Virus record (IMG/VR): IMGVR_UViG_2663763243_000005
Location: 1-64,000 of that record
DNA from: a virus
Taxonomy: Duplodnaviria > Caudoviricetes
DNA length: 64,000 nucleotides
Direction: 5' to 3' (one strand)
A model generated the notes under the pieces. That model had not been told where the DNA came from and ran no database searches. It saw only the letters and a program-made list of their open reading frames with translations. Positions 1-64,000 of this stretch are shown in pieces (position 1 is the stretch's first letter; each line of letters opens with the position of its first letter). The translations under genes were made by a program, and so were the position numbers.

Positions 1-483
1 TTATTCCACTAAACATAATTCCCGCTCTACCTCGCGACGATTCTTTAACCCTTTCCACGACTGACCATCAGCATATATCCAGCGGCGTAACTCATCGCAA
101 GCGCCTTTGATGTCGCCAGTATTGAGCTTTTTAAGCAGCGTAGATTGGATAAAAGCATGCTGCCCGACGTTATAGGTGAACGAGTACAGAGCCGCTTTCT
201 GGTATTGGCTTAGTGGGATTTTCACAGCTGCATCAACAATGCGTTGTACCGGCGTCAGATCTTGTTGCAATAAAGCATCGCATTCCGCATCAGAATATTT
301 TTTACTGGGGATGATATCTTTACCGGTGTGGCCATCGCATACAGTGAGGACATTGACGACATCGTAGTAAGCCACATACTTGCGGCCCTCTAATCCATCT
401 TCACCACCCAGTAATACACCAGCAATAGCCAGTGCTCCGAAAGCAGAAACACCCATTAACTTACTGCGAAGAGTTGGAGACAT
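1..483 (-). CDS. Phage lysozyme (GH24, SAR-type endolysin)
   Basis: N-terminal hydrophobic SAR segment, LEG-x7-D-x5-T catalytic pattern, FTYNVG, GLKNRREVERELC. Confidence 0.95.
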   Translation of the reverse strand: MSPTLRSKLMGVSAFGALAIAGVLLGGEDGLEGRKYVAYYDVVNVLTVCDGHTGKDIIPSKKYSDAECDALLQQDLTPVQRIVDAAVKIPLSQYQKAALYSFTYNVGQHAFIQSTLLKKLNTGDIKGACDELRRWIYADGQSWKGLKNRREVERELCLVE

Positions 484-484
484 T

Positions 485-661
485 TTATTTCTTCCGTAAT
501 TGAAATTCTTTTCGCTTATAGTGCCAATTCACAATAAAGGTTCCCGTCGTGCAGACAATACCGACTACCATGGCCCATTCGTTTAGAGATAACGCACCAA
601 TCGTTGTTGTTAACCCGCCGAACCACAAGGATATCGCGCTGGAATATTTATCCATCTTCAT
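485..661 (-). CDS. Phage holin, 58 aa, dual-start Met-Lys-Met
   Basis: Not in ORF track. Translates MKMDKYSSAISLWFGGLTTTIGALSLNEWAMVVGIVCTTGTFIVNWHYKRKEFQLRKK, with a G-rich RBS, directly upstream of the lysozyme. Confidence 0.9.
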   Translation of the reverse strand: MKMDKYSSAISLWFGGLTTTIGALSLNEWAMVVGIVCTTGTFIVNWHYKRKEFQLRKK

Positions 662-885
662 TGTCTCCCCCTGCCAGTTGGCCTGGGCATATATTTGCTG
701 CTTTTGGAAAATAGCTCGCCGCCGTGCCCCATCCAGACGCAGAGATTATTTGAGGATAATTGATGCTGGCGATGAACTATAAAACCACACAAATAGCGAG
801 GCCTAATAATTTAAATTATTATGTAAAAATACCGTCTCTTTCGGTGATAATAAGCCAACAACATAGACAAAAGGAAAATTGCTCG

Positions 886-1062
886 ATGAATACCGGTTTT
901 ATTCTGCTCTGTATTTATGTAGTTGGCGTTATTATTTCTACTTTCATTATTTTCCCGCTGACACGTGACCAGAGCTTAGTAGTAAGGTGCTTGTCATCAC
1001 TTTTAATTGGTATAACCTGGCCCTTAAGCCTGCCCGTTGCCCTGCTGCTCTCGATGTTCTAA
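886..1062 (+). CDS. GhoT/OrtT family membrane toxin (58 aa)
   Basis: Two hydrophobic segments and C-terminal LIGITWPLSLPVALLLSMF, which matches the GhoT/OrtT signature (VGITWPMSLPVALLFSLF). AAGGA RBS before ATG 886. Confidence 0.85.
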   Translation: MNTGFILLCIYVVGVIISTFIIFPLTRDQSLVVRCLSSLLIGITWPLSLPVALLLSMF

Positions 1063-1124
1063 TTAATACGCGTTAGGAGCTGAGCCCAAAAGTATCGGGC
1101 CTCATCAATGCTTGGGGTAAAATG

Positions 1125-1149
1125 AAAAAACCCCGCCTGAGCGAGGTTT
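1125..1149 (-). terminator. tR'-like intrinsic terminator downstream of the late promoter region
   Basis: AAACCTCGC-TCAG-GCGGGGTTTTTT on the minus strand, between Q and holin. Confidence 0.75.
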
Positions 1150-1237
1150 ATTTGACTGTGTGAGTGCAACTGCACAACCAACTGTTATCAGACTAATGCA
1201 CTTTTTGCGGCCGCACCAACACTTTTATCATAAAAAA

Positions 1238-1657
1238 TTAATTTTGTATTTCGGCGTCCATCTCAAGGCGAATATCCATCATAGCAAGGCAACCATCAAC
1301 AAAGCCCTCAGCCATTTGTAGATTTATTCTTATTGCTCTTTCGTCTTTCTTTTGTTGCCTTGCAATAGCACGTTTGGATTGATTATAGACATAATGCCGA
1401 ATGACCAATTCCCACTCATCATACCGATGACGTTTTAAACGAGAAACACATCCATCAACGGCTAATCCATCATCATCACAACATGAAGGTCGTGATGAGG
1501 TGGTGTATGGGAGTAAACCTTTAAACCCTGCGGCAATAGAGGAATAGTCAATACCTGAATTATCTTTAGCCCATACACCCCAGCGCTCAAGAACAAGTTG
1601 AATATTACGCCTTGGTTTTTTCTGCCCTGAAGGCAAGTTTTTCGATATTCGCATCAT
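1238..1657 (-). CDS. Late antiterminator Q
   Basis: IQLVLERWGVWA...IAAGFKGLLP...CCDDDG...AEGFVDGCL, homologous to Q at 43454-43861. Confidence 0.92.
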   Translation of the reverse strand: MMRISKNLPSGQKKPRRNIQLVLERWGVWAKDNSGIDYSSIAAGFKGLLPYTTSSRPSCCDDDGLAVDGCVSRLKRHRYDEWELVIRHYVYNQSKRAIARQQKKDERAIRINLQMAEGFVDGCLAMMDIRLEMDAEIQN

Positions 1658-1735
1658 AACTCTTCTTCCTTCCGTGAAATATACTGTGTGTGCATAACGC
1701 CCCGTCCTAATTAGGGTCGATGGTGGCGCTATTAA

Positions 1736-2008
1736 TTAAATGGGGGAGTTTATGGAAAATATGGCATTTCCAGGCCCCTGCCCATTTGGAGGTTTAATTG
1801 CACAGCGCGGCAATACATCACAGTATTTGAGGCAAGTTATAGGGGCTGCGTGCTTATCTGCCCACAAGCCGCTATGACGAATATATTTTGTTAAATAGTT
1901 GACGTAGCTGTATCTCAACTTGATTTTATAATGCAGATACTGCCTGACTTCGAGCATGGCCGGTGTCAGTATGTTATTGTCAGATTTGATAAATGATAGT
2001 TGTGTCAT
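1736..2008 (-). pseudogene. Internally deleted DUF1367 family gene
   Basis: First ~31 aa align to 44151-44744 (MAQLSFIKSG...LHYKVKL), then the sequence jumps to YVNYL and diverges. Confidence 0.8.
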
Positions 2009-2081
2009 CTTGCCCCCTTGAGTGATGACACAACAACTGCTTAGGTTGTCAGTTGTTCAGGCCGACAGAGCTATTATTCCG

Positions 2082-2264
2082 TTAAACATCGGGCATTGAA
2101 ATTGTATACCCGGCTATTTCTGCCAATTCGATTAATACCGGTAAGGTCGCGACAAACTGATTATCTCTTAAGTGTTCCACACTCACTATCTCACCATGTT
2201 CGCAACGGAGTAAAACTGTACCATCCGAAGGCAGAAGCTTAATCAAGTTTTCTATAGGAATCAT
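2082..2264 (-). CDS. Phage hypothetical protein (paralogue of 44818-45000)
   Basis: 60 aa, collinear similarity to 44818-45000. Confidence 0.8.
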   Translation of the reverse strand: MIPIENLIKLLPSDGTVLLRCEHGEIVSVEHLRDNQFVATLPVLIELAEIAGYTISMPDV

Positions 2265-2407
2265 TAGGTAACATCCTTATATTATTAACCCCCTACAGGG
2301 GACCCGATTAAACTCGATTTCCCTTCTAACTAAATTAATTAAAGCCACATATTAGAAATAGCTGACATAACCCCATGAAAGAGGAAATATCAGCTGCTCT
2401 CATTTTA

Positions 2408-3052
2408 TTAAGTGTCTTTTTCCCAAGGGCATAGCTCGGTTAACGCGGTTTCCAGCGTGGAGATATCGTCAGAGCTGAGCAATGGGATCAGCTTTTCAAT
2501 TTCATCATCTGGTCGTTTATAAATCCGTAGATTTACGATCCTCGTAATGACATCTTCAGAGAAACGGTATTTTATGACCCGAGCCGGGTTGCCACCGACG
2601 ACGGCATACGCAGGAATATCTTTTGTGACAATACTCCCTGCCGCAATAACAGCGCCCTCACCGACCGTAACACCTGGCATAACCATACAGCGCATTCCAA
2701 GCCAGCACCCATCATTCAGTACGGTATTCCCTCTGGGCTGATAAGATTTTTTCACCATACTCATAAAGGGATAAAGGCTAATAAAATCAATGGAGTGATT
2801 ATGATTCCCGCCCATTAATATTACAGCTTCCGCACCAATACAGACATAATCACCAATAATAAGTTGGTCAATATGCCCAAGCGGCTCCCATTGCTGGCTG
2901 ACGTTGTCGCCGTGGAGATAACGAACAACCGAATGTTCAAACCCATCGTCCCAACAGTCACTGTAGTAACTATGTTGGCCTCTGATCAAAATATTCGGGT
3001 TCTTGACGGAAAGATGCAGATACTCGACTTGTGACCAGTGTTTATTTTTCAT
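2408..3052 (-). CDS. CatB-related O-acetyltransferase (xenobiotic acetyltransferase, hexapeptide repeat)
   Basis: LIIGDYVCIG, MGGNHNH, GVTVGEGAVIAAGSIVTKDIPAYAVVGGNPARVIKYRF. Confidence 0.9.
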   Translation of the reverse strand: MKNKHWSQVEYLHLSVKNPNILIRGQHSYYSDCWDDGFEHSVVRYLHGDNVSQQWEPLGHIDQLIIGDYVCIGAEAVILMGGNHNHSIDFISLYPFMSMVKKSYQPRGNTVLNDGCWLGMRCMVMPGVTVGEGAVIAAGSIVTKDIPAYAVVGGNPARVIKYRFSEDVITRIVNLRIYKRPDDEIEKLIPLLSSDDISTLETALTELCPWEKDT

Positions 3053-3070
3053 GACTTTTTCCTTTTCGAT

Positions 3071-3104
3071 AAAAGAAAGCCACGGAACGTGTTGATTTCG
3101 TGGC
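3071..3104 (-). terminator. Attenuator terminator upstream of the CatB-like gene
   Basis: GCCACG...CGTGGC stem followed by TTTCTTTT on the minus strand, overlapping an alternative stem GCAGTGGTTAT/ATAATCACTGC. Confidence 0.7.
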
Positions 3105-3109
3105 AGTGA

Positions 3110-3187
3110 TTATACGTTCAGATAACCACTGCTTTTAGCTATTCGAGGATGGAACATCAGCGGACAACGGAAATAATTTATATTCAT
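3110..3187 (-). CDS. Putative leader peptide (25 aa) of the CatB-like gene
   Basis: MNINYFRCPLMFHPRIAKSSGYLNV with AAGGTGG RBS; stop codon abuts the attenuator hairpins. Confidence 0.6.
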   Translation of the reverse strand: MNINYFRCPLMFHPRIAKSSGYLNV

Positions 3188-3452
3188 AAAAACCACCTTT
3201 TGTCTTATTTTAAGTAGATTTTCTCATATGTTCAATTGTGATTTTTTATAACTAACCTTTTAGCACTAGAGTTGCCTACCGCTACGTAATGGGTATTTTT
3301 GATCCCAGCCCAGTTTGGGCTGAAGATGGGCATCTTTGTCTGGGTAGCTTCAACCTCCACGTTAAACAGCAACCAGATTAAATCATAGGGTTACATCAAA
3401 GTACAACTAAAGAGTTATTTATATAATTAAACCTTTGGTTTATAATCTTGAT

Positions 3453-3872
3453 ATGAAAGAAGAAAAAAGCTCACTGGAACCGCCTATTGCGGCTCGACTT
3501 TATCACTTAATGAATAAAACCGGCGTGAATAAGTCGGGGCTTGCTCGTATCTGCGGAATAACTCCTCAAGCCGCTGGTCGCTGGTTCACGAAAGGAAAGA
3601 TAAGCAAAGATTCGGCATTAAAATTATCTGAAGCCTTTGGTGTTTCCCTTTCCTGGTTGCTAAGTGATGAAACGGATAACCCAGAGCTCCCCACCGTCTC
3701 AGAAGTCGTTTTAAGTGAAAGACAAAGGGAATTGCTGAATTTGTTTGACCGACTACCTGAAAGTGATAAAGACAATTATATTGAAGCACTTAGGACCAAA
3801 GTTGAGAACTACGACAAGTTATTCAATGAGCTATTGAAATCCAGAAATATCAAAGAATTATCCTTAAAGTAG
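3453..3872 (+). CDS. CI-like HTH repressor with DicA-type C-terminus
   Basis: HTH (LARICGITPQAAGRW...LSEAFGVSLSWLL) and C-terminal ELLNLFDRLPESDK...LFNELLKSR as in DicA. Confidence 0.9.
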   Translation: MKEEKSSLEPPIAARLYHLMNKTGVNKSGLARICGITPQAAGRWFTKGKISKDSALKLSEAFGVSLSWLLSDETDNPELPTVSEVVLSERQRELLNLFDRLPESDKDNYIEALRTKVENYDKLFNELLKSRNIKELSLK

Positions 3873-3900
3873 AAACAATAGACAAAATAAATCACCAATG

Positions 3901-3923
3901 AAACCAGCTCTTGCTGGTTTTTT
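3901..3923 (+). terminator. Intrinsic terminator after repressor
   Basis: AAACCAGC-TCTT-GCTGGTTTTTT. Confidence 0.8.
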
Positions 3924-4011
3924 CGTCTAAATTTCAAAATATTAACCCTATGATTGATAATGAAGTAAAACTAATGATTGATATCAATATAATCCTATGA
4001 TTTAATCCACT

Positions 4012-4070
4012 CATCAACGGCACAGCAGCCGCTTAGGTGAGCAAGTTCTGACAATCTGAAAGCAGATAAA
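4012..4070 (+). repeat. Conserved pL leader (copy 1), 57/59 identical to 50921-50979
   Basis: Direct comparison of the two sequences; three small hairpins. Confidence 0.85.
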
Positions 4071-4186
4071 TCGTGAGTAAAGCATAATTTTTGGAATAAG
4101 AATGGAATATAAAAAGATAGACTAAATAACAACTCCATCAATATAATCAACCCACTCATACACCAATTTATATAAGGAGGATTGCC

Positions 4187-4270
4187 ATGTTGACCCGTGA
4201 AATGTTTTTAGTTTCGCTCGTCCTTAGCGATCGTCATTGCTCAAGCATTACTGGTATCGTGCTGCGATAA
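4187..4270 (+). CDS. Putative leader peptide (27 aa) of the ABC-F gene
   Basis: MLTREMFLVSLVLSDRHCSSITGIVLR with strong AAGGAGG RBS. Overlaps mutually exclusive stems 4208-4219/4278-4289 and 4239-4247/4273-4281. Confidence 0.7.
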   Translation: MLTREMFLVSLVLSDRHCSSITGIVLR

Positions 4271-4382
4271 CCTGCTTGAGCGAAGCTAACTAAACAATCT
4301 GAGAACTTCCCTCCGGCTTACCGGTTATCGTCAGTAATTTTTGACGATAGGCATTTTTATGCCTGAAATCTGGATAAGCATC

Positions 4383-6122
4383 ATGAGTACATTACTTTCT
4401 GCGCAATCTGTCAGCTACGACAACACCTTCGGTCCGTTACTGGCTGAGATTTCTTTTAGCCTGAAAAAAGGCGACCGCATCGGCCTGATTGGGCATAACG
4501 GCTGTGGCAAAAGTACCCTTCTGAATATCCTCAGCGGTGCACTATCTATGACCTCTGGCACCATCACAACAGCAAATCAATGCTTGATGGCCACGGTAGA
4601 ACAGCATCTGCCCTGCGCATTAAACGAAGCTACGTTGATAGATGCGGTGCTCAATCATCTGCCGGGCAGCCTGCACCAACCGGAACGCTGGCAAGCCGAA
4701 GTCCTACTCGCCACACTGGGTTTTGAGGAAAACGTATGGTCACTGACTGCCGCAACTCTGAGCGGCGGGCAACATACGCGCCTGCTGCTAGCGCGAGCTT
4801 TGATCCGCCAGCCGGATTTACTGCTGCTGGATGAGCCCAGTAACCACCTGGATTTACCAACTCTGCTATGGCTTGAACAGTTTCTACAAAATTGGGGAGG
4901 CAGCTTTGTACTGGTATCGCACGACCGCAGCCTGCTCGACCGCGTGACCAACTGCACCTGGATCTTGCGCGATAAAACCCTGCAATTTATTCGTCTACCC
5001 TGCTCACAAGCCAGGCTGGCGTTAGAAGAAAAGGATAGCGCCGATGCTCATCGCCATCATGCAGAACAAAAGGAGATCGACCGAGTAGCGAAAAGTGCCA
5101 AACGGTTGGCTATCTGGGGCAGCGTGTATGACAACGAAAAGCTGGCTCGTAAAGCCAAGCAGATGGAGAAACAAGTTGATCGAATGAAGGAAGATCAAAC
5201 TCTATTAACGGCCGGCAATCAATGGCAATTGCGGCTCAATGGTGAAGCATTGCCTGCTGATCGTGTGCTGGCACTATCTGATTTGCAGGTGCGTCCTGCG
5301 CCGGATGCACCTGTTTTATTCGAACTGGATGAAGTTAGAGTAAAAAGTGGCGATCGCATCGCGCTAGTTGGCCGCAATGGCTGCGGTAAGTCATCGTTAT
5401 TACATAGCTTATGGCAGGAATTTAACCAGCCAGAAACCTCCGATGCGGGTATAGTTTTTCATCCAAAAGTCCGTATGGGATATTACGATCAAAGCCTACA
5501 TCAATTACACGATGACGATTCAATCAGCGACGCGCTGACGCCTTTTGCACCATTGACGGAAGACCAGCGAAAAATGGCGCTGATTGGTGCGGGCTTCCCT
5601 TACCTGCGGCATCAACAAAAGGTAAGTACCCTAAGCGGTGGTGAACGTTCACGGCTGCTGTTTATCGGCTTAACACTGGCAAACTATTCGTTACTGCTAC
5701 TGGATGAGCCGACCAACCACCTCGATATAGAAGGTAAAGAGGAACTGGCGGAAACACTAAAAACGTTCAAAGGTGCAGTATTATTGGTGTCACATGACCG
5801 CATGCTAATTGAGCAAAGTTGTAATCGCTTCTGGTTGATCCACCAACAACGGCTCGAAGAGTGGCACGACCTGGCTCCGGTTTACAACATTCTGGCCGAT
5901 AAACCAGTAATAGCGCCGAGTTCAAGTTCAGCCATTGCTACAGCTGCTATTACCACCCTCATGAAAAGTGAGGAAGATTATTTGCTGACAGCCTTGCTGG
6001 ATCTGGAGGCCAAACTGGCCGAGGATTTGGCGCGGAAACCTAAACACCAAAAAATCACATTACAACGTGAGTGGCAGCAACAAATCGACGAGCTTAATAG
6101 TCTGCTAGGTTTAAGAGAGTGA
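4383..6122 (+). CDS. ABC-F family ATP-binding protein (ribosome-associated)
   Basis: Two ABC domains (GHNGCGKS/LSGGQ/DEPSNHLD and GRNGCGKS/LSGGE/DEPTNHLD), helical linker, no TM segments. Start could be 4359 or 4383. Confidence 0.93.
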   Translation: MSTLLSAQSVSYDNTFGPLLAEISFSLKKGDRIGLIGHNGCGKSTLLNILSGALSMTSGTITTANQCLMATVEQHLPCALNEATLIDAVLNHLPGSLHQPERWQAEVLLATLGFEENVWSLTAATLSGGQHTRLLLARALIRQPDLLLLDEPSNHLDLPTLLWLEQFLQNWGGSFVLVSHDRSLLDRVTNCTWILRDKTLQFIRLPCSQARLALEEKDSADAHRHHAEQKEIDRVAKSAKRLAIWGSVYDNEKLARKAKQMEKQVDRMKEDQTLLTAGNQWQLRLNGEALPADRVLALSDLQVRPAPDAPVLFELDEVRVKSGDRIALVGRNGCGKSSLLHSLWQEFNQPETSDAGIVFHPKVRMGYYDQSLHQLHDDDSISDALTPFAPLTEDQRKMALIGAGFPYLRHQQKVSTLSGGERSRLLFIGLTLANYSLLLLDEPTNHLDIEGKEELAETLKTFKGAVLLVSHDRMLIEQSCNRFWLIHQQRLEEWHDLAPVYNILADKPVIAPSSSSAIATAAITTLMKSEEDYLLTALLDLEAKLAEDLARKPKHQKITLQREWQQQIDELNSLLGLRE

Positions 6123-6175
6123 GGACTAACGGATTCAAAAGTTTTTAACTCAAATATCCGCTGGGTGTATGACCA

Positions 6176-6206
6176 ATAAGCCTCATCAGTTTCTGATGGG
6201 GCTTAT
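6176..6206 (+). terminator. Hairpin terminator after ABC-F
   Basis: ATAAGCCTCATCAG-TTT-CTGATGGGGCTTAT. Confidence 0.7.
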
Positions 6207-6583
6207 TCCATGCTTTCAGGTTGCTGGCTCCCACAAAAATCAGTACCAGTAAACATAAATCGCCAACTAGACAGTATAACTCTCGCCATAATTTCAAACT
6301 ATTTTCAGAGCCTCGCTCGCTATAATCCTAGGGTATTACCTGTGACAACATTCACCGTTATCTATCTGGATTCCCATAGAAATGAGTGGGTAAAAATTTC
6401 GCCGGTTGAACCTGGCTAAAATAATCAATGTAGAAACCATGGCCGGACATCGATTATTTATTTTTTTATCAGAGATAAGAAAAATATTTACTCCACGAAA
6501 AGGCTAAATACAGAGCTTTCTTGTAGAAAATCTATTGAGCAATAGATATACAGTGGTACTGCTTTAGTTAACACCATAAGGAA

Positions 6584-6979
6584 ATGGATGCTAGGGAAAA
6601 AGACAAACTGGAAAAAATGGTATTTTCCGGCGATATTGTCATGCTTAGCGACATTCATGGCCCTGCCAAGCTATTTTATATTGGTGAAAACGGTAAGCTT
6701 ATTTGCACCGATCCACTTAGTTTTCATTTTGATGGTGCGAAAAAGATTATCGCTGAATTTAATAGCTCGGTGAGTAGAAAGGATTATAGTCACTCTGAAG
6801 GAAAACCACGACCAACACAGGTTCAGCGTTTGGTACGTGCTTCTGTACCTGATTTGCCAGCACAGCAAGCCTTCCGTACTATTAACACCAAGGCTGCGGA
6901 GCGACTGCTGGCTGCCGGAGGCGTTTACAACGGAAATGTTGAAGGTTATACGAAAACAGCCCAAGATTTAGGCGGTTAA
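6584..6979 (+). pseudogene. N-terminal fragment of polymorphic (T6SS-type) toxin
   Basis: Ends in TINTKAAERLLAAGGVYNGNVEGY..AQDLGG, a linker I recall from enterobacterial Hcp-extension-type effectors; truncated just before the toxin domain. Confidence 0.5.
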
Positions 6980-6995
6980 GCAAGCTAAAGCAAAA

Positions 6996-7283
6996 GTGTT
7001 AGCTGACGGTACTAGAGAAACGTTCCCTAATGGAAATATGGCGGATGCTCATGCCGAAATAGGTGCTCTTCAACAAGCACATGAAGCTGGGGTCTCGAAG
7101 GGAGCCGATATAAACATGGTTGTGAGCGGTAAAGATGTCTGTGGTTACTGTAGAGGCGATATTGCTGCAGCCGCAAATGCCGCTGAAGTAAACTCGCTCA
7201 CTATACATGCTGTCGATAAATATGGTGACCCAGTAAAATACACATGGGAAACAGGAATGAGATCTATCAAGGTGGCTAAATGA
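6996..7283 (+). pseudogene. C-terminal deaminase toxin domain fragment
   Basis: AHAEIG and DVCGYC give the HxE...CxxC zinc deaminase motifs. No proper start. Stop overlaps the next gene (ATGA). Confidence 0.75.
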
Positions 7284-7690
7284 ATAAAGATATGGTGTTA
7301 GGCGGTTATTTCTTTAGCCCTTCTGGTGATAGGGAACAGTTAAAACCTTTAAAGAACCCTTCTGAGGATGACTTACTCCAAGTCCTTGAACTTTTCCGTG
7401 ATAACGTTGGTGTGTTGGGTATGAAAAATAACGCTTGTGACGATATCGATCCTGAAGAGTTATCTTTATACACTGAATCTGGACGCTATATGTTGTTGCT
7501 AGGTGAAAATGATTGTGATGGTGAATATAACGTCAGGACGTTGCACAACCTAAACTCACCAGGTGGCTTGCAGCTTATGCACGGTGAACCTTATGGTGCA
7601 TCAACTATAGTTGATGATTTTGATCCGGTGATCACTGCTTTTCGAGAGTATCTAGCTACTGGTAATGTATCGACAGACCTCCTTTATTAA
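7280..7690 (+). CDS. Putative immunity protein for the deaminase toxin
   Basis: Acidic 136 aa protein translationally coupled to the toxin; C-terminal AFREYLATG resembles Imm1/DUF6911-like immunity proteins. Confidence 0.65.
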   Translation: MNKDMVLGGYFFSPSGDREQLKPLKNPSEDDLLQVLELFRDNVGVLGMKNNACDDIDPEELSLYTESGRYMLLLGENDCDGEYNVRTLHNLNSPGGLQLMHGEPYGASTIVDDFDPVITAFREYLATGNVSTDLLY

Positions 7691-8032
7691 TATTGCTTAA
7701 GTCATCAAAATGGCGATCCAACCCAGCACCATTGCTAGGTTTTTGTGCTTGATCCCGACATCGTAATTACTCCAATAACGCGTCAAAACTCATGCTTTAT
7801 TAACGCGTCAAGGATATCCGAATTGGTAGTTTTGAGATTTATTAACGCCAATAAATTTGATGAAAACATCATGCTGCAGATGATTATATTTTTTGAGATA
7901 ACTTAGATAATTAATTGACAAGCCATATAACCTTATATTTAACAAAGTATTATTTATTCAAATTATGGGGATATAACAACATTCATAAGAAAACCGCATT
8001 ATTAGACAAGAGATAAAAAACATTGACACCCT

Positions 8033-8396
8033 CATGAAATATCCGTTGACCAATCAGCTCTGTCTTTAGAGCTACCATGGTTTTTATAACACCGAAACTT
8101 TCCCCTACGGCGTGGAGTTCTGTATTCATTCCATCTTCGGGGAAATTCTCAATTAAGATATCCTCGCTACTTTTATTTTGAAATCTCTCGCTCATAAAAT
8201 ATTCATATCAATAGCATTCCCTTCGGCATGTCTGATTCTTAATGATGGCGCTACGTTAAGCCCTCTCATACCGTACACTTTTACCATATTCTGTGTAGCT
8301 TTAATGCTTTTCGCAGTGTCCATACTGCCATCGATCTTTTAATGCGCCCATTGGATGCAAACTCCCGTTTCAACCCGTACATATTCAGGCTTGGTA
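8033..8396 (-). pseudogene. Remnant of peptidoglycan-hydrolase-like effector
   Basis: Broken frames read GVCIQWAH*KIDGS...YGMRGLNVAPSLRIRHAEGNAIDMNI, DGMNTELHAVGESFGVIK, HGSSKDRADWSTD; RH-x-EG-x-AID is a peptidase M15-like motif. Confidence 0.5.
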
Positions 8397-8567
8397 AGGT
8401 TTTTTTGGTATTTTACAAGACCAATGTATCAAATAAACCCTCTCTGGGGGATTAATGTTGCAAATATAATTACTGCCGCGCAAATCTTATTAATTTAGAT
8501 ATAAAATTATCAATGCTTATTTTAAATGACGGACTTAATAATGAATTCCCTTTAGAAGTATTATTAT

Positions 8568-9194
8568 CTATATACCAATGATAATACTCAACGTCATTGA
8601 ACCATCTATTTTAACATTCTCTGTAATGGGGCCTTTCATATCAGCAACACTGCCAAGTCTCGGCATGACTTCAATATCAGCACTGAATACTTTTCCTGGT
8701 GCTTTTGTTGCATTAGCATGGACCCAGCTCAGCCCATTCAGTGGCCCAATGCTTAATGATAAAATAGCCGCAGCGGCTTCTTCCTGTTTACGGAAATATT
8801 TTGCAGTACCATCAACCTTTGCATTTGAAAAATAAACGCCGTAATCACCTATTTTTCCGGCGCCATTAACAAAACCTAATCCATAGCGACCTCCGGACGT
8901 GCTACTGCCAGCACGGTTATCGCTACCGGTCACGCTAACGTAGGTTTCAGCATCACAAATTACTGACCAGTTTTTGGTTATTGAAGGCAATACGGTGAGT
9001 GCCGAAGGTTTAACAGTATGCCCTGCAATTTCACCGACATTATAGACTCCGCCGTCTGGAGCCATGACAATACAACCAGGGGGGCTCACCTGACCTTTGA
9101 CTGTTAATTCTGCTGTTGGTGCTTTTGCGTTTGCTGCATTGAAGCCAAAAATCAAATAAGACAGTGCTGTAAGTGCTATCAGTTGCTTTTTCAT
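8568..9194 (-). CDS. DUF1120 domain protein (beta-fimbrial-like subunit)
   Basis: Signal peptide, APTAELTVKG..PPGC, CDAET, DNRAGS, YGLGFVNG.GKIG.Y, IDGSMT. Confidence 0.8.
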   Translation of the reverse strand: MKKQLIALTALSYLIFGFNAANAKAPTAELTVKGQVSPPGCIVMAPDGGVYNVGEIAGHTVKPSALTVLPSITKNWSVICDAETYVSVTGSDNRAGSSTSGGRYGLGFVNGAGKIGDYGVYFSNAKVDGTAKYFRKQEEAAAAILSLSIGPLNGLSWVHANATKAPGKVFSADIEVMPRLGSVADMKGPITENVKIDGSMTLSIIIGI

Positions 9195-9414
9195 GTTTAT
9201 AGTCTGAGGTTATTCTAATTACATTAGAAAATGTCAACACAATTGAGGTTATCAAAGTAACAATTTTATCAAAGTTTGATATTAATCAACATTTTACCTT
9301 GTTGAGGTGATTAAACAATAAACAAAAAGGGGCGTATATCAGAATGGAAGCTGACTTATTGTAAGATATTTCTTATGCGAGATAATTTATTGTTATTTTT
9401 ACAACAATAAATAC

Positions 9415-9610
9415 GGCTCTGTTGCAGTAATTCGTCGTCAGGCAATATGTTATTTTTTACGATGTTTTCTGCATATACCACTGAAAATACAGCACTGTTC
9501 ATTGATATGGTCGCGCAATGTATTTGGCTTGAACCTACACAATTTGGAGGAGATGATGGCAGAGTACGGTATTATCATTGACCATTCCCCGCTTTACCAT
9601 TGAGTCACGG
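9415..9610 (+). mobile_element. IS6-family remnant
   Basis: IR-like GGCTCTGTTGCA at 9415-9426; degraded transposase start reading VAQCI...EEMMAEYGIIIDHS. Confidence 0.6.
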
Positions 9611-9812
9611 AGTGCCCCTGCGTCCATAGCCATTTACGTTCAAAATATAGATTGACTCTTTTCACTGTCCGGCACAGCAGTTAGCTTTTCATGGCCATCA
9701 ACCTGTCGATATGTTCACATTTCTGGCGGTAATACATAGATAAAGAACGTTGCATTAGATTAGTTAGGCGTCATTTTGCAAACGATGAAGCCGCTAAGTA
9801 CTTCTTTCAAAA

Positions 9813-9956
9813 TTTCATGAGATCAGAAGTTTAGCCGGACGATTGTATGAAAAGGAAAAAGGTAAGAAATTTGCGATGAAACTACTGGGGCATAAATCGG
9901 AGAAGATGACGAACAAGTATCTTGATACGATAGGGAAAGAATACGTGATGCTATAA
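9813..9956 (+). pseudogene. 3' remnant of phage integrase
   Basis: FHEIRSLAGRLYEKEKGKKFAMKLLGHKSEKMTNKYLDTIGKEYVML, 45/47 aa identical to the C-terminus of Int 55438-56517. Confidence 0.92.
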
Positions 9957-9971
9957 AAGACCGAATATCAG

Positions 9972-10003
9972 ATTTCGATAAAATTTCGATAAATTTCGAT
10001 AAA
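9972..10003 (+). repeat. Three direct ATTTCGATAAA repeats, putative Int arm-type sites
   Basis: ATTTCGATAAAATTTCGATAAATTTCGATAAA, lying between the int stop and the core. Confidence 0.6.
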
Positions 10004-10040
10004 CCACAAAATTCACCTTTAAAATCAATGGGTTAAAAAT

Positions 10041-10058
10041 AGACCGAATACGATTCCT
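10041..10058. repeat. att core (left junction of main prophage), SdsR/RyeB 3' end fragment
   Basis: AGACCGAATACGATTCCT identical to 56602-56619; reverse complement matches the SdsR terminator arm AGGAATCGTATTCGGTCT. Confidence 0.88.
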
Positions 10059-10552
10059 CTTTTAGATTTAAAATGTTTTTTCTTTTTAAAATCAAAAAAT
10101 TAAATCAATATTACCTCAAAAAACACCTTCCGTTACCTTACTTTCCTAGCCTTTAAATTCATATAGTTAACAGCTAATTCGGAACCATTCGTAAAAATTT
10201 CGATACGTTTAATGCGTTCGGCTTGTGTTTTGTAGCAAGGTACGATTAAGTTTGACTGGCAGCTATGAGCGAGGAGCGGAAGTTACCCACTGACTTTTAT
10301 CATGGCATCTTAGTTCTACTGACATAGCTTATAGCCTAGCCAGAATAGTGAGATTATTGTAGACCCATGGCTAACCGCGATTATGCAGGAGGTTTCTTCT
10401 GAGACACAATCTACCGTACACAGCCTTGATTTACCTTTAATGCTGAAGCTAATCAGCTCAGAAGAGCGGCCTATGTATCGAAGTCGCGAGAAAAATAGTT
10501 AAAAAATCTTATATTTGTTATATGATTCCCAACAAAAAATTAGGAGGGAACC

Positions 10553-12022
10553 ATGAGTAGTTATACTAACTTTATGATGGGTATCATTTGCCATATAATA
10601 AAAAAAGCTCCATGTTGTTTTTCTGAAAGAATGAAGCAAGCAAGTGCTGCCTATTTTTATAACCGTAATGAAATCAAGAATAATAAGTTTACACAAGACC
10701 ATGAGAAAATTTCCAGTCATAGCTTGTTGTTTCCACGATATAACTGGACTGTTACTGGTGTTCAACATTTACAGCCGTTATCATTGCAGGATGCAATAAA
10801 AGCTAAGCGCTGGCATGAAAGAAATAGTACATGGAGGCGAAAGAGTGCGGATATAAACCCGACAATTTCACGTGAGTCATGGCTAGATAGGTTGTTTTTT
10901 ATCGATATTTTTGAAAATGCAAAAGTTCCTGAGCACCTTCTAATTCGGACCAATACTCAATTTGTTACCCATTGTTATTTATCGGTATTAGAACTTAAAG
11001 GTGGGCATTACTTTTTGTCAACAAGTTGGTATTTTACTGATGCTGTAACGCAGCTTCTGCAACATGTGCCTGTTGATGATATGCCTCTAAGCTCCATTAA
11101 TTACGAAACTTGCAATCCATTTAAACATAATTTTTCGGCTGCCATTCTACCTGGGCGATTAAATAAAAGCGACGATCGTTTGATTGCTAACATAGACAAA
11201 ATACACAAAGAAATAAAACGATTAGGTCGTATAGTTCAAAATCGTCTTGGGATTAGTGAGTTGCAAGAGGGTATTTATACTTTGAACGTATATAACGATG
11301 ACGACTGCTCTTATTTTGACAGTAAGCATTCTGACGAATTCAGGGGGGATTTCCGTATTGACCATCATGCTATCCACACCTCGATGTCGAGCTCCTCAAT
11401 TATTATGGGAGATAAGGCAGGTAAAGAGTTTTTGATTTCATCAGATTTGTTAAAGCGCTCAAATATTCCTTACCTAGCCATTTACTCAGTTCCCAAAGCA
11501 CATAAAATGAAAAACAAAGTTAATATCCCTCGTGACAAGGAATATTTCTCGGTTGAAGATTCAATTAATATTTTTCAGTTGCCATTGCTTTTAAACAAGA
11601 AGTTCGATGCGATAGTTAAATCGTACAGGAGAATAATAATTCTGAGCTATCGCAGTCCAGCTAAATACTATTATGATTTATATGACGCCAGCCTTGGATT
11701 AATGGAGATCATTAATCAAGCCAATGTATTAAGGAGTGACAAAACTTTATACATGCATAAAATTAGGGATGCATCGGCTAGCAGGATGCAGGAAATTATT
11801 TCTATGCAATTAGATAAATTCAATGCACTTTATGAGGATGTTATCGCTAAGAAAGAAATTTGCATAGAGAAAGTTTCGGCTAATAACCTTATTTATCAGA
11901 GGAAAATGACACATCTTGTCGTCCTGCTGGCTGTACTGCAGGTCGTAATTGCTATTATTTCGCTGAAAGATCCAAACATAAAAACGATAATTAAATCAAT
12001 TTGGCAAGGTGTAACTTCATAG
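10553..12022 (+). CDS. Hypothetical AT-rich moron protein with C-terminal helical region and TM helix
   Basis: 489-aa ORF, LVVLLAVLQVVIAIISL near the C-terminus, GGAGG RBS. Confidence 0.75.
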   Translation: MSSYTNFMMGIICHIIKKAPCCFSERMKQASAAYFYNRNEIKNNKFTQDHEKISSHSLLFPRYNWTVTGVQHLQPLSLQDAIKAKRWHERNSTWRRKSADINPTISRESWLDRLFFIDIFENAKVPEHLLIRTNTQFVTHCYLSVLELKGGHYFLSTSWYFTDAVTQLLQHVPVDDMPLSSINYETCNPFKHNFSAAILPGRLNKSDDRLIANIDKIHKEIKRLGRIVQNRLGISELQEGIYTLNVYNDDDCSYFDSKHSDEFRGDFRIDHHAIHTSMSSSSIIMGDKAGKEFLISSDLLKRSNIPYLAIYSVPKAHKMKNKVNIPRDKEYFSVEDSINIFQLPLLLNKKFDAIVKSYRRIIILSYRSPAKYYYDLYDASLGLMEIINQANVLRSDKTLYMHKIRDASASRMQEIISMQLDKFNALYEDVIAKKEICIEKVSANNLIYQRKMTHLVVLLAVLQVVIAIISLKDPNIKTIIKSIWQGVTS

Positions 12023-12496
12023 TAATATATAAGAAGTTATACTGATTTTTTCTATGTTGCGAATAATCTGAGTGAGAGGTTTATAAAAAATCCATCATTT
12101 TATTTTTACTTATATTTAATCCCGAAATTGTAGGGGGGAACTCAAAACACTTGTCCTGCAAGGAAAAGCAAAAAGTGTATTTCTATTCCGCGCTGCTATT
12201 TGGAAATGTAGAGAGTCCGCTCTTGGCACTAAGCCGACTGTCAGACCTAGCAAAGGTGTTTGATTAAGTATGAGTCGCTACAGATGATTGGTCTCATTTT
12301 TAAGTCACCGACCAATAATGCAATGAATAAATGAATAGACCGAGCGATTAAACTCAGAGCTTCTTGATAGCGCTTCGCTGCTGCAAGCTAGATGGCTAGC
12401 TTAACTCTTTTCTTCCTCCTCACCGAAAAATTACATAACCATGACAGTCTATTGATCAATCGACACAACTGTTAGAATAGCGTAATTCAGGCATGG

Positions 12497-14497
12497 ATGT
12501 TTTTGAATAATTCAGAGCAGGCAGTCATCTTAATGTTAGCAACAATTCCAACACAAAAAACAACATCGAATAAATTTCGTAATGATATCAATGGACTTCG
12601 AGCATGGGCGGTCATTGCCGTTGTTCTGTACCATTTTGGTGTGCCAGGGTTCTCGGGTGGGTTTGTCGGTGTGGATGTTTTCTTTGTCATCTCCGGCTTT
12701 TTAATGACCCGGATCATCGTTTCTGGCATGGAGTCAGGCAATTTTTCATTCTTACAGTTTTATCTGGCCAGAGCGCGAAGAATTATTCCCATGCTTTTGG
12801 TGCTATGTTTTGCTCTATTAATTTTTGGTTGGTTCTGGCTGCCTGAACATAATTATAAATTGCTAGCAACCCATGTGGTAAATACACTCTTTTTTATATC
12901 GAATATTAAATTTTGGCGTGAATCGGGTTATTTCGATGCGTCCTCACATGAAAAGTGGTTGTTACATACCTGGTCACTTTCTGTGGAGTGGCAGTTTTAT
13001 ATTATTCTGCCTATTATCATTTTTGTGCTGTGGAAGTTCATCAATTACAAGGCGGTTAAATTTGCCTTATTCGCACTAGGATTCCTATCACTGTGCCTTT
13101 CTATCTATGCTTCACAACGCTGGCCGTCAGCGGCGTTTTACCTTCTGCCAACCAGAATGTGGGAAATGCTAGCTGGGGGGATGGCTTGGTGGATAACGCG
13201 TAGAAAGGCATTGCCGGAGACTCTGGCGAGATATACAGAAGTTATCGGCATAGTATTTATCTCTGCGTCAATTGTGCTATTTAACTCATCAATTGTTTGG
13301 CCCGGTTCAAATGCGCTATTACCGGTAGCCGGTGCGGTGCTGGTACTGATTTCTGCGCGGCAAAAATCAATTTTCACCGCTAATATTATCGCTCAAAAGT
13401 TGGGGGCCAGTTCCTATTCTATCTATTTATGGCATTGGCCTATTGTCGTCGCATTAACTTATTTAAGTTTACTCAGTAACTATAAATGGGTGCTGCTGGC
13501 TTTAGTTGCTACCGTGATATTAGGTGAATTATCTCTTAAGTTAGTGGAAAATCCATCACGGAAAGTTTTCGCCAAATTATCCACCACCTCTAACCTGGTC
13601 TATATATCACTGTGTACACTGGTCGTTGGTGTGCTGGCACTGACAGTTAGGCACAGTACGCTCGATCGCGACATTATGGCAGATAAAGAAACCGTTGAGC
13701 TTTATGCAAAAATACAATCATTTCATGTAATGCCAAACCGAGATAATGGTTATTGTTTTTATAATGTTGACAGTGAGTCCGACCCCATCATCTCAATGGA
13801 AAAATCAGTGTGCAAACTGGGGGTTAAGTCATTGAAGCCAAAAGGTCTGCTTTTTGGTGACTCCTTTGCCGGACATTATGAACCCTTCGTCGATGAAGTC
13901 GCGAAGAAACTCGGTATATCAGTAGATTCCGTCACCACTAACTGGTGTTTCCCGAGCTTAACGGATTCAACCAATGGCACTAAAACACGAGTGGCCTATA
14001 AACAGTGCCTGTTAAATAGAGAATATCTAAAAGATAATATTTCAAAATATGATTTCGTTATATTTTCTGGCATCTGGTTTGATTTATATCGCAAAGGTTA
14101 TCAAAATGAAATTGTTGATGTGATTAAATATGCCAAATCTAAAGGGGTGAAAGTGTATGTCATGGCATCCCCAACACAATACGACATCAATGTTTTTGCT
14201 AATTTTATCGCTGCGGGAGTCAATGATTTACCGTTTAGATTAAAAGGTAATTCCAATAAAAAAGATGATGATACCCAAAAGATGGATATTATCTTCTCGC
14301 AATTAGAACAAGATGGGTATATAAAATTCATCAAAAAAGATGACATATTTGATGAAAGTGACTCATACCATTACAACGGAATAGAGATCCCCTACTCTCT
14401 TGACGGTGCTCATATCTCAATTGACAGTTCATTGATGGCTGCCAAACGATTTATTGAAACTGGTGTCTATAAAAAATACTTTTCAGATGTAAAGTAA
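12497..14497 (+). CDS. O-antigen acetyltransferase (acyltransferase-3 + SGNH, OafA/Oac-like)
   Basis: FRNDINGLRAWAV, GVDVFFVISGFLM, HTWSLSVEWQFY, SYSIYLWHWP; SGNH motifs GDSF and DGAH. Confidence 0.92.
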   Translation: MFLNNSEQAVILMLATIPTQKTTSNKFRNDINGLRAWAVIAVVLYHFGVPGFSGGFVGVDVFFVISGFLMTRIIVSGMESGNFSFLQFYLARARRIIPMLLVLCFALLIFGWFWLPEHNYKLLATHVVNTLFFISNIKFWRESGYFDASSHEKWLLHTWSLSVEWQFYIILPIIIFVLWKFINYKAVKFALFALGFLSLCLSIYASQRWPSAAFYLLPTRMWEMLAGGMAWWITRRKALPETLARYTEVIGIVFISASIVLFNSSIVWPGSNALLPVAGAVLVLISARQKSIFTANIIAQKLGASSYSIYLWHWPIVVALTYLSLLSNYKWVLLALVATVILGELSLKLVENPSRKVFAKLSTTSNLVYISLCTLVVGVLALTVRHSTLDRDIMADKETVELYAKIQSFHVMPNRDNGYCFYNVDSESDPIISMEKSVCKLGVKSLKPKGLLFGDSFAGHYEPFVDEVAKKLGISVDSVTTNWCFPSLTDSTNGTKTRVAYKQCLLNREYLKDNISKYDFVIFSGIWFDLYRKGYQNEIVDVIKYAKSKGVKVYVMASPTQYDINVFANFIAAGVNDLPFRLKGNSNKKDDDTQKMDIIFSQLEQDGYIKFIKKDDIFDESDSYHYNGIEIPYSLDGAHISIDSSLMAAKRFIETGVYKKYFSDVK

Positions 14498-14533
14498 ATA
14501 TACAATTAGCCGGGCGATAGCGCCCGGCATTGG

Positions 14534-15022
14534 TTACTCTGGTACCACCGGCCAGATAATATCAGGCGATTGCGCTATATCAATTCTCATTAAGAGAACC
14601 CGATATTTCTTCCATGCGGTAATCAATTCTTTTTCGCGCTCCGTTGCCATTGCCAGATCAACTGCGTCCTGAAGCGGTGCAATAGCCTCTGCGGCTAACG
14701 TTAATAAATTGGCTTTCTTGTATTCATCTGCCTTTTGCTCCAGTTCTGCATGGGTTCTTGCCAGCACCCAGCCGGAGCCATCCCATTCATAATAATTGCC
14801 ATCATCGGGACAGACTGATACAACACCATAATCCCCGGCTAAAGCTCGCTGGTAGATCTCAACACAATACGTCATAGAATCTACTGGCGCGGCGCTGAAA
14901 TTAAAGGTTCCACCGGCGATATTGTCAGTGATCGTAACATCAATATAGCGCTCGATATTCCGTGAGCGGGGCGCGGTGGCAGTAATTTTATCTATATCAT
15001 TAATCATGAGATACGCATCCAT
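14534..15022 (-). CDS. Tail fibre assembly chaperone
   Basis: C-terminal IAPLQDAVDL.MATE.E....AWKKYRVLLMRID..PDIIWP. Confidence 0.9.
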   Translation of the reverse strand: MDAYLMINDIDKITATAPRSRNIERYIDVTITDNIAGGTFNFSAAPVDSMTYCVEIYQRALAGDYGVVSVCPDDGNYYEWDGSGWVLARTHAELEQKADEYKKANLLTLAAEAIAPLQDAVDLAMATEREKELITAWKKYRVLLMRIDIAQSPDIIWPVVPE

Positions 15023-16026
15023 AATGTGTTTCGGGTAAGGCCATCATTAACCGCCGCAAAACCTTGGCAACGCCATGTCCCGGTTAATAGTGTTTGTCCG
15101 TTATTGTAGTTTGCAACGTTATTCCACTTTAATTCACTGCCCGCTTTCACATCCCCCGGATTAACGGCATTTCCGACATTGGTAGAATTGATGGCGAAAG
15201 CATAAGAGCCAATACCGTAAGTATCCGGCACTCTGGCTTGCGCTATTACATTGGCAATATAAGTGCTTAAATAGCCGCCCCATACTGAACCGTAGACATT
15301 CCCATCCGCAGCTAACCATGCCGCCGTATTGCCTGCATAAACCGCCCCAATAGATGAAATGCCACCTCCTGTTACAGTGCCTGCCGTAGTCAGACTGCCG
15401 GGTAATGTGATGGCGGCATTTGTGGATTGAACTGCATTAACAATACGTGTGTCATTGCCCGCAGCCACGGTGTTAGCGATAGACCCCACATCCAGCACTG
15501 CCGCACCTTTAAGCCCTAAATTGGTTCGTGCAGTGGTCTTGTTTGCCACATCATTCAAGTTTTGGTTTTTCAGTAATGCATTGGTAGCAATTGCCGCGGT
15601 ATCCGTTAAGCCAAGGTTAGCAATGGCGGCAGCTATTGCCTCCGGCCCCGCCGCCGCGATTTCAGCAAGGTTACTGGCTGTCTGCAAATAAGTGTTTGGC
15701 TCTTCTTTACGCCATACACCGATATCTAATGTGCCTGTGGGTTCTACGCCGGTGTTTTCTGACAATGCAATATAACTATTGCCACCGTGACTCACTCTCG
15801 CCCCTGCTTGGTAAGGCGCATCGGCAAACCAAATTAGCTGCCCAAGGTTTTGCAATTCCTGCAAGGCCAAATCGACCCGATTATGCCACCAGTTTTCCCA
15901 CTTGGCTTCGGGCGGATCTTCTGATGCACCCCCCGCCCAACCACGCGCAATCAGACCATCGCCGGGGCGTTCAAATTGCGCAGGTACACTGGCCCACGGC
16001 TGATTAAAGCTGTCATTTCTTGCCAT
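15004..16026 (-). CDS. Tail fibre protein
   Basis: Follows the baseplate genes; NLAEI/NLNDV..ARTNLGL repeats, DGNVYGSVWGGYLS motif. Confidence 0.85.
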   Translation of the reverse strand: MARNDSFNQPWASVPAQFERPGDGLIARGWAGGASEDPPEAKWENWWHNRVDLALQELQNLGQLIWFADAPYQAGARVSHGGNSYIALSENTGVEPTGTLDIGVWRKEEPNTYLQTASNLAEIAAAGPEAIAAAIANLGLTDTAAIATNALLKNQNLNDVANKTTARTNLGLKGAAVLDVGSIANTVAAGNDTRIVNAVQSTNAAITLPGSLTTAGTVTGGGISSIGAVYAGNTAAWLAADGNVYGSVWGGYLSTYIANVIAQARVPDTYGIGSYAFAINSTNVGNAVNPGDVKAGSELKWNNVANYNNGQTLLTGTWRCQGFAAVNDGLTRNTLWMRIS

Positions 16027-16039
16027 ATATTGGCTCCAA

Positions 16040-16684
16040 TTAGATATAAGCGCCCATGCCGTATGGCTGAGCGTCGAAGGTGCCTTTATAGGCAAAGGGA
16101 TGATGGTTAACGCGGATCAGGCTGGTTTTGACGCCTTGCGGTCGGGGGATTAAATCAAAAAGCTGAATAAGCACTAAGACATTAGCGGGGATCGGTTTAT
16201 CGACCCAGATAGTTTTCATGGTCATATCCTGCCCATCGATGATGGCGGAATTAACATCCAGAATATAATCAACGGCGGTTTTGATTTCATCCAAGGTGGC
16301 GTTGGTGTTATTTTTCTGGATCTTGGCTTTGATTAATACGCGATAGAGATAATCCGACACCGGAACTTTGCCGATTTGTTCATGCGGCGCTTTATACGGC
16401 GCAACATTATAGGGCTGTGCACCGCCAGTACCGTTATAAGCAAATATCGATAAGTAATCGCTGCGGATGAGTGGCCGCTCAGTAAATCCGGCAATGCGGC
16501 CACAGATATCCAGTTGATCGCCCTCGGCATTATCAATATCCAACAGGTTATTAATTTTAGTGATCTGCTCTTCCAGTGAAGATTGGCTGATATCCGGTAA
16601 AATACTGATCCATTCAAGCAGTTTCGGCGCATTTTTATATTGCAGGTAAATCCGTGACAGCGCTTTTTTACGGTGGTTATACAT
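16040..16684 (-). CDS. Baseplate protein (DUF2612)
   Basis: DIDNAEGDQLDICGRIAG, YRVLIKAKI, PRPQGV. Confidence 0.85.
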   Translation of the reverse strand: MYNHRKKALSRIYLQYKNAPKLLEWISILPDISQSSLEEQITKINNLLDIDNAEGDQLDICGRIAGFTERPLIRSDYLSIFAYNGTGGAQPYNVAPYKAPHEQIGKVPVSDYLYRVLIKAKIQKNNTNATLDEIKTAVDYILDVNSAIIDGQDMTMKTIWVDKPIPANVLVLIQLFDLIPRPQGVKTSLIRVNHHPFAYKGTFDAQPYGMGAYI

Positions 16685-17876
16685 AAACCACCTCGATATT
16701 CTCAGTACTGAACACCCCGAGCTGATTAAAGGCTATTCTCACTGCACTCTCATTGGCCTGCTCGACAGCAGTGCCAACGGTAATCGCATTCACAAAGCCA
16801 TTACCGGCCACCAAATAATTGACTGGGGTAAATAAACGGCCCGCGCCAATACTTTCACCAATTTTAAAGCCCAACTTAGAAAAGCCATTGGTCTGATCAA
16901 AACCGGTAATGCTGTAATCGACAATCGCCTGTTTAATCTCTTCGTCAATGAATTCGCTATTACTGGCGATCTCTACCCGTACATAAACCGGTATTAGTTG
17001 GGGGCGAAAAAAGGTTACGGTGATCGGGTTACCTTTTGGGGTAACAGTATCCAACGAGATTTTATTGGGGAAAGTGTTATAACGGTTTAACCCACAACCG
17101 GGGTTTTTATTGATGGCAATGCTGTTAATAACATCCTCGATGCTGCCACCATCAACAAATATCGCCATTGAGTGACCGAGCACCCCATTTTCGTCGGCTT
17201 GATCCTCAAAATTTTCATAAATACGCGCCCGTTTAACATCATCAATATTGACCAGCACCGCATAAATATTATCAATCTGATTGGAGCCAGGTAACGCTAC
17301 TGATTCATTGCGCCGGATGCGAAATGCGTTATTAGTTTCTTTATCCAATCCCATTGACGCTGCAGTGTTATTTGTCACCGCCGTAATGCCGCCGATCGGT
17401 GTGGCAATAATGGTAAGATTATGACTATTGGCCTCCTGCGCACCTGCCAGCGTACAAGTGACATTCACCGTCGCATTCCCTACCGCGTCAGTTACAACAT
17501 CACCATCGGTCGCCCATAAGGTATTAGTCGCCCTATTTCTGATTAATGTCCCGGCATTAATTGGAGTAAAAGCGATACCGTGAAAATTAACGGTGGCGGT
17601 TGAATAGGTCGCACTTTTGCGTTTGATTCCAGCGAACGCAGCAATGCGGTCTAATTGTTGGTCAATCGCTGAGTTGGGATCAGCGGCGTGATAAGCATTA
17701 ATTACCGCTTCATCCAGATTGGCTAATGCCTCACACCAGACCGCTATTGCCAGACCATCTGGTGATTCAGGATTAATATTCCAGCCGTCATCAATAGCAA
17801 GATAGCGCTGGCGCATAGTATCCAGATATTCACTCAGCGTGGTGCCGCTGGCCCCGTCACGATTTATGGTTGCCAT
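16677..17876 (-). CDS. Baseplate J/gp47 wedge protein
   Basis: ESPDG, DP.SA..QQLD...GIKRK.AT, G.DKET...FR.RR. Confidence 0.88.
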   Translation of the reverse strand: MATINRDGASGTTLSEYLDTMRQRYLAIDDGWNINPESPDGLAIAVWCEALANLDEAVINAYHAADPNSAIDQQLDRIAAFAGIKRKSATYSTATVNFHGIAFTPINAGTLIRNRATNTLWATDGDVVTDAVGNATVNVTCTLAGAQEANSHNLTIIATPIGGITAVTNNTAASMGLDKETNNAFRIRRNESVALPGSNQIDNIYAVLVNIDDVKRARIYENFEDQADENGVLGHSMAIFVDGGSIEDVINSIAINKNPGCGLNRYNTFPNKISLDTVTPKGNPITVTFFRPQLIPVYVRVEIASNSEFIDEEIKQAIVDYSITGFDQTNGFSKLGFKIGESIGAGRLFTPVNYLVAGNGFVNAITVGTAVEQANESAVRIAFNQLGVFSTENIEVVYV

Positions 17877-18256
17877 TAGATAAGATCCTCAGTGAACAGG
17901 AAATCAAATGCGTCGTTATTAATATCAATCACCGCGGCAAATATCGTTATTTTGCGATTTTTCATATCGAGATCCATTTCAAAGCGGTTAATAGTCAGCA
18001 CGCCTTTGGCCGCCAATAAGCGCTGTTTAATATTGGCTTCGGCAATGTCGCGTGAAGTTTTGCCCAATATGCTTTGAAACCACGGCGTTCCCTCGGTGGC
18101 ATCAAGAAAATACTCGCCAAGAAATAACCGCAGGCAGCAGATCATGGCTTGCCGGGTTTCTTCTTTGCCGCTAGCAAACTGGCTACCGTGGGTAACAATG
18201 TCACCATCTTGGAAATTGCGGATCACAGTGCCTCCGGAAACAAAAAGCCCCGGCAT
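17876..18256 (-). CDS. Baseplate wedge/sheath initiator (gp25/gp46-like)
   Basis: LRLFLGEYFLD.TEGTPWFQSILGK. Confidence 0.75.
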   Translation of the reverse strand: MPGLFVSGGTVIRNFQDGDIVTHGSQFASGKEETRQAMICCLRLFLGEYFLDATEGTPWFQSILGKTSRDIAEANIKQRLLAAKGVLTINRFEMDLDMKNRKITIFAAVIDINNDAFDFLFTEDLI

Positions 18257-18298
18257 AAGCCAGGGCGATAATAGGTAGGATTCAATCAGGGTAATGAG

Positions 18299-18979
18299 CT
18301 ATTGCGGCCCATCAGTGCGATCATTGCCGCGTTGCACGCCGCCGTGGTCGTGGTCGCCAACTTCCAGCTCGCCAATCGCCAAGCCACCTTGAGTGACCTC
18401 AGTACGGCCATTAAGGGTGGTTTGCCCATTATTGGTAAACTCTGGGCCGCTATAGCTCATGCCAGATTCGGTAAGCGCCAATGTGGTACCGCCAGCCGTC
18501 AAAGTCATTCCACTATCAGTAAGGTGAATGCGCACCCCGCCACTTTTGTTACTTAAACCAATCCCCTCGGTCGGCAAGCCCGCAATCGCGGTTTGTTGTG
18601 AGCGGTAACCAGGGGCAAAGAAAGCATCGGACGGATTAAACATCCGTGCATCCAGTGGTGCTACCGGCCCGCCCTGACTGAGCCAATTATCGATAGAACG
18701 CTGGCTGAAATGAATATAGCCCTCGGTACCCGCTGGCAGCTCATGAAAAACCGTCCATTCGGCACTGCCAGAAAATTGCACCGGCACATGTTCGATAACG
18801 GGCAGTGTCTTAAATTGACCGTCACCGATATGACGCTGAATGCCACACTCCACCACTGCGCGTTGTAGATCGGCGTTATAGCTAATGACCTTGCCGGGCA
18901 TGCCGATCATCAAGTCACGCACCGTATCGCGCTTGAGCAGCATCATGGTGGTATACAGCGGGTTGCTCTCAATCATCAT
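18299..18979 (-). CDS. Baseplate spike (Gp138-like)
   Basis: PGKVISY, G.EG..HFSQRSIDNW, C-terminal HDHGGVQRG. Confidence 0.85.
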   Translation of the reverse strand: MMIESNPLYTTMMLLKRDTVRDLMIGMPGKVISYNADLQRAVVECGIQRHIGDGQFKTLPVIEHVPVQFSGSAEWTVFHELPAGTEGYIHFSQRSIDNWLSQGGPVAPLDARMFNPSDAFFAPGYRSQQTAIAGLPTEGIGLSNKSGGVRIHLTDSGMTLTAGGTTLALTESGMSYSGPEFTNNGQTTLNGRTEVTQGGLAIGELEVGDHDHGGVQRGNDRTDGPQ

Positions 18980-18983
18980 TACC

Positions 18984-19877
18984 TCAGGGCATGCGCCATT
19001 GACTGATCAGCGTAGTTTTCCACGTGTCACCCCATAGAGTGCCTTCGTGGTATGTACGCAACACATTAAACTGGCCGGTCTGCTGCTGAATATTCGCCAG
19101 ATTATTAAGGTCGGTGTTATACATGCCGCTGAAATTGATCGTCCAAAAGCTCGACGTAACATTAATTACATCAGCCGGCTGAATTTGATGATTCATTTTA
19201 ACGTCAATTTCCATTGTGCTTAGATACCAGCGAGGCACCCCCTCCATGCCGTTCTGAGCGGTTATATCGTGGGTTACCCCTTTTCTTGCTGCTCCTTCTC
19301 TACCCAATAAAACGCGTGTTGGCGTTAGCATCCAGTAATATTTCCAGTCCTCCCGTAAGGCATTCAAAATATCGCGGCACAGTCGACCACCTGCATTATA
19401 GGAAAAGGCAAAACGGGGAAGGTCTGAGAAATCACCAATCACTTCAACATCAAGACCAAATTCACCTGCGACATCTTTCAGCATTTTTATGGCGGGAGTA
19501 TTGGCTCCCCATACTTTAAAACTGGCAGTATTCCATGCCAGCCCAATCGTGCGGCAATATAACCGCAGGCAGGTATTTACCCCCTCTTTGACCACTTCGA
19601 CATTGTGAATCCGTCCGCTGAATATCGTGCCGATGTTGTCGCCATAACCAGCTTTTAATACCAGGTTGCCATAACGTTTTTCTTTATCGTCATAGCGCTG
19701 AATCAAGGCGCGGGTGCGCGCTGAAATACCGTAAAGAGTGATTCTGGCAGTAGCATCGACATTCTGCGGGGTATTATCGACGGCAAAGCGGATCTCTAAT
19801 GGCGGCTGATAGGTAAGTTCATCGCCACTCACTGGGGTAATAGTCAGTAAGTAATTGCGGCCAAAATAACTACTCAT
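18984..19877 (-). CDS. Baseplate hub protein
   Basis: LKAGYGDNIGTIFSG; position in the tail operon. Confidence 0.8.
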   Translation of the reverse strand: MSSYFGRNYLLTITPVSGDELTYQPPLEIRFAVDNTPQNVDATARITLYGISARTRALIQRYDDKEKRYGNLVLKAGYGDNIGTIFSGRIHNVEVVKEGVNTCLRLYCRTIGLAWNTASFKVWGANTPAIKMLKDVAGEFGLDVEVIGDFSDLPRFAFSYNAGGRLCRDILNALREDWKYYWMLTPTRVLLGREGAARKGVTHDITAQNGMEGVPRWYLSTMEIDVKMNHQIQPADVINVTSSFWTINFSGMYNTDLNNLANIQQQTGQFNVLRTYHEGTLWGDTWKTTLISQWRMP

Positions 19878-20160
19878 TATCGGGATACCATGTCAGGCGA
19901 TTATTAATACCAAGATTGGCGATAGTCGGGGTCTCCCCGGCTAATATCAGCGGGCCAATATCGGTATTAAGTCCCGCCAATAAATTAACGCCAATATGCA
20001 AAGCACGTCCCAAAACTACCGGTTCGCCCTGCTCATAAATATCGACGCAGAAATAATTAAAACGGGTGAGCCAGTGCAGACGAAAAACCAAATAGTGATT
20101 ATTTAATTGCACTCGGAAACGCTGCACCGCGTAACCATTGTTTAATGGGATAATCTTCAT
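19870..20160 (-). CDS. Baseplate/tail-tip small protein
   Basis: Position and size in the tail operon; overlapping start/stop codons. Confidence 0.7.
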   Translation of the reverse strand: MKIIPLNNGYAVQRFRVQLNNHYLVFRLHWLTRFNYFCVDIYEQGEPVVLGRALHIGVNLLAGLNTDIGPLILAGETPTIANLGINNRLTWYPDNE

Positions 20161-20828
20161 TACGTGGCCTCAACAAAAACTTCACCAAATGAGTATTCAC
20201 GTTGCCCCTGAGTGGCAGCACTATCGCCATAAGGTAAGTTGTCATTGGTTTCAGCGACCGTGTCGTAAATAATATTGAGCTGCAACAGTTCAACCACAAT
20301 CTCTAACCCGCCCTCATTCTCTTTTTTCAATTGGGTGCGGGTATTGGTGATCAGGCAATTTTTATAGGCTGCTCCCCGGCTGGCCACTAATTCAAACGGC
20401 GTATGTGAGCGCTGCAACTCACGCAATTGCTCGAGTAAATTTTGCGAACGGGTTGAGCGCGATTGTGATCCCAAGCCGCCGGAATACAAACTGGTGCCAA
20501 CCGAAGCAGCCACTCCTGCCAGCGCCGCCGCTCGGCCAGAAAGCAAACTGGCCGCCATACCAGTAGTGATACTGGCTCCGGCCCCCAGTAGTCCGGCAAT
20601 GCTGTTATCTTGCTGGGCCAGCAGTTCACGAAACCAGTTATCGGACACACCGATAATCATGGTTAGCGCCAGCGCACGCGTCACGGCGTTATCATGAGCG
20701 GTATTGGCATCCTCCAGTGGAAACTCACTGACATCAGTGCGCAGCTCGCTCGACTCTTCCAGTAATGCATCAAAATAGAGATTGCCGATTTTCGGTCGAT
20801 TACGAGTAAATAATCCGGTAATAGCCAT
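20160..20828 (-). CDS. Distal tail / tube-initiator-like baseplate protein
   Basis: FDALLEES..L.TDVSEFPLE.....HD; follows the tape measure gene. Confidence 0.75.
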   Translation of the reverse strand: MAITGLFTRNRPKIGNLYFDALLEESSELRTDVSEFPLEDANTAHDNAVTRALALTMIIGVSDNWFRELLAQQDNSIAGLLGAGASITTGMAASLLSGRAAALAGVAASVGTSLYSGGLGSQSRSTRSQNLLEQLRELQRSHTPFELVASRGAAYKNCLITNTRTQLKKENEGGLEIVVELLQLNIIYDTVAETNDNLPYGDSAATQGQREYSFGEVFVEAT

Positions 20829-22492
20829 CAGTAGTGCTCCGTATGCATCATGTCGCGCGCTTGCTGGGCCAGTTGAGTGGTGGCCTGTAGCACCCCGTCA
20901 CGGATGGATTCACTATCACCGCCCACGGTACCCACATGGATAATGTTGTGTTGTTCCAGTCTGACATCACCACGGGCAGCGGATGCGGTGACTGCTTGCA
21001 TAGGGGTTGTTTGGCGGTCGCTGTAGCCCTGAATCTCTTCCCATGAACGTTTTGGCTGAGCGTAATTTGATGATGGCAGCGAGGCCCATACACCACCCAA
21101 TCCACTAGTGGCATCCGCAAAATTACCGTTCGTCACATTTTCTAGCTGACCGGCACGTTGAATCAGAAACAGCGCGGCGAGATCCTGACTGCGTGGTGAA
21201 AAGTCGGTCAGATTAAGCGCTTTGGCGGCATCATCCCAAGAGCTGCTGGTGAACTGATAGCGCCCAGCAGCCGAGGTTTTATTTTTAGTGCCGTCTGTTT
21301 GGGTGAAATCTTTTAATTGCCGTGGGTGGTCACTGTTGTCATAGAATTGGTCGCCACCAAACATCGTGTTATAGCCAGAATTGGCATAACTGGCAGTTCC
21401 CTCGGCATTGGATAGCACATCCAGATACTGCCGAACGTTGGGATCATCAACCAGATTATTAAGGTCACTGCTATCACTGGGGTAAGGCACGCCGGGGTTA
21501 TTTTTAGCCCAGTTCTGGCGTTTGAGTGCTTCGGGATTACTCATGGCTTTGGCATCGTCGGCGCTTGTAAAAATATTACCGGGCGTTAATGCCGCCGCTG
21601 CGCCGATGGTAACCGGATTGACCAGCAAGCGTGACAACCAGCCACGCCCACCAGCAGCACCTGCGGGTGGCTTACCACCGCCAGGTAGCATGCCGCCGAC
21701 AAACTTTACTGCACCAGCGGTACCGGCCAGCCCGGCAGCAGTCAGAATCGCTTTTGACACTTCGGGATTTTCTTTAATAAACTGATTAATACTTTCTAAT
21801 AACGCATTGATGATTGGCAGTAAGTCGCCACCCATTGAACGGGCCAGATTGTCAAAGTTAGTCGCCAGATCCGCCATCTCTTTATTAAACTCGTTGGCTG
21901 AGTCAATAAGCTTGGGATCGAGCGGTTTATATAACTCTTCAAAATTTTTCAGTGAGGCATTAAGCCCCTTGCTGCCGCCTTCCAATAAGCGGGTAAAAGG
22001 ATCATTATCACCGCTGCCAATTCCACTGCGCAAATTTCGCCGCTGGTCATTATCCATTTTGCCGTAAGCATCTATAAGATACTTGAGCGAGTCCATGCCG
22101 GTTTTATTGGCAAATTCAGTCGGGTTAAACGCACCATTCCAATAGGCTTTATCGCCTAACTCCCCTTGTCTGGCACGCTGTTGCAGGTCAGGGATTTTCT
22201 GCACAATCTGATTCGCCGCATCCGGACTAAGACCAAGACTGCGCATCGCATAACGTAGGCCGTCAATCTGCTTGACGGTAAAGTTGGTAATCCTACTCAG
22301 CCTGTCCATTTCTAATACTGAGGCAGATAAATCAGCAGTCAGGGCTTTTAAGCCAACACCGGTACCGGCGGCAGCGGCCAGTTGCAATATTCCGTCTTTA
22401 ATTCCTTTAACGGCATCATTGGCGGTTTGAAAGCTCTTTGCATCTGTTTCCAGGCCAAGGGAAACCAATAGAGAATCAATTGTCTCTGACAT
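20828..22492 (-). CDS. Tape measure protein with lambda-R-like muramidase domain
   Basis: N-terminal TIDSLLVSLG; C-terminal AEGT..YNTMFGG...SAAGRYQF...W...DFSPRSQD..A. Confidence 0.85.
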   Translation of the reverse strand: MSETIDSLLVSLGLETDAKSFQTANDAVKGIKDGILQLAAAAGTGVGLKALTADLSASVLEMDRLSRITNFTVKQIDGLRYAMRSLGLSPDAANQIVQKIPDLQQRARQGELGDKAYWNGAFNPTEFANKTGMDSLKYLIDAYGKMDNDQRRNLRSGIGSGDNDPFTRLLEGGSKGLNASLKNFEELYKPLDPKLIDSANEFNKEMADLATNFDNLARSMGGDLLPIINALLESINQFIKENPEVSKAILTAAGLAGTAGAVKFVGGMLPGGGKPPAGAAGGRGWLSRLLVNPVTIGAAAALTPGNIFTSADDAKAMSNPEALKRQNWAKNNPGVPYPSDSSDLNNLVDDPNVRQYLDVLSNAEGTASYANSGYNTMFGGDQFYDNSDHPRQLKDFTQTDGTKNKTSAAGRYQFTSSSWDDAAKALNLTDFSPRSQDLAALFLIQRAGQLENVTNGNFADATSGLGGVWASLPSSNYAQPKRSWEEIQGYSDRQTTPMQAVTASAARGDVRLEQHNIIHVGTVGGDSESIRDGVLQATTQLAQQARDMMHTEHY

Positions 22493-22566
22493 GGAAACCT
22501 CATATTTTAGGTATAAAAAAACCCACGCAGTGGCGGGTTTGATGTTAATTCAGGGAAGTAGAAAAG

Positions 22567-22589
22567 CAAAAACCCGCCGGAGCGGGTTT
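22567..22589 (-). terminator. Terminator after YafO moron
   Basis: AAACCCGC-TCCG-GCGGGTTTT on the minus strand; a second hairpin lies at ~22515-22540. Confidence 0.7.
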
Positions 22590-22590
22590 A

Positions 22591-23034
22591 CTAGATCTCT
22601 TGCGAAAATTTCCTTGCATACTCTGCAAGTATTCTCATCCTATCGTAATTTTTTGCCTTATCATGCGCAGGCGGCGTAAAGACAGCAATTAGCGAGTAAC
22701 TATTTTCATCAATTAACCCTTTGGCATATACCAAGGCTGTGTCTGATGTTCTGTACCACTGTAAGACTTGCTGGTCATTAAGATTGGCTGATTTTGGTGG
22801 AGCCTTGAATTTATCATCGCCCAACTCCAAGTGAATATGCCCAAGGCCTGAGTCTTGAATATCATCAGGCCTATCATAAACAGTATCACGGCCAAAATAG
22901 TCTGGTAACTTACCAGTAGATTTGTAAATTATGAAATCATCTAAAAGAGATTGTTTCAGTGATGGAAAATCCACAAACACCGATGAAAGATAATACTCAA
23001 AGCTGTGAGGGTTATAATCAGCGGTTATGTGCAA
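22591..23034 (-). CDS. YafO family toxin (mRNA interferase)
   Basis: DDF..YK.TG.LPDYFGRD..YDRP, HIHL, RTSDTALVY, AH..A. Confidence 0.85.
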   Translation of the reverse strand: MHITADYNPHSFEYYLSSVFVDFPSLKQSLLDDFIIYKSTGKLPDYFGRDTVYDRPDDIQDSGLGHIHLELGDDKFKAPPKSANLNDQQVLQWYRTSDTALVYAKGLIDENSYSLIAVFTPPAHDKAKNYDRMRILAEYARKFSQEI

Positions 23035-23042
23035 TTTTTGCC

Positions 23043-23615
23043 TCAGTGGAATCGACCGGACACAAATACTTCAGTACCGTGCTTTGCAAGCGCACGCAGA
23101 GCATCCTTATCGATACTACTGATAAATACTTCAACCGGCTTAGTCATCTGGTTTATCAAATGATTTAGCTTAGCTGCTGACGCCCTCGCCTGCGCTATAA
23201 CCAGCAGGGGTTCCTTAACGAATTGGCGTTTATCTTCAGCGCATCCATTATAGACATTTTTGATAGCCCCTTCTAACCCACGTAACTGAAGCTCAATAAG
23301 ATCAGTTTGTACCGGGTCAAGCTGTTTAATGCAAAAATCACGTTCAGATTCAGCAGAGTTCAGTAACAGAGCATAAGCCTTATTCAGGGTCTTCGTAAGA
23401 CCTTTGATGAAGCCCAAGGCTTCACTCATCATCAGATCTCTAGCCTGGCGATTATCTTCGGCGCTCAAATTATGACCATATGGAACATCATAAAGTCGCC
23501 CGACTTCAGGACAATACATCGCTGACGCCTGGTGCATTAGCAAGCCAACTGCGGCGGTGGTCTTGAAGGTATCAAAAAATGGCATTTTTCTTCTTAGTGC
23601 GTTTTCATTATGCAT
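23043..23615 (-). CDS. Hypothetical protein, candidate antitoxin of YafO
   Basis: 190 aa, 8 bp upstream of YafO, GAGGAGG RBS; not Phd/YafN-like. Confidence 0.7.
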   Translation of the reverse strand: MHNENALRRKMPFFDTFKTTAAVGLLMHQASAMYCPEVGRLYDVPYGHNLSAEDNRQARDLMMSEALGFIKGLTKTLNKAYALLLNSAESERDFCIKQLDPVQTDLIELQLRGLEGAIKNVYNGCAEDKRQFVKEPLLVIAQARASAAKLNHLINQMTKPVEVFISSIDKDALRALAKHGTEVFVSGRFH

Positions 23616-23976
23616 AGCGTCCTCCTCACATTACAGGAGTACCTCTGACAAAAAACCAAAACAACGATGGTTTGGATAATTTATATAACTACGGTTGTTG
23701 ACAATGAGTGTATAGCTCAAGCTATATCTAATCAACTTTATGTTGCTTTCTTATGCCGTTTATAGCTCGACATCAAACCGTGAAAAGGTGCCAAAATGAG
23801 TGGGTAGGTATACACATTCGCTTTTATGGCCTCTCACAAACGCCTTATAGCTCGTTTAAATGGCTATCAATTTTATGTTTTATTTTATGCTGTTTTTTGG
23901 TCACGCTAAGGCCTCTGTTAGCTTTTACGCAATCTACGACATAACTATCGGCGCACAGATGAGCCAGAAAGAAAAA

Positions 23977-24186
23977 CTAACTACCACCCACCCCCCTTTC
24001 CACCACCGCCGCAATTTCATCCAGCACTTCATGCATCAGTTGCACATCATCAATGGTGTAAGTGCCATCCAGCATATCAGACCACCTTGCCAGTGGCGGG
24101 CAGTGTTGCCCGGCACCGGCGCAAGGTCGCCATAAAAACCAGTCTACGCGGGAGGGTGCTGCGGATTGTTTTCCGCGCTTTTTCCC
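23977..24186 (-). CDS. Tail assembly chaperone, -1 frameshift extension (gpGT-like)
   Basis: Slippery G GGA AAA at 24180-24186, in frame in the upstream chaperone; the -1 frame reads KRGKQSAAPSRVDWFLWRP. Confidence 0.75.
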   Translation of the reverse strand, partial: GKKRGKQSAAPSRVDWFLWRPCAGAGQHCPPLARWSDMLDGTYTIDDVQLMHEVLDEIAAVVERGVGGS

Positions 24187-24533
24187 TCGCCGCTGAGTTG
24201 CCAAAAAGGGCCGATATTTTCCCTCAGTACCTGCCCCAGCAATACCAGGTAATTATGGGCTTCATCTTGGAACAGGTTTTCGCCCACCGGGATGTTATCG
24301 GATTGGCGAACGATGCTACCGCTGTTAAAACACAGCTCTTTCAAGCGGTTTAAGCTCATCATATCGACGGAAGCTAAACTGGCCGCCATACCCATTGCGG
24401 TGACATTGGGATTGATCGCCGGTAACAAACCAGACTTAGCGGCGATTTGCAGCATTTCCACTTGATCTTTGGCCGGTGATGTTGCCCCGCGAAAAAGGGT
24501 GTCACCGATCACGACTTCAATTTGACGCCCCAT
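24144..24533 (-). CDS. Tail assembly chaperone (gpG-like)
   Basis: Between tube and tape measure; ends with the slippery site. Confidence 0.8.
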   Translation of the reverse strand: MGRQIEVVIGDTLFRGATSPAKDQVEMLQIAAKSGLLPAINPNVTAMGMAASLASVDMMSLNRLKELCFNSGSIVRQSDNIPVGENLFQDEAHNYLVLLGQVLRENIGPFWQLSGEGKSAENNPQHPPA

Positions 24534-24535
24534 AA

Positions 24536-24940
24536 TTAGGTTTCCTCTGAGTCAGCAAATTCAAAAATAAATTGTTCATCCGATACACCACTTTTTCCGG
24601 CGCGGGTAGCTGAGCCACGGTTAGTCATGATGCCGTCGAACCCGGCAAAGCGTTCATCAGTGCCGGTCTGTGAAAAGGTAAAGGTGGCATCAATGCCGGA
24701 TTTCTCCACCGCCAATAACTGCCGCGCCTGCACCGAACCGGGGATCAGGTTGATGATCAAGCGTTTGGCGCGGGTTTTATTGTCCAGCCGTACTGACGTG
24801 CCGCCGATACCGCGTTTTAGCGCGGCGCGGGGTTCTAAATCTTCAATGGTGATCGGTGGGTCGGTATCACCAAAATCATCAATCGGGATACCAAAGACGG
24901 TGAGGTTAGAACCATCAGCGCCGTATCTGTGCATGGTCAT
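24536..24940 (-). CDS. Tail tube protein
   Basis: 134 aa directly after the sheath gene. Confidence 0.8.
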   Translation of the reverse strand: MTMHRYGADGSNLTVFGIPIDDFGDTDPPITIEDLEPRAALKRGIGGTSVRLDNKTRAKRLIINLIPGSVQARQLLAVEKSGIDATFTFSQTGTDERFAGFDGIMTNRGSATRAGKSGVSDEQFIFEFADSEET

Positions 24941-24946
24941 AAGGGA

Positions 24947-26104
24947 TTACTCCACGGTGGCATTGATTTCAGCGATATGACCGGCACGGCCTAAAATCAC
25001 TAACAGGGTGGTTAACGGGTAAACGCGTTTTTTGCGTTGGTCGGAGGTCAGTGAAAGGACATCTTCAGGGCGCGAACGGATAACAAAACCAAAGTCAGCC
25101 ACTTTAGTCATACCATCATCGGGATCAACATAAGAGCCTGTACCCAGCACACCATTGTTGAAAAAGCGTTTGCAGGTAGCAGCAACCGTAGACAACAACC
25201 CGTCATAGTCGCGTGGCGTTAGCGCGCGTTTGGTGCCGACATTGGCGATATAGTTGTAGCCATCCACTTGAATATGGTTTTTCAACACATCCAGATTGAC
25301 CACGTCATCGATAAACTCACCATAGGACGACATCGATTTACTGTTGATCACCCGGCTGTTATCAATTTGCCCCGCCAGTTCAATTTTGGTGAAAAACACT
25401 GCGTTCTTGGCTTTTAAGGCATTGTAAGCACTGGTCGCCATATCATCGCCGATGACTCCTGGTAACACCTGATACTCGCCAGTAATAGCAGTGTTTAGTC
25501 CTGTTGGTCTGAATTTATGGAACGCCGCCGCCAATTGCACCATTGAATAGGCTTGTGTCGGATCGGTAGTGACGGACTCAGCGGTTTTATAACCCGCAAA
25601 CACATGACGGTTGCCTTTGCTTTTGAGCAGTGACACCACATCATCTACCTTGTTCTGGTCAGCAATGTCGTCATCACTAAATGTCCACCAGACCGGATGA
25701 CCATTCGCATCAGACCAGTCGGCCAACTGGAGAATAATGTCATTGCTGGTTAAGTCGCTTGTTTTAAAGAAGTAGTGATAACGCCAAATGCGGTCAGTGG
25801 CGCTATTGACAGTTTCCAACAGCGAATTTTCAACATTCTTCATCCAGACGGTGATTTGTGGCGGTTTGGGAATTTGCGCAAAGTAGCGAGTCGCAATGTG
25901 ATAAATCGGGCTGTCCGTTTGGAAATCAGCACCAAGTTCTGGCAGTGATGCATAGTCGCGGAATGAGTCTGCATCAAACTTTGCCGCTTCTGCTAAGTCT
26001 GACGGATCAGCAAAGGTCAGCGCACTGGAAAAATCACCGTAGCCCAACCCTGCCGCCGTCAGAATAAGATTGACGGGGATAATATTATCAACCGGATAAG
26101 CCAT
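24947..26104 (-). CDS. Tail sheath protein (DUF3383)
   Basis: MAYPVDNIIPV, A..YFAQ.PKP, GEFIDDVVNLD.L, GRAGHIAEI. Confidence 0.85.
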   Translation of the reverse strand: MAYPVDNIIPVNLILTAAGLGYGDFSSALTFADPSDLAEAAKFDADSFRDYASLPELGADFQTDSPIYHIATRYFAQIPKPPQITVWMKNVENSLLETVNSATDRIWRYHYFFKTSDLTSNDIILQLADWSDANGHPVWWTFSDDDIADQNKVDDVVSLLKSKGNRHVFAGYKTAESVTTDPTQAYSMVQLAAAFHKFRPTGLNTAITGEYQVLPGVIGDDMATSAYNALKAKNAVFFTKIELAGQIDNSRVINSKSMSSYGEFIDDVVNLDVLKNHIQVDGYNYIANVGTKRALTPRDYDGLLSTVAATCKRFFNNGVLGTGSYVDPDDGMTKVADFGFVIRSRPEDVLSLTSDQRKKRVYPLTTLLVILGRAGHIAEINATVE

Positions 26105-26648
26105 AAGAGCTGTCTCTTTCTCTAATTTGAATGTCAAACCCTGCGGCGCGTAACAGCGCGTAGGATGCGGTTTTTTCGATGAATAGATGGATGTCAGTCT
26201 GATAGCGCGGCTGTAGTCCGGCTTGTAACAGTCCGGTAAGATTTCGGAAATTGCTGGAGAAACGCCAGGCGATTTTGTGACGGAACAGATAATCACTGAC
26301 GGGCATCAGAAAATTGGCATTGGCTAAATGCATAGCGGCAGTTGCTGCGCCCGTATTGAGCAAATTGACCGACAGCAAAAATTCCATTGAGGTACAGGAC
26401 GTTTCTTGTAGATCTTGCCACTCTTCCCCTAATGCCGGATCAGTTTCAGCAATGGCCGGGATAAATTCGCGCTTGCGCCGCGTTTGCCCATAGGCCCGAA
26501 CCGGCACCGGGTTATAAGTGGCATATAAGCTATTACCGATTGGTGGGTTACGACCTTGGTCGGCTAATACAACTCGATCAAGGGGAACTGCAGCGGCGAG
26601 TGAAATGAGTTGCTGAAATACCGGATACATCTCTTCAATGGTTTCCAT
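26088..26648 (-). CDS. Tail terminator / neck protein
   Basis: Position; ADQG..PP..YAT motif. Confidence 0.7.
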   Translation of the reverse strand: METIEEMYPVFQQLISLAAAVPLDRVVLADQGRNPPIGNSLYATYNPVPVRAYGQTRRKREFIPAIAETDPALGEEWQDLQETSCTSMEFLLSVNLLNTGAATAAMHLANANFLMPVSDYLFRHKIAWRFSSNFRNLTGLLQAGLQPRYQTDIHLFIEKTASYALLRAAGFDIQIRERDSSYGLSG

Positions 26649-27067
26649 CAGTCCGCACCTCGATAGCGTTCAACCAAGGCGCGACAAAAGCTACGCCAAG
26701 GCCGGTTATCGCAAGCCACCACCCGCCATTGCCGCATTACCAGCCCGTCACTGAATTCCAGTAAGTCGCTAAATTTCCCCTCGTCATCAGGCCAGAGATA
26801 ATGCACACCATCGTTGATGTGCACCACTCGCAGATCCTGCGGGTTAGCCGTGCCGCCCATGCCGATCAGCATTTGAATATCTTTCCATTTTGCTGATTGG
26901 ACATTCACCTTCTGCAATTCGGTGACCTGCGGTTCTCCCTGCTGCCAAATACCGCCGGGGCCGCTATAGTCACCGGCAGTCGGTCGAATCAACCGAATAC
27001 CGCCCTCAATAGGCGAATTAAAGGTGGCATCAATATGCCCGTGCATATCCAGACCATTACCGAACAT
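26648..27067 (-). CDS. Head closure / neck protein
   Basis: Position in the head-tail joining cluster. Confidence 0.65.
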   Translation of the reverse strand: MFGNGLDMHGHIDATFNSPIEGGIRLIRPTAGDYSGPGGIWQQGEPQVTELQKVNVQSAKWKDIQMLIGMGGTANPQDLRVVHINDGVHYLWPDDEGKFSDLLEFSDGLVMRQWRVVACDNRPWRSFCRALVERYRGAD

Positions 27068-27069
27068 GA

Positions 27070-27537
27070 TTAATCCTCCACGATATGAGTAAGTGCGCCT
27101 TTTAAATCGCCATGCCTGATAAGCGGTGTTGCCGAGCCTTTAGCTGCTACGGTGGCGTCAGCATTTTTGGGCTGAATACCGGCTTCTATCGCCTCTTGGC
27201 AATAACCCACCGCACGCAGACCAATCTGATCCAGCATTTGGAATGCCGTGATTTCGCCGCGAGTGACCTGCGCCGTCAGCACACGAAAGGCTTTTTTGAT
27301 GTTGTCCTGATTTTGTCGCAGTGGAACGCGCAGAAATGAGCGCTCAGGGATACGCCCGTCAGCTGAGCCAAATTCCTGTACCGCACCAATCACCACAATG
27401 GGAGCACCATCTTCATACACCCCTGTCCCCTCCGGCAGCCCCACCAGCACTCGACGTTTTGCCGTTGCCCGCTGATGGATCTGGCGCAATTTCTGCGCCA
27501 GTTTTGTCCCGCCCCGTACTTCGGCCCGAAGTTTCAT
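27070..27537 (-). CDS. Tail completion / neck protein
   Basis: EFGS..IPERSFLR, P.NA.ATV..KGS..PLI..G.L. Confidence 0.75.
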   Translation of the reverse strand: MKLRAEVRGGTKLAQKLRQIHQRATAKRRVLVGLPEGTGVYEDGAPIVVIGAVQEFGSADGRIPERSFLRVPLRQNQDNIKKAFRVLTAQVTRGEITAFQMLDQIGLRAVGYCQEAIEAGIQPKNADATVAAKGSATPLIRHGDLKGALTHIVED

Positions 27538-27941
27538 ACCATCATGGCCCCGGTACCGGCTCGGCGGCGCAAGCGCAGGAACTCCACCCCGTAGGTGGTC
27601 AGTGGTAAATCACCATTGATATTGAGATCGTCAGCAGTCACCGCCGGAACCGCAAAAGAGGTGGATTCATCACCAACCGATTTTGATGAGATGGCATAAG
27701 CCGCCCCAACATCACCACTGATAGCCCTTTTACGCATCACCAACCGGTGGGCAGCAAAGGCAAACAGGCCACGTTTTTTGATTGATGCCGGGCGGGCATG
27801 ATATTTCAGCCAACGTTGGCCGGTTTCCGAATCGCCCTCCTCCAATGCCTGTATCACTTCGCGCTCAGCCCATAAGGTGGTATCGCTGAACTCCGGGTAA
27901 TACTCGCGAAAGTCAGCCACAATTTGTGCAGTAATATCCAC
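27534..27941 (-). CDS. Head-tail adaptor (DUF4054)
   Basis: FREYYPEF, AHRL, SSKSVGDES.SF, TTYG.EF. Confidence 0.85.
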   Translation of the reverse strand: MDITAQIVADFREYYPEFSDTTLWAEREVIQALEEGDSETGQRWLKYHARPASIKKRGLFAFAAHRLVMRKRAISGDVGAAYAISSKSVGDESTSFAVPAVTADDLNINGDLPLTTYGVEFLRLRRRAGTGAMMV

Positions 27942-27965
27942 ATCTCCCCCTAAAGTAAAAACCCG

Positions 27966-28346
27966 TCACGTGGACGGGTTATCAATGTTATCGGTTTCAT
28001 CCGCTGGGGTTTCTGGCTCCGTGACATCATTCTGCGCCAGCTCGGCTTTTTTGCTATCAATCGCCTTTTGCAAGGTTAACGCTTTAGCCGCCGAGGGTGC
28101 TTTTTTACCAAATAAGGCTTCATATTCATCACGTACCGCAGTGATATCCAGCCCACTATCATCTGCATGCTCATTAAGTGGAGCATCGAATTGTTCGGCG
28201 CGCATCATGCCTGCCTGAGTAAATAAGTGGCGAGTAAAGTTGCCATTCACCGCCGCTGAATGTCCAACAGCAATAGTGATGCGCTGGCCGGTTTCCTCAT
28301 CGGTCACCGTCAGCGGTGATGTGTGCAAGTTAGTGAGTTCAAACAT
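27966..28346 (-). CDS. Phage hypothetical protein after capsid gene
   Basis: ORF in operon; YEALFGKKA small helical motif. Confidence 0.7.
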   Translation of the reverse strand: MFELTNLHTSPLTVTDEETGQRITIAVGHSAAVNGNFTRHLFTQAGMMRAEQFDAPLNEHADDSGLDITAVRDEYEALFGKKAPSAAKALTLQKAIDSKKAELAQNDVTEPETPADETDNIDNPST

Positions 28347-28348
28347 GA

Positions 28349-29284
28349 TTAAACCCCATCGACATAGTGAGCGGCTTTAGGAATACGCCATTCCGTGCCA
28401 CCGGTACGTAAAACGGCTGGCACTTTGAAATTAACGTTGTCTGGTGTAGCTGGTGCGAGGAAGCGCAGCGGCATCACATCGTGGCCTTTCACTACTCGCA
28501 TATCTTTTTTGTACACCACTAGACGATCTTTCTTCGCTGCCCCGGCTCCGGCCAGCAAGACATCATCATCAAAATCCATATCTTTGAAGTTGGTGCGCAG
28601 GAATTCCAGCAAGGTGACATTTGAAGCGTTATGGGTTGATAACAGGGTGCGCATCAATAATTGATGTTGTTCCGAGGGCAGAACGAAACCATTAGGGCGG
28701 TGAACCGTGACGGTATTCTTCAGGTACACCTGGTTATAAGCGGCACCAAAGAAATCAATGATCGGTTGGGTGCCCTTGGTAGGGATAGCAGCCACCAAAT
28801 CGGCCAAGGTCGCCGGAGCCGCCTCAACACCCACATTGGAACTGGTATATAGCCCCTCACCAATATCACTGTGACCGAGCAAGTAAATCTTATTCAGACC
28901 TTGTTCAACCACATCTCGTACCGCCTGACCGCGCTCCGCATCCAAATTGACGTTATTGAGCATGGCAAAACCGATTTCCTCAATGGAATAGGTGTAACCC
29001 AGTGCGGCGGTTTTGATCTCATGGAAGCCCTGATTCATGGCGATATCCACCGTCGGCACGTCAGTCGAGTTCGGGCCAAATATCTGTAACTCACCACGGG
29101 CATCAATCGAGCGGAACGCCACCACTTTTACCCAGTCTGGCGCACTGTTATCCAGTGGTAGCAATGTGCTGTACTTAAACTGCGGATATTCCAGTCGGTA
29201 AATTTCCGATTCAATATGCGCAGCTTGTTGCACCAGAAAAGAGAGCGCCGATACTGGGCTGACGTCAAATACACTTCGTTTCAT
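28349..29284 (-). CDS. Major capsid protein (DUF2184)
   Basis: GYTYSIEEI, TLLEFLR.N, RLVVY, RTGG.EWR.P.A..YVDG. Confidence 0.9.
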   Translation of the reverse strand: MKRSVFDVSPVSALSFLVQQAAHIESEIYRLEYPQFKYSTLLPLDNSAPDWVKVVAFRSIDARGELQIFGPNSTDVPTVDIAMNQGFHEIKTAALGYTYSIEEIGFAMLNNVNLDAERGQAVRDVVEQGLNKIYLLGHSDIGEGLYTSSNVGVEAAPATLADLVAAIPTKGTQPIIDFFGAAYNQVYLKNTVTVHRPNGFVLPSEQHQLLMRTLLSTHNASNVTLLEFLRTNFKDMDFDDDVLLAGAGAAKKDRLVVYKKDMRVVKGHDVMPLRFLAPATPDNVNFKVPAVLRTGGTEWRIPKAAHYVDGV

Positions 29285-29302
29285 GAATATGTTCCTTTAA
29301 TT

Positions 29303-29827
29303 TTACTCGCCGCCAGCAGCTGCAGGTGTAGATGCCAGAATGCCATCAACGCGAATTTCACCCACTTCACCGGCCACTACATCATCAACCCAGCGGACAA
29401 AATCTAATTCAACTCCGGTACCGCCTGCGGTTAACCGGCCCTGATTCCCCCCTACGGCTGTAATGACTGTTACGGTTTCGCCTGCGCTGGCACCATCGAC
29501 ACACAAGGCAAACATCGGCCCACGACGCAGTAACGACGCCACATGATCGATCTCATAACCCACTTCATAATCTGGGGGATTAGTGGGCACGCTATTGCTG
29601 AATACCGCCATCGAACGCACGGTAAAACCGATAATCTGTGCGGCGGTAGTGGTCTGCGTGACAGGTGCACAAGAACGCGCGCCCACCCCACGGATCACTG
29701 CCCGACCAAAGGACACCATTTTGGTTTCCACTCGACGCGAAACCACTTCACAGACATCCGTGGTTGAAATTTGGCCCTCGTAGGCTTTACCGCGCCATTT
29801 GGTGAATTCACTCTGAGCAATCGCCAT
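29303..29827 (-). CDS. Head decoration/cement protein
   Basis: Between scaffold and MCP; FGRAV...GFTVR...LRRG. Confidence 0.75.
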   Translation of the reverse strand: MAIAQSEFTKWRGKAYEGQISTTDVCEVVSRRVETKMVSFGRAVIRGVGARSCAPVTQTTTAAQIIGFTVRSMAVFSNSVPTNPPDYEVGYEIDHVASLLRRGPMFALCVDGASAGETVTVITAVGGNQGRLTAGGTGVELDFVRWVDDVVAGEVGEIRVDGILASTPAAAGGE

Positions 29828-31026
29828 TATTTATTCTCCGCTTGTTTGCCATAACGTTTGTCCAGCCAGCTTTGGCGCACACTGTCACGAGTCGTCTGTG
29901 CATCGCCGGTTTTGACTTTCTTCATATCGCGACCCAAATTGATGATGGAGTCATTAACCTCATTTTTATCATCCGGATCATCGTCATCCTCGCTTTCTCG
30001 CCGCTCTTCTTCGGCGTCGAAATAAGCTGCCAGGTAAGCATCCGGCGCTTTATCCCATGAGGGGTATTTGCGGCATTTGATCCCGGCACTGTCCAGCGCG
30101 GCACGCTTGATTTTTAGTGGGTCTACCGCATCACAGCTAAATTCTGCACCGGCAATTTTGATAGCAGAGTCACGCGCTGCCACCACATCGGCCAGCCGTT
30201 TCGAAATCGCATCCTCAGACGATTTTTCTTTTAATGCCTCGATTTCTTCATCTTTGGCATCGGCTTTGGCTTCGGCTTCCTCTTTTTTCTGTTCAGCTTC
30301 ATCCTTGGCGGCTTCGGCTTTTTCCTGCCCTTCCTCTGCGTCGCTGACACGTTTTTTTAGCGCATCCATCGATGATTGGATCAGCTGCTGGGTCGCTTCG
30401 TCAGCCACCTCTACGCGCACGCCGGAATCCAGCACAACTTTATACATGGGGGTTACTCCCTTGGGTTTACGGTCAAATAACCGCGCCAGGTGTCCGGCTC
30501 TGGCCTGATCACACAGTGCGATATGGTTGATGGTGATGGTGCATTGAATAAATTCGTAGGCAGTACCGCAGGGCGCGATACCGGGGGCATAACGGTATTC
30601 AGAGGTGTAACCGGCGGATAATTCCTCTTTATTTTGGTTGATGGCATCAATGGCGTACTGATCTTTAATCAGCAGATCGACCACCACATAATCAGGGTCA
30701 TCGCTATCCTGTCGCCCTGGCGAAATAGCATGCCCTGCGGTGACTTGCTTAAAGGTTTGGGCATTCACCAAATCATCAGGGTGATCAATGGTGACGTCTT
30801 TATTGTCATAACTGGCCAGACTTACCGGATCAAATACCTCCGCCGGTGGCCGGTACACATTGACAATTTGACCGGGTGGCCTGTCTTTTAATCCCAATTC
30901 AGAGGCGAGATATTGCTGCACACCGACGCGCGCAACCCGCCCGGGGACTTTTAAATAGCCCTCAGGAGTCATTTCTCGTTGGGAATTAATCGGAAAGGAC
31001 ACGCGGTCACGAACAGTGATCCGCAT
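29827..31026 (-). CDS. Capsid maturation protease/scaffold (DUF2213)
   Basis: TPEGYL, ARVGVQ.Y, VYRPP.EVF, T.DHP, ELSAGY, NHIAL..ARAG. Confidence 0.9.
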   Translation of the reverse strand: MRITVRDRVSFPINSQREMTPEGYLKVPGRVARVGVQQYLASELGLKDRPPGQIVNVYRPPAEVFDPVSLASYDNKDVTIDHPDDLVNAQTFKQVTAGHAISPGRQDSDDPDYVVVDLLIKDQYAIDAINQNKEELSAGYTSEYRYAPGIAPCGTAYEFIQCTITINHIALCDQARAGHLARLFDRKPKGVTPMYKVVLDSGVRVEVADEATQQLIQSSMDALKKRVSDAEEGQEKAEAAKDEAEQKKEEAEAKADAKDEEIEALKEKSSEDAISKRLADVVAARDSAIKIAGAEFSCDAVDPLKIKRAALDSAGIKCRKYPSWDKAPDAYLAAYFDAEEERRESEDDDDPDDKNEVNDSIINLGRDMKKVKTGDAQTTRDSVRQSWLDKRYGKQAENK

Positions 31027-31037
31027 AATATATCCTG

Positions 31038-31991
31038 TTAGTAATCAAGCCCCTTGATTTGGGGAATTGCATGACAGCGGCAACCAATATGGGCTCTGCC
31101 GGGGAATAATCCGCTTTCACCGTGATAAGCCGCGCCCCGCGACCAAAGATAAATACCCACGCCATAACCCACATTGCTGCGGGAAATTTCAAAGCATTTG
31201 ATTGTGGCCCGAGGGTATTTACCGGCAGGGTTGCCTGACACTCTTACATCTTGCGAGGTAGACCAGCGGAAACGGTTAATTCCTGCGCCGACCTGCCGAG
31301 TGTGAGTAATATCACTGCGGATTTTGGCGGTTTGGTCGCGGGAAATAAGATGCGCACGCTGATAGCTGGCACCGGTCACTTGCTGGAGATTTCTGACCAT
31401 GGTGCTGAGCGAGTCACCGCGCATGATGCTGTCCATCACTTCCCGCTGAATATCATCGAAATAATCAGCGGACAGCGACTTAATCAGGGCGACATTACTT
31501 TCGACCGAGGCATCGAAATAATCCACTAATGATTCATTGACCATTAATGAGGTCATATCAATACCGATAGCGCGATTAATTTGCTCAACAAATGCCGCAG
31601 AGCTTTCAGATTCTGCGCGACTCACCACTTGCCGGGCTAATCGGTCAGCCTGACGGCCCATCACTGAACTATTAAATTTGTCGGCGGCCTGCCTGATTGA
31701 CTGTTTGATGATATCGACCAGATAACTATCAGCGGTGTAATTACGGCGCAGAATTGGTGTTAATACTTCATCAATCGACTGGGCCATCATCCGAACCATT
31801 TCACGTAACTGAGCACGATAATAACGTTCGGTTTCATCTGTCAGTTTAACTGGCCTGAGTTGTGCCCTCCGGCGCGGCGGCTGGGTTTTTATCATCGCCT
31901 GAAGTGTTGCCAAGCCGGAATTGATAATCACCTTGTCGCTCGGCTGACTCATCATCTTCAAGTCGGGTGATGTCATTTTCTTGAATACCAT
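31038..31991 (-). CDS. Minor head protein (Mu gpF/SPP1 gp7 family)
   Basis: RA.LISRDQTAK, F.WSTS.D.RV, PG...GCRC.A.P; true start probably later than the ORF start. Confidence 0.88.
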   Translation of the reverse strand: MVFKKMTSPDLKMMSQPSDKVIINSGLATLQAMIKTQPPRRRAQLRPVKLTDETERYYRAQLREMVRMMAQSIDEVLTPILRRNYTADSYLVDIIKQSIRQAADKFNSSVMGRQADRLARQVVSRAESESSAAFVEQINRAIGIDMTSLMVNESLVDYFDASVESNVALIKSLSADYFDDIQREVMDSIMRGDSLSTMVRNLQQVTGASYQRAHLISRDQTAKIRSDITHTRQVGAGINRFRWSTSQDVRVSGNPAGKYPRATIKCFEISRSNVGYGVGIYLWSRGAAYHGESGLFPGRAHIGCRCHAIPQIKGLDY

Positions 31992-33231
31992 AAACCCCTT
32001 GCTCCATCAGCTTACGGGCGACCTGCGACGGCAACACCACTTTTTGCTGGAGGCGAATATCATCAGCCTGTGCATCAGCCAGTCGCTGGGCCGATATCTC
32101 GCTATCAGTTGGTTGTGACAGTGGCGCAAAAGTAAAATCCAGACCATTTGGCATGGTGCCAAGGGTCGAACGTACCAGCACCTCATCCAGTTTTTTTAGG
32201 AACGGGCGGTATTTCGCCTCCTGATCCCCTTTGATGGTGCTGAAATAATTGTTCTGGTCACCCTGCCCTGAATCGCCCATACCTTTGGCCTGTACGCCGA
32301 AGATACGAGTCATCGGAATACCTGATGCGCCTGCCGTCCACTCCATCAGCACCGCCAACACCTCCCCCAAGCCACCGAAAGAGATTTGTTTGCGATCAAG
32401 GGTTTCTTTGGAATCCAGTAACGCCAGCCGAAATAGCGATTTCATCATGCCGAAAGTGTTATAGCGTTTGGCTATCGCCTCATCCATATCGCCAGAAGCT
32501 AAATCAGTGGCCAGATTTTCTTTACTGATGGTGTCGATATTGGCTTCGAGAATTAGTGAAGAAATCCCCCCTTTGGCGGCAACGGCATCTTTCACATCCT
32601 CAAGGCAGCGCCTCAAGCGGCTATCATCCCAGCCGCCGTTAATCATGCGTAAACGCATCGGCAAGGCCGCACCGGGCGCTCGCACAAAATGGCTGAAATG
32701 GATTTTCTGCTGACCGCCGTTTACCAGGTAGTAATCCGGCTGCATAAAGTTCTCAGCCAGCGGGTTAGAAACGTTGTATTGCTGCCCATTGATCAACATG
32801 CGATCCAACACCAACAAACGCTTAAGTGAGCCTTTCTTGATATTCTTTAATTCCAATTCATGAGACAGGTCTTGGTCGGTCAGCATCAATATCCCCGCCC
32901 CGCCATACAATCCGGCCCATTTAAAGGACTCTTGGGTGACCCCCTGAATATTGAACTGGTTTTCAGCATTGCGTAGTGCGGTAGCATCATCTGACGGAAA
33001 TGAGCGCCATTCGCGGGTGGCGTCATCAACCGGAATATCAATAATCGAACGGGCGATCCAGTTTTCGGTATAAGCGGCCTCTAGCTCAGCAAAATCTTGC
33101 ATCGCGCCATACATAAAGCGGCTATACATGCGCCGGTCACGGTCGGTACCCATGCCCGTCATCACATTCGACAAACCATCAGCAGTCAGGCGAATGCGGG
33201 GTTTACCGCCAAAATCCAGTTTTTCACTCAT
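31846..33231 (-). CDS. Portal protein (DUF1073)
   Basis: W.ARSIID.P.DDATREW, GASGIP.TR.FG.QA.G; follows TerL. Confidence 0.88.
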   Translation of the reverse strand: MSEKLDFGGKPRIRLTADGLSNVMTGMGTDRDRRMYSRFMYGAMQDFAELEAAYTENWIARSIIDIPVDDATREWRSFPSDDATALRNAENQFNIQGVTQESFKWAGLYGGAGILMLTDQDLSHELELKNIKKGSLKRLLVLDRMLINGQQYNVSNPLAENFMQPDYYLVNGGQQKIHFSHFVRAPGAALPMRLRMINGGWDDSRLRRCLEDVKDAVAAKGGISSLILEANIDTISKENLATDLASGDMDEAIAKRYNTFGMMKSLFRLALLDSKETLDRKQISFGGLGEVLAVLMEWTAGASGIPMTRIFGVQAKGMGDSGQGDQNNYFSTIKGDQEAKYRPFLKKLDEVLVRSTLGTMPNGLDFTFAPLSQPTDSEISAQRLADAQADDIRLQQKVVLPSQVARKLMEQGVYGIQENDITRLEDDESAERQGDYQFRLGNTSGDDKNPAAAPEGTTQAS

Positions 33232-33233
33232 CG

Positions 33234-34877
33234 TTAAACCCACTTGTCATAACTGATGCTGCCACCAGCAATTAATTCGATCTCTATCGAATCCATAATT
33301 GTATCGAGGATGTCGTCGTTTTTATGGCTATCATCTGCTGAGAAATCAGCGCATTCCGTCAGTGCAGGCAGCACCCAATCCGTCGAGGCAGCCACCGCGC
33401 CATCCCAGTAATACACCTGCGGGATTTTTTGACCGTCGTCAGTCATCAGTGCCGGAAGATAGACACAACCGGTTTTCATCTGCGGAATGGTATTCAGGCA
33501 ACGGATCAGCTTATTTTGGCCTGAGCCGCGCGGGATGGTCAGAATGGGAATACTTTTACGTTTTACCAGCGTGGTAATCAGACCTTGCCCGGCTTGCTTA
33601 TCCTCAATCCCCATATGGCGTAATGGCGCGGGGCGTTTCGGATTATACGGCCGCCATTTCTCCCATAAGTCTTGCGCGGTGGTCAGTAAGTCCTCCGGAT
33701 CCCAGCGGCCACGCACACTGTCAATAATGTAGAGATTGCCATCAACCCCCATCCCCACCAGGGTAAAGACGGTGTAATCGTTGTAATCTTCAATTTTGCC
33801 GGAGTTGGTATCGACATAAACGGCGCGGTGAGTCAGCGGGGGTAAGTGGGTGTAGCGTTTAAACCAGTCGGTATCAATTAACCCGCCAGTCAATGCCCGT
33901 GGGCGCTGCATATATTGCGACATGAAAGTGTATTCGTCGCTTTCCCACAACCGCAGCAAATCACCGACATATTCGTTTACCGGCCAGTAAGACCAATAAC
34001 GCACCCCGCCGACCACCACACTTTCACTATTTTTTACCGAGAACCAACATTGTGAGCGCCACGGCTCCGGCAACGCATCAATGTATTCTTCACTGACCAG
34101 CGCCGGAATGGTGATGTGGTGAAAATCCACTCCCATCTTGCCGGACAGCATAAATCCGGTAGCGTCATCGGTATGAAGTCGCTGCTGGATAGAAACAAAC
34201 GGGGTTGGATGCTCTTTGCTCTTATCACCGCGCCGTGAGCGGATGGTGTTCACTAAGATACGGTTCGCACTGGCCCGTTTGGTGGCCGAAAACATATCTT
34301 CGGGTTTGTTGTAATCATCCAGCCCAACAAAACCGGAAAAATCAGGTCCGGGAAAACCTGCACGACCACCAGTTAATTGCCCACCGCTGGAGCGGGAAAC
34401 CGTCTGCCCCACCATCCGGCCACGGCTATTAACAATTTCCCACTCTTCTGCCTGATTAATACCAAAACGGCAAGGCCACAGTGATTGATACTCAGGGCTG
34501 GCGATAATATCGCGGGTGCGGCGGCTATTGCGTTTTACCAGTGTGTCAGCAAACGACACATTGAGATTACGAAAGCGTCGTAACTGGCCGGTCTGCACCA
34601 ACATATTGATATAGGCTGGCAAATGAACCGAAATAAACTCGGTTTTAGTCCCACCAGGCGGTACATTCACAATCAGGTTGCGCGGTTGCAGCCGGTTATT
34701 GACCAAATCATCCAGCTTTGCGGCCATCATTTTATGATGCCAGTTCACCAATAGTCGGTCACTCTGCAACAGCTCAAACCAAATACGAGTGAAATTAAGA
34801 AAAGACTTTTCCGATCGGGATTTCAGGGCGACACGCGACGGGAAATCCAGATTTTCCCATTCGAGAATATCGCTCAT
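33234..34877 (-). CDS. Terminase large subunit
   Basis: Walker A-like NVPPGGTKT, QQRLH.DD, nuclease VYVDT and DDILD. Confidence 0.92.
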   Translation of the reverse strand: MSDILEWENLDFPSRVALKSRSEKSFLNFTRIWFELLQSDRLLVNWHHKMMAAKLDDLVNNRLQPRNLIVNVPPGGTKTEFISVHLPAYINMLVQTGQLRRFRNLNVSFADTLVKRNSRRTRDIIASPEYQSLWPCRFGINQAEEWEIVNSRGRMVGQTVSRSSGGQLTGGRAGFPGPDFSGFVGLDDYNKPEDMFSATKRASANRILVNTIRSRRGDKSKEHPTPFVSIQQRLHTDDATGFMLSGKMGVDFHHITIPALVSEEYIDALPEPWRSQCWFSVKNSESVVVGGVRYWSYWPVNEYVGDLLRLWESDEYTFMSQYMQRPRALTGGLIDTDWFKRYTHLPPLTHRAVYVDTNSGKIEDYNDYTVFTLVGMGVDGNLYIIDSVRGRWDPEDLLTTAQDLWEKWRPYNPKRPAPLRHMGIEDKQAGQGLITTLVKRKSIPILTIPRGSGQNKLIRCLNTIPQMKTGCVYLPALMTDDGQKIPQVYYWDGAVAASTDWVLPALTECADFSADDSHKNDDILDTIMDSIEIELIAGGSISYDKWV

Positions 34878-35091
34878 GTGGTGATCCTGTGGGGTGGTGT
34901 TTTTGTGCCATTAACCCAATTAGTATTTAGAGTTTCCTACTTAATGTTTTTACAAAAAACAAGTAGTGTCAGTAATAGCATGATAAAATTATACTTTCGT
35001 TATAACTATTGAGTAATTAATTAGGTTTTAGTATGTTTTTTCATCAGAAAAAATACACGTAACCTTCGTGATTACATTTCCCTGACCTCTT

Positions 35092-35472
35092 GTGGAGAGC
35101 ATTGTTATGTCAAAAAATAAAATGAAAAACGCTAATAGATTCCACATCGAAAAATATAAATGTGGTGAATGCACTACTGATTACGAATGTTCGGATGTCG
35201 AAAACAGTTGGACATGCCCAAAATGTGGTTTTCGCATCGATATTTATGCGGAAGATGACTCTGGGGAAAGAGGCGTATTCGTTCGCAAAAGAGCTGATGA
35301 GGTTGAAGTCGGCGATTTAGTCCGCCCTTATGGATTTCCGATAAATAAAGATTTTCAAGTCCTTGGAATACACAATTTAAAGGGTGGAATTCTTGGTATA
35401 GGTTTGAAAGAATACACTCAAATTAAATTAACCCCAGATGAATGCGTTAGTTGCCGAGTCGGAGGATGGTAA
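35092..35472 (+). CDS. Hypothetical Cys-rich (zinc ribbon) moron
   Basis: CGEC and CPKC; antisense insertion between terS and terL. Confidence 0.7.
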   Translation: MESIVMSKNKMKNANRFHIEKYKCGECTTDYECSDVENSWTCPKCGFRIDIYAEDDSGERGVFVRKRADEVEVGDLVRPYGFPINKDFQVLGIHNLKGGILGIGLKEYTQIKLTPDECVSCRVGGW

Positions 35473-35601
35473 GTACTCGTCGCTTAACGACATAATCATT
35501 TTATACAGAAAAGGTGGCTGTAGTAAAAACAGACAGTCGCCACTTTCATTCAATCTTGCGTGTTTTTAAATTTAAGTACCAATTAACGATTTAATCCTGA
35601 C

Positions 35602-36609
35602 TCAATCCAACCCCGGCAATTTACCCTCTAGCATCTGCTGTGCTTTCGCATAATCTTCTGGCGTGTAACTCACCTGGCTAATGGCACCACCATCAGGGCC
35701 GCTGATTTCGGTCTTATTTTTCAGCATACCCAAATGCTGCCCAACCATTTTTAGCGCGTCGTCCTGATTACGGGTAATGACTTCTAAGCCAAACTTACCT
35801 TGCTTAACACCGGCATAAAGGCGGCGTGCCGAAATCGATAAATCCCGCGAATCGTGGAAATGCGCCCTGCCTTGCCCCTCACCATTGCAACGTGGGCAAT
35901 CTGGATTAGGATCGAGCGTACTGTCAAAACCGTAACCGCCATCATCCAGTGGCGCAGGTTTACCGTTATTGGTTCTTTTCTCTGACTCTTCCTGATATTC
36001 CTGCTCGTTAATCCACTGGTATTTATTATCAATCCCCCAGCAGTGACGACAACATAAACGGCGAAACTCTGAAATTTCGTTGGCATTAGCCGTGGCGATA
36101 TCCCACCACCAATTTAAAACGGCATCCTGCGTGATATGCGTCCGTTTTTCTCTGGCTTCCATAGCATCGCGGATGGCTTTGTTTACCGATACATGGCGAT
36201 ACAACCGACGGGCAGCGGCAGCACCGGTTAATCCCTCGCATTTATATCCGGCCCGTTTATATGCCGCCGTCTTATCTAAATCAATTAAATACTCACTAAC
36301 AAATTTCGCCTGCATATCGTTAAGCCCGTATCTACTGGCGATAGAGCTGCTTTCTTCAATTTGATTTTCAATTTCAGGCAATTCTATATTTTCAATTTTC
36401 GAAATTGATTTTTTATCTTTGGTTCGCAGGTTCGCACCGGAATTATGCGAACCTGTTTTGCGAACCTTTTCGGGCTTAGGCCATTCATCAGCTTTAGCCC
36501 TCTTCCGTACTGCGGTATCACTTACACCGTGCTTTTCAGCTAACGCACGAATTGAAAGTGGCCCAGCACAGTATTCGTGCTCTATCGCCTCCCAATCCGG
36601 CTTTTTCAT
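35602..36609 (-). CDS. Terminase small subunit with zinc-finger insertion
   Basis: N-terminal HTH KPDWEAIE, FV.EYL.DL..TAAY.RAGY, CCRHCWG...CPRCNGEG. Confidence 0.88.
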   Translation of the reverse strand: MKKPDWEAIEHEYCAGPLSIRALAEKHGVSDTAVRKRAKADEWPKPEKVRKTGSHNSGANLRTKDKKSISKIENIELPEIENQIEESSSIASRYGLNDMQAKFVSEYLIDLDKTAAYKRAGYKCEGLTGAAAARRLYRHVSVNKAIRDAMEAREKRTHITQDAVLNWWWDIATANANEISEFRRLCCRHCWGIDNKYQWINEQEYQEESEKRTNNGKPAPLDDGGYGFDSTLDPNPDCPRCNGEGQGRAHFHDSRDLSISARRLYAGVKQGKFGLEVITRNQDDALKMVGQHLGMLKNKTEISGPDGGAISQVSYTPEDYAKAQQMLEGKLPGLD

Positions 36610-36688
36610 TTTTTACTCACACAATTGGTGTTGAACCATTCCCAGTATATTCTGTTAACTCTCACATCAAAGAACTGGGAGGTTCGAC

Positions 36689-37123
36689 ATGTCAGGTTAT
36701 TCAAACTTATGGCACAGCATAGAGAATCACGTCAATGAAGTCCGTAGCATCAAAAACGTTGGCTACATAGATGTAAATGACAGCCTAAAAGTCGCTAATA
36801 GGACAATGCAGATATTTATACTGGATGTTTTCTTACATGAACATAGTAAGAAATACGGTTCGGGTGTATTCCCTTTAAAAGGTAAGAATGCCCTGCACCA
36901 CAAAATCCTGATGAAATACAAATGGCCGCTGTCCGTTATACGGGAGATGAGCCTAAATGATTCCCTTTTTGTTCTTCAGGACGAGCTGACTATTGCGAAC
37001 CTACCTGAAGATGCTCAGAAGTATTTGTCGCATCAGGAAGGGACGGTTCAGATTGCTTTTGATGATCTACTGGATGATGAGTGGAATCCAGCTTTTGGCG
37101 AACTATTCCTGCAAAGGCAATAG
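36689..37123 (+). CDS. Phage-associated hypothetical protein (ECs1072-like)
   Basis: PLKGKNALHHKI..KYKW..S.IR.MSL.D.LFVLQDEL; GGGAGG RBS. Confidence 0.65.
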   Translation: MSGYSNLWHSIENHVNEVRSIKNVGYIDVNDSLKVANRTMQIFILDVFLHEHSKKYGSGVFPLKGKNALHHKILMKYKWPLSVIREMSLNDSLFVLQDELTIANLPEDAQKYLSHQEGTVQIAFDDLLDDEWNPAFGELFLQRQ

Positions 37124-37324
37124 TACTGACTTCTTGGTACTCATTGCTTAATTCAGCAAGCTTTTCATTCAAATGTATTTGCTGATTTTCATTTGAAATA
37201 AGATGGCCGAGAGCTAATAGTTGCTCGGCCAGCCAATTGCTTAACTCATGATTATTCAAATTTCCGGAATAAATATAGGGTTTGTTCATATCATTTTCCT
37301 TATGGATGAAATGACAATAGGTAA

Positions 37325-37588
37325 CTATTGTTGAGGTTTTAAATGTTCCAGCAAGAAAATCATGGCTCGCGTGTCGCCTTTCTTGGCTTTGATAAAGAGA
37401 GAATTGGATATATCCGCTATCCCTTTGGCTTTTCCCCGGCGAACAGCCAGCCGGTAAAGCGAGATTGCTGATTTATCTTTCCTTAAATTATCAATGTCGA
37501 TTTCCAGTGTGTCGGCTATCTGCTGTTCCGTTAATCCACGCCCTGCAAATGCTTCGACTTTATCGAGCGTCGGCTTATCCATCGTCAT
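37325..37588 (-). CDS. Small HTH protein resembling a minimal terminase small subunit
   Basis: GLTEQQIADTLEI...RGKAKG...LF.KAK.GD..AMIFLL. Confidence 0.7.
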   Translation of the reverse strand: MTMDKPTLDKVEAFAGRGLTEQQIADTLEIDIDNLRKDKSAISLYRLAVRRGKAKGIADISNSLFIKAKKGDTRAMIFLLEHLKPQQ

Positions 37589-38199
37589 GCCCTCTTTGGA
37601 TAGGGTTTATGACGTGATATCAGGATTTTTTTCATTTTCTTGTCGAGGGGCATCAGGTATTTATGCTTTCCTGATGTTTTGAACTCTTGGGCGTTGGGAT
37701 CTAAATGCTGTCGAATTGATTCAAGGTTTTGCTTTACCCCTTTGGCAGAAACACTGCGCGGGTGGGTTTTCTTACCTTTGATGATGAATGCGCCCACAGT
37801 TCCTGTACCAAACAGCCCCTCATATATCCAATTGGTAGCCTGATAAATTCCGCCATGATGATTTTGGTCTTTATCTGCATAGGAGACGATTAGCCGCAGA
37901 CCGGGGCAAACATCAGCGAGAAATTTAATCGCTTTTGCCAATATCTGACTAACTGGCGATATGTGTTGGCGTAGTGCCACACGGGTAAGTTCGCACACTT
38001 GATCCTGCTGCAAACTGTAAGGTTGCCCGATATGGTTATTGGCACCGCGGCTAAAAATAACGACACCAATAAATTTCCCATCTTCCCATGCACCCACTTT
38101 TACCAATTTTCCGACCGGCACCGCCTTTGCATAATGCCAGTTAAGGCAGGCAAAGCTGGCAGCCTGATGAGTCGCCCAATCCACCGTGAGTGTTGTCAT
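37585..38199 (-). CDS. Mom-like DNA modification protein (GNAT fold)
   Basis: WHY, ELTRVAL, IVSYAD.DQ.H.G.IYQATNWIY.G, KHKYL. Confidence 0.85.
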   Translation of the reverse strand: MTTLTVDWATHQAASFACLNWHYAKAVPVGKLVKVGAWEDGKFIGVVIFSRGANNHIGQPYSLQQDQVCELTRVALRQHISPVSQILAKAIKFLADVCPGLRLIVSYADKDQNHHGGIYQATNWIYEGLFGTGTVGAFIIKGKKTHPRSVSAKGVKQNLESIRQHLDPNAQEFKTSGKHKYLMPLDKKMKKILISRHKPYPKRA

Positions 38200-38705
38200 A
38201 AAACACCCCCACAGTGTGGGCAGAGTTTGGCGTCCAGGTGATCGAGCTTTCCCTGATCATCTTCGTTACCAGGCAGAAAATCGACATTCAACATTTGATC
38301 GATTTCATCAGACGAAAATCCGGTTAGACCAAGGTCAAAATTTTCTGCCAATAAATCACTTAACTCTAAAGTTAAGAGATCCTGATCCCACCCGGCATTC
38401 AGCGGCAATTTATTGTCAGCAAGACGATAGGCTTTTTTCTCAGACTCCGTTAACCCAGATAATGTGATGGTAGGAACTTGTTCAATACCCAACTGTTCCG
38501 CTGCCAATAAACGACCATGACCCGCAATTACCTCACCCCGTTCATCAATAAGGATCGGGTTTGTCCAACCGAACTGTTTAATACTCGCTGCAACTTCATC
38601 TACTTGCTCCGCTGAGTGTGTTCTCGCATTTTTTGCGTAAACAATCAACGAATTGAGTAATTTATAGGCTATCTCTAATTTATTCTGATTTTTTACTATG
38701 GTCAT
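38196..38705 (-). CDS. ParB/Srx N-terminal domain protein
   Basis: NARTHS..QV..VAASIKQFGWTNPILIDE...IAGHGRL.AA, YRLADNKL, C-terminal CPHCG. Confidence 0.88.
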   Translation of the reverse strand: MTIVKNQNKLEIAYKLLNSLIVYAKNARTHSAEQVDEVAASIKQFGWTNPILIDERGEVIAGHGRLLAAEQLGIEQVPTITLSGLTESEKKAYRLADNKLPLNAGWDQDLLTLELSDLLAENFDLGLTGFSSDEIDQMLNVDFLPGNEDDQGKLDHLDAKLCPHCGGVL

Positions 38706-38744
38706 TTTGCATGTTCCAACTATTATGACCCTGCTCTCGAGAGC

Positions 38745-38829
38745 AAGTGGGCCTTGGTTCGTACTCATGACCTTACCTGTGGGTATGAATGGCCGTTAGT
38801 AGCTACAACTACCAGCGGTCGCCCACCTT
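38745..38829 (+). ncRNA. Putative structured RNA (three-way junction) antisense to the ParB-Mom leader
   Basis: Outer stem GTGGGC/GCCCAC encloses two hairpins whose G-U pairs only form on the + strand. Confidence 0.5.
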
Positions 38830-38898
38830 CCTAAATAAAAAAACCACCAGCAACCATGCTCAGGGTGAGCGGAAGGTGTTACTGATGGCTTTGCTTGC

Positions 38899-38937
38899 GC
38901 ATTATCAATGGCACTCAGTGAATGCTATTGATAATGC
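38899..38937. repeat. Long inverted repeat typical of lambdoid late regions
   Basis: GCATTATCAATGGCA-CTCAGTGAA-TGCTATTGATAATGC. Confidence 0.6.
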
Positions 38938-39194
38938 TATAGTTCTGCTATTCACATGCTCATTTCTAGATTTTTACCACAGTGGGCTATATAAACCTCA
39001 GAAGTCGGAAATTACCCTCAAGGGTTTATTTATCGCCTCAACGCAAGCTTTAGACAAAATGTTTTTTGGCAAAATATATGAGGAACTATTGTTTAGTTGC
39101 TTTCCAGTTAGGCCTCACTATAAGTTTCCTTGATCAAAATTGAGGAGACTTATACTTTCATCAGCATATGAAAAAATCTTAGGAACAACATATC

Positions 39195-39704
39195 GTGGAG
39201 AAAGAATTAGTTAGTCAACTTATTACCGCAGGAGCGGCTCTCTTTGGATCGCTTGTTGGTATCTTTGGCGGCTTTTTTTCAACAAAGCATTTGACCTCGT
39301 TGACCCAAAGAAGAGAGGCTTCAAACATCGAGAACGGTTTGACTGCCGAAGTATTGTCTATTGCAGCCGTTTGGCGTATTGATGAGCTTCATGAAATGTT
39401 CAAAACATTATTAACCCCATCTAATTTAAAACCATCAGATTGGCCAAGGAAAATTGTTCGGCATATACCAAAGGGAATGAATGTTATTTTTGAGTCAAAT
39501 GTTTCTAAGATTGGTATGATACGACCAGAACTAGCATCTCTTGTTATTCAGTTTCATCAATCAATGAATGCTATTGAAGTCCTTTTTATGGCAAAACGTA
39601 GCGGATTTGAGTCAGTGTTTACAGACCATGATGCTGTACGTGTTTTTAACTTTATCTGTCAGGCCAAAAGACACAAAGATGGAATTATTGCATTAGCTAG
39701 CTGA
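39195..39704 (+). CDS. Hypothetical moron with N-terminal TM helix
   Basis: LITAGAALFGSLVGIFGGFF followed by a helical domain; antisense to the late operon. Confidence 0.7.
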   Translation: MEKELVSQLITAGAALFGSLVGIFGGFFSTKHLTSLTQRREASNIENGLTAEVLSIAAVWRIDELHEMFKTLLTPSNLKPSDWPRKIVRHIPKGMNVIFESNVSKIGMIRPELASLVIQFHQSMNAIEVLFMAKRSGFESVFTDHDAVRVFNFICQAKRHKDGIIALAS

Positions 39705-39811
39705 ATAGATGTGTTGATTTTTCTGGTTCTGGGAATTTTTTGTCTTTGTTCCTCATCCATTACAGAGAACTTAACCATTGTAATGGATATAAATAACCGC
39801 CCGTAGGCGGT

Positions 39812-40219
39812 TCAGTCAGGTAGACCAAATTTCTTTTTCGCATACGACTTTAGCAGCTCAATTCCGATATCCTTTAGGACAGTAATTGGCTGCTCGCCAA
39901 TCTGTTTTAGCTTTTCAAAAACACTTTTATCTTGCAGGGCAGACGCAAAGTCATAGCCATCTGACGTTAGTCTGACGGTTGTATTCCATGAATCAATTCT
40001 ATTTAACGTATACATAAGTCCTAGCTTTTTAGGGTCATATAAAACCAAATCAATAGTACTCACGTAACCTTTTTCTATCAGCATCAAATAATGGAAATAT
40101 CCTTTCTCCGATGAAATATCGAATCCTTTTTCCTCTAACTCTTTCGTGCTTACAAAAGGCATTTCAGAACCTGAAAAAACTTCAAGCATACGTTTGAGGT
40201 ATTCTAAATCTGTCTTCAT
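39812..40219 (-). CDS. DUF2513-like protein
   Basis: MKTDLEYLK..L, RLTSDGYDFASAL....VFEKLK. Confidence 0.75.
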   Translation of the reverse strand: MKTDLEYLKRMLEVFSGSEMPFVSTKELEEKGFDISSEKGYFHYLMLIEKGYVSTIDLVLYDPKKLGLMYTLNRIDSWNTTVRLTSDGYDFASALQDKSVFEKLKQIGEQPITVLKDIGIELLKSYAKKKFGLPD

Positions 40220-40403
40220 TTATGGTGTCCCTACTTTACGAAGCGTAGCTCATGGTAAATGATTAATCATTAATGACAAATTTTTCACATCTAAGTATAC
40301 GATCAGAATTTTTCCGCAGGGTTACGGTGCTTCACAGCATGACTCTCAAACTTCTCGTGTTTACGGCCTTAAGTTGGGTCATCAAAGTATTGAGGATCCA
40401 TAT

Positions 40404-40532
40404 TTAACCTGAGTAAATACTGATGTGAATGAAACTGAACAGCCACAGAATGAATTCAATCACTCCCCAGCCAACAACGGCGCAGATGCAGCCAAGAATA
40501 ATAAAAATCCCTGTACCCGGTAAGTTATACAT
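40404..40532 (-). CDS. Small membrane protein (42 aa) coupled to o-spanin
   Basis: Not in ORF track. MYNLPGTGIFIILGCICAVVGWGVIEFILWLFSFIHISIYSG; ATG overlaps the Rz1 stop. Confidence 0.55.
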   Translation of the reverse strand: MYNLPGTGIFIILGCICAVVGWGVIEFILWLFSFIHISIYSG

Positions 40533-40795
40533 TACGTTTTTCTCCCAGAATTCTGCCGCCAACTAATGACCTCATCCAGCCGCCCCTTACAAATCCGCAG
40601 CTCATGCTTCAATGCCAGCGCATACAGCCCGCTATCGCCCCAAGTCGTACCGACGAACTCCGGTACCTCGCATTCAGTTAATACTGATTCTGGCGGTAAC
40701 AATACAGGACAGGTTGCTGGTGGACGTGGTAGCGACTTACTCGCGCAAGATGTTAATGCTAGCGTCAGGCATGCGCTGAATAGCACACTTATCAT
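40532..40795 (-). CDS. o-spanin (Rz1-like lipoprotein)
   Basis: Lipobox ALTSC, Pro-rich, overlaps the i-spanin 3' end. Confidence 0.85.
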   Translation of the reverse strand: MISVLFSACLTLALTSCASKSLPRPPATCPVLLPPESVLTECEVPEFVGTTWGDSGLYALALKHELRICKGRLDEVISWRQNSGRKT

Positions 40796-41069
40796 CTGAC
40801 GACGCCGCCAGAAACCGCTTAAGCCGGTCTTCACTTTCATTGCGTAGTTTCCTTTCTTTATCTAACTGGCGGGCGGTGGCTGCTCGGTTGGCGGCTTCAT
40901 TCACCTGGTATGCATCGATGATGTTGCCCAGTGCTGTGTTTGTGGCTTGCTCATCACTCAGCGCTTTTTCCGCTTTTTGGATATCATTTGAGAGGCGATA
41001 ACTGTTAAAGAACAGAGCCGACACAACCACCACCAGCACAGCAATAAGTATTCCAATGGCCTTATTCAT
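40737..41069 (-). CDS. i-spanin (Rz-like, DUF2570)
   Basis: N-terminal TM, coiled coil, C-terminal CA...MP. Confidence 0.85.
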   Translation of the reverse strand: MNKAIGILIAVLVVVVSALFFNSYRLSNDIQKAEKALSDEQATNTALGNIIDAYQVNEAANRAATARQLDKERKLRNESEDRLKRFLAASSDDKCAIQRMPDASINILRE

Positions 41070-41595
41070 CCAGCCCCCAACAGGTCAGCTCACTTTCCTG
41101 TGCACGGCGTTCAATCTGCCCGTAACAGTTATTTGAGCGGATATTGCAATCCTTACCACCATCTCGAACCCAGCGTTTGATTTCAGCGCATGCACCTCTA
41201 CGGTCGCCAGCATTGAGTTTTCGATAGAACGTGGAGGTGAGACATTTACTCGGGCCGATGTTATAGGGACAAAACGAAGCGATACCGGCAATCTGTGGTT
41301 CAGTCAGCGGTACCCGGACATTTATCTTTACCCAATTGATAGCCTTGTCAGCCTCCAGCTTATTTACCGCAGCGCATTTCTCCGCTGACAGCTTCATCCC
41401 TTTCACTACCGGTTTGCCATCAACTTGAGTCGCACCACGGCAAACAGTCCAAATCCCCTTTCCATCTGGATAAGCTACCAGCCTGTTACCCTCTTTCTCA
41501 TCCAAAAGCTGATCAAGAATTATTGTGGCCGGTGCTGCAACCATAATCAGAGCCAGGACAGTCGCGCTCAATTTGCTTTTTGTCGAGGCCATCAC
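41062..41595 (-). CDS. Endolysin (GH24, SAR-type)
   Basis: EKEG..L.AY.D..GIWTVCRG.T, SFCPYNIG, GQIERRAQESEL. Confidence 0.93.
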   Translation of the reverse strand: MMASTKSKLSATVLALIMVAAPATIILDQLLDEKEGNRLVAYPDGKGIWTVCRGATQVDGKPVVKGMKLSAEKCAAVNKLEADKAINWVKINVRVPLTEPQIAGIASFCPYNIGPSKCLTSTFYRKLNAGDRRGACAEIKRWVRDGGKDCNIRSNNCYGQIERRAQESELTCWGLDE

Positions 41596-41807
41596 TCACC
41601 ATCCGGTTTATAGCCGTGGCGTCTGTCCCAAATTTTCACGCCAGCATTAAGCAAAAATGTCAGGGCCATAAAAAACAAAGAGCCAAGTACGCCGATAACT
41701 GTCCACTCATCAGGTGTGAATCCAGCAATCAGCTCTTTAACCCAAAAAATGAAACTACCACCCGACACGGTATAGGAGACCGCTGTTGTTATATTGCTCA
41801 TTTTCAT
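41592..41807 (-). CDS. Holin, dual-start MKM
   Basis: GGGGGAG RBS, MKMSNITT...TPDEWTVIGVLGS, two TM segments. Confidence 0.88.
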   Translation of the reverse strand: MKMSNITTAVSYTVSGGSFIFWVKELIAGFTPDEWTVIGVLGSLFFMALTFLLNAGVKIWDRRHGYKPDGE

Positions 41808-41913
41808 AGTCTCCCCCTCCCTGATGGGTTGGGTTGGGTGTGAAGCGGAAAGAAAATACGCCACAATCACATGATAATTATGTGTATTGCAGATTATCTG
41901 GGCGCAAAAACGG

Positions 41914-42010
41914 AAAAACCCCGCAAAAAGCGAGGTTTTTTTGAGTTGTGTAAGCTACGTGACTAAGTAACTATGCTTATCAGAATATAACTATTTTTGC
42001 GTACGCGTTA
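41914..42010 (-). promoter_or_regulatory. pR'-like late promoter/Q-binding region and tR' terminator
   Basis: TAACGCGTACGCAAAAA element, then AAACCTCGC-TTTTT-GCGGGGTTTTT; same layout as 1125-1220. Confidence 0.65.
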
Positions 42011-42090
42011 TTTTTTTTGTATTGTATTTTTGGAACAAGTTTTTTCAACTAGTAACATTCAGCAATTATTCACTTATACAAGGAAGAAAA

Positions 42091-42906
42091 ATGAATTTCA
42101 GTGATACTAAAAGTAGTGAGTTTCCTAAAAAAACTGTTGTTAATGTATTTGAAGTAAATCAAGACTCCAGTAACTCACTGTTCTCCTCTTTGCAACAGTG
42201 TGCGAACTTCAAGCAAGATGCCGAATTTAAGATAAACTCGACTAGAACTATACGTATACGTAAGATTAACTACGACGGAAATAACTGCTACTGTCACATT
42301 ACTTTCTACAATCCAAAAGAAAGCGTATCCATAACGCCAATAACGAGCACTGCGCTGGATTTATTAGATGTGGATAACTACGACACTTGTCATCTATTTA
42401 TGCTTGTGAATGGAAATCGTATACGTGCAATATCACAAATATCCTATAACTGGATGGATAAAAAAATAAAATTATTTTTAGATCAATTGAGTATTTACGT
42501 AAAACCAACTGTAGTATTAGACCAAGAAGTAATTCAATCGATTAAAGATGAAGGATTTTCATCATTACATGTAAATGCAACCATTCACTCAACTACATTT
42601 AAAGATGATGCTATAACAGGTATTTTTAGAAAGGTTCCCAAGGCAGGAAGTAATGGCATTTATGGGAATATCACTTTTTCATCTAAAAATAATCCTGCAA
42701 TCGCAGTTTCAGTTGAGAATAACACTCAGTCTTGGGTTGATGATTTAGGCTCTGATTTTTATATAAAAACAAAAAAAGGACAAAAAATAACTGGCGATAA
42801 AATAAAACTCCATAGGATGTATTATACTTTACCCTATGGTTCTAAAACAATAACTTCCTCATCTGCTTTTGAAATTCTTTATCATTTTAAGTTAAATGTG
42901 TTATAA
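42091..42906 (+). CDS. Hypothetical AT-rich soluble protein (moron gene 1)
   Basis: ~271 aa ORF with AAGGA RBS, opposite strand to the phage late genes. Confidence 0.75.
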   Translation: MNFSDTKSSEFPKKTVVNVFEVNQDSSNSLFSSLQQCANFKQDAEFKINSTRTIRIRKINYDGNNCYCHITFYNPKESVSITPITSTALDLLDVDNYDTCHLFMLVNGNRIRAISQISYNWMDKKIKLFLDQLSIYVKPTVVLDQEVIQSIKDEGFSSLHVNATIHSTTFKDDAITGIFRKVPKAGSNGIYGNITFSSKNNPAIAVSVENNTQSWVDDLGSDFYIKTKKGQKITGDKIKLHRMYYTLPYGSKTITSSSAFEILYHFKLNVL

Positions 42907-42941
42907 TTAAATGAGTAACAAGATGAAAGAGGGTTGTTATA

Positions 42942-43451
42942 ATGAAAATTAAAGATCTCGATTGGAAATTAATTTCAACCCTAATTATATTTATAATACT
43001 GTCTATTTGCTTTTCTTTTTTCTTGGGAAGAAATCTTTCATCAAATGAAAATGCATTAAATTTAATTGCGAACGTATTTGCCGTTCTGAGTGGTTTTTTA
43101 TTGTTAGTTATAACAATGACTAGTGACACTGCATCTATTTCCTCAGGATTATCACAAACTGAAAAAAACAATCAAAAAACAAGATTTAACATAAGATTCA
43201 AACGATACTATTTACTTTTTTCATTGTATTTTTTCGTTTTGTTAATGATTTTCATTTACTACATAATATGTAAAAAACCTAATGCTATTGATTCATTAAT
43301 ATTAACTTATTTTCGTATATCGTTAGAGTATTTAATTGCATTTTTCACATCACTATCATTTTCACTTTCCTTATTGATCCCAATATTGATAAGAGAGCTG
43401 TACTTCGAAAAAATAGAGCTCTCAGAAAAAAAAGATAATCATGATGACTAG
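42942..43451 (+). CDS. Hypothetical 4-TM membrane protein (moron gene 2)
   Basis: Four hydrophobic segments, GAGGG RBS, 35 bp after gene 1. Confidence 0.75.
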   Translation: MKIKDLDWKLISTLIIFIILSICFSFFLGRNLSSNENALNLIANVFAVLSGFLLLVITMTSDTASISSGLSQTEKNNQKTRFNIRFKRYYLLFSLYFFVLLMIFIYYIICKKPNAIDSLILTYFRISLEYLIAFFTSLSFSLSLLIPILIRELYFEKIELSEKKDNHDD

Positions 43452-43453
43452 GT

Positions 43454-43861
43454 TTAGTCTTGACCTATATTTCTATCAAGAATACACAATACCCCACCAA
43501 TAAACCCTATTGCCGTTTGCATCTCTTTCCTGATTGTCCCATCTGAGCACTTACGCCTTTTCGCTATCATTCGCAGTGAAACACCGTATACATAGTGCAA
43601 AATCACCAGCTCATACTCTTCTGGTTTATACTTTTTCAATCGCGCCACACAGCCATCAATCATAATGCCGTCATCATCACAGCACTGTGGCCGTGATTTG
43701 TTGGTATATGGGAGTAGCCCCTTAAAGCCTGCGGCAATAGGTTGCCAATCTACCTGGCTATTATCATTAGCGGCCCATGCTCCCCAAAGCTCCAATAGAT
43801 ATTGAATATCCAGCATTGTTTTTTCCTGCTCTGACGGCAGGCTTTGCGGTGCGGCTCTCAT
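43454..43861 (-). CDS. Late antiterminator Q
   Basis: DIQYLLELWGAWA, IAAGFKGLLP, CCDDDG, CSDGTIRKEMQTA.GFI.G. Confidence 0.93.
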   Translation of the reverse strand: MRAAPQSLPSEQEKTMLDIQYLLELWGAWAANDNSQVDWQPIAAGFKGLLPYTNKSRPQCCDDDGIMIDGCVARLKKYKPEEYELVILHYVYGVSLRMIAKRRKCSDGTIRKEMQTAIGFIGGVLCILDRNIGQD

Positions 43862-44142
43862 AACTTACCTTCCTTTCGTAAAATATACTGGGTGCGCATA
43901 ACGCCCTCGGCGTGATACAGACGGGCGGTGTCACTATCAATTAAACGGGTGCGCCGGTCACATTCGTCATGACATGCACCGCATCCCCAAGCCCCCTGCT
44001 CATCAGGTGGTTTGAGGGCGGTGCCACAGGTACCCGCCAATCGGTAATGAGCCAGAACCACAGTTTCGGAATTGCCATTGCATATGCCGGGGATTCTTAT
44101 TTGACACTCACGCCCCCTTGCCTCTTTGCGTAAATTAGCCAT
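43858..44142 (-). CDS. DUF1364 (YbcO-like) protein
   Basis: LRKEARGRECQIRIPGICNGN.ETVVLAHYR, C.ACHD..D.R. Confidence 0.9.
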   Translation of the reverse strand: MANLRKEARGRECQIRIPGICNGNSETVVLAHYRLAGTCGTALKPPDEQGAWGCGACHDECDRRTRLIDSDTARLYHAEGVMRTQYILRKEGKL

Positions 44143-44150
44143 AAATCCCC

Positions 44151-44744
44151 CTACGCATAACTTAATAGCTGGCTGGCGGCATTCTCGGCAGCAGCTGGCG
44201 TGCTAAAAGTTTTGTTCAGGATAAATTGCCAAAGCACATCAAGAGTGGCTTTGTAGAGTTCAGCAAATTCGGTATCGTCCATCGAAGCAAAAGAGATCGA
44301 TTTAGGCTCTTTAAATTGCGAGCCATCCGGCATTTGAATAATGGCGTAATAACCAGCTTGAATGGTTGTCCAGCGGCGAAAAGCATCAAAGGATTTAAGC
44401 AGGGTTACGCGGTCGGCCCGCTGTTCTGCCAGGGTATCGAGGTACTGACGGGCTAATTCTTCCAGCGTATCGCTATGACCGGCATATTCTGCCAAATAGT
44501 TTACATAGCCGCGCACCAGTTTCTTTTCTTCAGGCGATATAGTGCCACCGGAGGGTGTCCAGTAATCAAAACCCAGATTCAATAAAGAGAAGTATTTACG
44601 GTGAAACTTTGGATTGCGGACCTGCTTAAAATCAGCGGTGAGAATAGCCCCCAGCTTGACTTTATAATGCAGAAAATCTCTAACATCGGGCGTGGCCGGT
44701 GTCAGTGTCTCATTGCCAGATTTGATAAACGAAAGTTGTGCCAT
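44151..44744 (-). CDS. DUF1367 family protein
   Basis: RNPKFHRKYFSLLNLGFDYW, PKSISFASMD..EF..LYK. Confidence 0.88.
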   Translation of the reverse strand: MAQLSFIKSGNETLTPATPDVRDFLHYKVKLGAILTADFKQVRNPKFHRKYFSLLNLGFDYWTPSGGTISPEEKKLVRGYVNYLAEYAGHSDTLEELARQYLDTLAEQRADRVTLLKSFDAFRRWTTIQAGYYAIIQMPDGSQFKEPKSISFASMDDTEFAELYKATLDVLWQFILNKTFSTPAAAENAASQLLSYA

Positions 44745-44817
44745 CTTGCCCCCAAGGGTGATGACACAACAACAACTTAGGTTGTCAGTTGTTCAGGCTG
44801 ACTTGGTTATTATACCG

Positions 44818-45000
44818 TTAAATATCAGGGATTGTAATGATATACCCCGCTCTTTCTGCCATCTCGATAAAGGCTGGCAGCGTTGCTATAAACTGATCGG
44901 GTTTTAATTGTGCAATACTTATTATGTTACCTTTTTCACTATGAATTACAGTTCGGCCATCCGCTGGTAAGTGTTGAATCAAGTTTTCTATAGTAATCAT
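44818..45000 (-). CDS. Phage hypothetical protein
   Basis: Paralogue of 2082-2264. Confidence 0.75.
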   Translation of the reverse strand: MITIENLIQHLPADGRTVIHSEKGNIISIAQLKPDQFIATLPAFIEMAERAGYIITIPDI

Positions 45001-45147
45001 TAAGCTAATACCTTTATGATCTCAATAACCCCATACAGGGGACCTGGTTCAACCGATTTCATGTGAATGTCAGTTAAGTAAAGTTTCATATTCTAAATAG
45101 CGGATATAACCACATAAAAAGTATGAATATCAGCAATTTCTTGTTGA

Positions 45148-47343
45148 TTATGCCGCCATCCTCCAGATACACAGCTCTGGCATATTGGCCCTTACCAGTG
45201 CCTCGGCAAAGGGTGGCGGCACCGCATTGCCACATCTTGCTACCTGTTCAGATTTGGGCCAGAGGGTGCCATCAATATCCCGATCAATAATGTAATCTGG
45301 CGGGAACCCGCTGGCGTTGTAGAGTTCACGGGCAATCAACATGCGCATACAAATATCAACGATGATGTATTCGCCTACCGATAGATATTGTGGTCGTGGT
45401 GCGGGGAATAAATGCCAGTCGTCTGGTAAATCGCTGAAATGATCCACCAGCCGAGCACAGTTCCAGGCGTTATAGCGCTGCTCGTCGCTCAGAGGTTCAA
45501 CATCAAAATTGTTTTCCACCAAGCCAAAACGCTCTTTAGTCGTCACCGCGTGTATTGGTTCCGAGAGATCTACTGAGCCACCGGTACCGTAATACTTGGT
45601 CAGAAAGGCGTTTATTATCCCGACATGATTACCGCCGGCGGTTAAGGTCGGTACCGGTTCAGTGATCGGTTTACCATCGCGGCATGTGCCGCGCAATTGC
45701 ACCAGGTGAGATGTACAAAGCGCGTGGTGATCAACCGTGGTGATGGTGTGCAATGGCTGGTTAATATTGATGCCTGCACCGGTATAATTGCCACCGTAAT
45801 GCTTTACCAAATGGGCAGCGACCATACCCATGGCATGACCATTACCACCAGGGCGAACCGATGTACCGGCGGTGACTGTGGATAATGGCTCATCACATTG
45901 TTGGCCTATAGCGCCGGTTCTAAATTTGGTTATATGCGGTGCCAGTATTGCACTGGCTAACTGGCTTTTACCTCCCCCACCCGCCGTAACGGTACCCAAC
46001 GGTGTATTGATATCATTTGCCGTACTGTTACCGAACTGACGCACAACAACAGGCGCAGCGACAGCAAAACCATGTGTTCTGGTAATGGTCTGCAACGGAT
46101 CACGTAATGATTGCCCACGGAAGCAATCATATTTGGTTTTGGTGCTGGTGTGGTTGCACTTCACCGCATACGGCTCCAGCAATAAATGCTCGGCCTTGCT
46201 GGTGATGGTGGTTAGCGGTTGGTCTATTGGATACTGCAGACGATCGCCACCGAAACCGGTTTGGCCCAACCGCACAATAAACGGATCAGGGTTATCTATA
46301 ACAAAGCGTTGCAGCCCTTTGACGATGCGCCGCAAGGTATTATCAGCCAAATCTTTCTTGCGACCGAAAATAGAGCGTGTTGGCTGGCTCCAGTCGATAC
46401 ATTCGGCCGCCGTTCGCCAAGGTTGCAGCATGCCAGAAAGCACATCCGTAGAGTTTGGTGCGCCGTGGCTAGGTTCCGGCCAGACAACCGATTCACCGTC
46501 ACAACGCCCGACCACAAACAGCCGTTTTCTGATGGTCGGTGTGCCGTAATCACAGGCTTTCAGTTCTCGATGGTCCACGTTATACCCCAGCCCTGAAACC
46601 AACCTTGCCGCTTCAGGGCCATTGATATCTATCTTCAAAAACTCACACACTTCGGTCAGCGCTGGATGATTGCCATCAATACCGGTACCCAGCATGTCAA
46701 TAAATGCCTTGAACGTTTCCCCTTTACGGGCTGGATCGGGTCGGTGATTACCCTGGCTATCCGTCAATAATGGCCCCCAGCCGCGAAACTCTTCGACGTT
46801 CTCCAACATCAGAAAGCGTGGGCGGACTGCCAGCGCCCAGCGCAATACCACCCAGGCTAAACCACGAATTTCTTTCTTAACCGGCGTGCCGCCCTTGGCT
46901 TTGGAGAAGTGGCGGCAATCAGGACTGAACCAACCCAGCAATACCGGCAAACCGCCCGTTGATATGAGCGGGTCAACACTGAAAATATCCTCAGGGTAAT
47001 GCAACGTACGTGGGTGATTGATGGCATGCATCGCCATCGCCACTGGGTTATGGTTCATGGCAATATGTGGCTCATAGCCCAATGCTTGCTTAATCCCCTC
47101 GCAGCTCCCACCGCCACCAGCGAACCCCACAACCACCAAACCATCCTGCAAATCAGGCCGCGCTACCGTGATTTCTTTACGTCGCGCCCATGCATGAGCC
47201 GCCTGTTGGATATGCTGCGGATTATCTCGATTTAAAAACATCTGGTTCATTTGGAGCAAAAGCTGTTGCTGGTGGTCGGGACTCAAAGCATGTACCGGTA
47301 TAACCGATGAGGCACATTGATTTACTTCCGTAGGCCAGATCAT
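45148..47343 (-). CDS. DNA cytosine-5 methyltransferase
   Basis: FAGGGG, SPDC.HFS, LENVEEF, R.RLF, Q..RCGNAVPP. Confidence 0.92.
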   Translation of the reverse strand: MIWPTEVNQCASSVIPVHALSPDHQQQLLLQMNQMFLNRDNPQHIQQAAHAWARRKEITVARPDLQDGLVVVGFAGGGGSCEGIKQALGYEPHIAMNHNPVAMAMHAINHPRTLHYPEDIFSVDPLISTGGLPVLLGWFSPDCRHFSKAKGGTPVKKEIRGLAWVVLRWALAVRPRFLMLENVEEFRGWGPLLTDSQGNHRPDPARKGETFKAFIDMLGTGIDGNHPALTEVCEFLKIDINGPEAARLVSGLGYNVDHRELKACDYGTPTIRKRLFVVGRCDGESVVWPEPSHGAPNSTDVLSGMLQPWRTAAECIDWSQPTRSIFGRKKDLADNTLRRIVKGLQRFVIDNPDPFIVRLGQTGFGGDRLQYPIDQPLTTITSKAEHLLLEPYAVKCNHTSTKTKYDCFRGQSLRDPLQTITRTHGFAVAAPVVVRQFGNSTANDINTPLGTVTAGGGGKSQLASAILAPHITKFRTGAIGQQCDEPLSTVTAGTSVRPGGNGHAMGMVAAHLVKHYGGNYTGAGININQPLHTITTVDHHALCTSHLVQLRGTCRDGKPITEPVPTLTAGGNHVGIINAFLTKYYGTGGSVDLSEPIHAVTTKERFGLVENNFDVEPLSDEQRYNAWNCARLVDHFSDLPDDWHLFPAPRPQYLSVGEYIIVDICMRMLIARELYNASGFPPDYIIDRDIDGTLWPKSEQVARCGNAVPPPFAEALVRANMPELCIWRMAA

Positions 47344-47840
47344 TTAGCACCCCCGCCTTTTGTTTTGGCCCTGAGTATCGAATCCACATAAAAACGCTCA
47401 CTGACATTGTGCAAGGTAAATTCCGCTACCGGTTTTTCATCGCGGGTAATATCAACATGTGGCGATTTCATCAAGCCAATCATACGCATCTGCAACATGC
47501 GCAGCGTAATGCCGTGATCCGGATAGGATTTATCAAGCGCGGCAAGAATACCGGTATAGGTCAATGTTTTACCCAGCATCACTGCCACCAGCTCACTGGC
47601 TTTTAGCCGTAGTGCTGATGATGTGTTAGATTTTTTAGCCGCTTTAGACTTCTCTGATTTCGTTGCTGCCGATGTAGGAATTACCACCTTTTTCGGCTTG
47701 ACCGGCGGCGTATAAGGCGCTCGGCATCTGGCGCGAGCCGCCATTCCCCAGGCATCAATGATGCAGGATGAATGATCACATTTGTCGTCAATCACTGGCC
47801 GATTATCATTGATAAAATTATTACAGTTATTAATTTCCAT
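47340..47840 (-). CDS. Phage hypothetical protein
   Basis: ORF in early operon with the CGAGGTATGACCAATG start motif. Confidence 0.75.
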   Translation of the reverse strand: MEINNCNNFINDNRPVIDDKCDHSSCIIDAWGMAARARCRAPYTPPVKPKKVVIPTSAATKSEKSKAAKKSNTSSALRLKASELVAVMLGKTLTYTGILAALDKSYPDHGITLRMLQMRMIGLMKSPHVDITRDEKPVAEFTLHNVSERFYVDSILRAKTKGGGAK

Positions 47841-47857
47841 TGGTCATACCTCGCTCA

Positions 47858-48256
47858 CTACAGGGAATTCTTGTAATCCGTTGCTAACTTTTGCACCCGC
47901 CGACATTGGTCTAAATCAAACATGCCGATATGGCATTGAGACATTGAAATCTCTAACTGTCCGGCCAACCATTCATATGCTTCTGGTCGCTTCATGCCAA
48001 ACTCTTGCCACAGCGGATCAAATGCGGCATGTGCCAACCGCTTCGCCGCTCGTAACTGAGCGTTAGCCAGACGGCCAAGGGGATAAGCATCACTGTTTTT
48101 GTGACAGCCCACATAGGCCCCACAAGGCGCACATGACCAAAAGAACTGTGAAGCTAAGTCTTGCCGCTGAGGGTAAATTTCATGTCCCCGCACCAGCTTC
48201 GCCCCTTTGCCGCAGTAATCGCAAAAGACCGCTCGGTTGATATTGATCGTTTCCAC
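47858..48256 (-). CDS. Zinc-finger protein (DUF3268-like)
   Basis: CDYCG, C.PC.AYVGCH, PLG.LAN..LR, AH.AFD.LW, CHIGMFD..QC. Confidence 0.85.
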   Translation of the reverse strand: METININRAVFCDYCGKGAKLVRGHEIYPQRQDLASQFFWSCAPCGAYVGCHKNSDAYPLGRLANAQLRAAKRLAHAAFDPLWQEFGMKRPEAYEWLAGQLEISMSQCHIGMFDLDQCRRVQKLATDYKNSL

Positions 48257-48259
48257 TTT

Positions 48260-49207
48260 TTAATCTCCGCTATAGGGCTGTTCACCACTTTCGGTGTAAG
48301 CCTGTTTGAGATAACCCCGCCAGGCGTTATGAGCTATCGTTTCGTTTTTCATCCGTAAATTGGCATTTTGGGCTTGTTTCAATGCCCTGCGTTCGGCTGA
48401 GTTTTTTGGCTCATTACCCTTGAGTACCAGCCGCCGGAATGCGCCTTCAAAATCAATATTCAAATGCCCTGTATGGGACTGGCTGGCTTTCGGCTCAAAC
48501 AATCCCTGCCACTCATTGGCAATGCTTTGAGCAATGACCACCGCTGGTGCATGGCCGTTTTCCTTGAATATCGCCAGCTGATTGATTGCGCCCATTGCCC
48601 CCTGTTTGGTTTTAATTGGTTTTTTTAAATCACAACGAAATTGAACCCACTCTTCCCACAACTCAGTCGGTAACCATTCCGGCAGTTCGATATTTAACGG
48701 ATCAAATGTCTTACCTTCCCTTTTCCCCTTGGGGGGTACAGGGGGGTTTTCTTTTAGTTCTTTCTCTTCCTCTAACTCTTCCTCTGGTAACGCTTTTTGA
48801 TCCGGTGGTGTAACGCCGCCAGCGTTACCTTTGTTGTTACGTTTTGATTTCGAATCTCTAAATTCAGTAACGCGCCTACTTGTAACTGCCCGTTTTTTAG
48901 AGCCTTTTCCGTTATGGCGGTCAAAGTCAGGAAAGTACATTTTCCCGCCGTCATGTTTTAACCATCCAACTGTTATCAGTGCATCAGCAAAACCAGACAT
49001 AAAAGTGATACGGTCAATACCAATTCTTGTAACGCTGACGGCGTTACCATCTGCGTTACCGTCGATGGTCTGTTGGTCAGCCCAGACCCAAACACGAATT
49101 AATTTCCCAAGCACTGTATCTGGGTCGATATTCAGGATTTCAGCCAGTTGGAAGATCTCCGGTTTATCTGGAGTAATCACTTCGACTTTTATCCAACTTG
49201 ATGCCAT
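48260..49207 (-). CDS. Phage replication initiator protein
   Basis: MASSWIKVEVITPDKPEI..LAE.L.IDPD.VLGKL.R.W.WADQ, FDRHNG..SKKRA, SIANEWQGLF. Confidence 0.85.
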   Translation of the reverse strand: MASSWIKVEVITPDKPEIFQLAEILNIDPDTVLGKLIRVWVWADQQTIDGNADGNAVSVTRIGIDRITFMSGFADALITVGWLKHDGGKMYFPDFDRHNGKGSKKRAVTSRRVTEFRDSKSKRNNKGNAGGVTPPDQKALPEEELEEEKELKENPPVPPKGKREGKTFDPLNIELPEWLPTELWEEWVQFRCDLKKPIKTKQGAMGAINQLAIFKENGHAPAVVIAQSIANEWQGLFEPKASQSHTGHLNIDFEGAFRRLVLKGNEPKNSAERRALKQAQNANLRMKNETIAHNAWRGYLKQAYTESGEQPYSGD

Positions 49208-49219
49208 ACCTACCCCGAT

Positions 49220-49408
49220 TCAGTGCTGCTCTGTAACGCTGATAACGTTACATTTGGCGTGACTAGTATTAAAAAGAGCGTTAAATGCTCTCCGTTGCCC
49301 TTGCATGGCTTCACGGGTAAATTGCCGTAAAATCACCCGCGCCATATTTGCTGTGATAGGCATATTCCCGTACCGATAACCATTGCGATAAGTCAGTTTT
49401 TTAGCCAT
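49220..49408 (-). CDS. Phage hypothetical protein
   Basis: Coupled ORF in early right operon. Confidence 0.65.
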   Translation of the reverse strand: MAKKLTYRNGYRYGNMPITANMARVILRQFTREAMQGQRRAFNALFNTSHAKCNVISVTEQH

Positions 49409-49652
49409 GTGGCACCCGCCACGGCTTTTTAGCTTTAACGACTTTCGCTACCGGTTTATCCCGCATCCGCTTATAAGGCTTGGCGTATGTCTTAGCCCAA
49501 ACTAACGCGCTGGCAAATGTAGAGTTCGGCGTATCGGTGTAATGCTTACCGCCTTGAATAGCCGCCGATCTGGCGACTGTCTCGCTAAAACCGGCACGTT
49601 GCAGTTCATCTCGTAATTGTTGCTCGACTTGTTCTCTGGAAAATCTGGCCAT
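49401..49652 (-). CDS. Phage hypothetical protein
   Basis: Starts at the CGAGGTATGACCAATG motif. Confidence 0.7.
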   Translation of the reverse strand: MARFSREQVEQQLRDELQRAGFSETVARSAAIQGGKHYTDTPNSTFASALVWAKTYAKPYKRMRDKPVAKVVKAKKPWRVPHG

Positions 49653-49665
49653 TGGTCATACCTCG

Positions 49666-50106
49666 TTATGCAATCAACTGCTGTGTCAGCGGAATAAGTG
49701 CATGTATCGCCTCAGTGGCTTTAATTAATTTCTGCGACATATCAGAGCAGCCCAACAACACCGCACTCATCGCCAGCGAGAAATCGCGCAATGCTTGTGC
49801 CGCCAAATAATTCACTGAATTGGGGTTTTCCAATCTGGCACGCCGCTCTCCTGGCAATGCCTGAAGAATGGCTGGGGTAAGTTCGGCGATTTTTGCTCTG
49901 GCCTTGTCAGTGTCACTATCAACCCAGCGGAACAAGCGCTGTTTGTTGTTGTATGTAGCGTGTTCATCCTCAATGGGCGTGAGTGGAAGCTCATCACCAC
50001 CGAGATCGAAATAAGCCTGTGCCACTTCTGCCGCGACAATTTCTTGTTTGGTTTCTGCTGCCCAACTCCGCAATTCTGCGCAGATGGCATCATGTTTTAA
50101 TTTCAC
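49666..50106 (-). CDS. YdaT family CII-like regulator
   Basis: MKLKHDAI..ELRSWA.E..Q..VA.E...AY..LGG, NKQRLFRW, L.PAI..ALP.ERRARL. Confidence 0.85.
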   Translation of the reverse strand: MKLKHDAICAELRSWAAETKQEIVAAEVAQAYFDLGGDELPLTPIEDEHATYNNKQRLFRWVDSDTDKARAKIAELTPAILQALPGERRARLENPNSVNYLAAQALRDFSLAMSAVLLGCSDMSQKLIKATEAIHALIPLTQQLIA

Positions 50107-50124
50107 AGCGACCTCCTTATGAAA

Positions 50125-50144
50125 GCTGATTTTTAAAAATCAGC
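50125..50144. promoter_or_regulatory. Putative YdaT/CII operator (pRE-like position)
   Basis: Perfect 20-bp palindrome GCTGATTTTTAAAAATCAGC = TGATT-N6-AATCA. Confidence 0.7.
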
Positions 50145-50146
50145 GT

Positions 50147-50344
50147 TTACTGTGCTGGTGTTATAGGCTTGTCATAATCAATAGGGTCGTAATGCAATTC
50201 GCCATTAGAGGCTTTCTCTAATCGAACGGCCCTTTTCTCTGGGACTAAATCACCCCAAGCAGAAACTGATGGCGGCTTAACCCCCGCAGCTTTTGCCAGA
50301 GCACTCTTGGTGCCGAAATATTGAATGGCATCTTTTTTTAACAC
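50147..50344 (-). CDS. dicC: Cro-like repressor (DicC family)
   Basis: LKKDAIQYFGTKSALAKAAGV...W.DLVPE.RA.RL..AS.GEL.YDP, collinear with Qin DicC. Confidence 0.85.
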   Translation of the reverse strand: MLKKDAIQYFGTKSALAKAAGVKPPSVSAWGDLVPEKRAVRLEKASNGELHYDPIDYDKPITPAQ

Positions 50345-50358
50345 GTCGCCTCTCCTGC

Positions 50359-50424
50359 TGTTAGATTTAGTTAACAAGTTATTTGTTCAGGAAATTTAAG
50401 TCAAGAGAATTTAGAATTACCTAA
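50359..50424. promoter_or_regulatory. oR operators between cro and cI
   Basis: TGTTAGATTTAGTTAACA (50359-50376) and TTAGAATTACCTAA (50411-50424); related boxes at 50863-50880 and 50897-50914 overlap pL TTGAAT-17-TAACTT. Confidence 0.6.
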
Positions 50425-50426
50425 CT

Positions 50427-50819
50427 ATGAAAAATCCCGGTGAACGCATCAGAGAGCGGCGAAATGAGCTGCAACTAACCCAACGCAGCCTTGCAAAGGC
50501 GGTGAAAGTGTCCCATGTCACCATTTCACAATGGGAAAGCAACGACAGTTCACCTTCTGGCAAAAATCTATTTGCCCTGAGTACCGCATTACAGTGCTCA
50601 CCAACGTGGATTTTATACGGGGATACAGATCAATCCCCCTCACCCGCAGTAAAGATCCCACCTGAACTTGATGAGAGAGAAGCTGAACTAATTCAATTGT
50701 TTGCGTCTCTTCCTGAATCAGAAAAAGAGCGGCACTTAACAGACCTTCGGCTTAAAGTTGATGAGTTAAACCGACTTTTTGAAGAGCTGTTACAAACCAG
50801 AAAAAAACTCGCCAAATAA
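50427..50819 (+). CDS. dicA: CI-like repressor (DicA family)
   Basis: GERIR.RR..L..TQRSLAKA.KVSHV.ISQWE..DS.P.GKNLFALS..LQCSPTWIL.GD, matching DicA. Confidence 0.9.
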   Translation: MKNPGERIRERRNELQLTQRSLAKAVKVSHVTISQWESNDSSPSGKNLFALSTALQCSPTWILYGDTDQSPSPAVKIPPELDEREAELIQLFASLPESEKERHLTDLRLKVDELNRLFEELLQTRKKLAK

Positions 50820-50920
50820 ATATTCATACTTTTCAAATTCTTACCGCTAATTTCGCCCTTATTGTTAAGTTTGTTTAAATTTACGATTGAATTTATTGTT
50901 AGTTTAAATTAACTTTAACC

Positions 50921-50979
50921 CATCAACGGCACAACAGCCGCTTAGGTAAGCAAGTTCTGACAATCTGAAAGCAGATAAA
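50921..50979 (+). repeat. Conserved pL leader (copy 2)
   Basis: 57/59 identical to 4012-4070. Confidence 0.85.
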
Positions 50980-50992
50980 AAGGGATAAGGCG

Positions 50993-51304
50993 ATGGCATT
51001 AGATCACGGAATATTAAACCTACCCCTCACTAAACGTGGGAATAGCGATTTTCACAAAGAGCTTGATGCTCACCTGAAAAGTGAAAAACGTATTGCGGCA
51101 GATAAACGCTTCGTAGCCGCTTCAAACTTTAACGCTAACAAAGCTGCTGCACTTGAAGCCTTCAATCGTATCAGCGATACACTGTTAAAAGCAGAGGCGA
51201 AAAAACGTGGTGTAAGAGCAAGATCCCTGAAAAAAATTATTCGTGAAACATGTTCAGATAATCCAGTTAAGGCAATAAAGATTTTAGAATTGTTAACTGA
51301 ATAG
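50993..51304 (+). CDS. Phage hypothetical protein, first gene of pL operon
   Basis: 103 aa basic ORF with RBS. Confidence 0.7.
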   Translation: MALDHGILNLPLTKRGNSDFHKELDAHLKSEKRIAADKRFVAASNFNANKAAALEAFNRISDTLLKAEAKKRGVRARSLKKIIRETCSDNPVKAIKILELLTE

Positions 51305-51416
51305 GAACAACATAGTTAATATAAAAGAGTTATTAGAAAAGATTCGTGAAATTATAGCGGGGTTAATAACGAGGCAATCATATGTTCATTTTCAATTTTT
51401 AATATTCAGGAAATTT

Positions 51417-51590
51417 ATGGAGCAACTATTATTCGCTTTAGTTGTATCGGTATGCCCTGCTCATGAAATTTGTAGGGATATTGTCTATGAAGTTTATGAC
51501 ACCCAACAAGAATGTGAAAAAGTCATTTTCGAAAATAGGTTATTCAACGGCAACTGCTACCCAGTCGATGCCATTATTCATCAACAATAA
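51417..51590 (+). CDS. YdfD/DUF1482 family protein (57 aa)
   Basis: Not in ORF track. MEQLLFALVVSVC...YDTQQEC...GNCYPVDAIIHQQ matches the YdfD motif GNCYPVDKVIHQ. Confidence 0.8.
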   Translation: MEQLLFALVVSVCPAHEICRDIVYEVYDTQQECEKVIFENRLFNGNCYPVDAIIHQQ

Positions 51591-51603
51591 CGAGGTATGA
51601 CCA

Positions 51604-51936
51604 ATGAAATTTAAAGAAATTAAATTATCTATTAAACCACTTTATAATGACGTTGCTCAGTTATCCGCAGAAAATGAAGTAATCGGCTATGCCGTTAAAA
51701 ATAAAGAGGCTAATTCACCGCTGGCTTCTATTATTTTACCTAATGGTGAACTTTTAGGGGATTACCATTGTATGGGCTGTGCAATTAAAGCCGCCACTAA
51801 ACATTATATTGGCATTGGCGAAGATGAAGCCATTGAGGCCAATTTCAGCTTCGGTAATAACAACGTCCGTAACTTATTATTAGCTGCATTGTTATCAAGT
51901 GTTGTTGATGATTTAACCACTCAATCCAGACATTAA
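51604..51936 (+). CDS. Phage hypothetical protein
   Basis: HCMGCA motif; starts at the repeated motif. Confidence 0.75.
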   Translation: MKFKEIKLSIKPLYNDVAQLSAENEVIGYAVKNKEANSPLASIILPNGELLGDYHCMGCAIKAATKHYIGIGEDEAIEANFSFGNNNVRNLLLAALLSSVVDDLTTQSRH

Positions 51937-52124
51937 TAATTGCAGTCAACACCAGTGAAACGGTCGTAAAACTCAGCTTATTAAAGTGGATATATCGACG
52001 CCGAAAACGTAACCGGCATTAAAACAGACGTAAAAAAGCCCACACAAGGTGGGCAATCTTACCGGCTTAACGTCCCGGTGACGGCAGAGTCAGCGACCAA
52101 ACCGACTCTAGCGAGGTATGACCA

Positions 52125-52439
52125 ATGGCTTCCACCACTGGACGCCGAAATTATAGCGAGATCTCTATGCAAAAGACAACACTTAGAATCCTGGCTGATT
52201 CTATCGTCATCGCTAATGCTGCTAAATCCCCCGCATTAGTCGAAGTTGGAGCGAGTCCAGACGCGATAATGGGCACTGTTTCAGATCTAATAGAATCCGG
52301 CATTGTAGATGTACGTGATTTAATTTCTCTGGCTTTAGAGCAAATTAAAAAATGTGACTCTACGTCGTTAGATCATGTATTACCCACAGATGAATTAATA
52401 GCACTGACCGATTGTTATTATCAGATTAAAAATAATTAG
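52125..52439 (+). CDS. Phage hypothetical protein
   Basis: Starts at the repeated motif; structured leader. Confidence 0.7.
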   Translation: MASTTGRRNYSEISMQKTTLRILADSIVIANAAKSPALVEVGASPDAIMGTVSDLIESGIVDVRDLISLALEQIKKCDSTSLDHVLPTDELIALTDCYYQIKNN

Positions 52440-52452
52440 CGAGGAATGACCA

Positions 52453-54606
52453 ATGAGCTTATTTGTATGTGGGTTTCTACCCAAAAAATCAGCTATGGCA
52501 AATGGTGCTGTAGCCATGGCGATTACTGTTGATGCCAAAAATCAAAAAATGGCAACAATGAAATCCACCATGTTATTAGAAGGGGAATTCCCCGGATCAA
52601 GTGGTAATTTCTTTGCACCTAAAGTGTGTGCTGATCGTGTGGGTTCCCCTCGACCGCCGGTACATGATGATGCTGAAGATAATGCCATATTCAGCACTGA
52701 ATGGATGGAACATAATCAATGGAATGATGAAACTAAAGAATTTGAACCTATCGTTATTGATAATACTGACGAAATTGACAATGTTAAAAACATCTTCGAT
52801 TTACCAATTAACGTAAGAATTGCATATGTTTTATTATATGGCGTAGAGCCTGAAATTGTTGATAGCCATCTATTATCTAATGCATACGATTTAATTAATG
52901 ATGATGAATCAGAGCCGTTATATCGTGCAGTTATTGATGGCTTGCCACGCTTACCACAAGTTAAGCACATGTACATCACTACATTGGCACAACTCATTGA
53001 TGATGTTCAGGCCCACACTCCGGTATTTAAATCATGGCCGGACGTTAACAAGTTTGCTGAAAAGTGGATCAACTCTCGTCCAGATGAGCGGGAACACCCT
53101 GACAATCAAGCGAATGAACAAGCCAATTCATCGCCTACGCCAGCGAGTCATCGTGAACGCGATTATAAGCATGATTACGCCTCTCTCGATCTTGAAGTCG
53201 CCTGCGCCCTGTTCCCCGGTGATTATGATGTTTGGGAAGTGCCATCATCCATTTATCGTGGCGCTAAAGAAAAAGTAGAAAAAGGTGATGAGGCTTGGCG
53301 GCGCTGGTCAACTGCTTTACGGATTATCCCTGCCATTTTAGCGGTTTCCCGTGATGATCTGTTTGCAATGATCCGCAGTGCTGAACTGGATATTCATAAA
53401 GACCCAGCCAAGCTGAAAGCCTATATCAATCAGTGTTTACAGCTTGATGTAATCAAAGCCGATGATGTGAAAACAGCAAACCTTGGCGATGGCAAATTTA
53501 GTGTTGATGGCTTGACCGGCGCAGCCAACGATTCACCGGCGAATACCAGCACAATCGAAAAACCAAAAACTGTTACAAAAGTGCCAAAAGGTGCAACAGA
53601 ACAGCCCAATCATGTATCAAACATTGCAAATAGCACCATTAATGACGAAACAGCGACCATTAACGCCGAGACCCATACCAATGAGCAGATAGAGTCTGAA
53701 TCACCGCATCCTACCGCAGATGAGTTCCAACAGCGGGCATCACAGATCGATCAGGATATCTCTAAGTTACCCAAAGAGTCTCAGGATAATTTAAGTATCT
53801 GGAAATCAGTACAGCGCACCGATCCCGCGCGTACCAAGCGCAAAGATACGACCAAAAATGGCAAAGTCATTCGCTCTGTGACCAGCATCAATCCTACCTA
53901 TCAGACAATGAGAGCCACGGAAATCTTTGGCCCCTTTGGTAGCGGCTGGGGCGTGGATATTATCAGTGAGGAATTTATACCCGGCATCCCATTTATGGAG
54001 TCGATTCTGGATAGCAACAATCGAGAGATCGGGCGCAAGCCCATGCGTGATGGGGATGGCACCATTCTACGGACATCCAACCACACTATGCGGATTGAAC
54101 TGTGGTACCAACACGCAGGAGGTCGGGGCCGCTTCCCCGCTTTTGGTCATACCAAACATATTTATCAGAGTACCAACGGTTTCATTTGTGACGATGAAGT
54201 CAGCAAAAAAAGCCTAACGGACGCCACGACCAAAGCATTAGCACAGCTTGGTTTCAGCGCTGATGTGTTTATGGGTCTGTTTGATGATGCTGAATACACC
54301 GCCGACAATAATATTGAGTTCGGTATTAAAAATGCCAGCACTAAAGCTGATGATGTGGTTCGTCTACGTAAAGAGTTAGACGACAAATTCAAAGCCAATA
54401 CCGAGACGATGAAAACAGCAGTCACGGCGAATGAAGTGACAAAAATCAGCACCTCACTAACACGCACCATCGGGGTTCATCTCAAGAATGCCGAATCATC
54501 CCATGATGATGAACACGTCAAATATCTGACCGGCCGTCTAACCCGTTTGAATCAAATCAAAGATGAGTGCCTGACAAAATTTGTCACTGAGGGAGAAAAA
54601 GCATGA
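52453..54606 (+). CDS. RecE-like N-terminus fused to Sak/Rad52-like single-strand annealing domain
   Basis: N-terminal region resembles the RecE/ExoVIII N-terminus (LDLEVACAL.PGD); C-terminal ATEIFGP.G.GWG...KKSLTDA..KAL..LGFSADVFMG.FDD. Confidence 0.7.
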   Translation: MSLFVCGFLPKKSAMANGAVAMAITVDAKNQKMATMKSTMLLEGEFPGSSGNFFAPKVCADRVGSPRPPVHDDAEDNAIFSTEWMEHNQWNDETKEFEPIVIDNTDEIDNVKNIFDLPINVRIAYVLLYGVEPEIVDSHLLSNAYDLINDDESEPLYRAVIDGLPRLPQVKHMYITTLAQLIDDVQAHTPVFKSWPDVNKFAEKWINSRPDEREHPDNQANEQANSSPTPASHRERDYKHDYASLDLEVACALFPGDYDVWEVPSSIYRGAKEKVEKGDEAWRRWSTALRIIPAILAVSRDDLFAMIRSAELDIHKDPAKLKAYINQCLQLDVIKADDVKTANLGDGKFSVDGLTGAANDSPANTSTIEKPKTVTKVPKGATEQPNHVSNIANSTINDETATINAETHTNEQIESESPHPTADEFQQRASQIDQDISKLPKESQDNLSIWKSVQRTDPARTKRKDTTKNGKVIRSVTSINPTYQTMRATEIFGPFGSGWGVDIISEEFIPGIPFMESILDSNNREIGRKPMRDGDGTILRTSNHTMRIELWYQHAGGRGRFPAFGHTKHIYQSTNGFICDDEVSKKSLTDATTKALAQLGFSADVFMGLFDDAEYTADNNIEFGIKNASTKADDVVRLRKELDDKFKANTETMKTAVTANEVTKISTSLTRTIGVHLKNAESSHDDEHVKYLTGRLTRLNQIKDECLTKFVTEGEKA

Positions 54607-55115
54607 GCACAAGCGCCATATCATTAGCCACTGATTACCGAAAATTGCAGGAAATGGCCGATAGCGGTGATGAACTCACCCCCGAAATGGTCGCTGACAC
54701 TCTCTCTGGTATTGAGGGCATGCTGGAAGATAAGTTCGATGCCTTGATGGCATTGGTTCGTAACACGCTGGGTCAGGCAGAGATATGTGCCAACGAAGCC
54801 AAGCGGATGAGTGCACGCAAGAAAAGTTTTGATAATCAGGCTGAAATCTACCGTAAATATATATTGGAATGCATGATTCAGGCCGGCAAAGACTCGATCA
54901 AAACGGCGTCTAATACATTCACTGCCCGAAAAGGGACAAAAAAACTCGTTATCACCGATGTAAATTTGTTGCCTGATGAATATGTAGACTCCGTTTCTCA
55001 GGTGCAAATTATCACCACCCCAAAAGCCGATGAAATCAAAGCTGCCTTAAATGAGGGCCTATTGATAGCCGGTGCCAAGTTTGAAACTGGCGAACGTTCG
55101 TTAGCCGTCCGCTAA
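54603..55115 (+). CDS. Siphovirus Gp157 family protein
   Basis: DTL.GIEG.LEDK, EAKRM..RKKS, LP.EY, IKAAL..G..I.GA..E.GERSL.VR. Confidence 0.88.
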   Translation: MSTSAISLATDYRKLQEMADSGDELTPEMVADTLSGIEGMLEDKFDALMALVRNTLGQAEICANEAKRMSARKKSFDNQAEIYRKYILECMIQAGKDSIKTASNTFTARKGTKKLVITDVNLLPDEYVDSVSQVQIITTPKADEIKAALNEGLLIAGAKFETGERSLAVR

Positions 55116-55116
55116 C

Positions 55117-55132
55117 TGATTTTTAAAAATCA
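55117..55132. promoter_or_regulatory. Second putative YdaT/CII operator (pI-like position)
   Basis: TGATTTTTAAAAATCA, identical core to 50125-50144, upstream of xis/int. Confidence 0.65.
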
Positions 55133-55187
55133 AAACTGAACCGGTCAGCGCGTTACTATGCTGGCCGGTCATATCGAGGTATGACCA

Positions 55188-55502
55188 ATGGCTAAATTAA
55201 TGACATTAACCGAATGGTGTGATGAAACGTATGCGACTGACAAGCCGACGATTCAAACACTCCAACGCTGGGCCAGAAACGGTAACTTTTACCCTGCGGC
55301 AGAAAAACACGGCAGACAGTATAGGGTAAAACCTAATGCTATTTATATCGATCCGAAGGATTTCAATCTCGGTAAAAAAATCAAAGATGCCAAAAGCGCG
55401 GCCCCTGCGCGGAATGCGTTTATGGAGAAAGTGATCAATGACTCGGCGGAAAAAGTACGATGCGAACTTACCGCGCAATCTCACCTATCGCCATCGCTAT
55501 AA
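55188..55502 (+). CDS. xis: Excisionase
   Basis: MTL.EW....Y...P...TL.RWAR.G..YPA.EK.GR.YRV...A.YI; overlaps int. Confidence 0.9.
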   Translation: MAKLMTLTEWCDETYATDKPTIQTLQRWARNGNFYPAAEKHGRQYRVKPNAIYIDPKDFNLGKKIKDAKSAAPARNAFMEKVINDSAEKVRCELTAQSHLSPSL

Positions 55503-56517
55503 ATCATACTATTGGCGCAATCCGTTAACAGGGAAAGAAATCCCGTTAGGCCAAATCTCCCGCAGAGAAGCCGTTTCACAATCTATCGAGGCCAATAATT
55601 ATGTTGAGCAAAACTACTCTCCTGTATTACTACTGGAAAAATTGAAAGGCACACAAGAGTACACAATGACCTCCTGGCTTGAACGTTACGATGTCATATA
55701 CAAGCGCAGAGAATTGGCAATGAACACTTACAAAGTTCGCAAGGGGCAAATAGCCATGATCAGCGAAAAGATGGGCAATATGGTTCTGGCTAAAATCACC
55801 ACCCGTCACGTTGCTGAATTTCTAGAGTTTTGGGTGGCACAGGACAAAAAAACCATGGCCGCCACCATGCGATCAGTGTTGTCTGATATTTTCCGAGAGG
55901 CGATTGTCGAGGGCCATATAGATAATAATCCAGTGACACCGACACGCTCAGCTAAACCGGTGGTGAAACGTGAGCGCCTGGAACTGGATCAGTATCTCGC
56001 TATTCGTGAGGTCGCTGACACATTACCGGCGTGGTTTGGGCTATCAATGGATCTGGCACTGGTGACGGGCCAACGACGTGAAGATTTATCACTGATGCGC
56101 TTTGACCAGATTGTTGATGGCAGATTACAGATAGACCAAGGCAAAACAGGAGCCATGATCTCCCTGCCCTTAGATCTTGAGCTTAAAGCCGTTGGCCTAC
56201 GTCTTAACACCGTGATTGAACAATGTAGATTAGCCAGTAAGACTGATTTTATGATAAGTGCTGGCATCAGAAAAAATAGCCCTGATGGCTCACTGCATCC
56301 AGATAGCCTGACAAAGAAATTCGTAACGGCGAGAAAAGGAACAGATTTTCGTTTTGATGAGAGTCCACCAACTTTTCACGAGATCAGAAGTCTCGCTGGG
56401 CGATTGTATGAAAAGGAAAAAGGTAAAGAATTTGCGATGAAACTGCTGGGGCATAAATCGGAGAAGATGACGAACAAGTATCTTGATACGAGGGGTAAAG
56501 AATACGTAATGCTATAA
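55438..56517 (+). CDS. int: Lambda-type tyrosine integrase
   Basis: Arm-binding N-terminus; TGQRREDL, FHEIRSL, LLGHKS, KYLD catalytic residues. Confidence 0.95.
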   Translation: MTRRKKYDANLPRNLTYRHRYKSYYWRNPLTGKEIPLGQISRREAVSQSIEANNYVEQNYSPVLLLEKLKGTQEYTMTSWLERYDVIYKRRELAMNTYKVRKGQIAMISEKMGNMVLAKITTRHVAEFLEFWVAQDKKTMAATMRSVLSDIFREAIVEGHIDNNPVTPTRSAKPVVKRERLELDQYLAIREVADTLPAWFGLSMDLALVTGQRREDLSLMRFDQIVDGRLQIDQGKTGAMISLPLDLELKAVGLRLNTVIEQCRLASKTDFMISAGIRKNSPDGSLHPDSLTKKFVTARKGTDFRFDESPPTFHEIRSLAGRLYEKEKGKEFAMKLLGHKSEKMTNKYLDTRGKEYVML

Positions 56518-56601
56518 AAGACCGAATATCAAAATTCGTGTAATTTTCGTGTATTTTCGTTTTTACTAAAAAATAACCTTTAAAATCAACAAGTTAAAAA
56601 G

Positions 56602-56619
56602 AGACCGAATACGATTCCT
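56602..56619. repeat. att core (right junction), SdsR/RyeB 3' end fragment
   Basis: AAAAAGAGACCGAATACGATTCCT; preceded by three TTCGTGTA-like arm repeats at ~56533-56562. Confidence 0.88.
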
Positions 56620-56783
56620 AAAGGTGAGAATTCTTAAATTTATCTATATAAAACAATAAGATAATCAGAGTTATGACCTTTAGTCTGCGTTTGACACCGT
56701 CTTTAAAAGATCAACATGATCATATACTTATTATCTATTTCGAAAATACTCGGGAAAAGTTCGGGCGCTAAAATGAGGGAAAC

Positions 56784-56996
56784 ATGATATCGACACTATT
56801 TATAGTCAGCCTAATACTAGCCGCAGTAATGATCACCATTCACCCTGCTCTCTGTGTCCCGTTTGTTATCGCTGCTTACCTGTTAGCAGGTAAAGGCAAT
56901 ATGCACATGGATAGTAATACCAGCATCATTTTAGGGATCATCGGATTTATTCTGTTATTGGTTCTGTTCGTCATTGTGAATGACGCCTTCAAATAA
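56784..56996 (+). CDS. Small membrane protein
   Basis: 70 aa, highly hydrophobic, GAGGG RBS. Confidence 0.7.
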   Translation: MISTLFIVSLILAAVMITIHPALCVPFVIAAYLLAGKGNMHMDSNTSIILGIIGFILLLVLFVIVNDAFK

Positions 56997-57109
56997 TTAT
57001 TGATGGTGTAATGTAGATTAATCGCCGGATGCAACACATTGGTCGAATTGCTTAAAAATTGATTATTTGGTTAAATAATGCCATTTGATAAAAGGACTTG
57101 GGGTGAATT

Positions 57110-57667
57110 TTGCACTGCTGGAATTGGCATGATTTTGAAGACGAGACGGAAGTTACCGAACATGACGAGTTTGACCAATACAACTTCAGCTCTGAATATG
57201 AGCCAAGAGAGCTGGTTGCCAGACAATTTTGGGTTGGAAAAGCTGAATCCGGTCACTTCTATACTATTGGTTTTGTAAAGATCGAAAAGCAATCTGTACT
57301 CAACAGCCTTTTAGGTGAGATGATCTACAGTAATCATCCCCTTGCCATTCCTAAAAGTGGCGCTTGGGTGGTAACATTCGACCTTGCCGATGAAGAAAAT
57401 GATTTCGCTCATGTTAAACTTGATTATAAGGCTATAAAGGATTTAGTGTCTGAGGTTGCTTGTGCAGTTTATGACCATTATAATGTAACTAAGGCTGGGC
57501 TTTACTGTTGGTATGCTGCAAGGAAAGAACTTCTAAGCATTTATGATACGGCTCTCGGATTTGACTCTGACCGAAACATTAAGCTCAAGGTAATACCTTC
57601 TACGTCCAACTTTAATAAATTAGGTGATCAAGGGAGGGGTTATGCAATCATCACGAAATACTACTGA
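57110..57667 (+). CDS. Hypothetical protein (acidic N-terminus)
   Basis: 185 aa ORF, overlaps the next gene. Confidence 0.7.
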   Translation: MHCWNWHDFEDETEVTEHDEFDQYNFSSEYEPRELVARQFWVGKAESGHFYTIGFVKIEKQSVLNSLLGEMIYSNHPLAIPKSGAWVVTFDLADEENDFAHVKLDYKAIKDLVSEVACAVYDHYNVTKAGLYCWYAARKELLSIYDTALGFDSDRNIKLKVIPSTSNFNKLGDQGRGYAIITKYY

Positions 57668-58211
57668 ATTCCCGCCTGGCGATCAGCTTTATGCATCGTT
57701 GAATCGTAAGCTGAAAAAGACTTCAGCCAACATAACAAAGCGTAAACTTAATACTGGCGAGTACGTGATGTATCAAGGCAGAATAGTACCGGCTAATGTC
57801 GTAGAAGAGGCTAAAGCGGAAGCAGTAGAGGAAAGGCAGAGTCTCACTCATATTGCTGCAGATCGGCCAATGAGACACGTACTATTTCAGCCACTACGCG
57901 CTGGCCACCTAGGAGCTAAACGCCTGGATTCTGGTGCATGGATTGCGTGGATTGGTAGTCGGAAAAGCGTAACAGCCACTTCGGTAGAGACTTCAATCCG
58001 TCATCCGATGCACGTTATGGTAGCTGTACCCATTAGACAAGATAGTTCTCAGGAGGTGCCAAAAGACGGCCAGCTCTTTTCTTATGATGCTAAATCTGGG
58101 CAGATGCTTCTGGTTGTAGCTCACGGGAAGATTGGCGGCATGGTCAGGCGTTCGCACCGCTCAAGATCCCAGCAGCAAGCCATGGGGAACGTAGTTCTCA
58201 AAGCCAAATAG
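57642..58211 (+). CDS. Hypothetical basic protein
   Basis: GGAGGGG RBS before ATG 57642; followed by a terminator. Confidence 0.65.
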   Translation: MQSSRNTTEFPPGDQLYASLNRKLKKTSANITKRKLNTGEYVMYQGRIVPANVVEEAKAEAVEERQSLTHIAADRPMRHVLFQPLRAGHLGAKRLDSGAWIAWIGSRKSVTATSVETSIRHPMHVMVAVPIRQDSSQEVPKDGQLFSYDAKSGQMLLVVAHGKIGGMVRRSHRSRSQQQAMGNVVLKAK

Positions 58212-58229
58212 CCCCGAAAGGGGCTTTTT
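58210..58229 (+). terminator. Intrinsic terminator
   Basis: AGCCCC-GAAA-GGGGCTTTTT. Confidence 0.85.
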
Positions 58230-58429
58230 ACTACCTGCTATTAAATCTACTCTGGTTCGGAAATTTTAGACCATCCTTGGCAATTCATGTTGACCTATCA
58301 AGCCGCATGGCAAAGTGCGCTAAAGCTGTACGGTGTATATTTATAATCCGAAGGGGCTATTAACCGTAATATCGCTTTTGTAAGGAAGCGAGAACAAATG
58401 TATCTTGCTGCAGCAGAACTAGTGACTGG

Positions 58430-59041
58430 CTAAAACAATTCCATGGTTTGCCCAGAGGCTGGCCCCGGTTTTAGTGCAAAAGTACCTTTGATCGGTTCAT
58501 CCAGCAGCAGAAATTTATCCAATTGCAGAGCGGGGATAAATTTAAAACCTTCTTGCCCACGAGCTCTAGCTATTTCTCTAGTTTCCATGAGTATTCTACC
58601 AAGTACATTCATCCCGTAAAAGCTGCCATCTGATTCACGACGAGCTCCCCAAAAAAGGTCTTTTTCAGAATGTTCAACAATATTAATAACACCAGTAGAA
58701 TTAAGGAGTTGAAAAAAAACCTCCCAATTTTGGCAAAGTTTTATGCGGACGCACCATTTCATTATGGAGACTCGATTTTTCTCCCAACCATCACGTGTTT
58801 TCGGCTCATAGTATCTGGCTACTTGCTTCGCCTCAAAGGGGTTGCTTAGGGTGATTATCTCCTTTTGTATTTCCGGATAGTCTGGGTAACGGCAGGCCTG
58901 ATAGAGGATTTCACTAGACTGGATAGGAATATCGTTAACATACAGCGGAAATCCTCGCGCCATGTTAGATAGCCCGCCCCATTTTTCCGTCGTTTTTCTG
59001 AAACTGACTGTCTCATTGTTTGGATAAATTCGGTAGCTCAT
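58430..59041 (-). CDS. NADAR (YbiA-like) family N-glycosidase
   Basis: GGLSNM, SSE.LYQA.RY, R.GWEK.RV.IM......K..Q, LL.STG...IVE.S..D.FWGA, G.N.LGRILME.RE. Confidence 0.9.
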   Translation of the reverse strand: MSYRIYPNNETVSFRKTTEKWGGLSNMARGFPLYVNDIPIQSSEILYQACRYPDYPEIQKEIITLSNPFEAKQVARYYEPKTRDGWEKNRVSIMKWCVRIKLCQNWEVFFQLLNSTGVINIVEHSEKDLFWGARRESDGSFYGMNVLGRILMETREIARARGQEGFKFIPALQLDKFLLLDEPIKGTFALKPGPASGQTMELF

Positions 59042-59043
59042 AG

Positions 59044-60117
59044 TTACTGATTATACCCGGTTCTGCGCATCAATGGATACCAGCAATCCAGTGCCCAGTT
59101 TGGGATCCCATCGCGCTCATATCTTCCCCACCAGAAAGCTAATGGAGTATTATTTGGACAATTTCGATAAGTGAAAATGGTTCCACCGAACCCTAGTCCA
59201 GGGAATGTTGAAAAGCCGAGAGGTTTGAGAATCGGAGCGGGATTTTGACTTTGCTGAAGTATATAAAAACCAGCCTTTGTCAGTGCATATTCAAAACGAT
59301 AGCGATCAGCCATCTTGAGGAATATGTCGTTTGGCCTAAAATGGGTCCTTTCAGTGCCTTTGCGCGATGTATAGATCGCCGGATGTTGGATCCAGTCTGG
59401 TAGGTCAATACCATTACTACGTAACCAGAAAACTTCAGAAGATGAGGAATAACTAAGGCGATTTTCGCGCGTTTTGATGAATCCGTTTTTTTTGATAATA
59501 AGTCTGATATTTCGCCCTTGAAACCTTTCCGCAAGAGTTGTCTCTAGCATATAAGTTGCATATCTATGAGTCCCTAGGAACCACACGCGGATAGTCACAT
59601 TACTTAGGTTAAAGTGTTCTACAAACCAAGTAATATCGCTAAAAGCCTTGTTCCCTGAAAAACAAACATCGTCGAAGTAAATGAATTTATTGAATTGTGC
59701 AACTCTTTTGTTTTTGGAATTTCTTGATAAGGTAACTATACCTAATCCTTCGAATCCCTCTGCTTGGGTTTCTAAAAGTTCCAGTAAATTAATCTGACTA
59801 GTCCCACGATTTGTTTCTTGTATATTAAGGAATGCTGATTCGTGGATAATAGGTCTATTATTCTCACTCCTGAGAATATCATTAATTTTTTCTACATAAT
59901 CATTTTTGTTGATATATGCATTTCGAAGTAACGCCAGCGTTTGCTCAAGAATGAAAAGTTTGTCTCTTTCCTCAAATTGCTCAATCCAGCGACCTACATG
60001 TACTGAGTTCATCCCCTGCCGAGGGGCAAGTTCATAGCCCACAAGAATTTCTGCAATTTGTTCTTGTATAGCATTTTTTTGTTCGGATTCATTATTGTCC
60101 ATAGGATTTTCACACAT
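59044..60117 (-). CDS. Phosphoribosyltransferase-like conflict protein (PRTase-CE / ShosT-like)
   Basis: PRPP-loop FIYFDDVCFSG, N-terminal HV.RW..QF, C-terminal LGFG...FTYRNCPNNTPLAFW..W.PL..R. Confidence 0.75.
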   Translation of the reverse strand: MCENPMDNNESEQKNAIQEQIAEILVGYELAPRQGMNSVHVGRWIEQFEERDKLFILEQTLALLRNAYINKNDYVEKINDILRSENNRPIIHESAFLNIQETNRGTSQINLLELLETQAEGFEGLGIVTLSRNSKNKRVAQFNKFIYFDDVCFSGNKAFSDITWFVEHFNLSNVTIRVWFLGTHRYATYMLETTLAERFQGRNIRLIIKKNGFIKTRENRLSYSSSSEVFWLRSNGIDLPDWIQHPAIYTSRKGTERTHFRPNDIFLKMADRYRFEYALTKAGFYILQQSQNPAPILKPLGFSTFPGLGFGGTIFTYRNCPNNTPLAFWWGRYERDGIPNWALDCWYPLMRRTGYNQ

Positions 60118-60484
60118 AATCACTCCTTTTTATACAGTCAACAAGACCAGTCCCAAAATTTTGTGAGTACACATGTGTAGTTTAATATAATGCTGTAGTA
60201 TCACAATTTCATAATAACACATTGATTTATATTCTTTTAAAGATCACTTTCACAAAAATGAATTTACGTGCATGTCTATCTGAATCAGAAGAATTATAGC
60301 GCCGCACTTAATGTAGATTTACCATTTTCTTAAGTACTCTTTTGGCACAGAGCCTTCTGTCAGATCTAATTACACTCAGGCGAGGCTGCAATCGAATTGG
60401 CAAGCCAAACCATCTATAACCATAACAAAATCACTTTACCCAAAAGTTAATAAATCAGGGAGTCCTTCCAAACTCCCTTTCAAT

Positions 60485-63400
60485 TCACTTATTAAAGTAC
60501 GGATTCACCCTTTCCACCGCCTGCTTTACCAGTTTATTTCTGGTTGCCATCAACCGGTCAATTTTTTCTCTTTTCTGATCCGCTGTTAGTATCCGGTCCC
60601 GCCTCATCATTTCAATCTGGGCATTCAGTGCTTTCACTTGCTTTTGCGTCGCTGTTAGCCCCTGACGCTGCGATAATTTCCCTCTATTTTCCTCTATCAA
60701 TTCATTAGCATCATCGCCACGCCCCTGCTTACGGAAGCTGTTAATAGTGCTGTTGATCTGGTTGGCTTCGGTCATCATGCGGTAAAAATCTTCAGTGAAC
60801 TGGGTAGACTTGGCCGGATCTGAACCTCTGAAGAATGATTTAATCACCGGTAACTCATCCAACCGCATGGCCGGGGTTTCGCCGTAGTCTTTCAGGTTAC
60901 GCATCAGAAGATTGGTCGCCCCCATCACATAGCCGCCCAAGCTGCCGGTGTAACCCATCACAATATGATCCAGCATCTTCGGTGACATATTGGTCGCCTC
61001 ACCTATTTCACGCATTAATAGGCTGGTCTGGTCATTATAACGGGCCCCGGCCATCAAATTGCTGTCGGCCATGTTCTCAATCGGCCCACCTTTGAAGAAA
61101 TCATAGTTAACATAAGCCTCGGCAATCGGCATCGCGACTTGTGGGATAGGGTTGAATGCCATCGTTTCCATAAAGTTATGTGCCACCAGCTTGCCAAATT
61201 TAGCCCCGGTATCTTTACCGCCCAGCGCGCGGACAAACCGCTCAGGTAAAGTGCCAAATATCGCGCCAAACTCGAACGGTTTTGGAAAGCGGATATGCTG
61301 ATCACCAATCCACGCATGCCAATAGGTGTCTTTATCCCAGTCTTGTAGCTCTTCATAACGTTTGTCGTCCCAATTCAGCGCCATCAGTGCCAGCGAGGCG
61401 GCGGTGATCATGCCGCCGCGTTTCAGCACTTCGCGCGGATTCTCTTTGATAGCTCGGCCTAATTTACTCAGCCCCTGCATCCGGGCGTTGAAGAACGGCA
61501 GCATATCACTCAGGTTTATCATGATATTACTGGCCCCCATCATGCTGAAATCCATCAAGTCACGCGACTCAAATGCTGCCTGCGCCTTACTTTTCCCTGA
61601 TTTAATGGCGGATTCATATGTGGCCAGTCGGTTGGCGTTTTCTGCTGCTTCACTGAGATTTTTATATTTATGCAAACCCTGTTCAATCTTGCCCATCACC
61701 TCTTTGCTGTTGCGGGCGATTGAGGACTCAAATTCTAGTATCTGACTATCGTTGTAACCTTTACGCCGTAGAACACTACGAATGGTTTTAGCAGTCGATG
61801 CCGGATCATAAACATTCGAATAACCACCACCAAAAGTGGCACCGGCAAACATCATATCCACCAGGCTATCATCAGTGCGTAATGCTTTTTTAAATCCGGC
61901 CCATGAAGCGATAACCGGCTTAAAACCATCTTTGTTAATGGCCCATGAATGAATAGAGTCACGCATAAAGTTACGGATGATAAAATCAGGCATTGATGTG
62001 GTGCTGACGGTCAGTACCTTTTTAGCCTGGCGGGCCGCTTTCATAAAGGTGGAATTACTGCGCTCAAGGTCAATCATGGTAAAGGCGCGATACAGTTCAG
62101 GATCATTAACCTGTACCAGTTTTTCCTGCCCATCAACAAACACCTTCACCACATCTTTGCCGATGCGCTCAAAGTCCATCTTGTTCGGTGATTCAATCAC
62201 CTCCAGCACACCAGTATCAGCAAGGTTCACCACTGACCTGCGCATTGCTTCATTTTTCATCGAAGCATCGACCGATTTCGCCACGTAGTTAAACAGGTTT
62301 TCGATAGGATCCTTAATGGTCAAATCGCTGCCTTTTAACTTGCGCACGGTACTGCTCTGGTTAGCAATGCCTTTACTGGTCCACGGCCCCTTCACCTCAC
62401 CATTTTCTGCTTCACGGTAATAGGGCAAGTACCAGGCATCCTCCCACTGTGCGCGGCTTTCTGGATCAATCAATCCCATATCCTGTTGCAGATCCAGAAT
62501 CGACTTAATAAAGGCATCATACTTTTTCTTTTGACCTTCGAATAAAGCCTCATTACCCCGGTTGAGGGTTTTCATATAAGCAATTTCGTCAGCATTAAAG
62601 TTGTTCTCTTTGCCCTCTTTCATCAGTCGTTCAGAGCGATGGCCGGCGATCCATTTAAAGAAGTTTTCCCGATGGTTTCCCAGTCCGTCGAGAATACCCA
62701 TAAGAGCATCCTCTTTACCGGTACCGGATTGACGCTCGATTATCCCTTCGGCTTTGTTATAGCGCGGCAAGCCATGCTCTAAAGTGGCAGCAGTAACAGA
62801 GCCTGCTCCGGCAGCCATACGCGCTCCAATGTAGGCAGAACTTCGTGCATCATTGATACCAGCGGCATCTTCGGCATACTTCAGCGGAGCCATGCCATCA
62901 AAGGTTTTAGTATTGAGTTTACGGCCGGTTTCTTTTAGCCAGGCTTTCAGTTCCGTTTTATCTTTGCTGGTCACGGTGCCGTAGAAAGTCTTGGCCTTAT
63001 CAAACCACCCCTGCTCAACGTTAAAGCCCATTTTGCGGTTGGTTTCAGCATCCATTGATGGGTTAGCAGTGCGGGAGTAAAGTGCCTTATTCTTGCGAAT
63101 ATCGGTCGATGAGAGTATATTTTCAACTGAATCTTGATTTGGTGAACCGCGTTTGAGCAATTGAAGCTCTTGGGCCGTACCAGATTGGGATTCTGAACCC
63201 TGATAAGTGTTCTCCTTGGGCAATTGGAGCCCAACAGAACGAAGCTTATCGGGGTTTTGTTTTTCTCGGCGGTATAACGCTAAACCAGCATCCTCCATAC
63301 CTTGAACTTTCGCCATGCCCCCCACTGTGCCGTACACTGAAGCAACTCGATTAACTTCCAAGCGCCCACGTTTTGCATTCATATGAATAGCAGTAACCAC

Positions 63401-64000
63401 CGGGTTTCCGTTTGCATCATGAGCCTCCAGAAGAGCAACTATTGCGTTATCCTGTGTTGCTGAGCGATATACTGCTAACGGGTCATGCATCAGCTCAGGA
63501 AGCTGCTCAATGACCTCAGTCGGTACGTTGTGTTTTATTCCATTGGTCGCTTTACGTACCGTATCACGAGAAATTACCATCTCCACATTGGGAGCGCCAA
63601 GCGCACGGAGTACCGGCGGTGTTCTGCCTATTGAAACCGTTATGTCATCGGACCGTAACGAACGCATCGCTTTATCAAGCTCAGATCTATATTGTTCGGA
63701 TTCCACTGGTAATGGCTTGAGTGGGTCCACATCATCATGTTTCGAATACAGTGCGTCTGACCGAGAGAAAGTATTATCGAACTCCCGCGTTCCCGGCTGT
63801 TCACCATCATACATAGCCGTCTTTTTGAAGCGCCCGGCGACCGTGCGCAGAATATTACGTATTTCCGTTGGGGAAATGTCATTCGCATTCATGATGCCCG
63901 TTTTCTTCAATCCATTGATCAGCACAGAAACAAAACGGTTCCACATCGCCCCAAGACCGCTGAGTTCTGAGCGCTCCGCCATGTGGGCTAAGAATTCATT
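60485..64000 (-). CDS. Large polyvalent/virion ejection protein with MuF-C and LPD38 domains (5' end outside window)
   Basis: Frame is open to the window end (..NEFLAHMAER). MuF-C-like GRTPPVL..LG...KH.V....IEQLP....DP.AV.RS; LPD38-like PFFNA.MQG, PKPFE.G..F...PER. Confidence 0.8.
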   Translation of the reverse strand, partial: NEFLAHMAERSELSGLGAMWNRFVSVLINGLKKTGIMNANDISPTEIRNILRTVAGRFKKTAMYDGEQPGTREFDNTFSRSDALYSKHDDVDPLKPLPVESEQYRSELDKAMRSLRSDDITVSIGRTPPVLRALGAPNVEMVISRDTVRKATNGIKHNVPTEVIEQLPELMHDPLAVYRSATQDNAIVALLEAHDANGNPVVTAIHMNAKRGRLEVNRVASVYGTVGGMAKVQGMEDAGLALYRREKQNPDKLRSVGLQLPKENTYQGSESQSGTAQELQLLKRGSPNQDSVENILSSTDIRKNKALYSRTANPSMDAETNRKMGFNVEQGWFDKAKTFYGTVTSKDKTELKAWLKETGRKLNTKTFDGMAPLKYAEDAAGINDARSSAYIGARMAAGAGSVTAATLEHGLPRYNKAEGIIERQSGTGKEDALMGILDGLGNHRENFFKWIAGHRSERLMKEGKENNFNADEIAYMKTLNRGNEALFEGQKKKYDAFIKSILDLQQDMGLIDPESRAQWEDAWYLPYYREAENGEVKGPWTSKGIANQSSTVRKLKGSDLTIKDPIENLFNYVAKSVDASMKNEAMRRSVVNLADTGVLEVIESPNKMDFERIGKDVVKVFVDGQEKLVQVNDPELYRAFTMIDLERSNSTFMKAARQAKKVLTVSTTSMPDFIIRNFMRDSIHSWAINKDGFKPVIASWAGFKKALRTDDSLVDMMFAGATFGGGYSNVYDPASTAKTIRSVLRRKGYNDSQILEFESSIARNSKEVMGKIEQGLHKYKNLSEAAENANRLATYESAIKSGKSKAQAAFESRDLMDFSMMGASNIMINLSDMLPFFNARMQGLSKLGRAIKENPREVLKRGGMITAASLALMALNWDDKRYEELQDWDKDTYWHAWIGDQHIRFPKPFEFGAIFGTLPERFVRALGGKDTGAKFGKLVAHNFMETMAFNPIPQVAMPIAEAYVNYDFFKGGPIENMADSNLMAGARYNDQTSLLMREIGEATNMSPKMLDHIVMGYTGSLGGYVMGATNLLMRNLKDYGETPAMRLDELPVIKSFFRGSDPAKSTQFTEDFYRMMTEANQINSTINSFRKQGRGDDANELIEENRGKLSQRQGLTATQKQVKALNAQIEMMRRDRILTADQKREKIDRLMATRNKLVKQAVERVNPYFNK

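Follow-up and report, generated by a model that had tools for sequence, protein, structure and literature searches.

A prophage-borne phosphoribosyltransferase-like and NADAR gene pair is very probably a stand-alone copy of the anti-phage system DS-32

The DNA analysed here (the window) is the stretch of 64,000 nucleotides at the start of the viral record IMGVR_UViG_2663763243_000005 (Caudoviricetes). A gene for a phosphoribosyltransferase (PRTase)-like protein and a gene for a NADAR protein lie on the same strand of it, joined by a TAA-ct-ATG junction with a 2-nt spacer (Table 1). The GTG at 60123 sits within an AAGGAG Shine-Dalgarno sequence; because of this, and because a product of 357 aa has the length of the close homologues, the PRTase start is probably the ATG at 60117 behind AAGGAG. 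GC content drops from about 0.46-0.50 in the flanks to 0.355-0.428 across 58.5-60.5 kb, so the initial annotation of this DNA was accurate in describing two AT-rich genes 2 bp apart. The sigma-70-like promoter match falls within the stretch conserved with a P2-like viral contig (L004). A terminator-like hairpin separates the pair from its upstream neighbour on the same strand, a gene for a polyvalent protein with MuF_C and LPD38 domains (Pfam). The att-like repeat marks the right end of a neighbouring prophage, and tRNA scans detected no tRNA at the att region. The pair is placed between this repeat and the virion genes of a further phage-like region. Its location in prophage cargo, as originally proposed, is supported by inference from the repeat and the virion genes, and the cargo region would be att-proximal. 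No DarT, DprA/SLOG or reverse transcriptase (RT) match was obtained among the neighbours scanned with Pfam and PADLOC, which agrees with the initial annotation for the first two. The PRTase gene has as neighbours the polyvalent protein gene and hypothetical ORFs without an RT domain. Neither hsdM nor hsdR was found near the pair in the ORF list or by Pfam.

Table 1. Features at the PRTase/NADAR locus (positions in the window)
Feature	Position	Strand	Remarks
att-like direct repeat	56401..56620	+	Integrase gene 3' end plus about 100 nt; other copy at 9840-10060
GC-rich hairpin AGCCCCGAAAGGGGCT	58210..58225		Terminator match on both strands, ~205 nt past the NADAR stop; consensus match only
Mobile cassette extent	58287..60264	-	Shared with P2-like viral contig L004
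NADAR gene (probable DS-32B equivalent)	58430..59041	-	203 aa
PRTase-like gene (probable DS-32A equivalent)	59044..60123	-	GTG-start ORF, 359 aa
Sigma-70-like promoter match	60211..60240	-	TTAAAA-18-TATTAT with TG, 5' of the PRTase gene; consensus match only
Terminator-like hairpin	60457..60478	-	Right after the stop of the polyvalent protein gene; consensus match only
Polyvalent virion-type protein gene, 3' part	60485..64000	-	2727 aa; extends to 68668 of the record

The PRTase protein matched the Pfam family PRTase-CE (PF24390; E 1.3e-34, 120.7 bits against a cut-off of 27) over residues 44-354 and profile positions 2-253 of 253, with five residues remaining to the C-terminus, and it also matched phrog_8525 (E 9.8e-113). 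The PRPP loop FIYFDDVCFSG and the C-terminal motif noted at the outset were both borne out by an alignment of 60 relatives. In this alignment D151 and D152 are invariant, F155 and G157 are conserved in at least 90% of the sequences, and the C-terminal block RNCPNNxPL..WW..WYPL is invariant or nearly so. The AF2 model (pLDDT 92.5) has a type I PRTase core with the five-stranded parallel sheet of solved PRTases, and at least the top 20 structure matches were all PRTases or PRPP synthetases. These matches (Z 8.0-9.7, rmsd 2.7-4.6 over 114-169 residues) show likeness at the level of the fold only. The fold matches given by Foldseek were middling (probability 0.94-1.0, best E 2e-3), with no match at an E-value of 0.001 or better, and neither fold search had a ShosT or retron-effector structure among the matches listed, which leaves room for similarity to either. 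Against PDB sequences, the profile aligned with the PRPP loop of PyrR at an E-value of 0.25 only, and no solved salvage enzyme gave a significant sequence match (best E 0.15-0.25). Judged from the conserved residues and the model, the PRTase protein looks active.

The second gene encodes a full NADAR protein, as the initial annotation had stated (PF08719; E 3.4e-20, 73.4 bits against 35.1). Its model (pLDDT 94.0) has the fold of YbiA and of the ADP-ribose-bound NADAR 8bau; YbiA 2b3w was matched at 2.6e-14 by sequence and at 1.2e-8 by Foldseek (TM 0.65/0.77), and 8bau at 3.5e-7 by Foldseek. Among 101 unique sequences, E44, Y47 and Q48 are invariant, E123, W131 and G132 are kept in 100, and D128 is conserved in 98. 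E44 and E123 occupy the catalytic-Glu positions of the motifs SSE..YQA.K and VEH..D..WG, and the position of the catalytic Lys in the former is an Arg (R51), conserved in 99 of the 101. NADARs are reported to hydrolyse ADP-ribosyl-guanine (N2) in DNA as well as the N-glycosidic bonds of riboflavin intermediates (PMC11543638), and the score against the riboflavin-intermediate N-glycosidase model TIGR02464 was 62 bits, under the cut-off of 73.7. Short NADARs have both a disordered tail and, at residues 157-192, a folded extension; 19 of 50 end in LF, and a role as docking peptide or degron is conceivable for this tail. On residue conservation and modelled fold, the NADAR protein likewise looks active.

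The relation of the pair to DS-32 was judged with two NCBIfam equivalogs that have curated cut-offs, and with an E. coli pair named in RefSeq. The PRTase protein scored 272.6 bits against DS32_1_antiphage (NF053875.1; cut-off 250, E 4.5e-81, profile positions 3-322 of 322), and the NADAR protein scored 263.2 bits against DS32_2_antiphage (NF053876.1; cut-off 240, E 6.8e-79, profile positions 1-181 of 181). The two proteins are 49% and 69% identical, respectively, to the E. coli homologues that RefSeq calls 'phosphoribosyltransferase-like anti-phage protein' and 'NADAR family anti-phage protein'. DS-32 comprises a PRTase (DS-32A) and a NADAR (DS-32B), and its protection of E. coli against phage was validated in the DefensePredictor study (bioRxiv 2025, Science 2026), which defined DS systems by an efficiency-of-plating drop of at least 10-fold or smaller plaques with a 24-phage panel on MG1655. 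The window pair has the same two families, gene order and prophage setting as DS-32, but is a diverged orthologue in another Enterobacterales-type prophage and in a different insertion context. These results indicate that it is very probably a stand-alone copy of DS-32, and they sustain the initial view of a two-gene conflict module for anti-phage defence. On the other hand, the pairing had been called uncharacterised, which is wrong: both proteins score above the DS32 equivalog cut-offs, and the publications on DS-32 date from 2025/2026. The pairing is confirmed, but it was already known. Nor is it new to defence catalogues, since NCBIfam assigns it, although PADLOC 2.0.0 gave weak partial matches only (the NADAR protein matched PDC-M42C at 7.4e-8, and the PRTase protein matched no PDC-M42 model). 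A search of non-subscription papers found no follow-up paper on DS-32.

The linkage of the two genes was examined in 116 related loci, for which genome matches were restricted to the best 80 of 300; single-protein queries were almost without yield in the locus scans, and profile-based scans were productive. A PRTase ORF was called in 115 of these loci, and a NADAR domain followed directly downstream on the same strand in all 115, with its start between -29 and +131 nt relative to the PRTase stop. The remaining locus (L072) has both frames, with a 5' in-frame stop in the PRTase. From the other side, a DS32-type NADAR above the cut-off occurred in 3 of 401 Enterobacterales species genomes, each time with an adjacent PRTase, and none of the 27 best sub-cutoff NADARs in these genomes had one. 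The PRTase/NADAR linkage is therefore strict and reciprocal, indeed near absolute, and the pairing noted at one locus in the initial annotation holds in both directions. Homologues of the pair were detected by blastn in a sensitive mode in 62 of 5426 E. coli genomes; megablast of 56500-60500 gave no match in phage GenBank records or E. coli genomes, and tblastn of the PRTase gave none in 50,697 phage GenBank records. The only region common with L004, which carries the same pair, is the cassette in Table 1 (85% over 1978 nt). The pair appears to form a self-contained cassette of about 2 kb composed of a predicted promoter, the PRTase gene, the NADAR gene and a predicted terminator. This cassette moves between prophage cargo sites and is found in other prophage contexts. 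In a quick tree, the window PRTase fell within a well-supported clade of 18 rows, all of them stand-alone.

These distributions bear on two other explanations. It is hardly tenable that the pair belongs to ordinary metabolism, as a YbiA-like riboflavin damage-control enzyme lying by chance beside a salvage phosphoribosyltransferase: the sub-threshold match to TIGR02464 would fit such a role, but it falls short of the cut-off, the two genes are prophage-borne accessory genes present in only the few E. coli and Enterobacterales genomes counted above, and the PRTase lacks a significant match to solved salvage enzymes. A phage counter-defence function is also very improbable. In that case the NADAR would reverse guanine ADP-ribosylation by host DarT1, as the initial annotation had offered as its alternative, or degrade ADP-ribose-derived signals, and the PRTase would be an accessory of nucleotide salvage. 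Phage NADARs have indeed been proposed to counter ADP-ribose-based immunity (PMC9503650), and NADARs from non-cognate species are reported to rescue DarT1 toxicity (PMC11543638). However, a DS32-type NADAR without a PRTase was never found in the 115 loci or the three Enterobacterales loci, and the strictness of this linkage, which extends to chromosomal restriction-modification (R-M) operons, disfavours a NADAR directed against DarT1. In addition, the PRTase was absent from the phage GenBank records searched, and DefensePredictor scored E. coli DS-32 as defence, not anti-defence.

NADAR-HsdS fusions occur in 33 of the 116 loci, in operons of the order hsdM-PRTase-NADAR::hsdS-hsdR (genome matches again being the best 80 of 300), and three loci have a NADAR joined to a DUF1156 methylase, so that about a third of the loci (36 of 116) carry a NADAR joined to a DNA-recognition or DNA-methylase module. 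Three further NADAR fusions were found in an independent protein database. The NADAR::hsdS gene is the sole HsdS-like ORF in all 33 R-M-embedded loci, of which 14 have a 4-nt overlap between the hsdM stop and the start of the PRTase gene. The possibility that the long NADAR ORFs were artefacts of ORF calling was rejected, since these ORFs are single stop-free frames and all eight tested with Pfam have both domains. No paper on a NADAR-HsdS fusion or an R-M-embedded PRTase/NADAR module was found in a search of non-subscription papers. The HsdS and DUF1156 fusions point to a link with DNA, or to a guarding of R-M; the HsdS fusion can equally be a regulatory tether and need not imply a DNA substrate. 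The window NADAR, in contrast to this embedded variant, is a 203-aa protein without an HsdS part.

The operon architecture also bears on a guard-type abortive infection, in which the NADAR would mainly silence the PRTase by binding to it and would also sense a phage cue. In the relatives, NADAR::HsdS would tether the effector to the type I R-M complex, and inactivation of that complex by phage anti-restriction proteins would set the effector off. PrrC-EcoprrI is an effector of this kind, tied to a type I R-M complex and triggered by anti-restriction proteins. The relatives of the window pair likewise lie in a type I R-M operon, between hsdM and hsdR, whereas the window copy is stand-alone and its effector is a PRTase, not an anticodon nuclease like PrrC. 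The gene order of the 33 loci with the fusion as sole HsdS-like ORF, the 4-nt overlaps, and the extension and tail of the short NADARs are consistent with guarding. We nevertheless consider it unlikely, because the almost invariant catalytic residues of the NADAR indicate selection for catalysis and not for binding alone, and because the window copy has no R-M genes nearby.

The best overall explanation, to which we assign a probability of about 0.5, is that the window contains a DS-32 cassette in which the PRTase acts as a writer and the NADAR as an eraser, an idea also raised by the DS-32 authors, who had already brought up toxin-antitoxin partner swapping relative to DarTG (DefensePredictor). 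For the PRTase activity and its acceptor, the NADAR substrate, the toxicity and the trigger, we infer the following. The PRTase-CE protein would be the effector, binding PRPP through its canonical type I PRPP loop and moving the 5-phosphoribosyl group onto a nucleobase nitrogen, most likely in DNA. The NADAR would be an N-glycosidase that strips off the phosphoribosyl adduct and thereby serves, as long as cells are not infected, as eraser or antitoxin. The substrates known for NADARs carry ribose-5-phosphate or ADP-ribose N-linked to exocyclic amines. Infection would then shift the balance between the two enzymes, and the adduct would build up on phage or host DNA. For this writer-eraser mechanism taken by itself, we put the chances a little below even.

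DarT1-NADAR (DarTG1) provides a close parallel to such an arrangement, as its NADAR is also second in a two-gene operon and presumably reverses an N-glycosidic base adduct, and both NADARs keep the catalytic E and E/D residues. The window pair differs in that no DarT is adjacent and the partner has a PRTase fold instead of being an ADP-ribosyltransferase, so that PRPP would take the place of NAD+ as donor, and in that the catalytic lysine is replaced by arginine. This replacement counts against the proposed mechanism, since the K95R variant of a DarT1-associated NADAR is reported to be active in vitro and to give no rescue in vivo (PMC11543638).

PRTase-CE proteins have been reported with type III-A1 retrons (PMC13712802), and the effectors of type III-A retrons such as Retron-Eco11 have the PRTase-CE family, the PRPP loop and the G..PNNxP motif in common with the window PRTase, which gave weak matches to the PADLOC model PRTase_III-A. 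Unlike these effectors, the window PRTase has no RT neighbour and no C-terminal winged-helix domain, and its partner is a NADAR. The PRPP motif of the related Retron-Eco11 PRTase is required for defence, which is a precedent for the PRTase as effector; PRPP is the one metabolite to change significantly on activation, dropping by about 50%, no adduct is reported, and the PRTase-CE effector alone is not toxic (PMC12746101). Both the fall in PRPP without a reported adduct and the lack of toxicity count against the adduct mechanism, as do the middling fold matches of the window PRTase (best Foldseek E 2e-3, Z below 10).

The same observation of PRPP loss fits a metabolic effector, in which the PRTase would spend PRPP on a small molecule. 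The NADAR would either regenerate the acceptor, the two enzymes then jointly hydrolysing PRPP in a futile cycle, or detoxify the product as long as no phage has infected the cell; a shortage of PRPP and nucleotides, and not a DNA adduct, would bring about defence. ShosTA, like the window pair as proposed here, is a two-gene defence system with a PRPP-using PRTase-fold toxin, and ShosT is described as joining PRTase and pyrophosphatase activities and disturbing purine metabolism (PMC11961720). Small-molecule ribosylamines are substrates of YbiA-type NADARs (PMC11543638). Furthermore, the conservation of the NADAR over the PRTase in comparison with the E. coli pair is expected for an enzyme with a fixed small substrate. 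The comparison with ShosT suggested by the initial annotation came out negative, however: neither gene matched a ShosT or ShosA model in PADLOC at an E-value up to 0.1, the PDB sequence match was to the PRPP loop of PyrR and not to ShosT, and the window PRTase has no DprA-like neighbour. Since a metabolic effector also leaves the fusion of NADAR to DNA-recognition and DNA-methylase modules unexplained, we regard it as rather unlikely.

The window pair adds a further copy, carried by a prophage, of a defence system already published, and by itself it changes little. The reciprocal linkage, the movement of the cassette, and the HsdS and DNA-methylase fusions in about a third of the loci examined do provide testable handles on the mechanism. 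If a NADAR did reverse a base adduct made from PRPP, the toxin-antitoxin chemistry would be new and would parallel that of DarT-DarG/NADAR. We know of no PRTase-CE effector with a known acceptor, and phosphoribosylation of DNA bases from PRPP would be, to our knowledge, a DNA modification chemistry without a description. It is possible, though doubtful, that a widespread module uses PRPP to phosphoribosylate DNA bases, with the NADAR as its dedicated eraser, and that DS-32 is the free-standing form of this module; in many bacteria the eraser would be part of a type I R-M specificity subunit. If this were true, a single integrated immune machine would combine restriction and methylation with a DNA-adduct toxin that depends on PRPP.

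The window PRTase scored 272.6 bits against the NCBI equivalog model DS32_1_antiphage (cut-off 250), and the window NADAR scored 263.2 bits against DS32_2_antiphage (cut-off 240). On sequence, the pair is DS-32, an already known system. The available part of the 2025 DefensePredictor preprint (the work was also published in Science in 2026) describes DS-32 as two genes, encoding a PRTase (DS-32A) and a NADAR (DS-32B), which were validated as native-promoter transcription units on a low-copy plasmid in MG1655 with 24 phages. According to that part, the system protects E. coli. A housekeeping reading of the pair is unlikely. DS-32 shares with DarTG a NADAR-like second protein, DS-32B being structurally like the DarTG antitoxin, but differs in DS-32A, which in the same part is said to lack similarity to DarT; its authors suggested 'TA partner swapping'. 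The window PRTase and NADAR were 49% and 69% identical to the pair of E. coli strain A35, named 'phosphoribosyltransferase-like anti-phage protein' and 'NADAR family anti-phage protein' in RefSeq, and among 5426 complete E. coli genomes, sensitive blastn detected a homologous pair in 62. The system is absent from PADLOC 2.0.0 (2023), which gave only weak matches to the retron PRTase_III-A model (E 2.2e-6) and PDC-M42C (E 7.4e-8). The initial annotation, which proposed a new toxin-antitoxin or anti-phage pairing, was right in kind, but its claim of novelty was wrong because the pair is the published DS-32.

The two genes are joined by TAA-ct-ATG, with a spacer of exactly 2 nt, and their GC content was 0.355-0.428 versus roughly 0.46-0.50 in both flanks, which bears out their description as AT-rich genes 2 bp apart. 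Because the GTG at the 5' end of the PRTase ORF falls within an AAGGAG ribosome-binding site, the start is likely the ATG at 60117, giving a protein of 357 aa, the length of the nearest homologues. The gene directly upstream, on the same strand, encodes a polyvalent protein that strongly matches several giant PHROG families. No DarT, DprA/SLOG or reverse-transcriptase domain was detected by Pfam and PADLOC in the scanned neighbours, in agreement with the first reading as to DarT and DprA/SLOG. A counter-defence role, in which the NADAR would counter a DarT1-type defence, is unlikely.

Coordinates of features in the window and, where an L-number is given, in related loci (locus-internal positions)
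Feature	Position	Strand	Remarks
PRTase ORF	59044..60123	minus	359 aa counted from GTG
NADAR ORF	58430..59041	minus	203 aa; head to tail with PRTase ORF
Polyvalent protein gene	60485-64000, to 68668 of record (L003:485-8668)	minus	2727 aa; MuF_C, LPD38
Terminator-like hairpin	60478-60457		after polyvalent gene; consensus scan
Promoter-like site	60240-60211		consensus scan around pair
Hairpin	58210-58225		terminator match on both strands; consensus scan
Integrase gene	55438..56517		3' end lies in right repeat copy
Direct repeat	9840-10060, 56401-56620		left and right copies
Convergent ORF	57110-57667	plus	185 aa
Low-GC stretch	42000-43500		GC down to 0.28-0.31
Two ORFs in low-GC stretch	42022..42906, 42942..43451	plus	middle prophage
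ABC-type ATPase	4341-6122	plus	593 aa; phrog_293 (category moron)
O-antigen acetylase	12497-14497	plus	phrog_6705
Two PRTase paralogues, single NADAR	L006:5971-9641		Enterobacter mori
Fusion operons	L022-L118 (33 loci), e.g. L023:4025-12215, L049:3698-12145		NADAR on N-terminus of HsdS
Extra defence-type genes	L066:4160-5956, L022:3958-5391		between hsdM and PRTase

Both domain calls were upheld by Pfam, the PRTase matching PRTase-CE (PF24390; E 1.3e-34) and the NADAR matching PF08719 (E 3.4e-20). The motifs quoted from the sequence alone proved real: an alignment of 60 relatives showed no variation at D151 or D152 of the PRPP loop FIYFDDVCFSG, nor at N321, P323, N324, N325, P327, L328, W331, P350 and L351 of the C-terminal block. 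W46, Q49, F50 and Y70 of the N-terminal helical part were likewise invariant. We regard an intact PRPP site, as judged from the sequence, as established. In the predicted model (pLDDT 92.5, pTM 0.90), residues from about 72 to 219 superposed on type I PRTases and PRPP synthetases (Z 8.0-9.7), and the RNCPNNxPL block was carried on the C-terminal 140 residues, to which, as to the N-terminal helical part, no counterpart was assigned. The top rows of a Foldseek search with this model were exclusively PRTases (best E 2e-3), and the sole PDB sequence similarity was to the PyrR PRPP loop (E 0.25). A G..PNNxP signature is common to the window PRTase and retron PRTase effectors (PMC12746101, available part); for the Eco11 retron effector, the same part reports that the PRPP motif is required for defence and that PRPP falls by about 50% on activation. 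A 2026 survey (PMC13712802, accessible part) lists PRTase-CE alongside type III-A1 retrons. Retron and ShosT data suggest the main rival explanation for DS-32, PRPP depletion, in which the PRTase would use a small-molecule acceptor and the NADAR would recycle that acceptor or detoxify the product; we consider it rather improbable.

The predicted NADAR model (pLDDT 94.0) matched YbiA (2b3w, E 1.2e-8) and the ADP-ribose-bound Phytophthora NADAR (8bau, E 3.5e-7). Among 101 unique NADAR domains of the DS-32-type family, E44, Y47 and Q48 were invariant, E123, W131 and G132 were kept in 100, and D128 in 98; by these residues, the active site appears intact. In contrast to YbiA, which has a conserved lysine in SSE..YQA.K, 99 of the 101 carry arginine at that position. 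The K95R variant of a DarT1-associated NADAR retained hydrolysis in vitro but did not rescue cells (PMC11543638, available part). Residues 157-192 are predicted to form a confidently folded extension past the Pfam domain, which in short NADARs has a conserved FLLLG.PI motif. Residues 193-203 are predicted to be disordered; this tail is variable, has LF as its last two residues in 19 of 50 short NADARs, and could be a docking peptide or degron. According to the part of PMC11543638 available, NADARs cut N-glycosidic bonds that link a ribose-5-phosphate-type sugar to an exocyclic amine, both in ADP-ribosyl-guanine within DNA and in riboflavin intermediates, the latter also reflected in the TIGR02464 model name. 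In the reading that we favour, the PRTase would add a 5-phosphoribosyl group onto an exocyclic-amine-type nitrogen, creating a bond of the kind that NADARs cut; with DNA bases as the target, the PRTase would be the writer and the NADAR the eraser.

The co-occurrence count proposed in the initial annotation was run on 116 loci: the E. coli locus and those from a PRTase profile scan, namely 35 viral loci and the 80 best of 300 confirmed genome loci. A PRTase ORF was called in 115, all of them with a same-strand NADAR domain whose start lies between -29 and +131 nt relative to the PRTase stop. The remaining locus, L072, has both reading frames, the PRTase with an in-frame stop near its 5' end. 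In the reverse scan of 401 Enterobacterales species genomes with the NF053876 model, three had an above-cut-off NADAR, each with the PRTase directly upstream, and none of the 27 best sub-cutoff NADARs had a PRTase within 1.5 kb. Because linkage was seen from both sides, the two subfamilies are reciprocally exclusive partners among the loci listed, and we regard it as established that the PRTase and NADAR are inseparable. In the E. mori locus, one NADAR follows a pair of same-strand PRTase paralogues separated by about 1 kb.

The window covers the first 64 kb of the record, a 78.6-kb provirus. The right copy of the direct repeat spans the 3'-terminal ~120 nt of the integrase gene plus about 100 nt beyond it; at the left copy there is an integrase remnant but no intact gene. 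These copies are read as att junctions around one ~46 kb prophage, with the integrase at its right end and tail-fibre and cargo genes at its left, and the repeat suggests three tandem prophages sharing one attachment site. To the left of 9.8 kb, another phage is represented by its Q-like antiterminator, endolysin and repressor. Beyond 56.6 kb to the right, the minus strand encodes the NADAR, the PRTase and the polyvalent protein; genes for a tail fibre and for an internal virion protein come next. Judged by the layout of the middle prophage, the pair would occupy an att-proximal cargo position in the third, tandem prophage, which makes its description as prophage cargo probable, though not proven. 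The ORF convergent with the pair encodes a hypothetical protein conserved in Enterobacterales, with 26 relatives at up to 94% identity, that falls in none of the families of Pfam, PHROG, NCBIfam or PADLOC and may be further cargo; the low-GC stretch of the middle prophage may be another AT-rich cargo insert. The ABC-type ATPase and O-antigen acetylase genes are also in cargo positions, in the left phage remnant and at the att-proximal end of the middle prophage, respectively.

On L004, a P2-like viral contig, the genes run gpA replication gene, small ORF, PRTase, NADAR, HNH, portal, and only 60264..58287 is common to it and the window (85% over 1978 nt). The A35 pair is carried by a lambdoid prophage, where replication gene P and the nin region flank it. 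Since these three contexts differ, the prophage cargo sites in which the 2-kb unit is found number at least three; by these comparisons the pair is a mobile cassette of 2 kb.

The NADAR ORF had a C-terminal extension of >150 aa in 37 of the 116 loci. One cluster held 33 of these (median extension 495 aa), with type I specificity-subunit (HsdS) domains (PF01420) in 6/6 tested by Pfam. A second (n=3; L035, L037, L079) had DUF1156 in 2/2 tested by Pfam, one extension also giving weak, sub-threshold methyltransferase matches, and its extension appears to be a methylase; the extension of the 364-aa L021 ORF fell outside both. An independent protein database contained three ~1300-aa NADAR+DUF1156 proteins 46-47% identical to the window NADAR. 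HsdM-like genes upstream and HsdR-like genes downstream, on the same strand, flanked 28 of the 33 HsdS fusions (HsdM-like only in 4, HsdR-like only in 1, contig ends cutting several; representatives checked by Pfam), and a second HsdS-like ORF was absent from all 33. Given these flanks and this absence, the operon order is hsdM-PRTase-NADAR::hsdS-hsdR, the fusion being the only specificity subunit in view. The hsdM stop overlapped the PRTase start by 4 nt in 14/33. Some versions embedded in restriction-modification operons have extra defence-type genes, one GmrSD-like and another with Schlafen/AlbA_2, HATPase_c_4 and a Fic-like C-terminal domain. The quick maximum-likelihood tree, built from 105 PRTases, requires at least six changes of the fusion label across well-supported branches and places the window PRTase in a well-supported clade whose 18 rows are all stand-alone pairs, from Enterobacterales or prophages of this order. 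No description of the PRTase/NADAR::HsdS arrangement or the NADAR-DUF1156 fusion was found in the literature searched.

DNA is the most economical guess for the target because the NADAR is repeatedly fused to DNA-recognition and DNA-methylase modules. A guard model, in which the NADAR protein would tether and silence the effector and, in these relatives, report the integrity of the restriction-modification complex, seems quite improbable; it could be compatible with either writer/eraser action or PRPP depletion. From the NADAR bond chemistry and the fusions to DNA modules, we prefer, with a probability of a little under one half (about 0.45), a toxin-antitoxin of the writer/eraser type that would have DNA bases as its substrate. 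The relatives embedded in restriction-modification operons are the most useful new lead.
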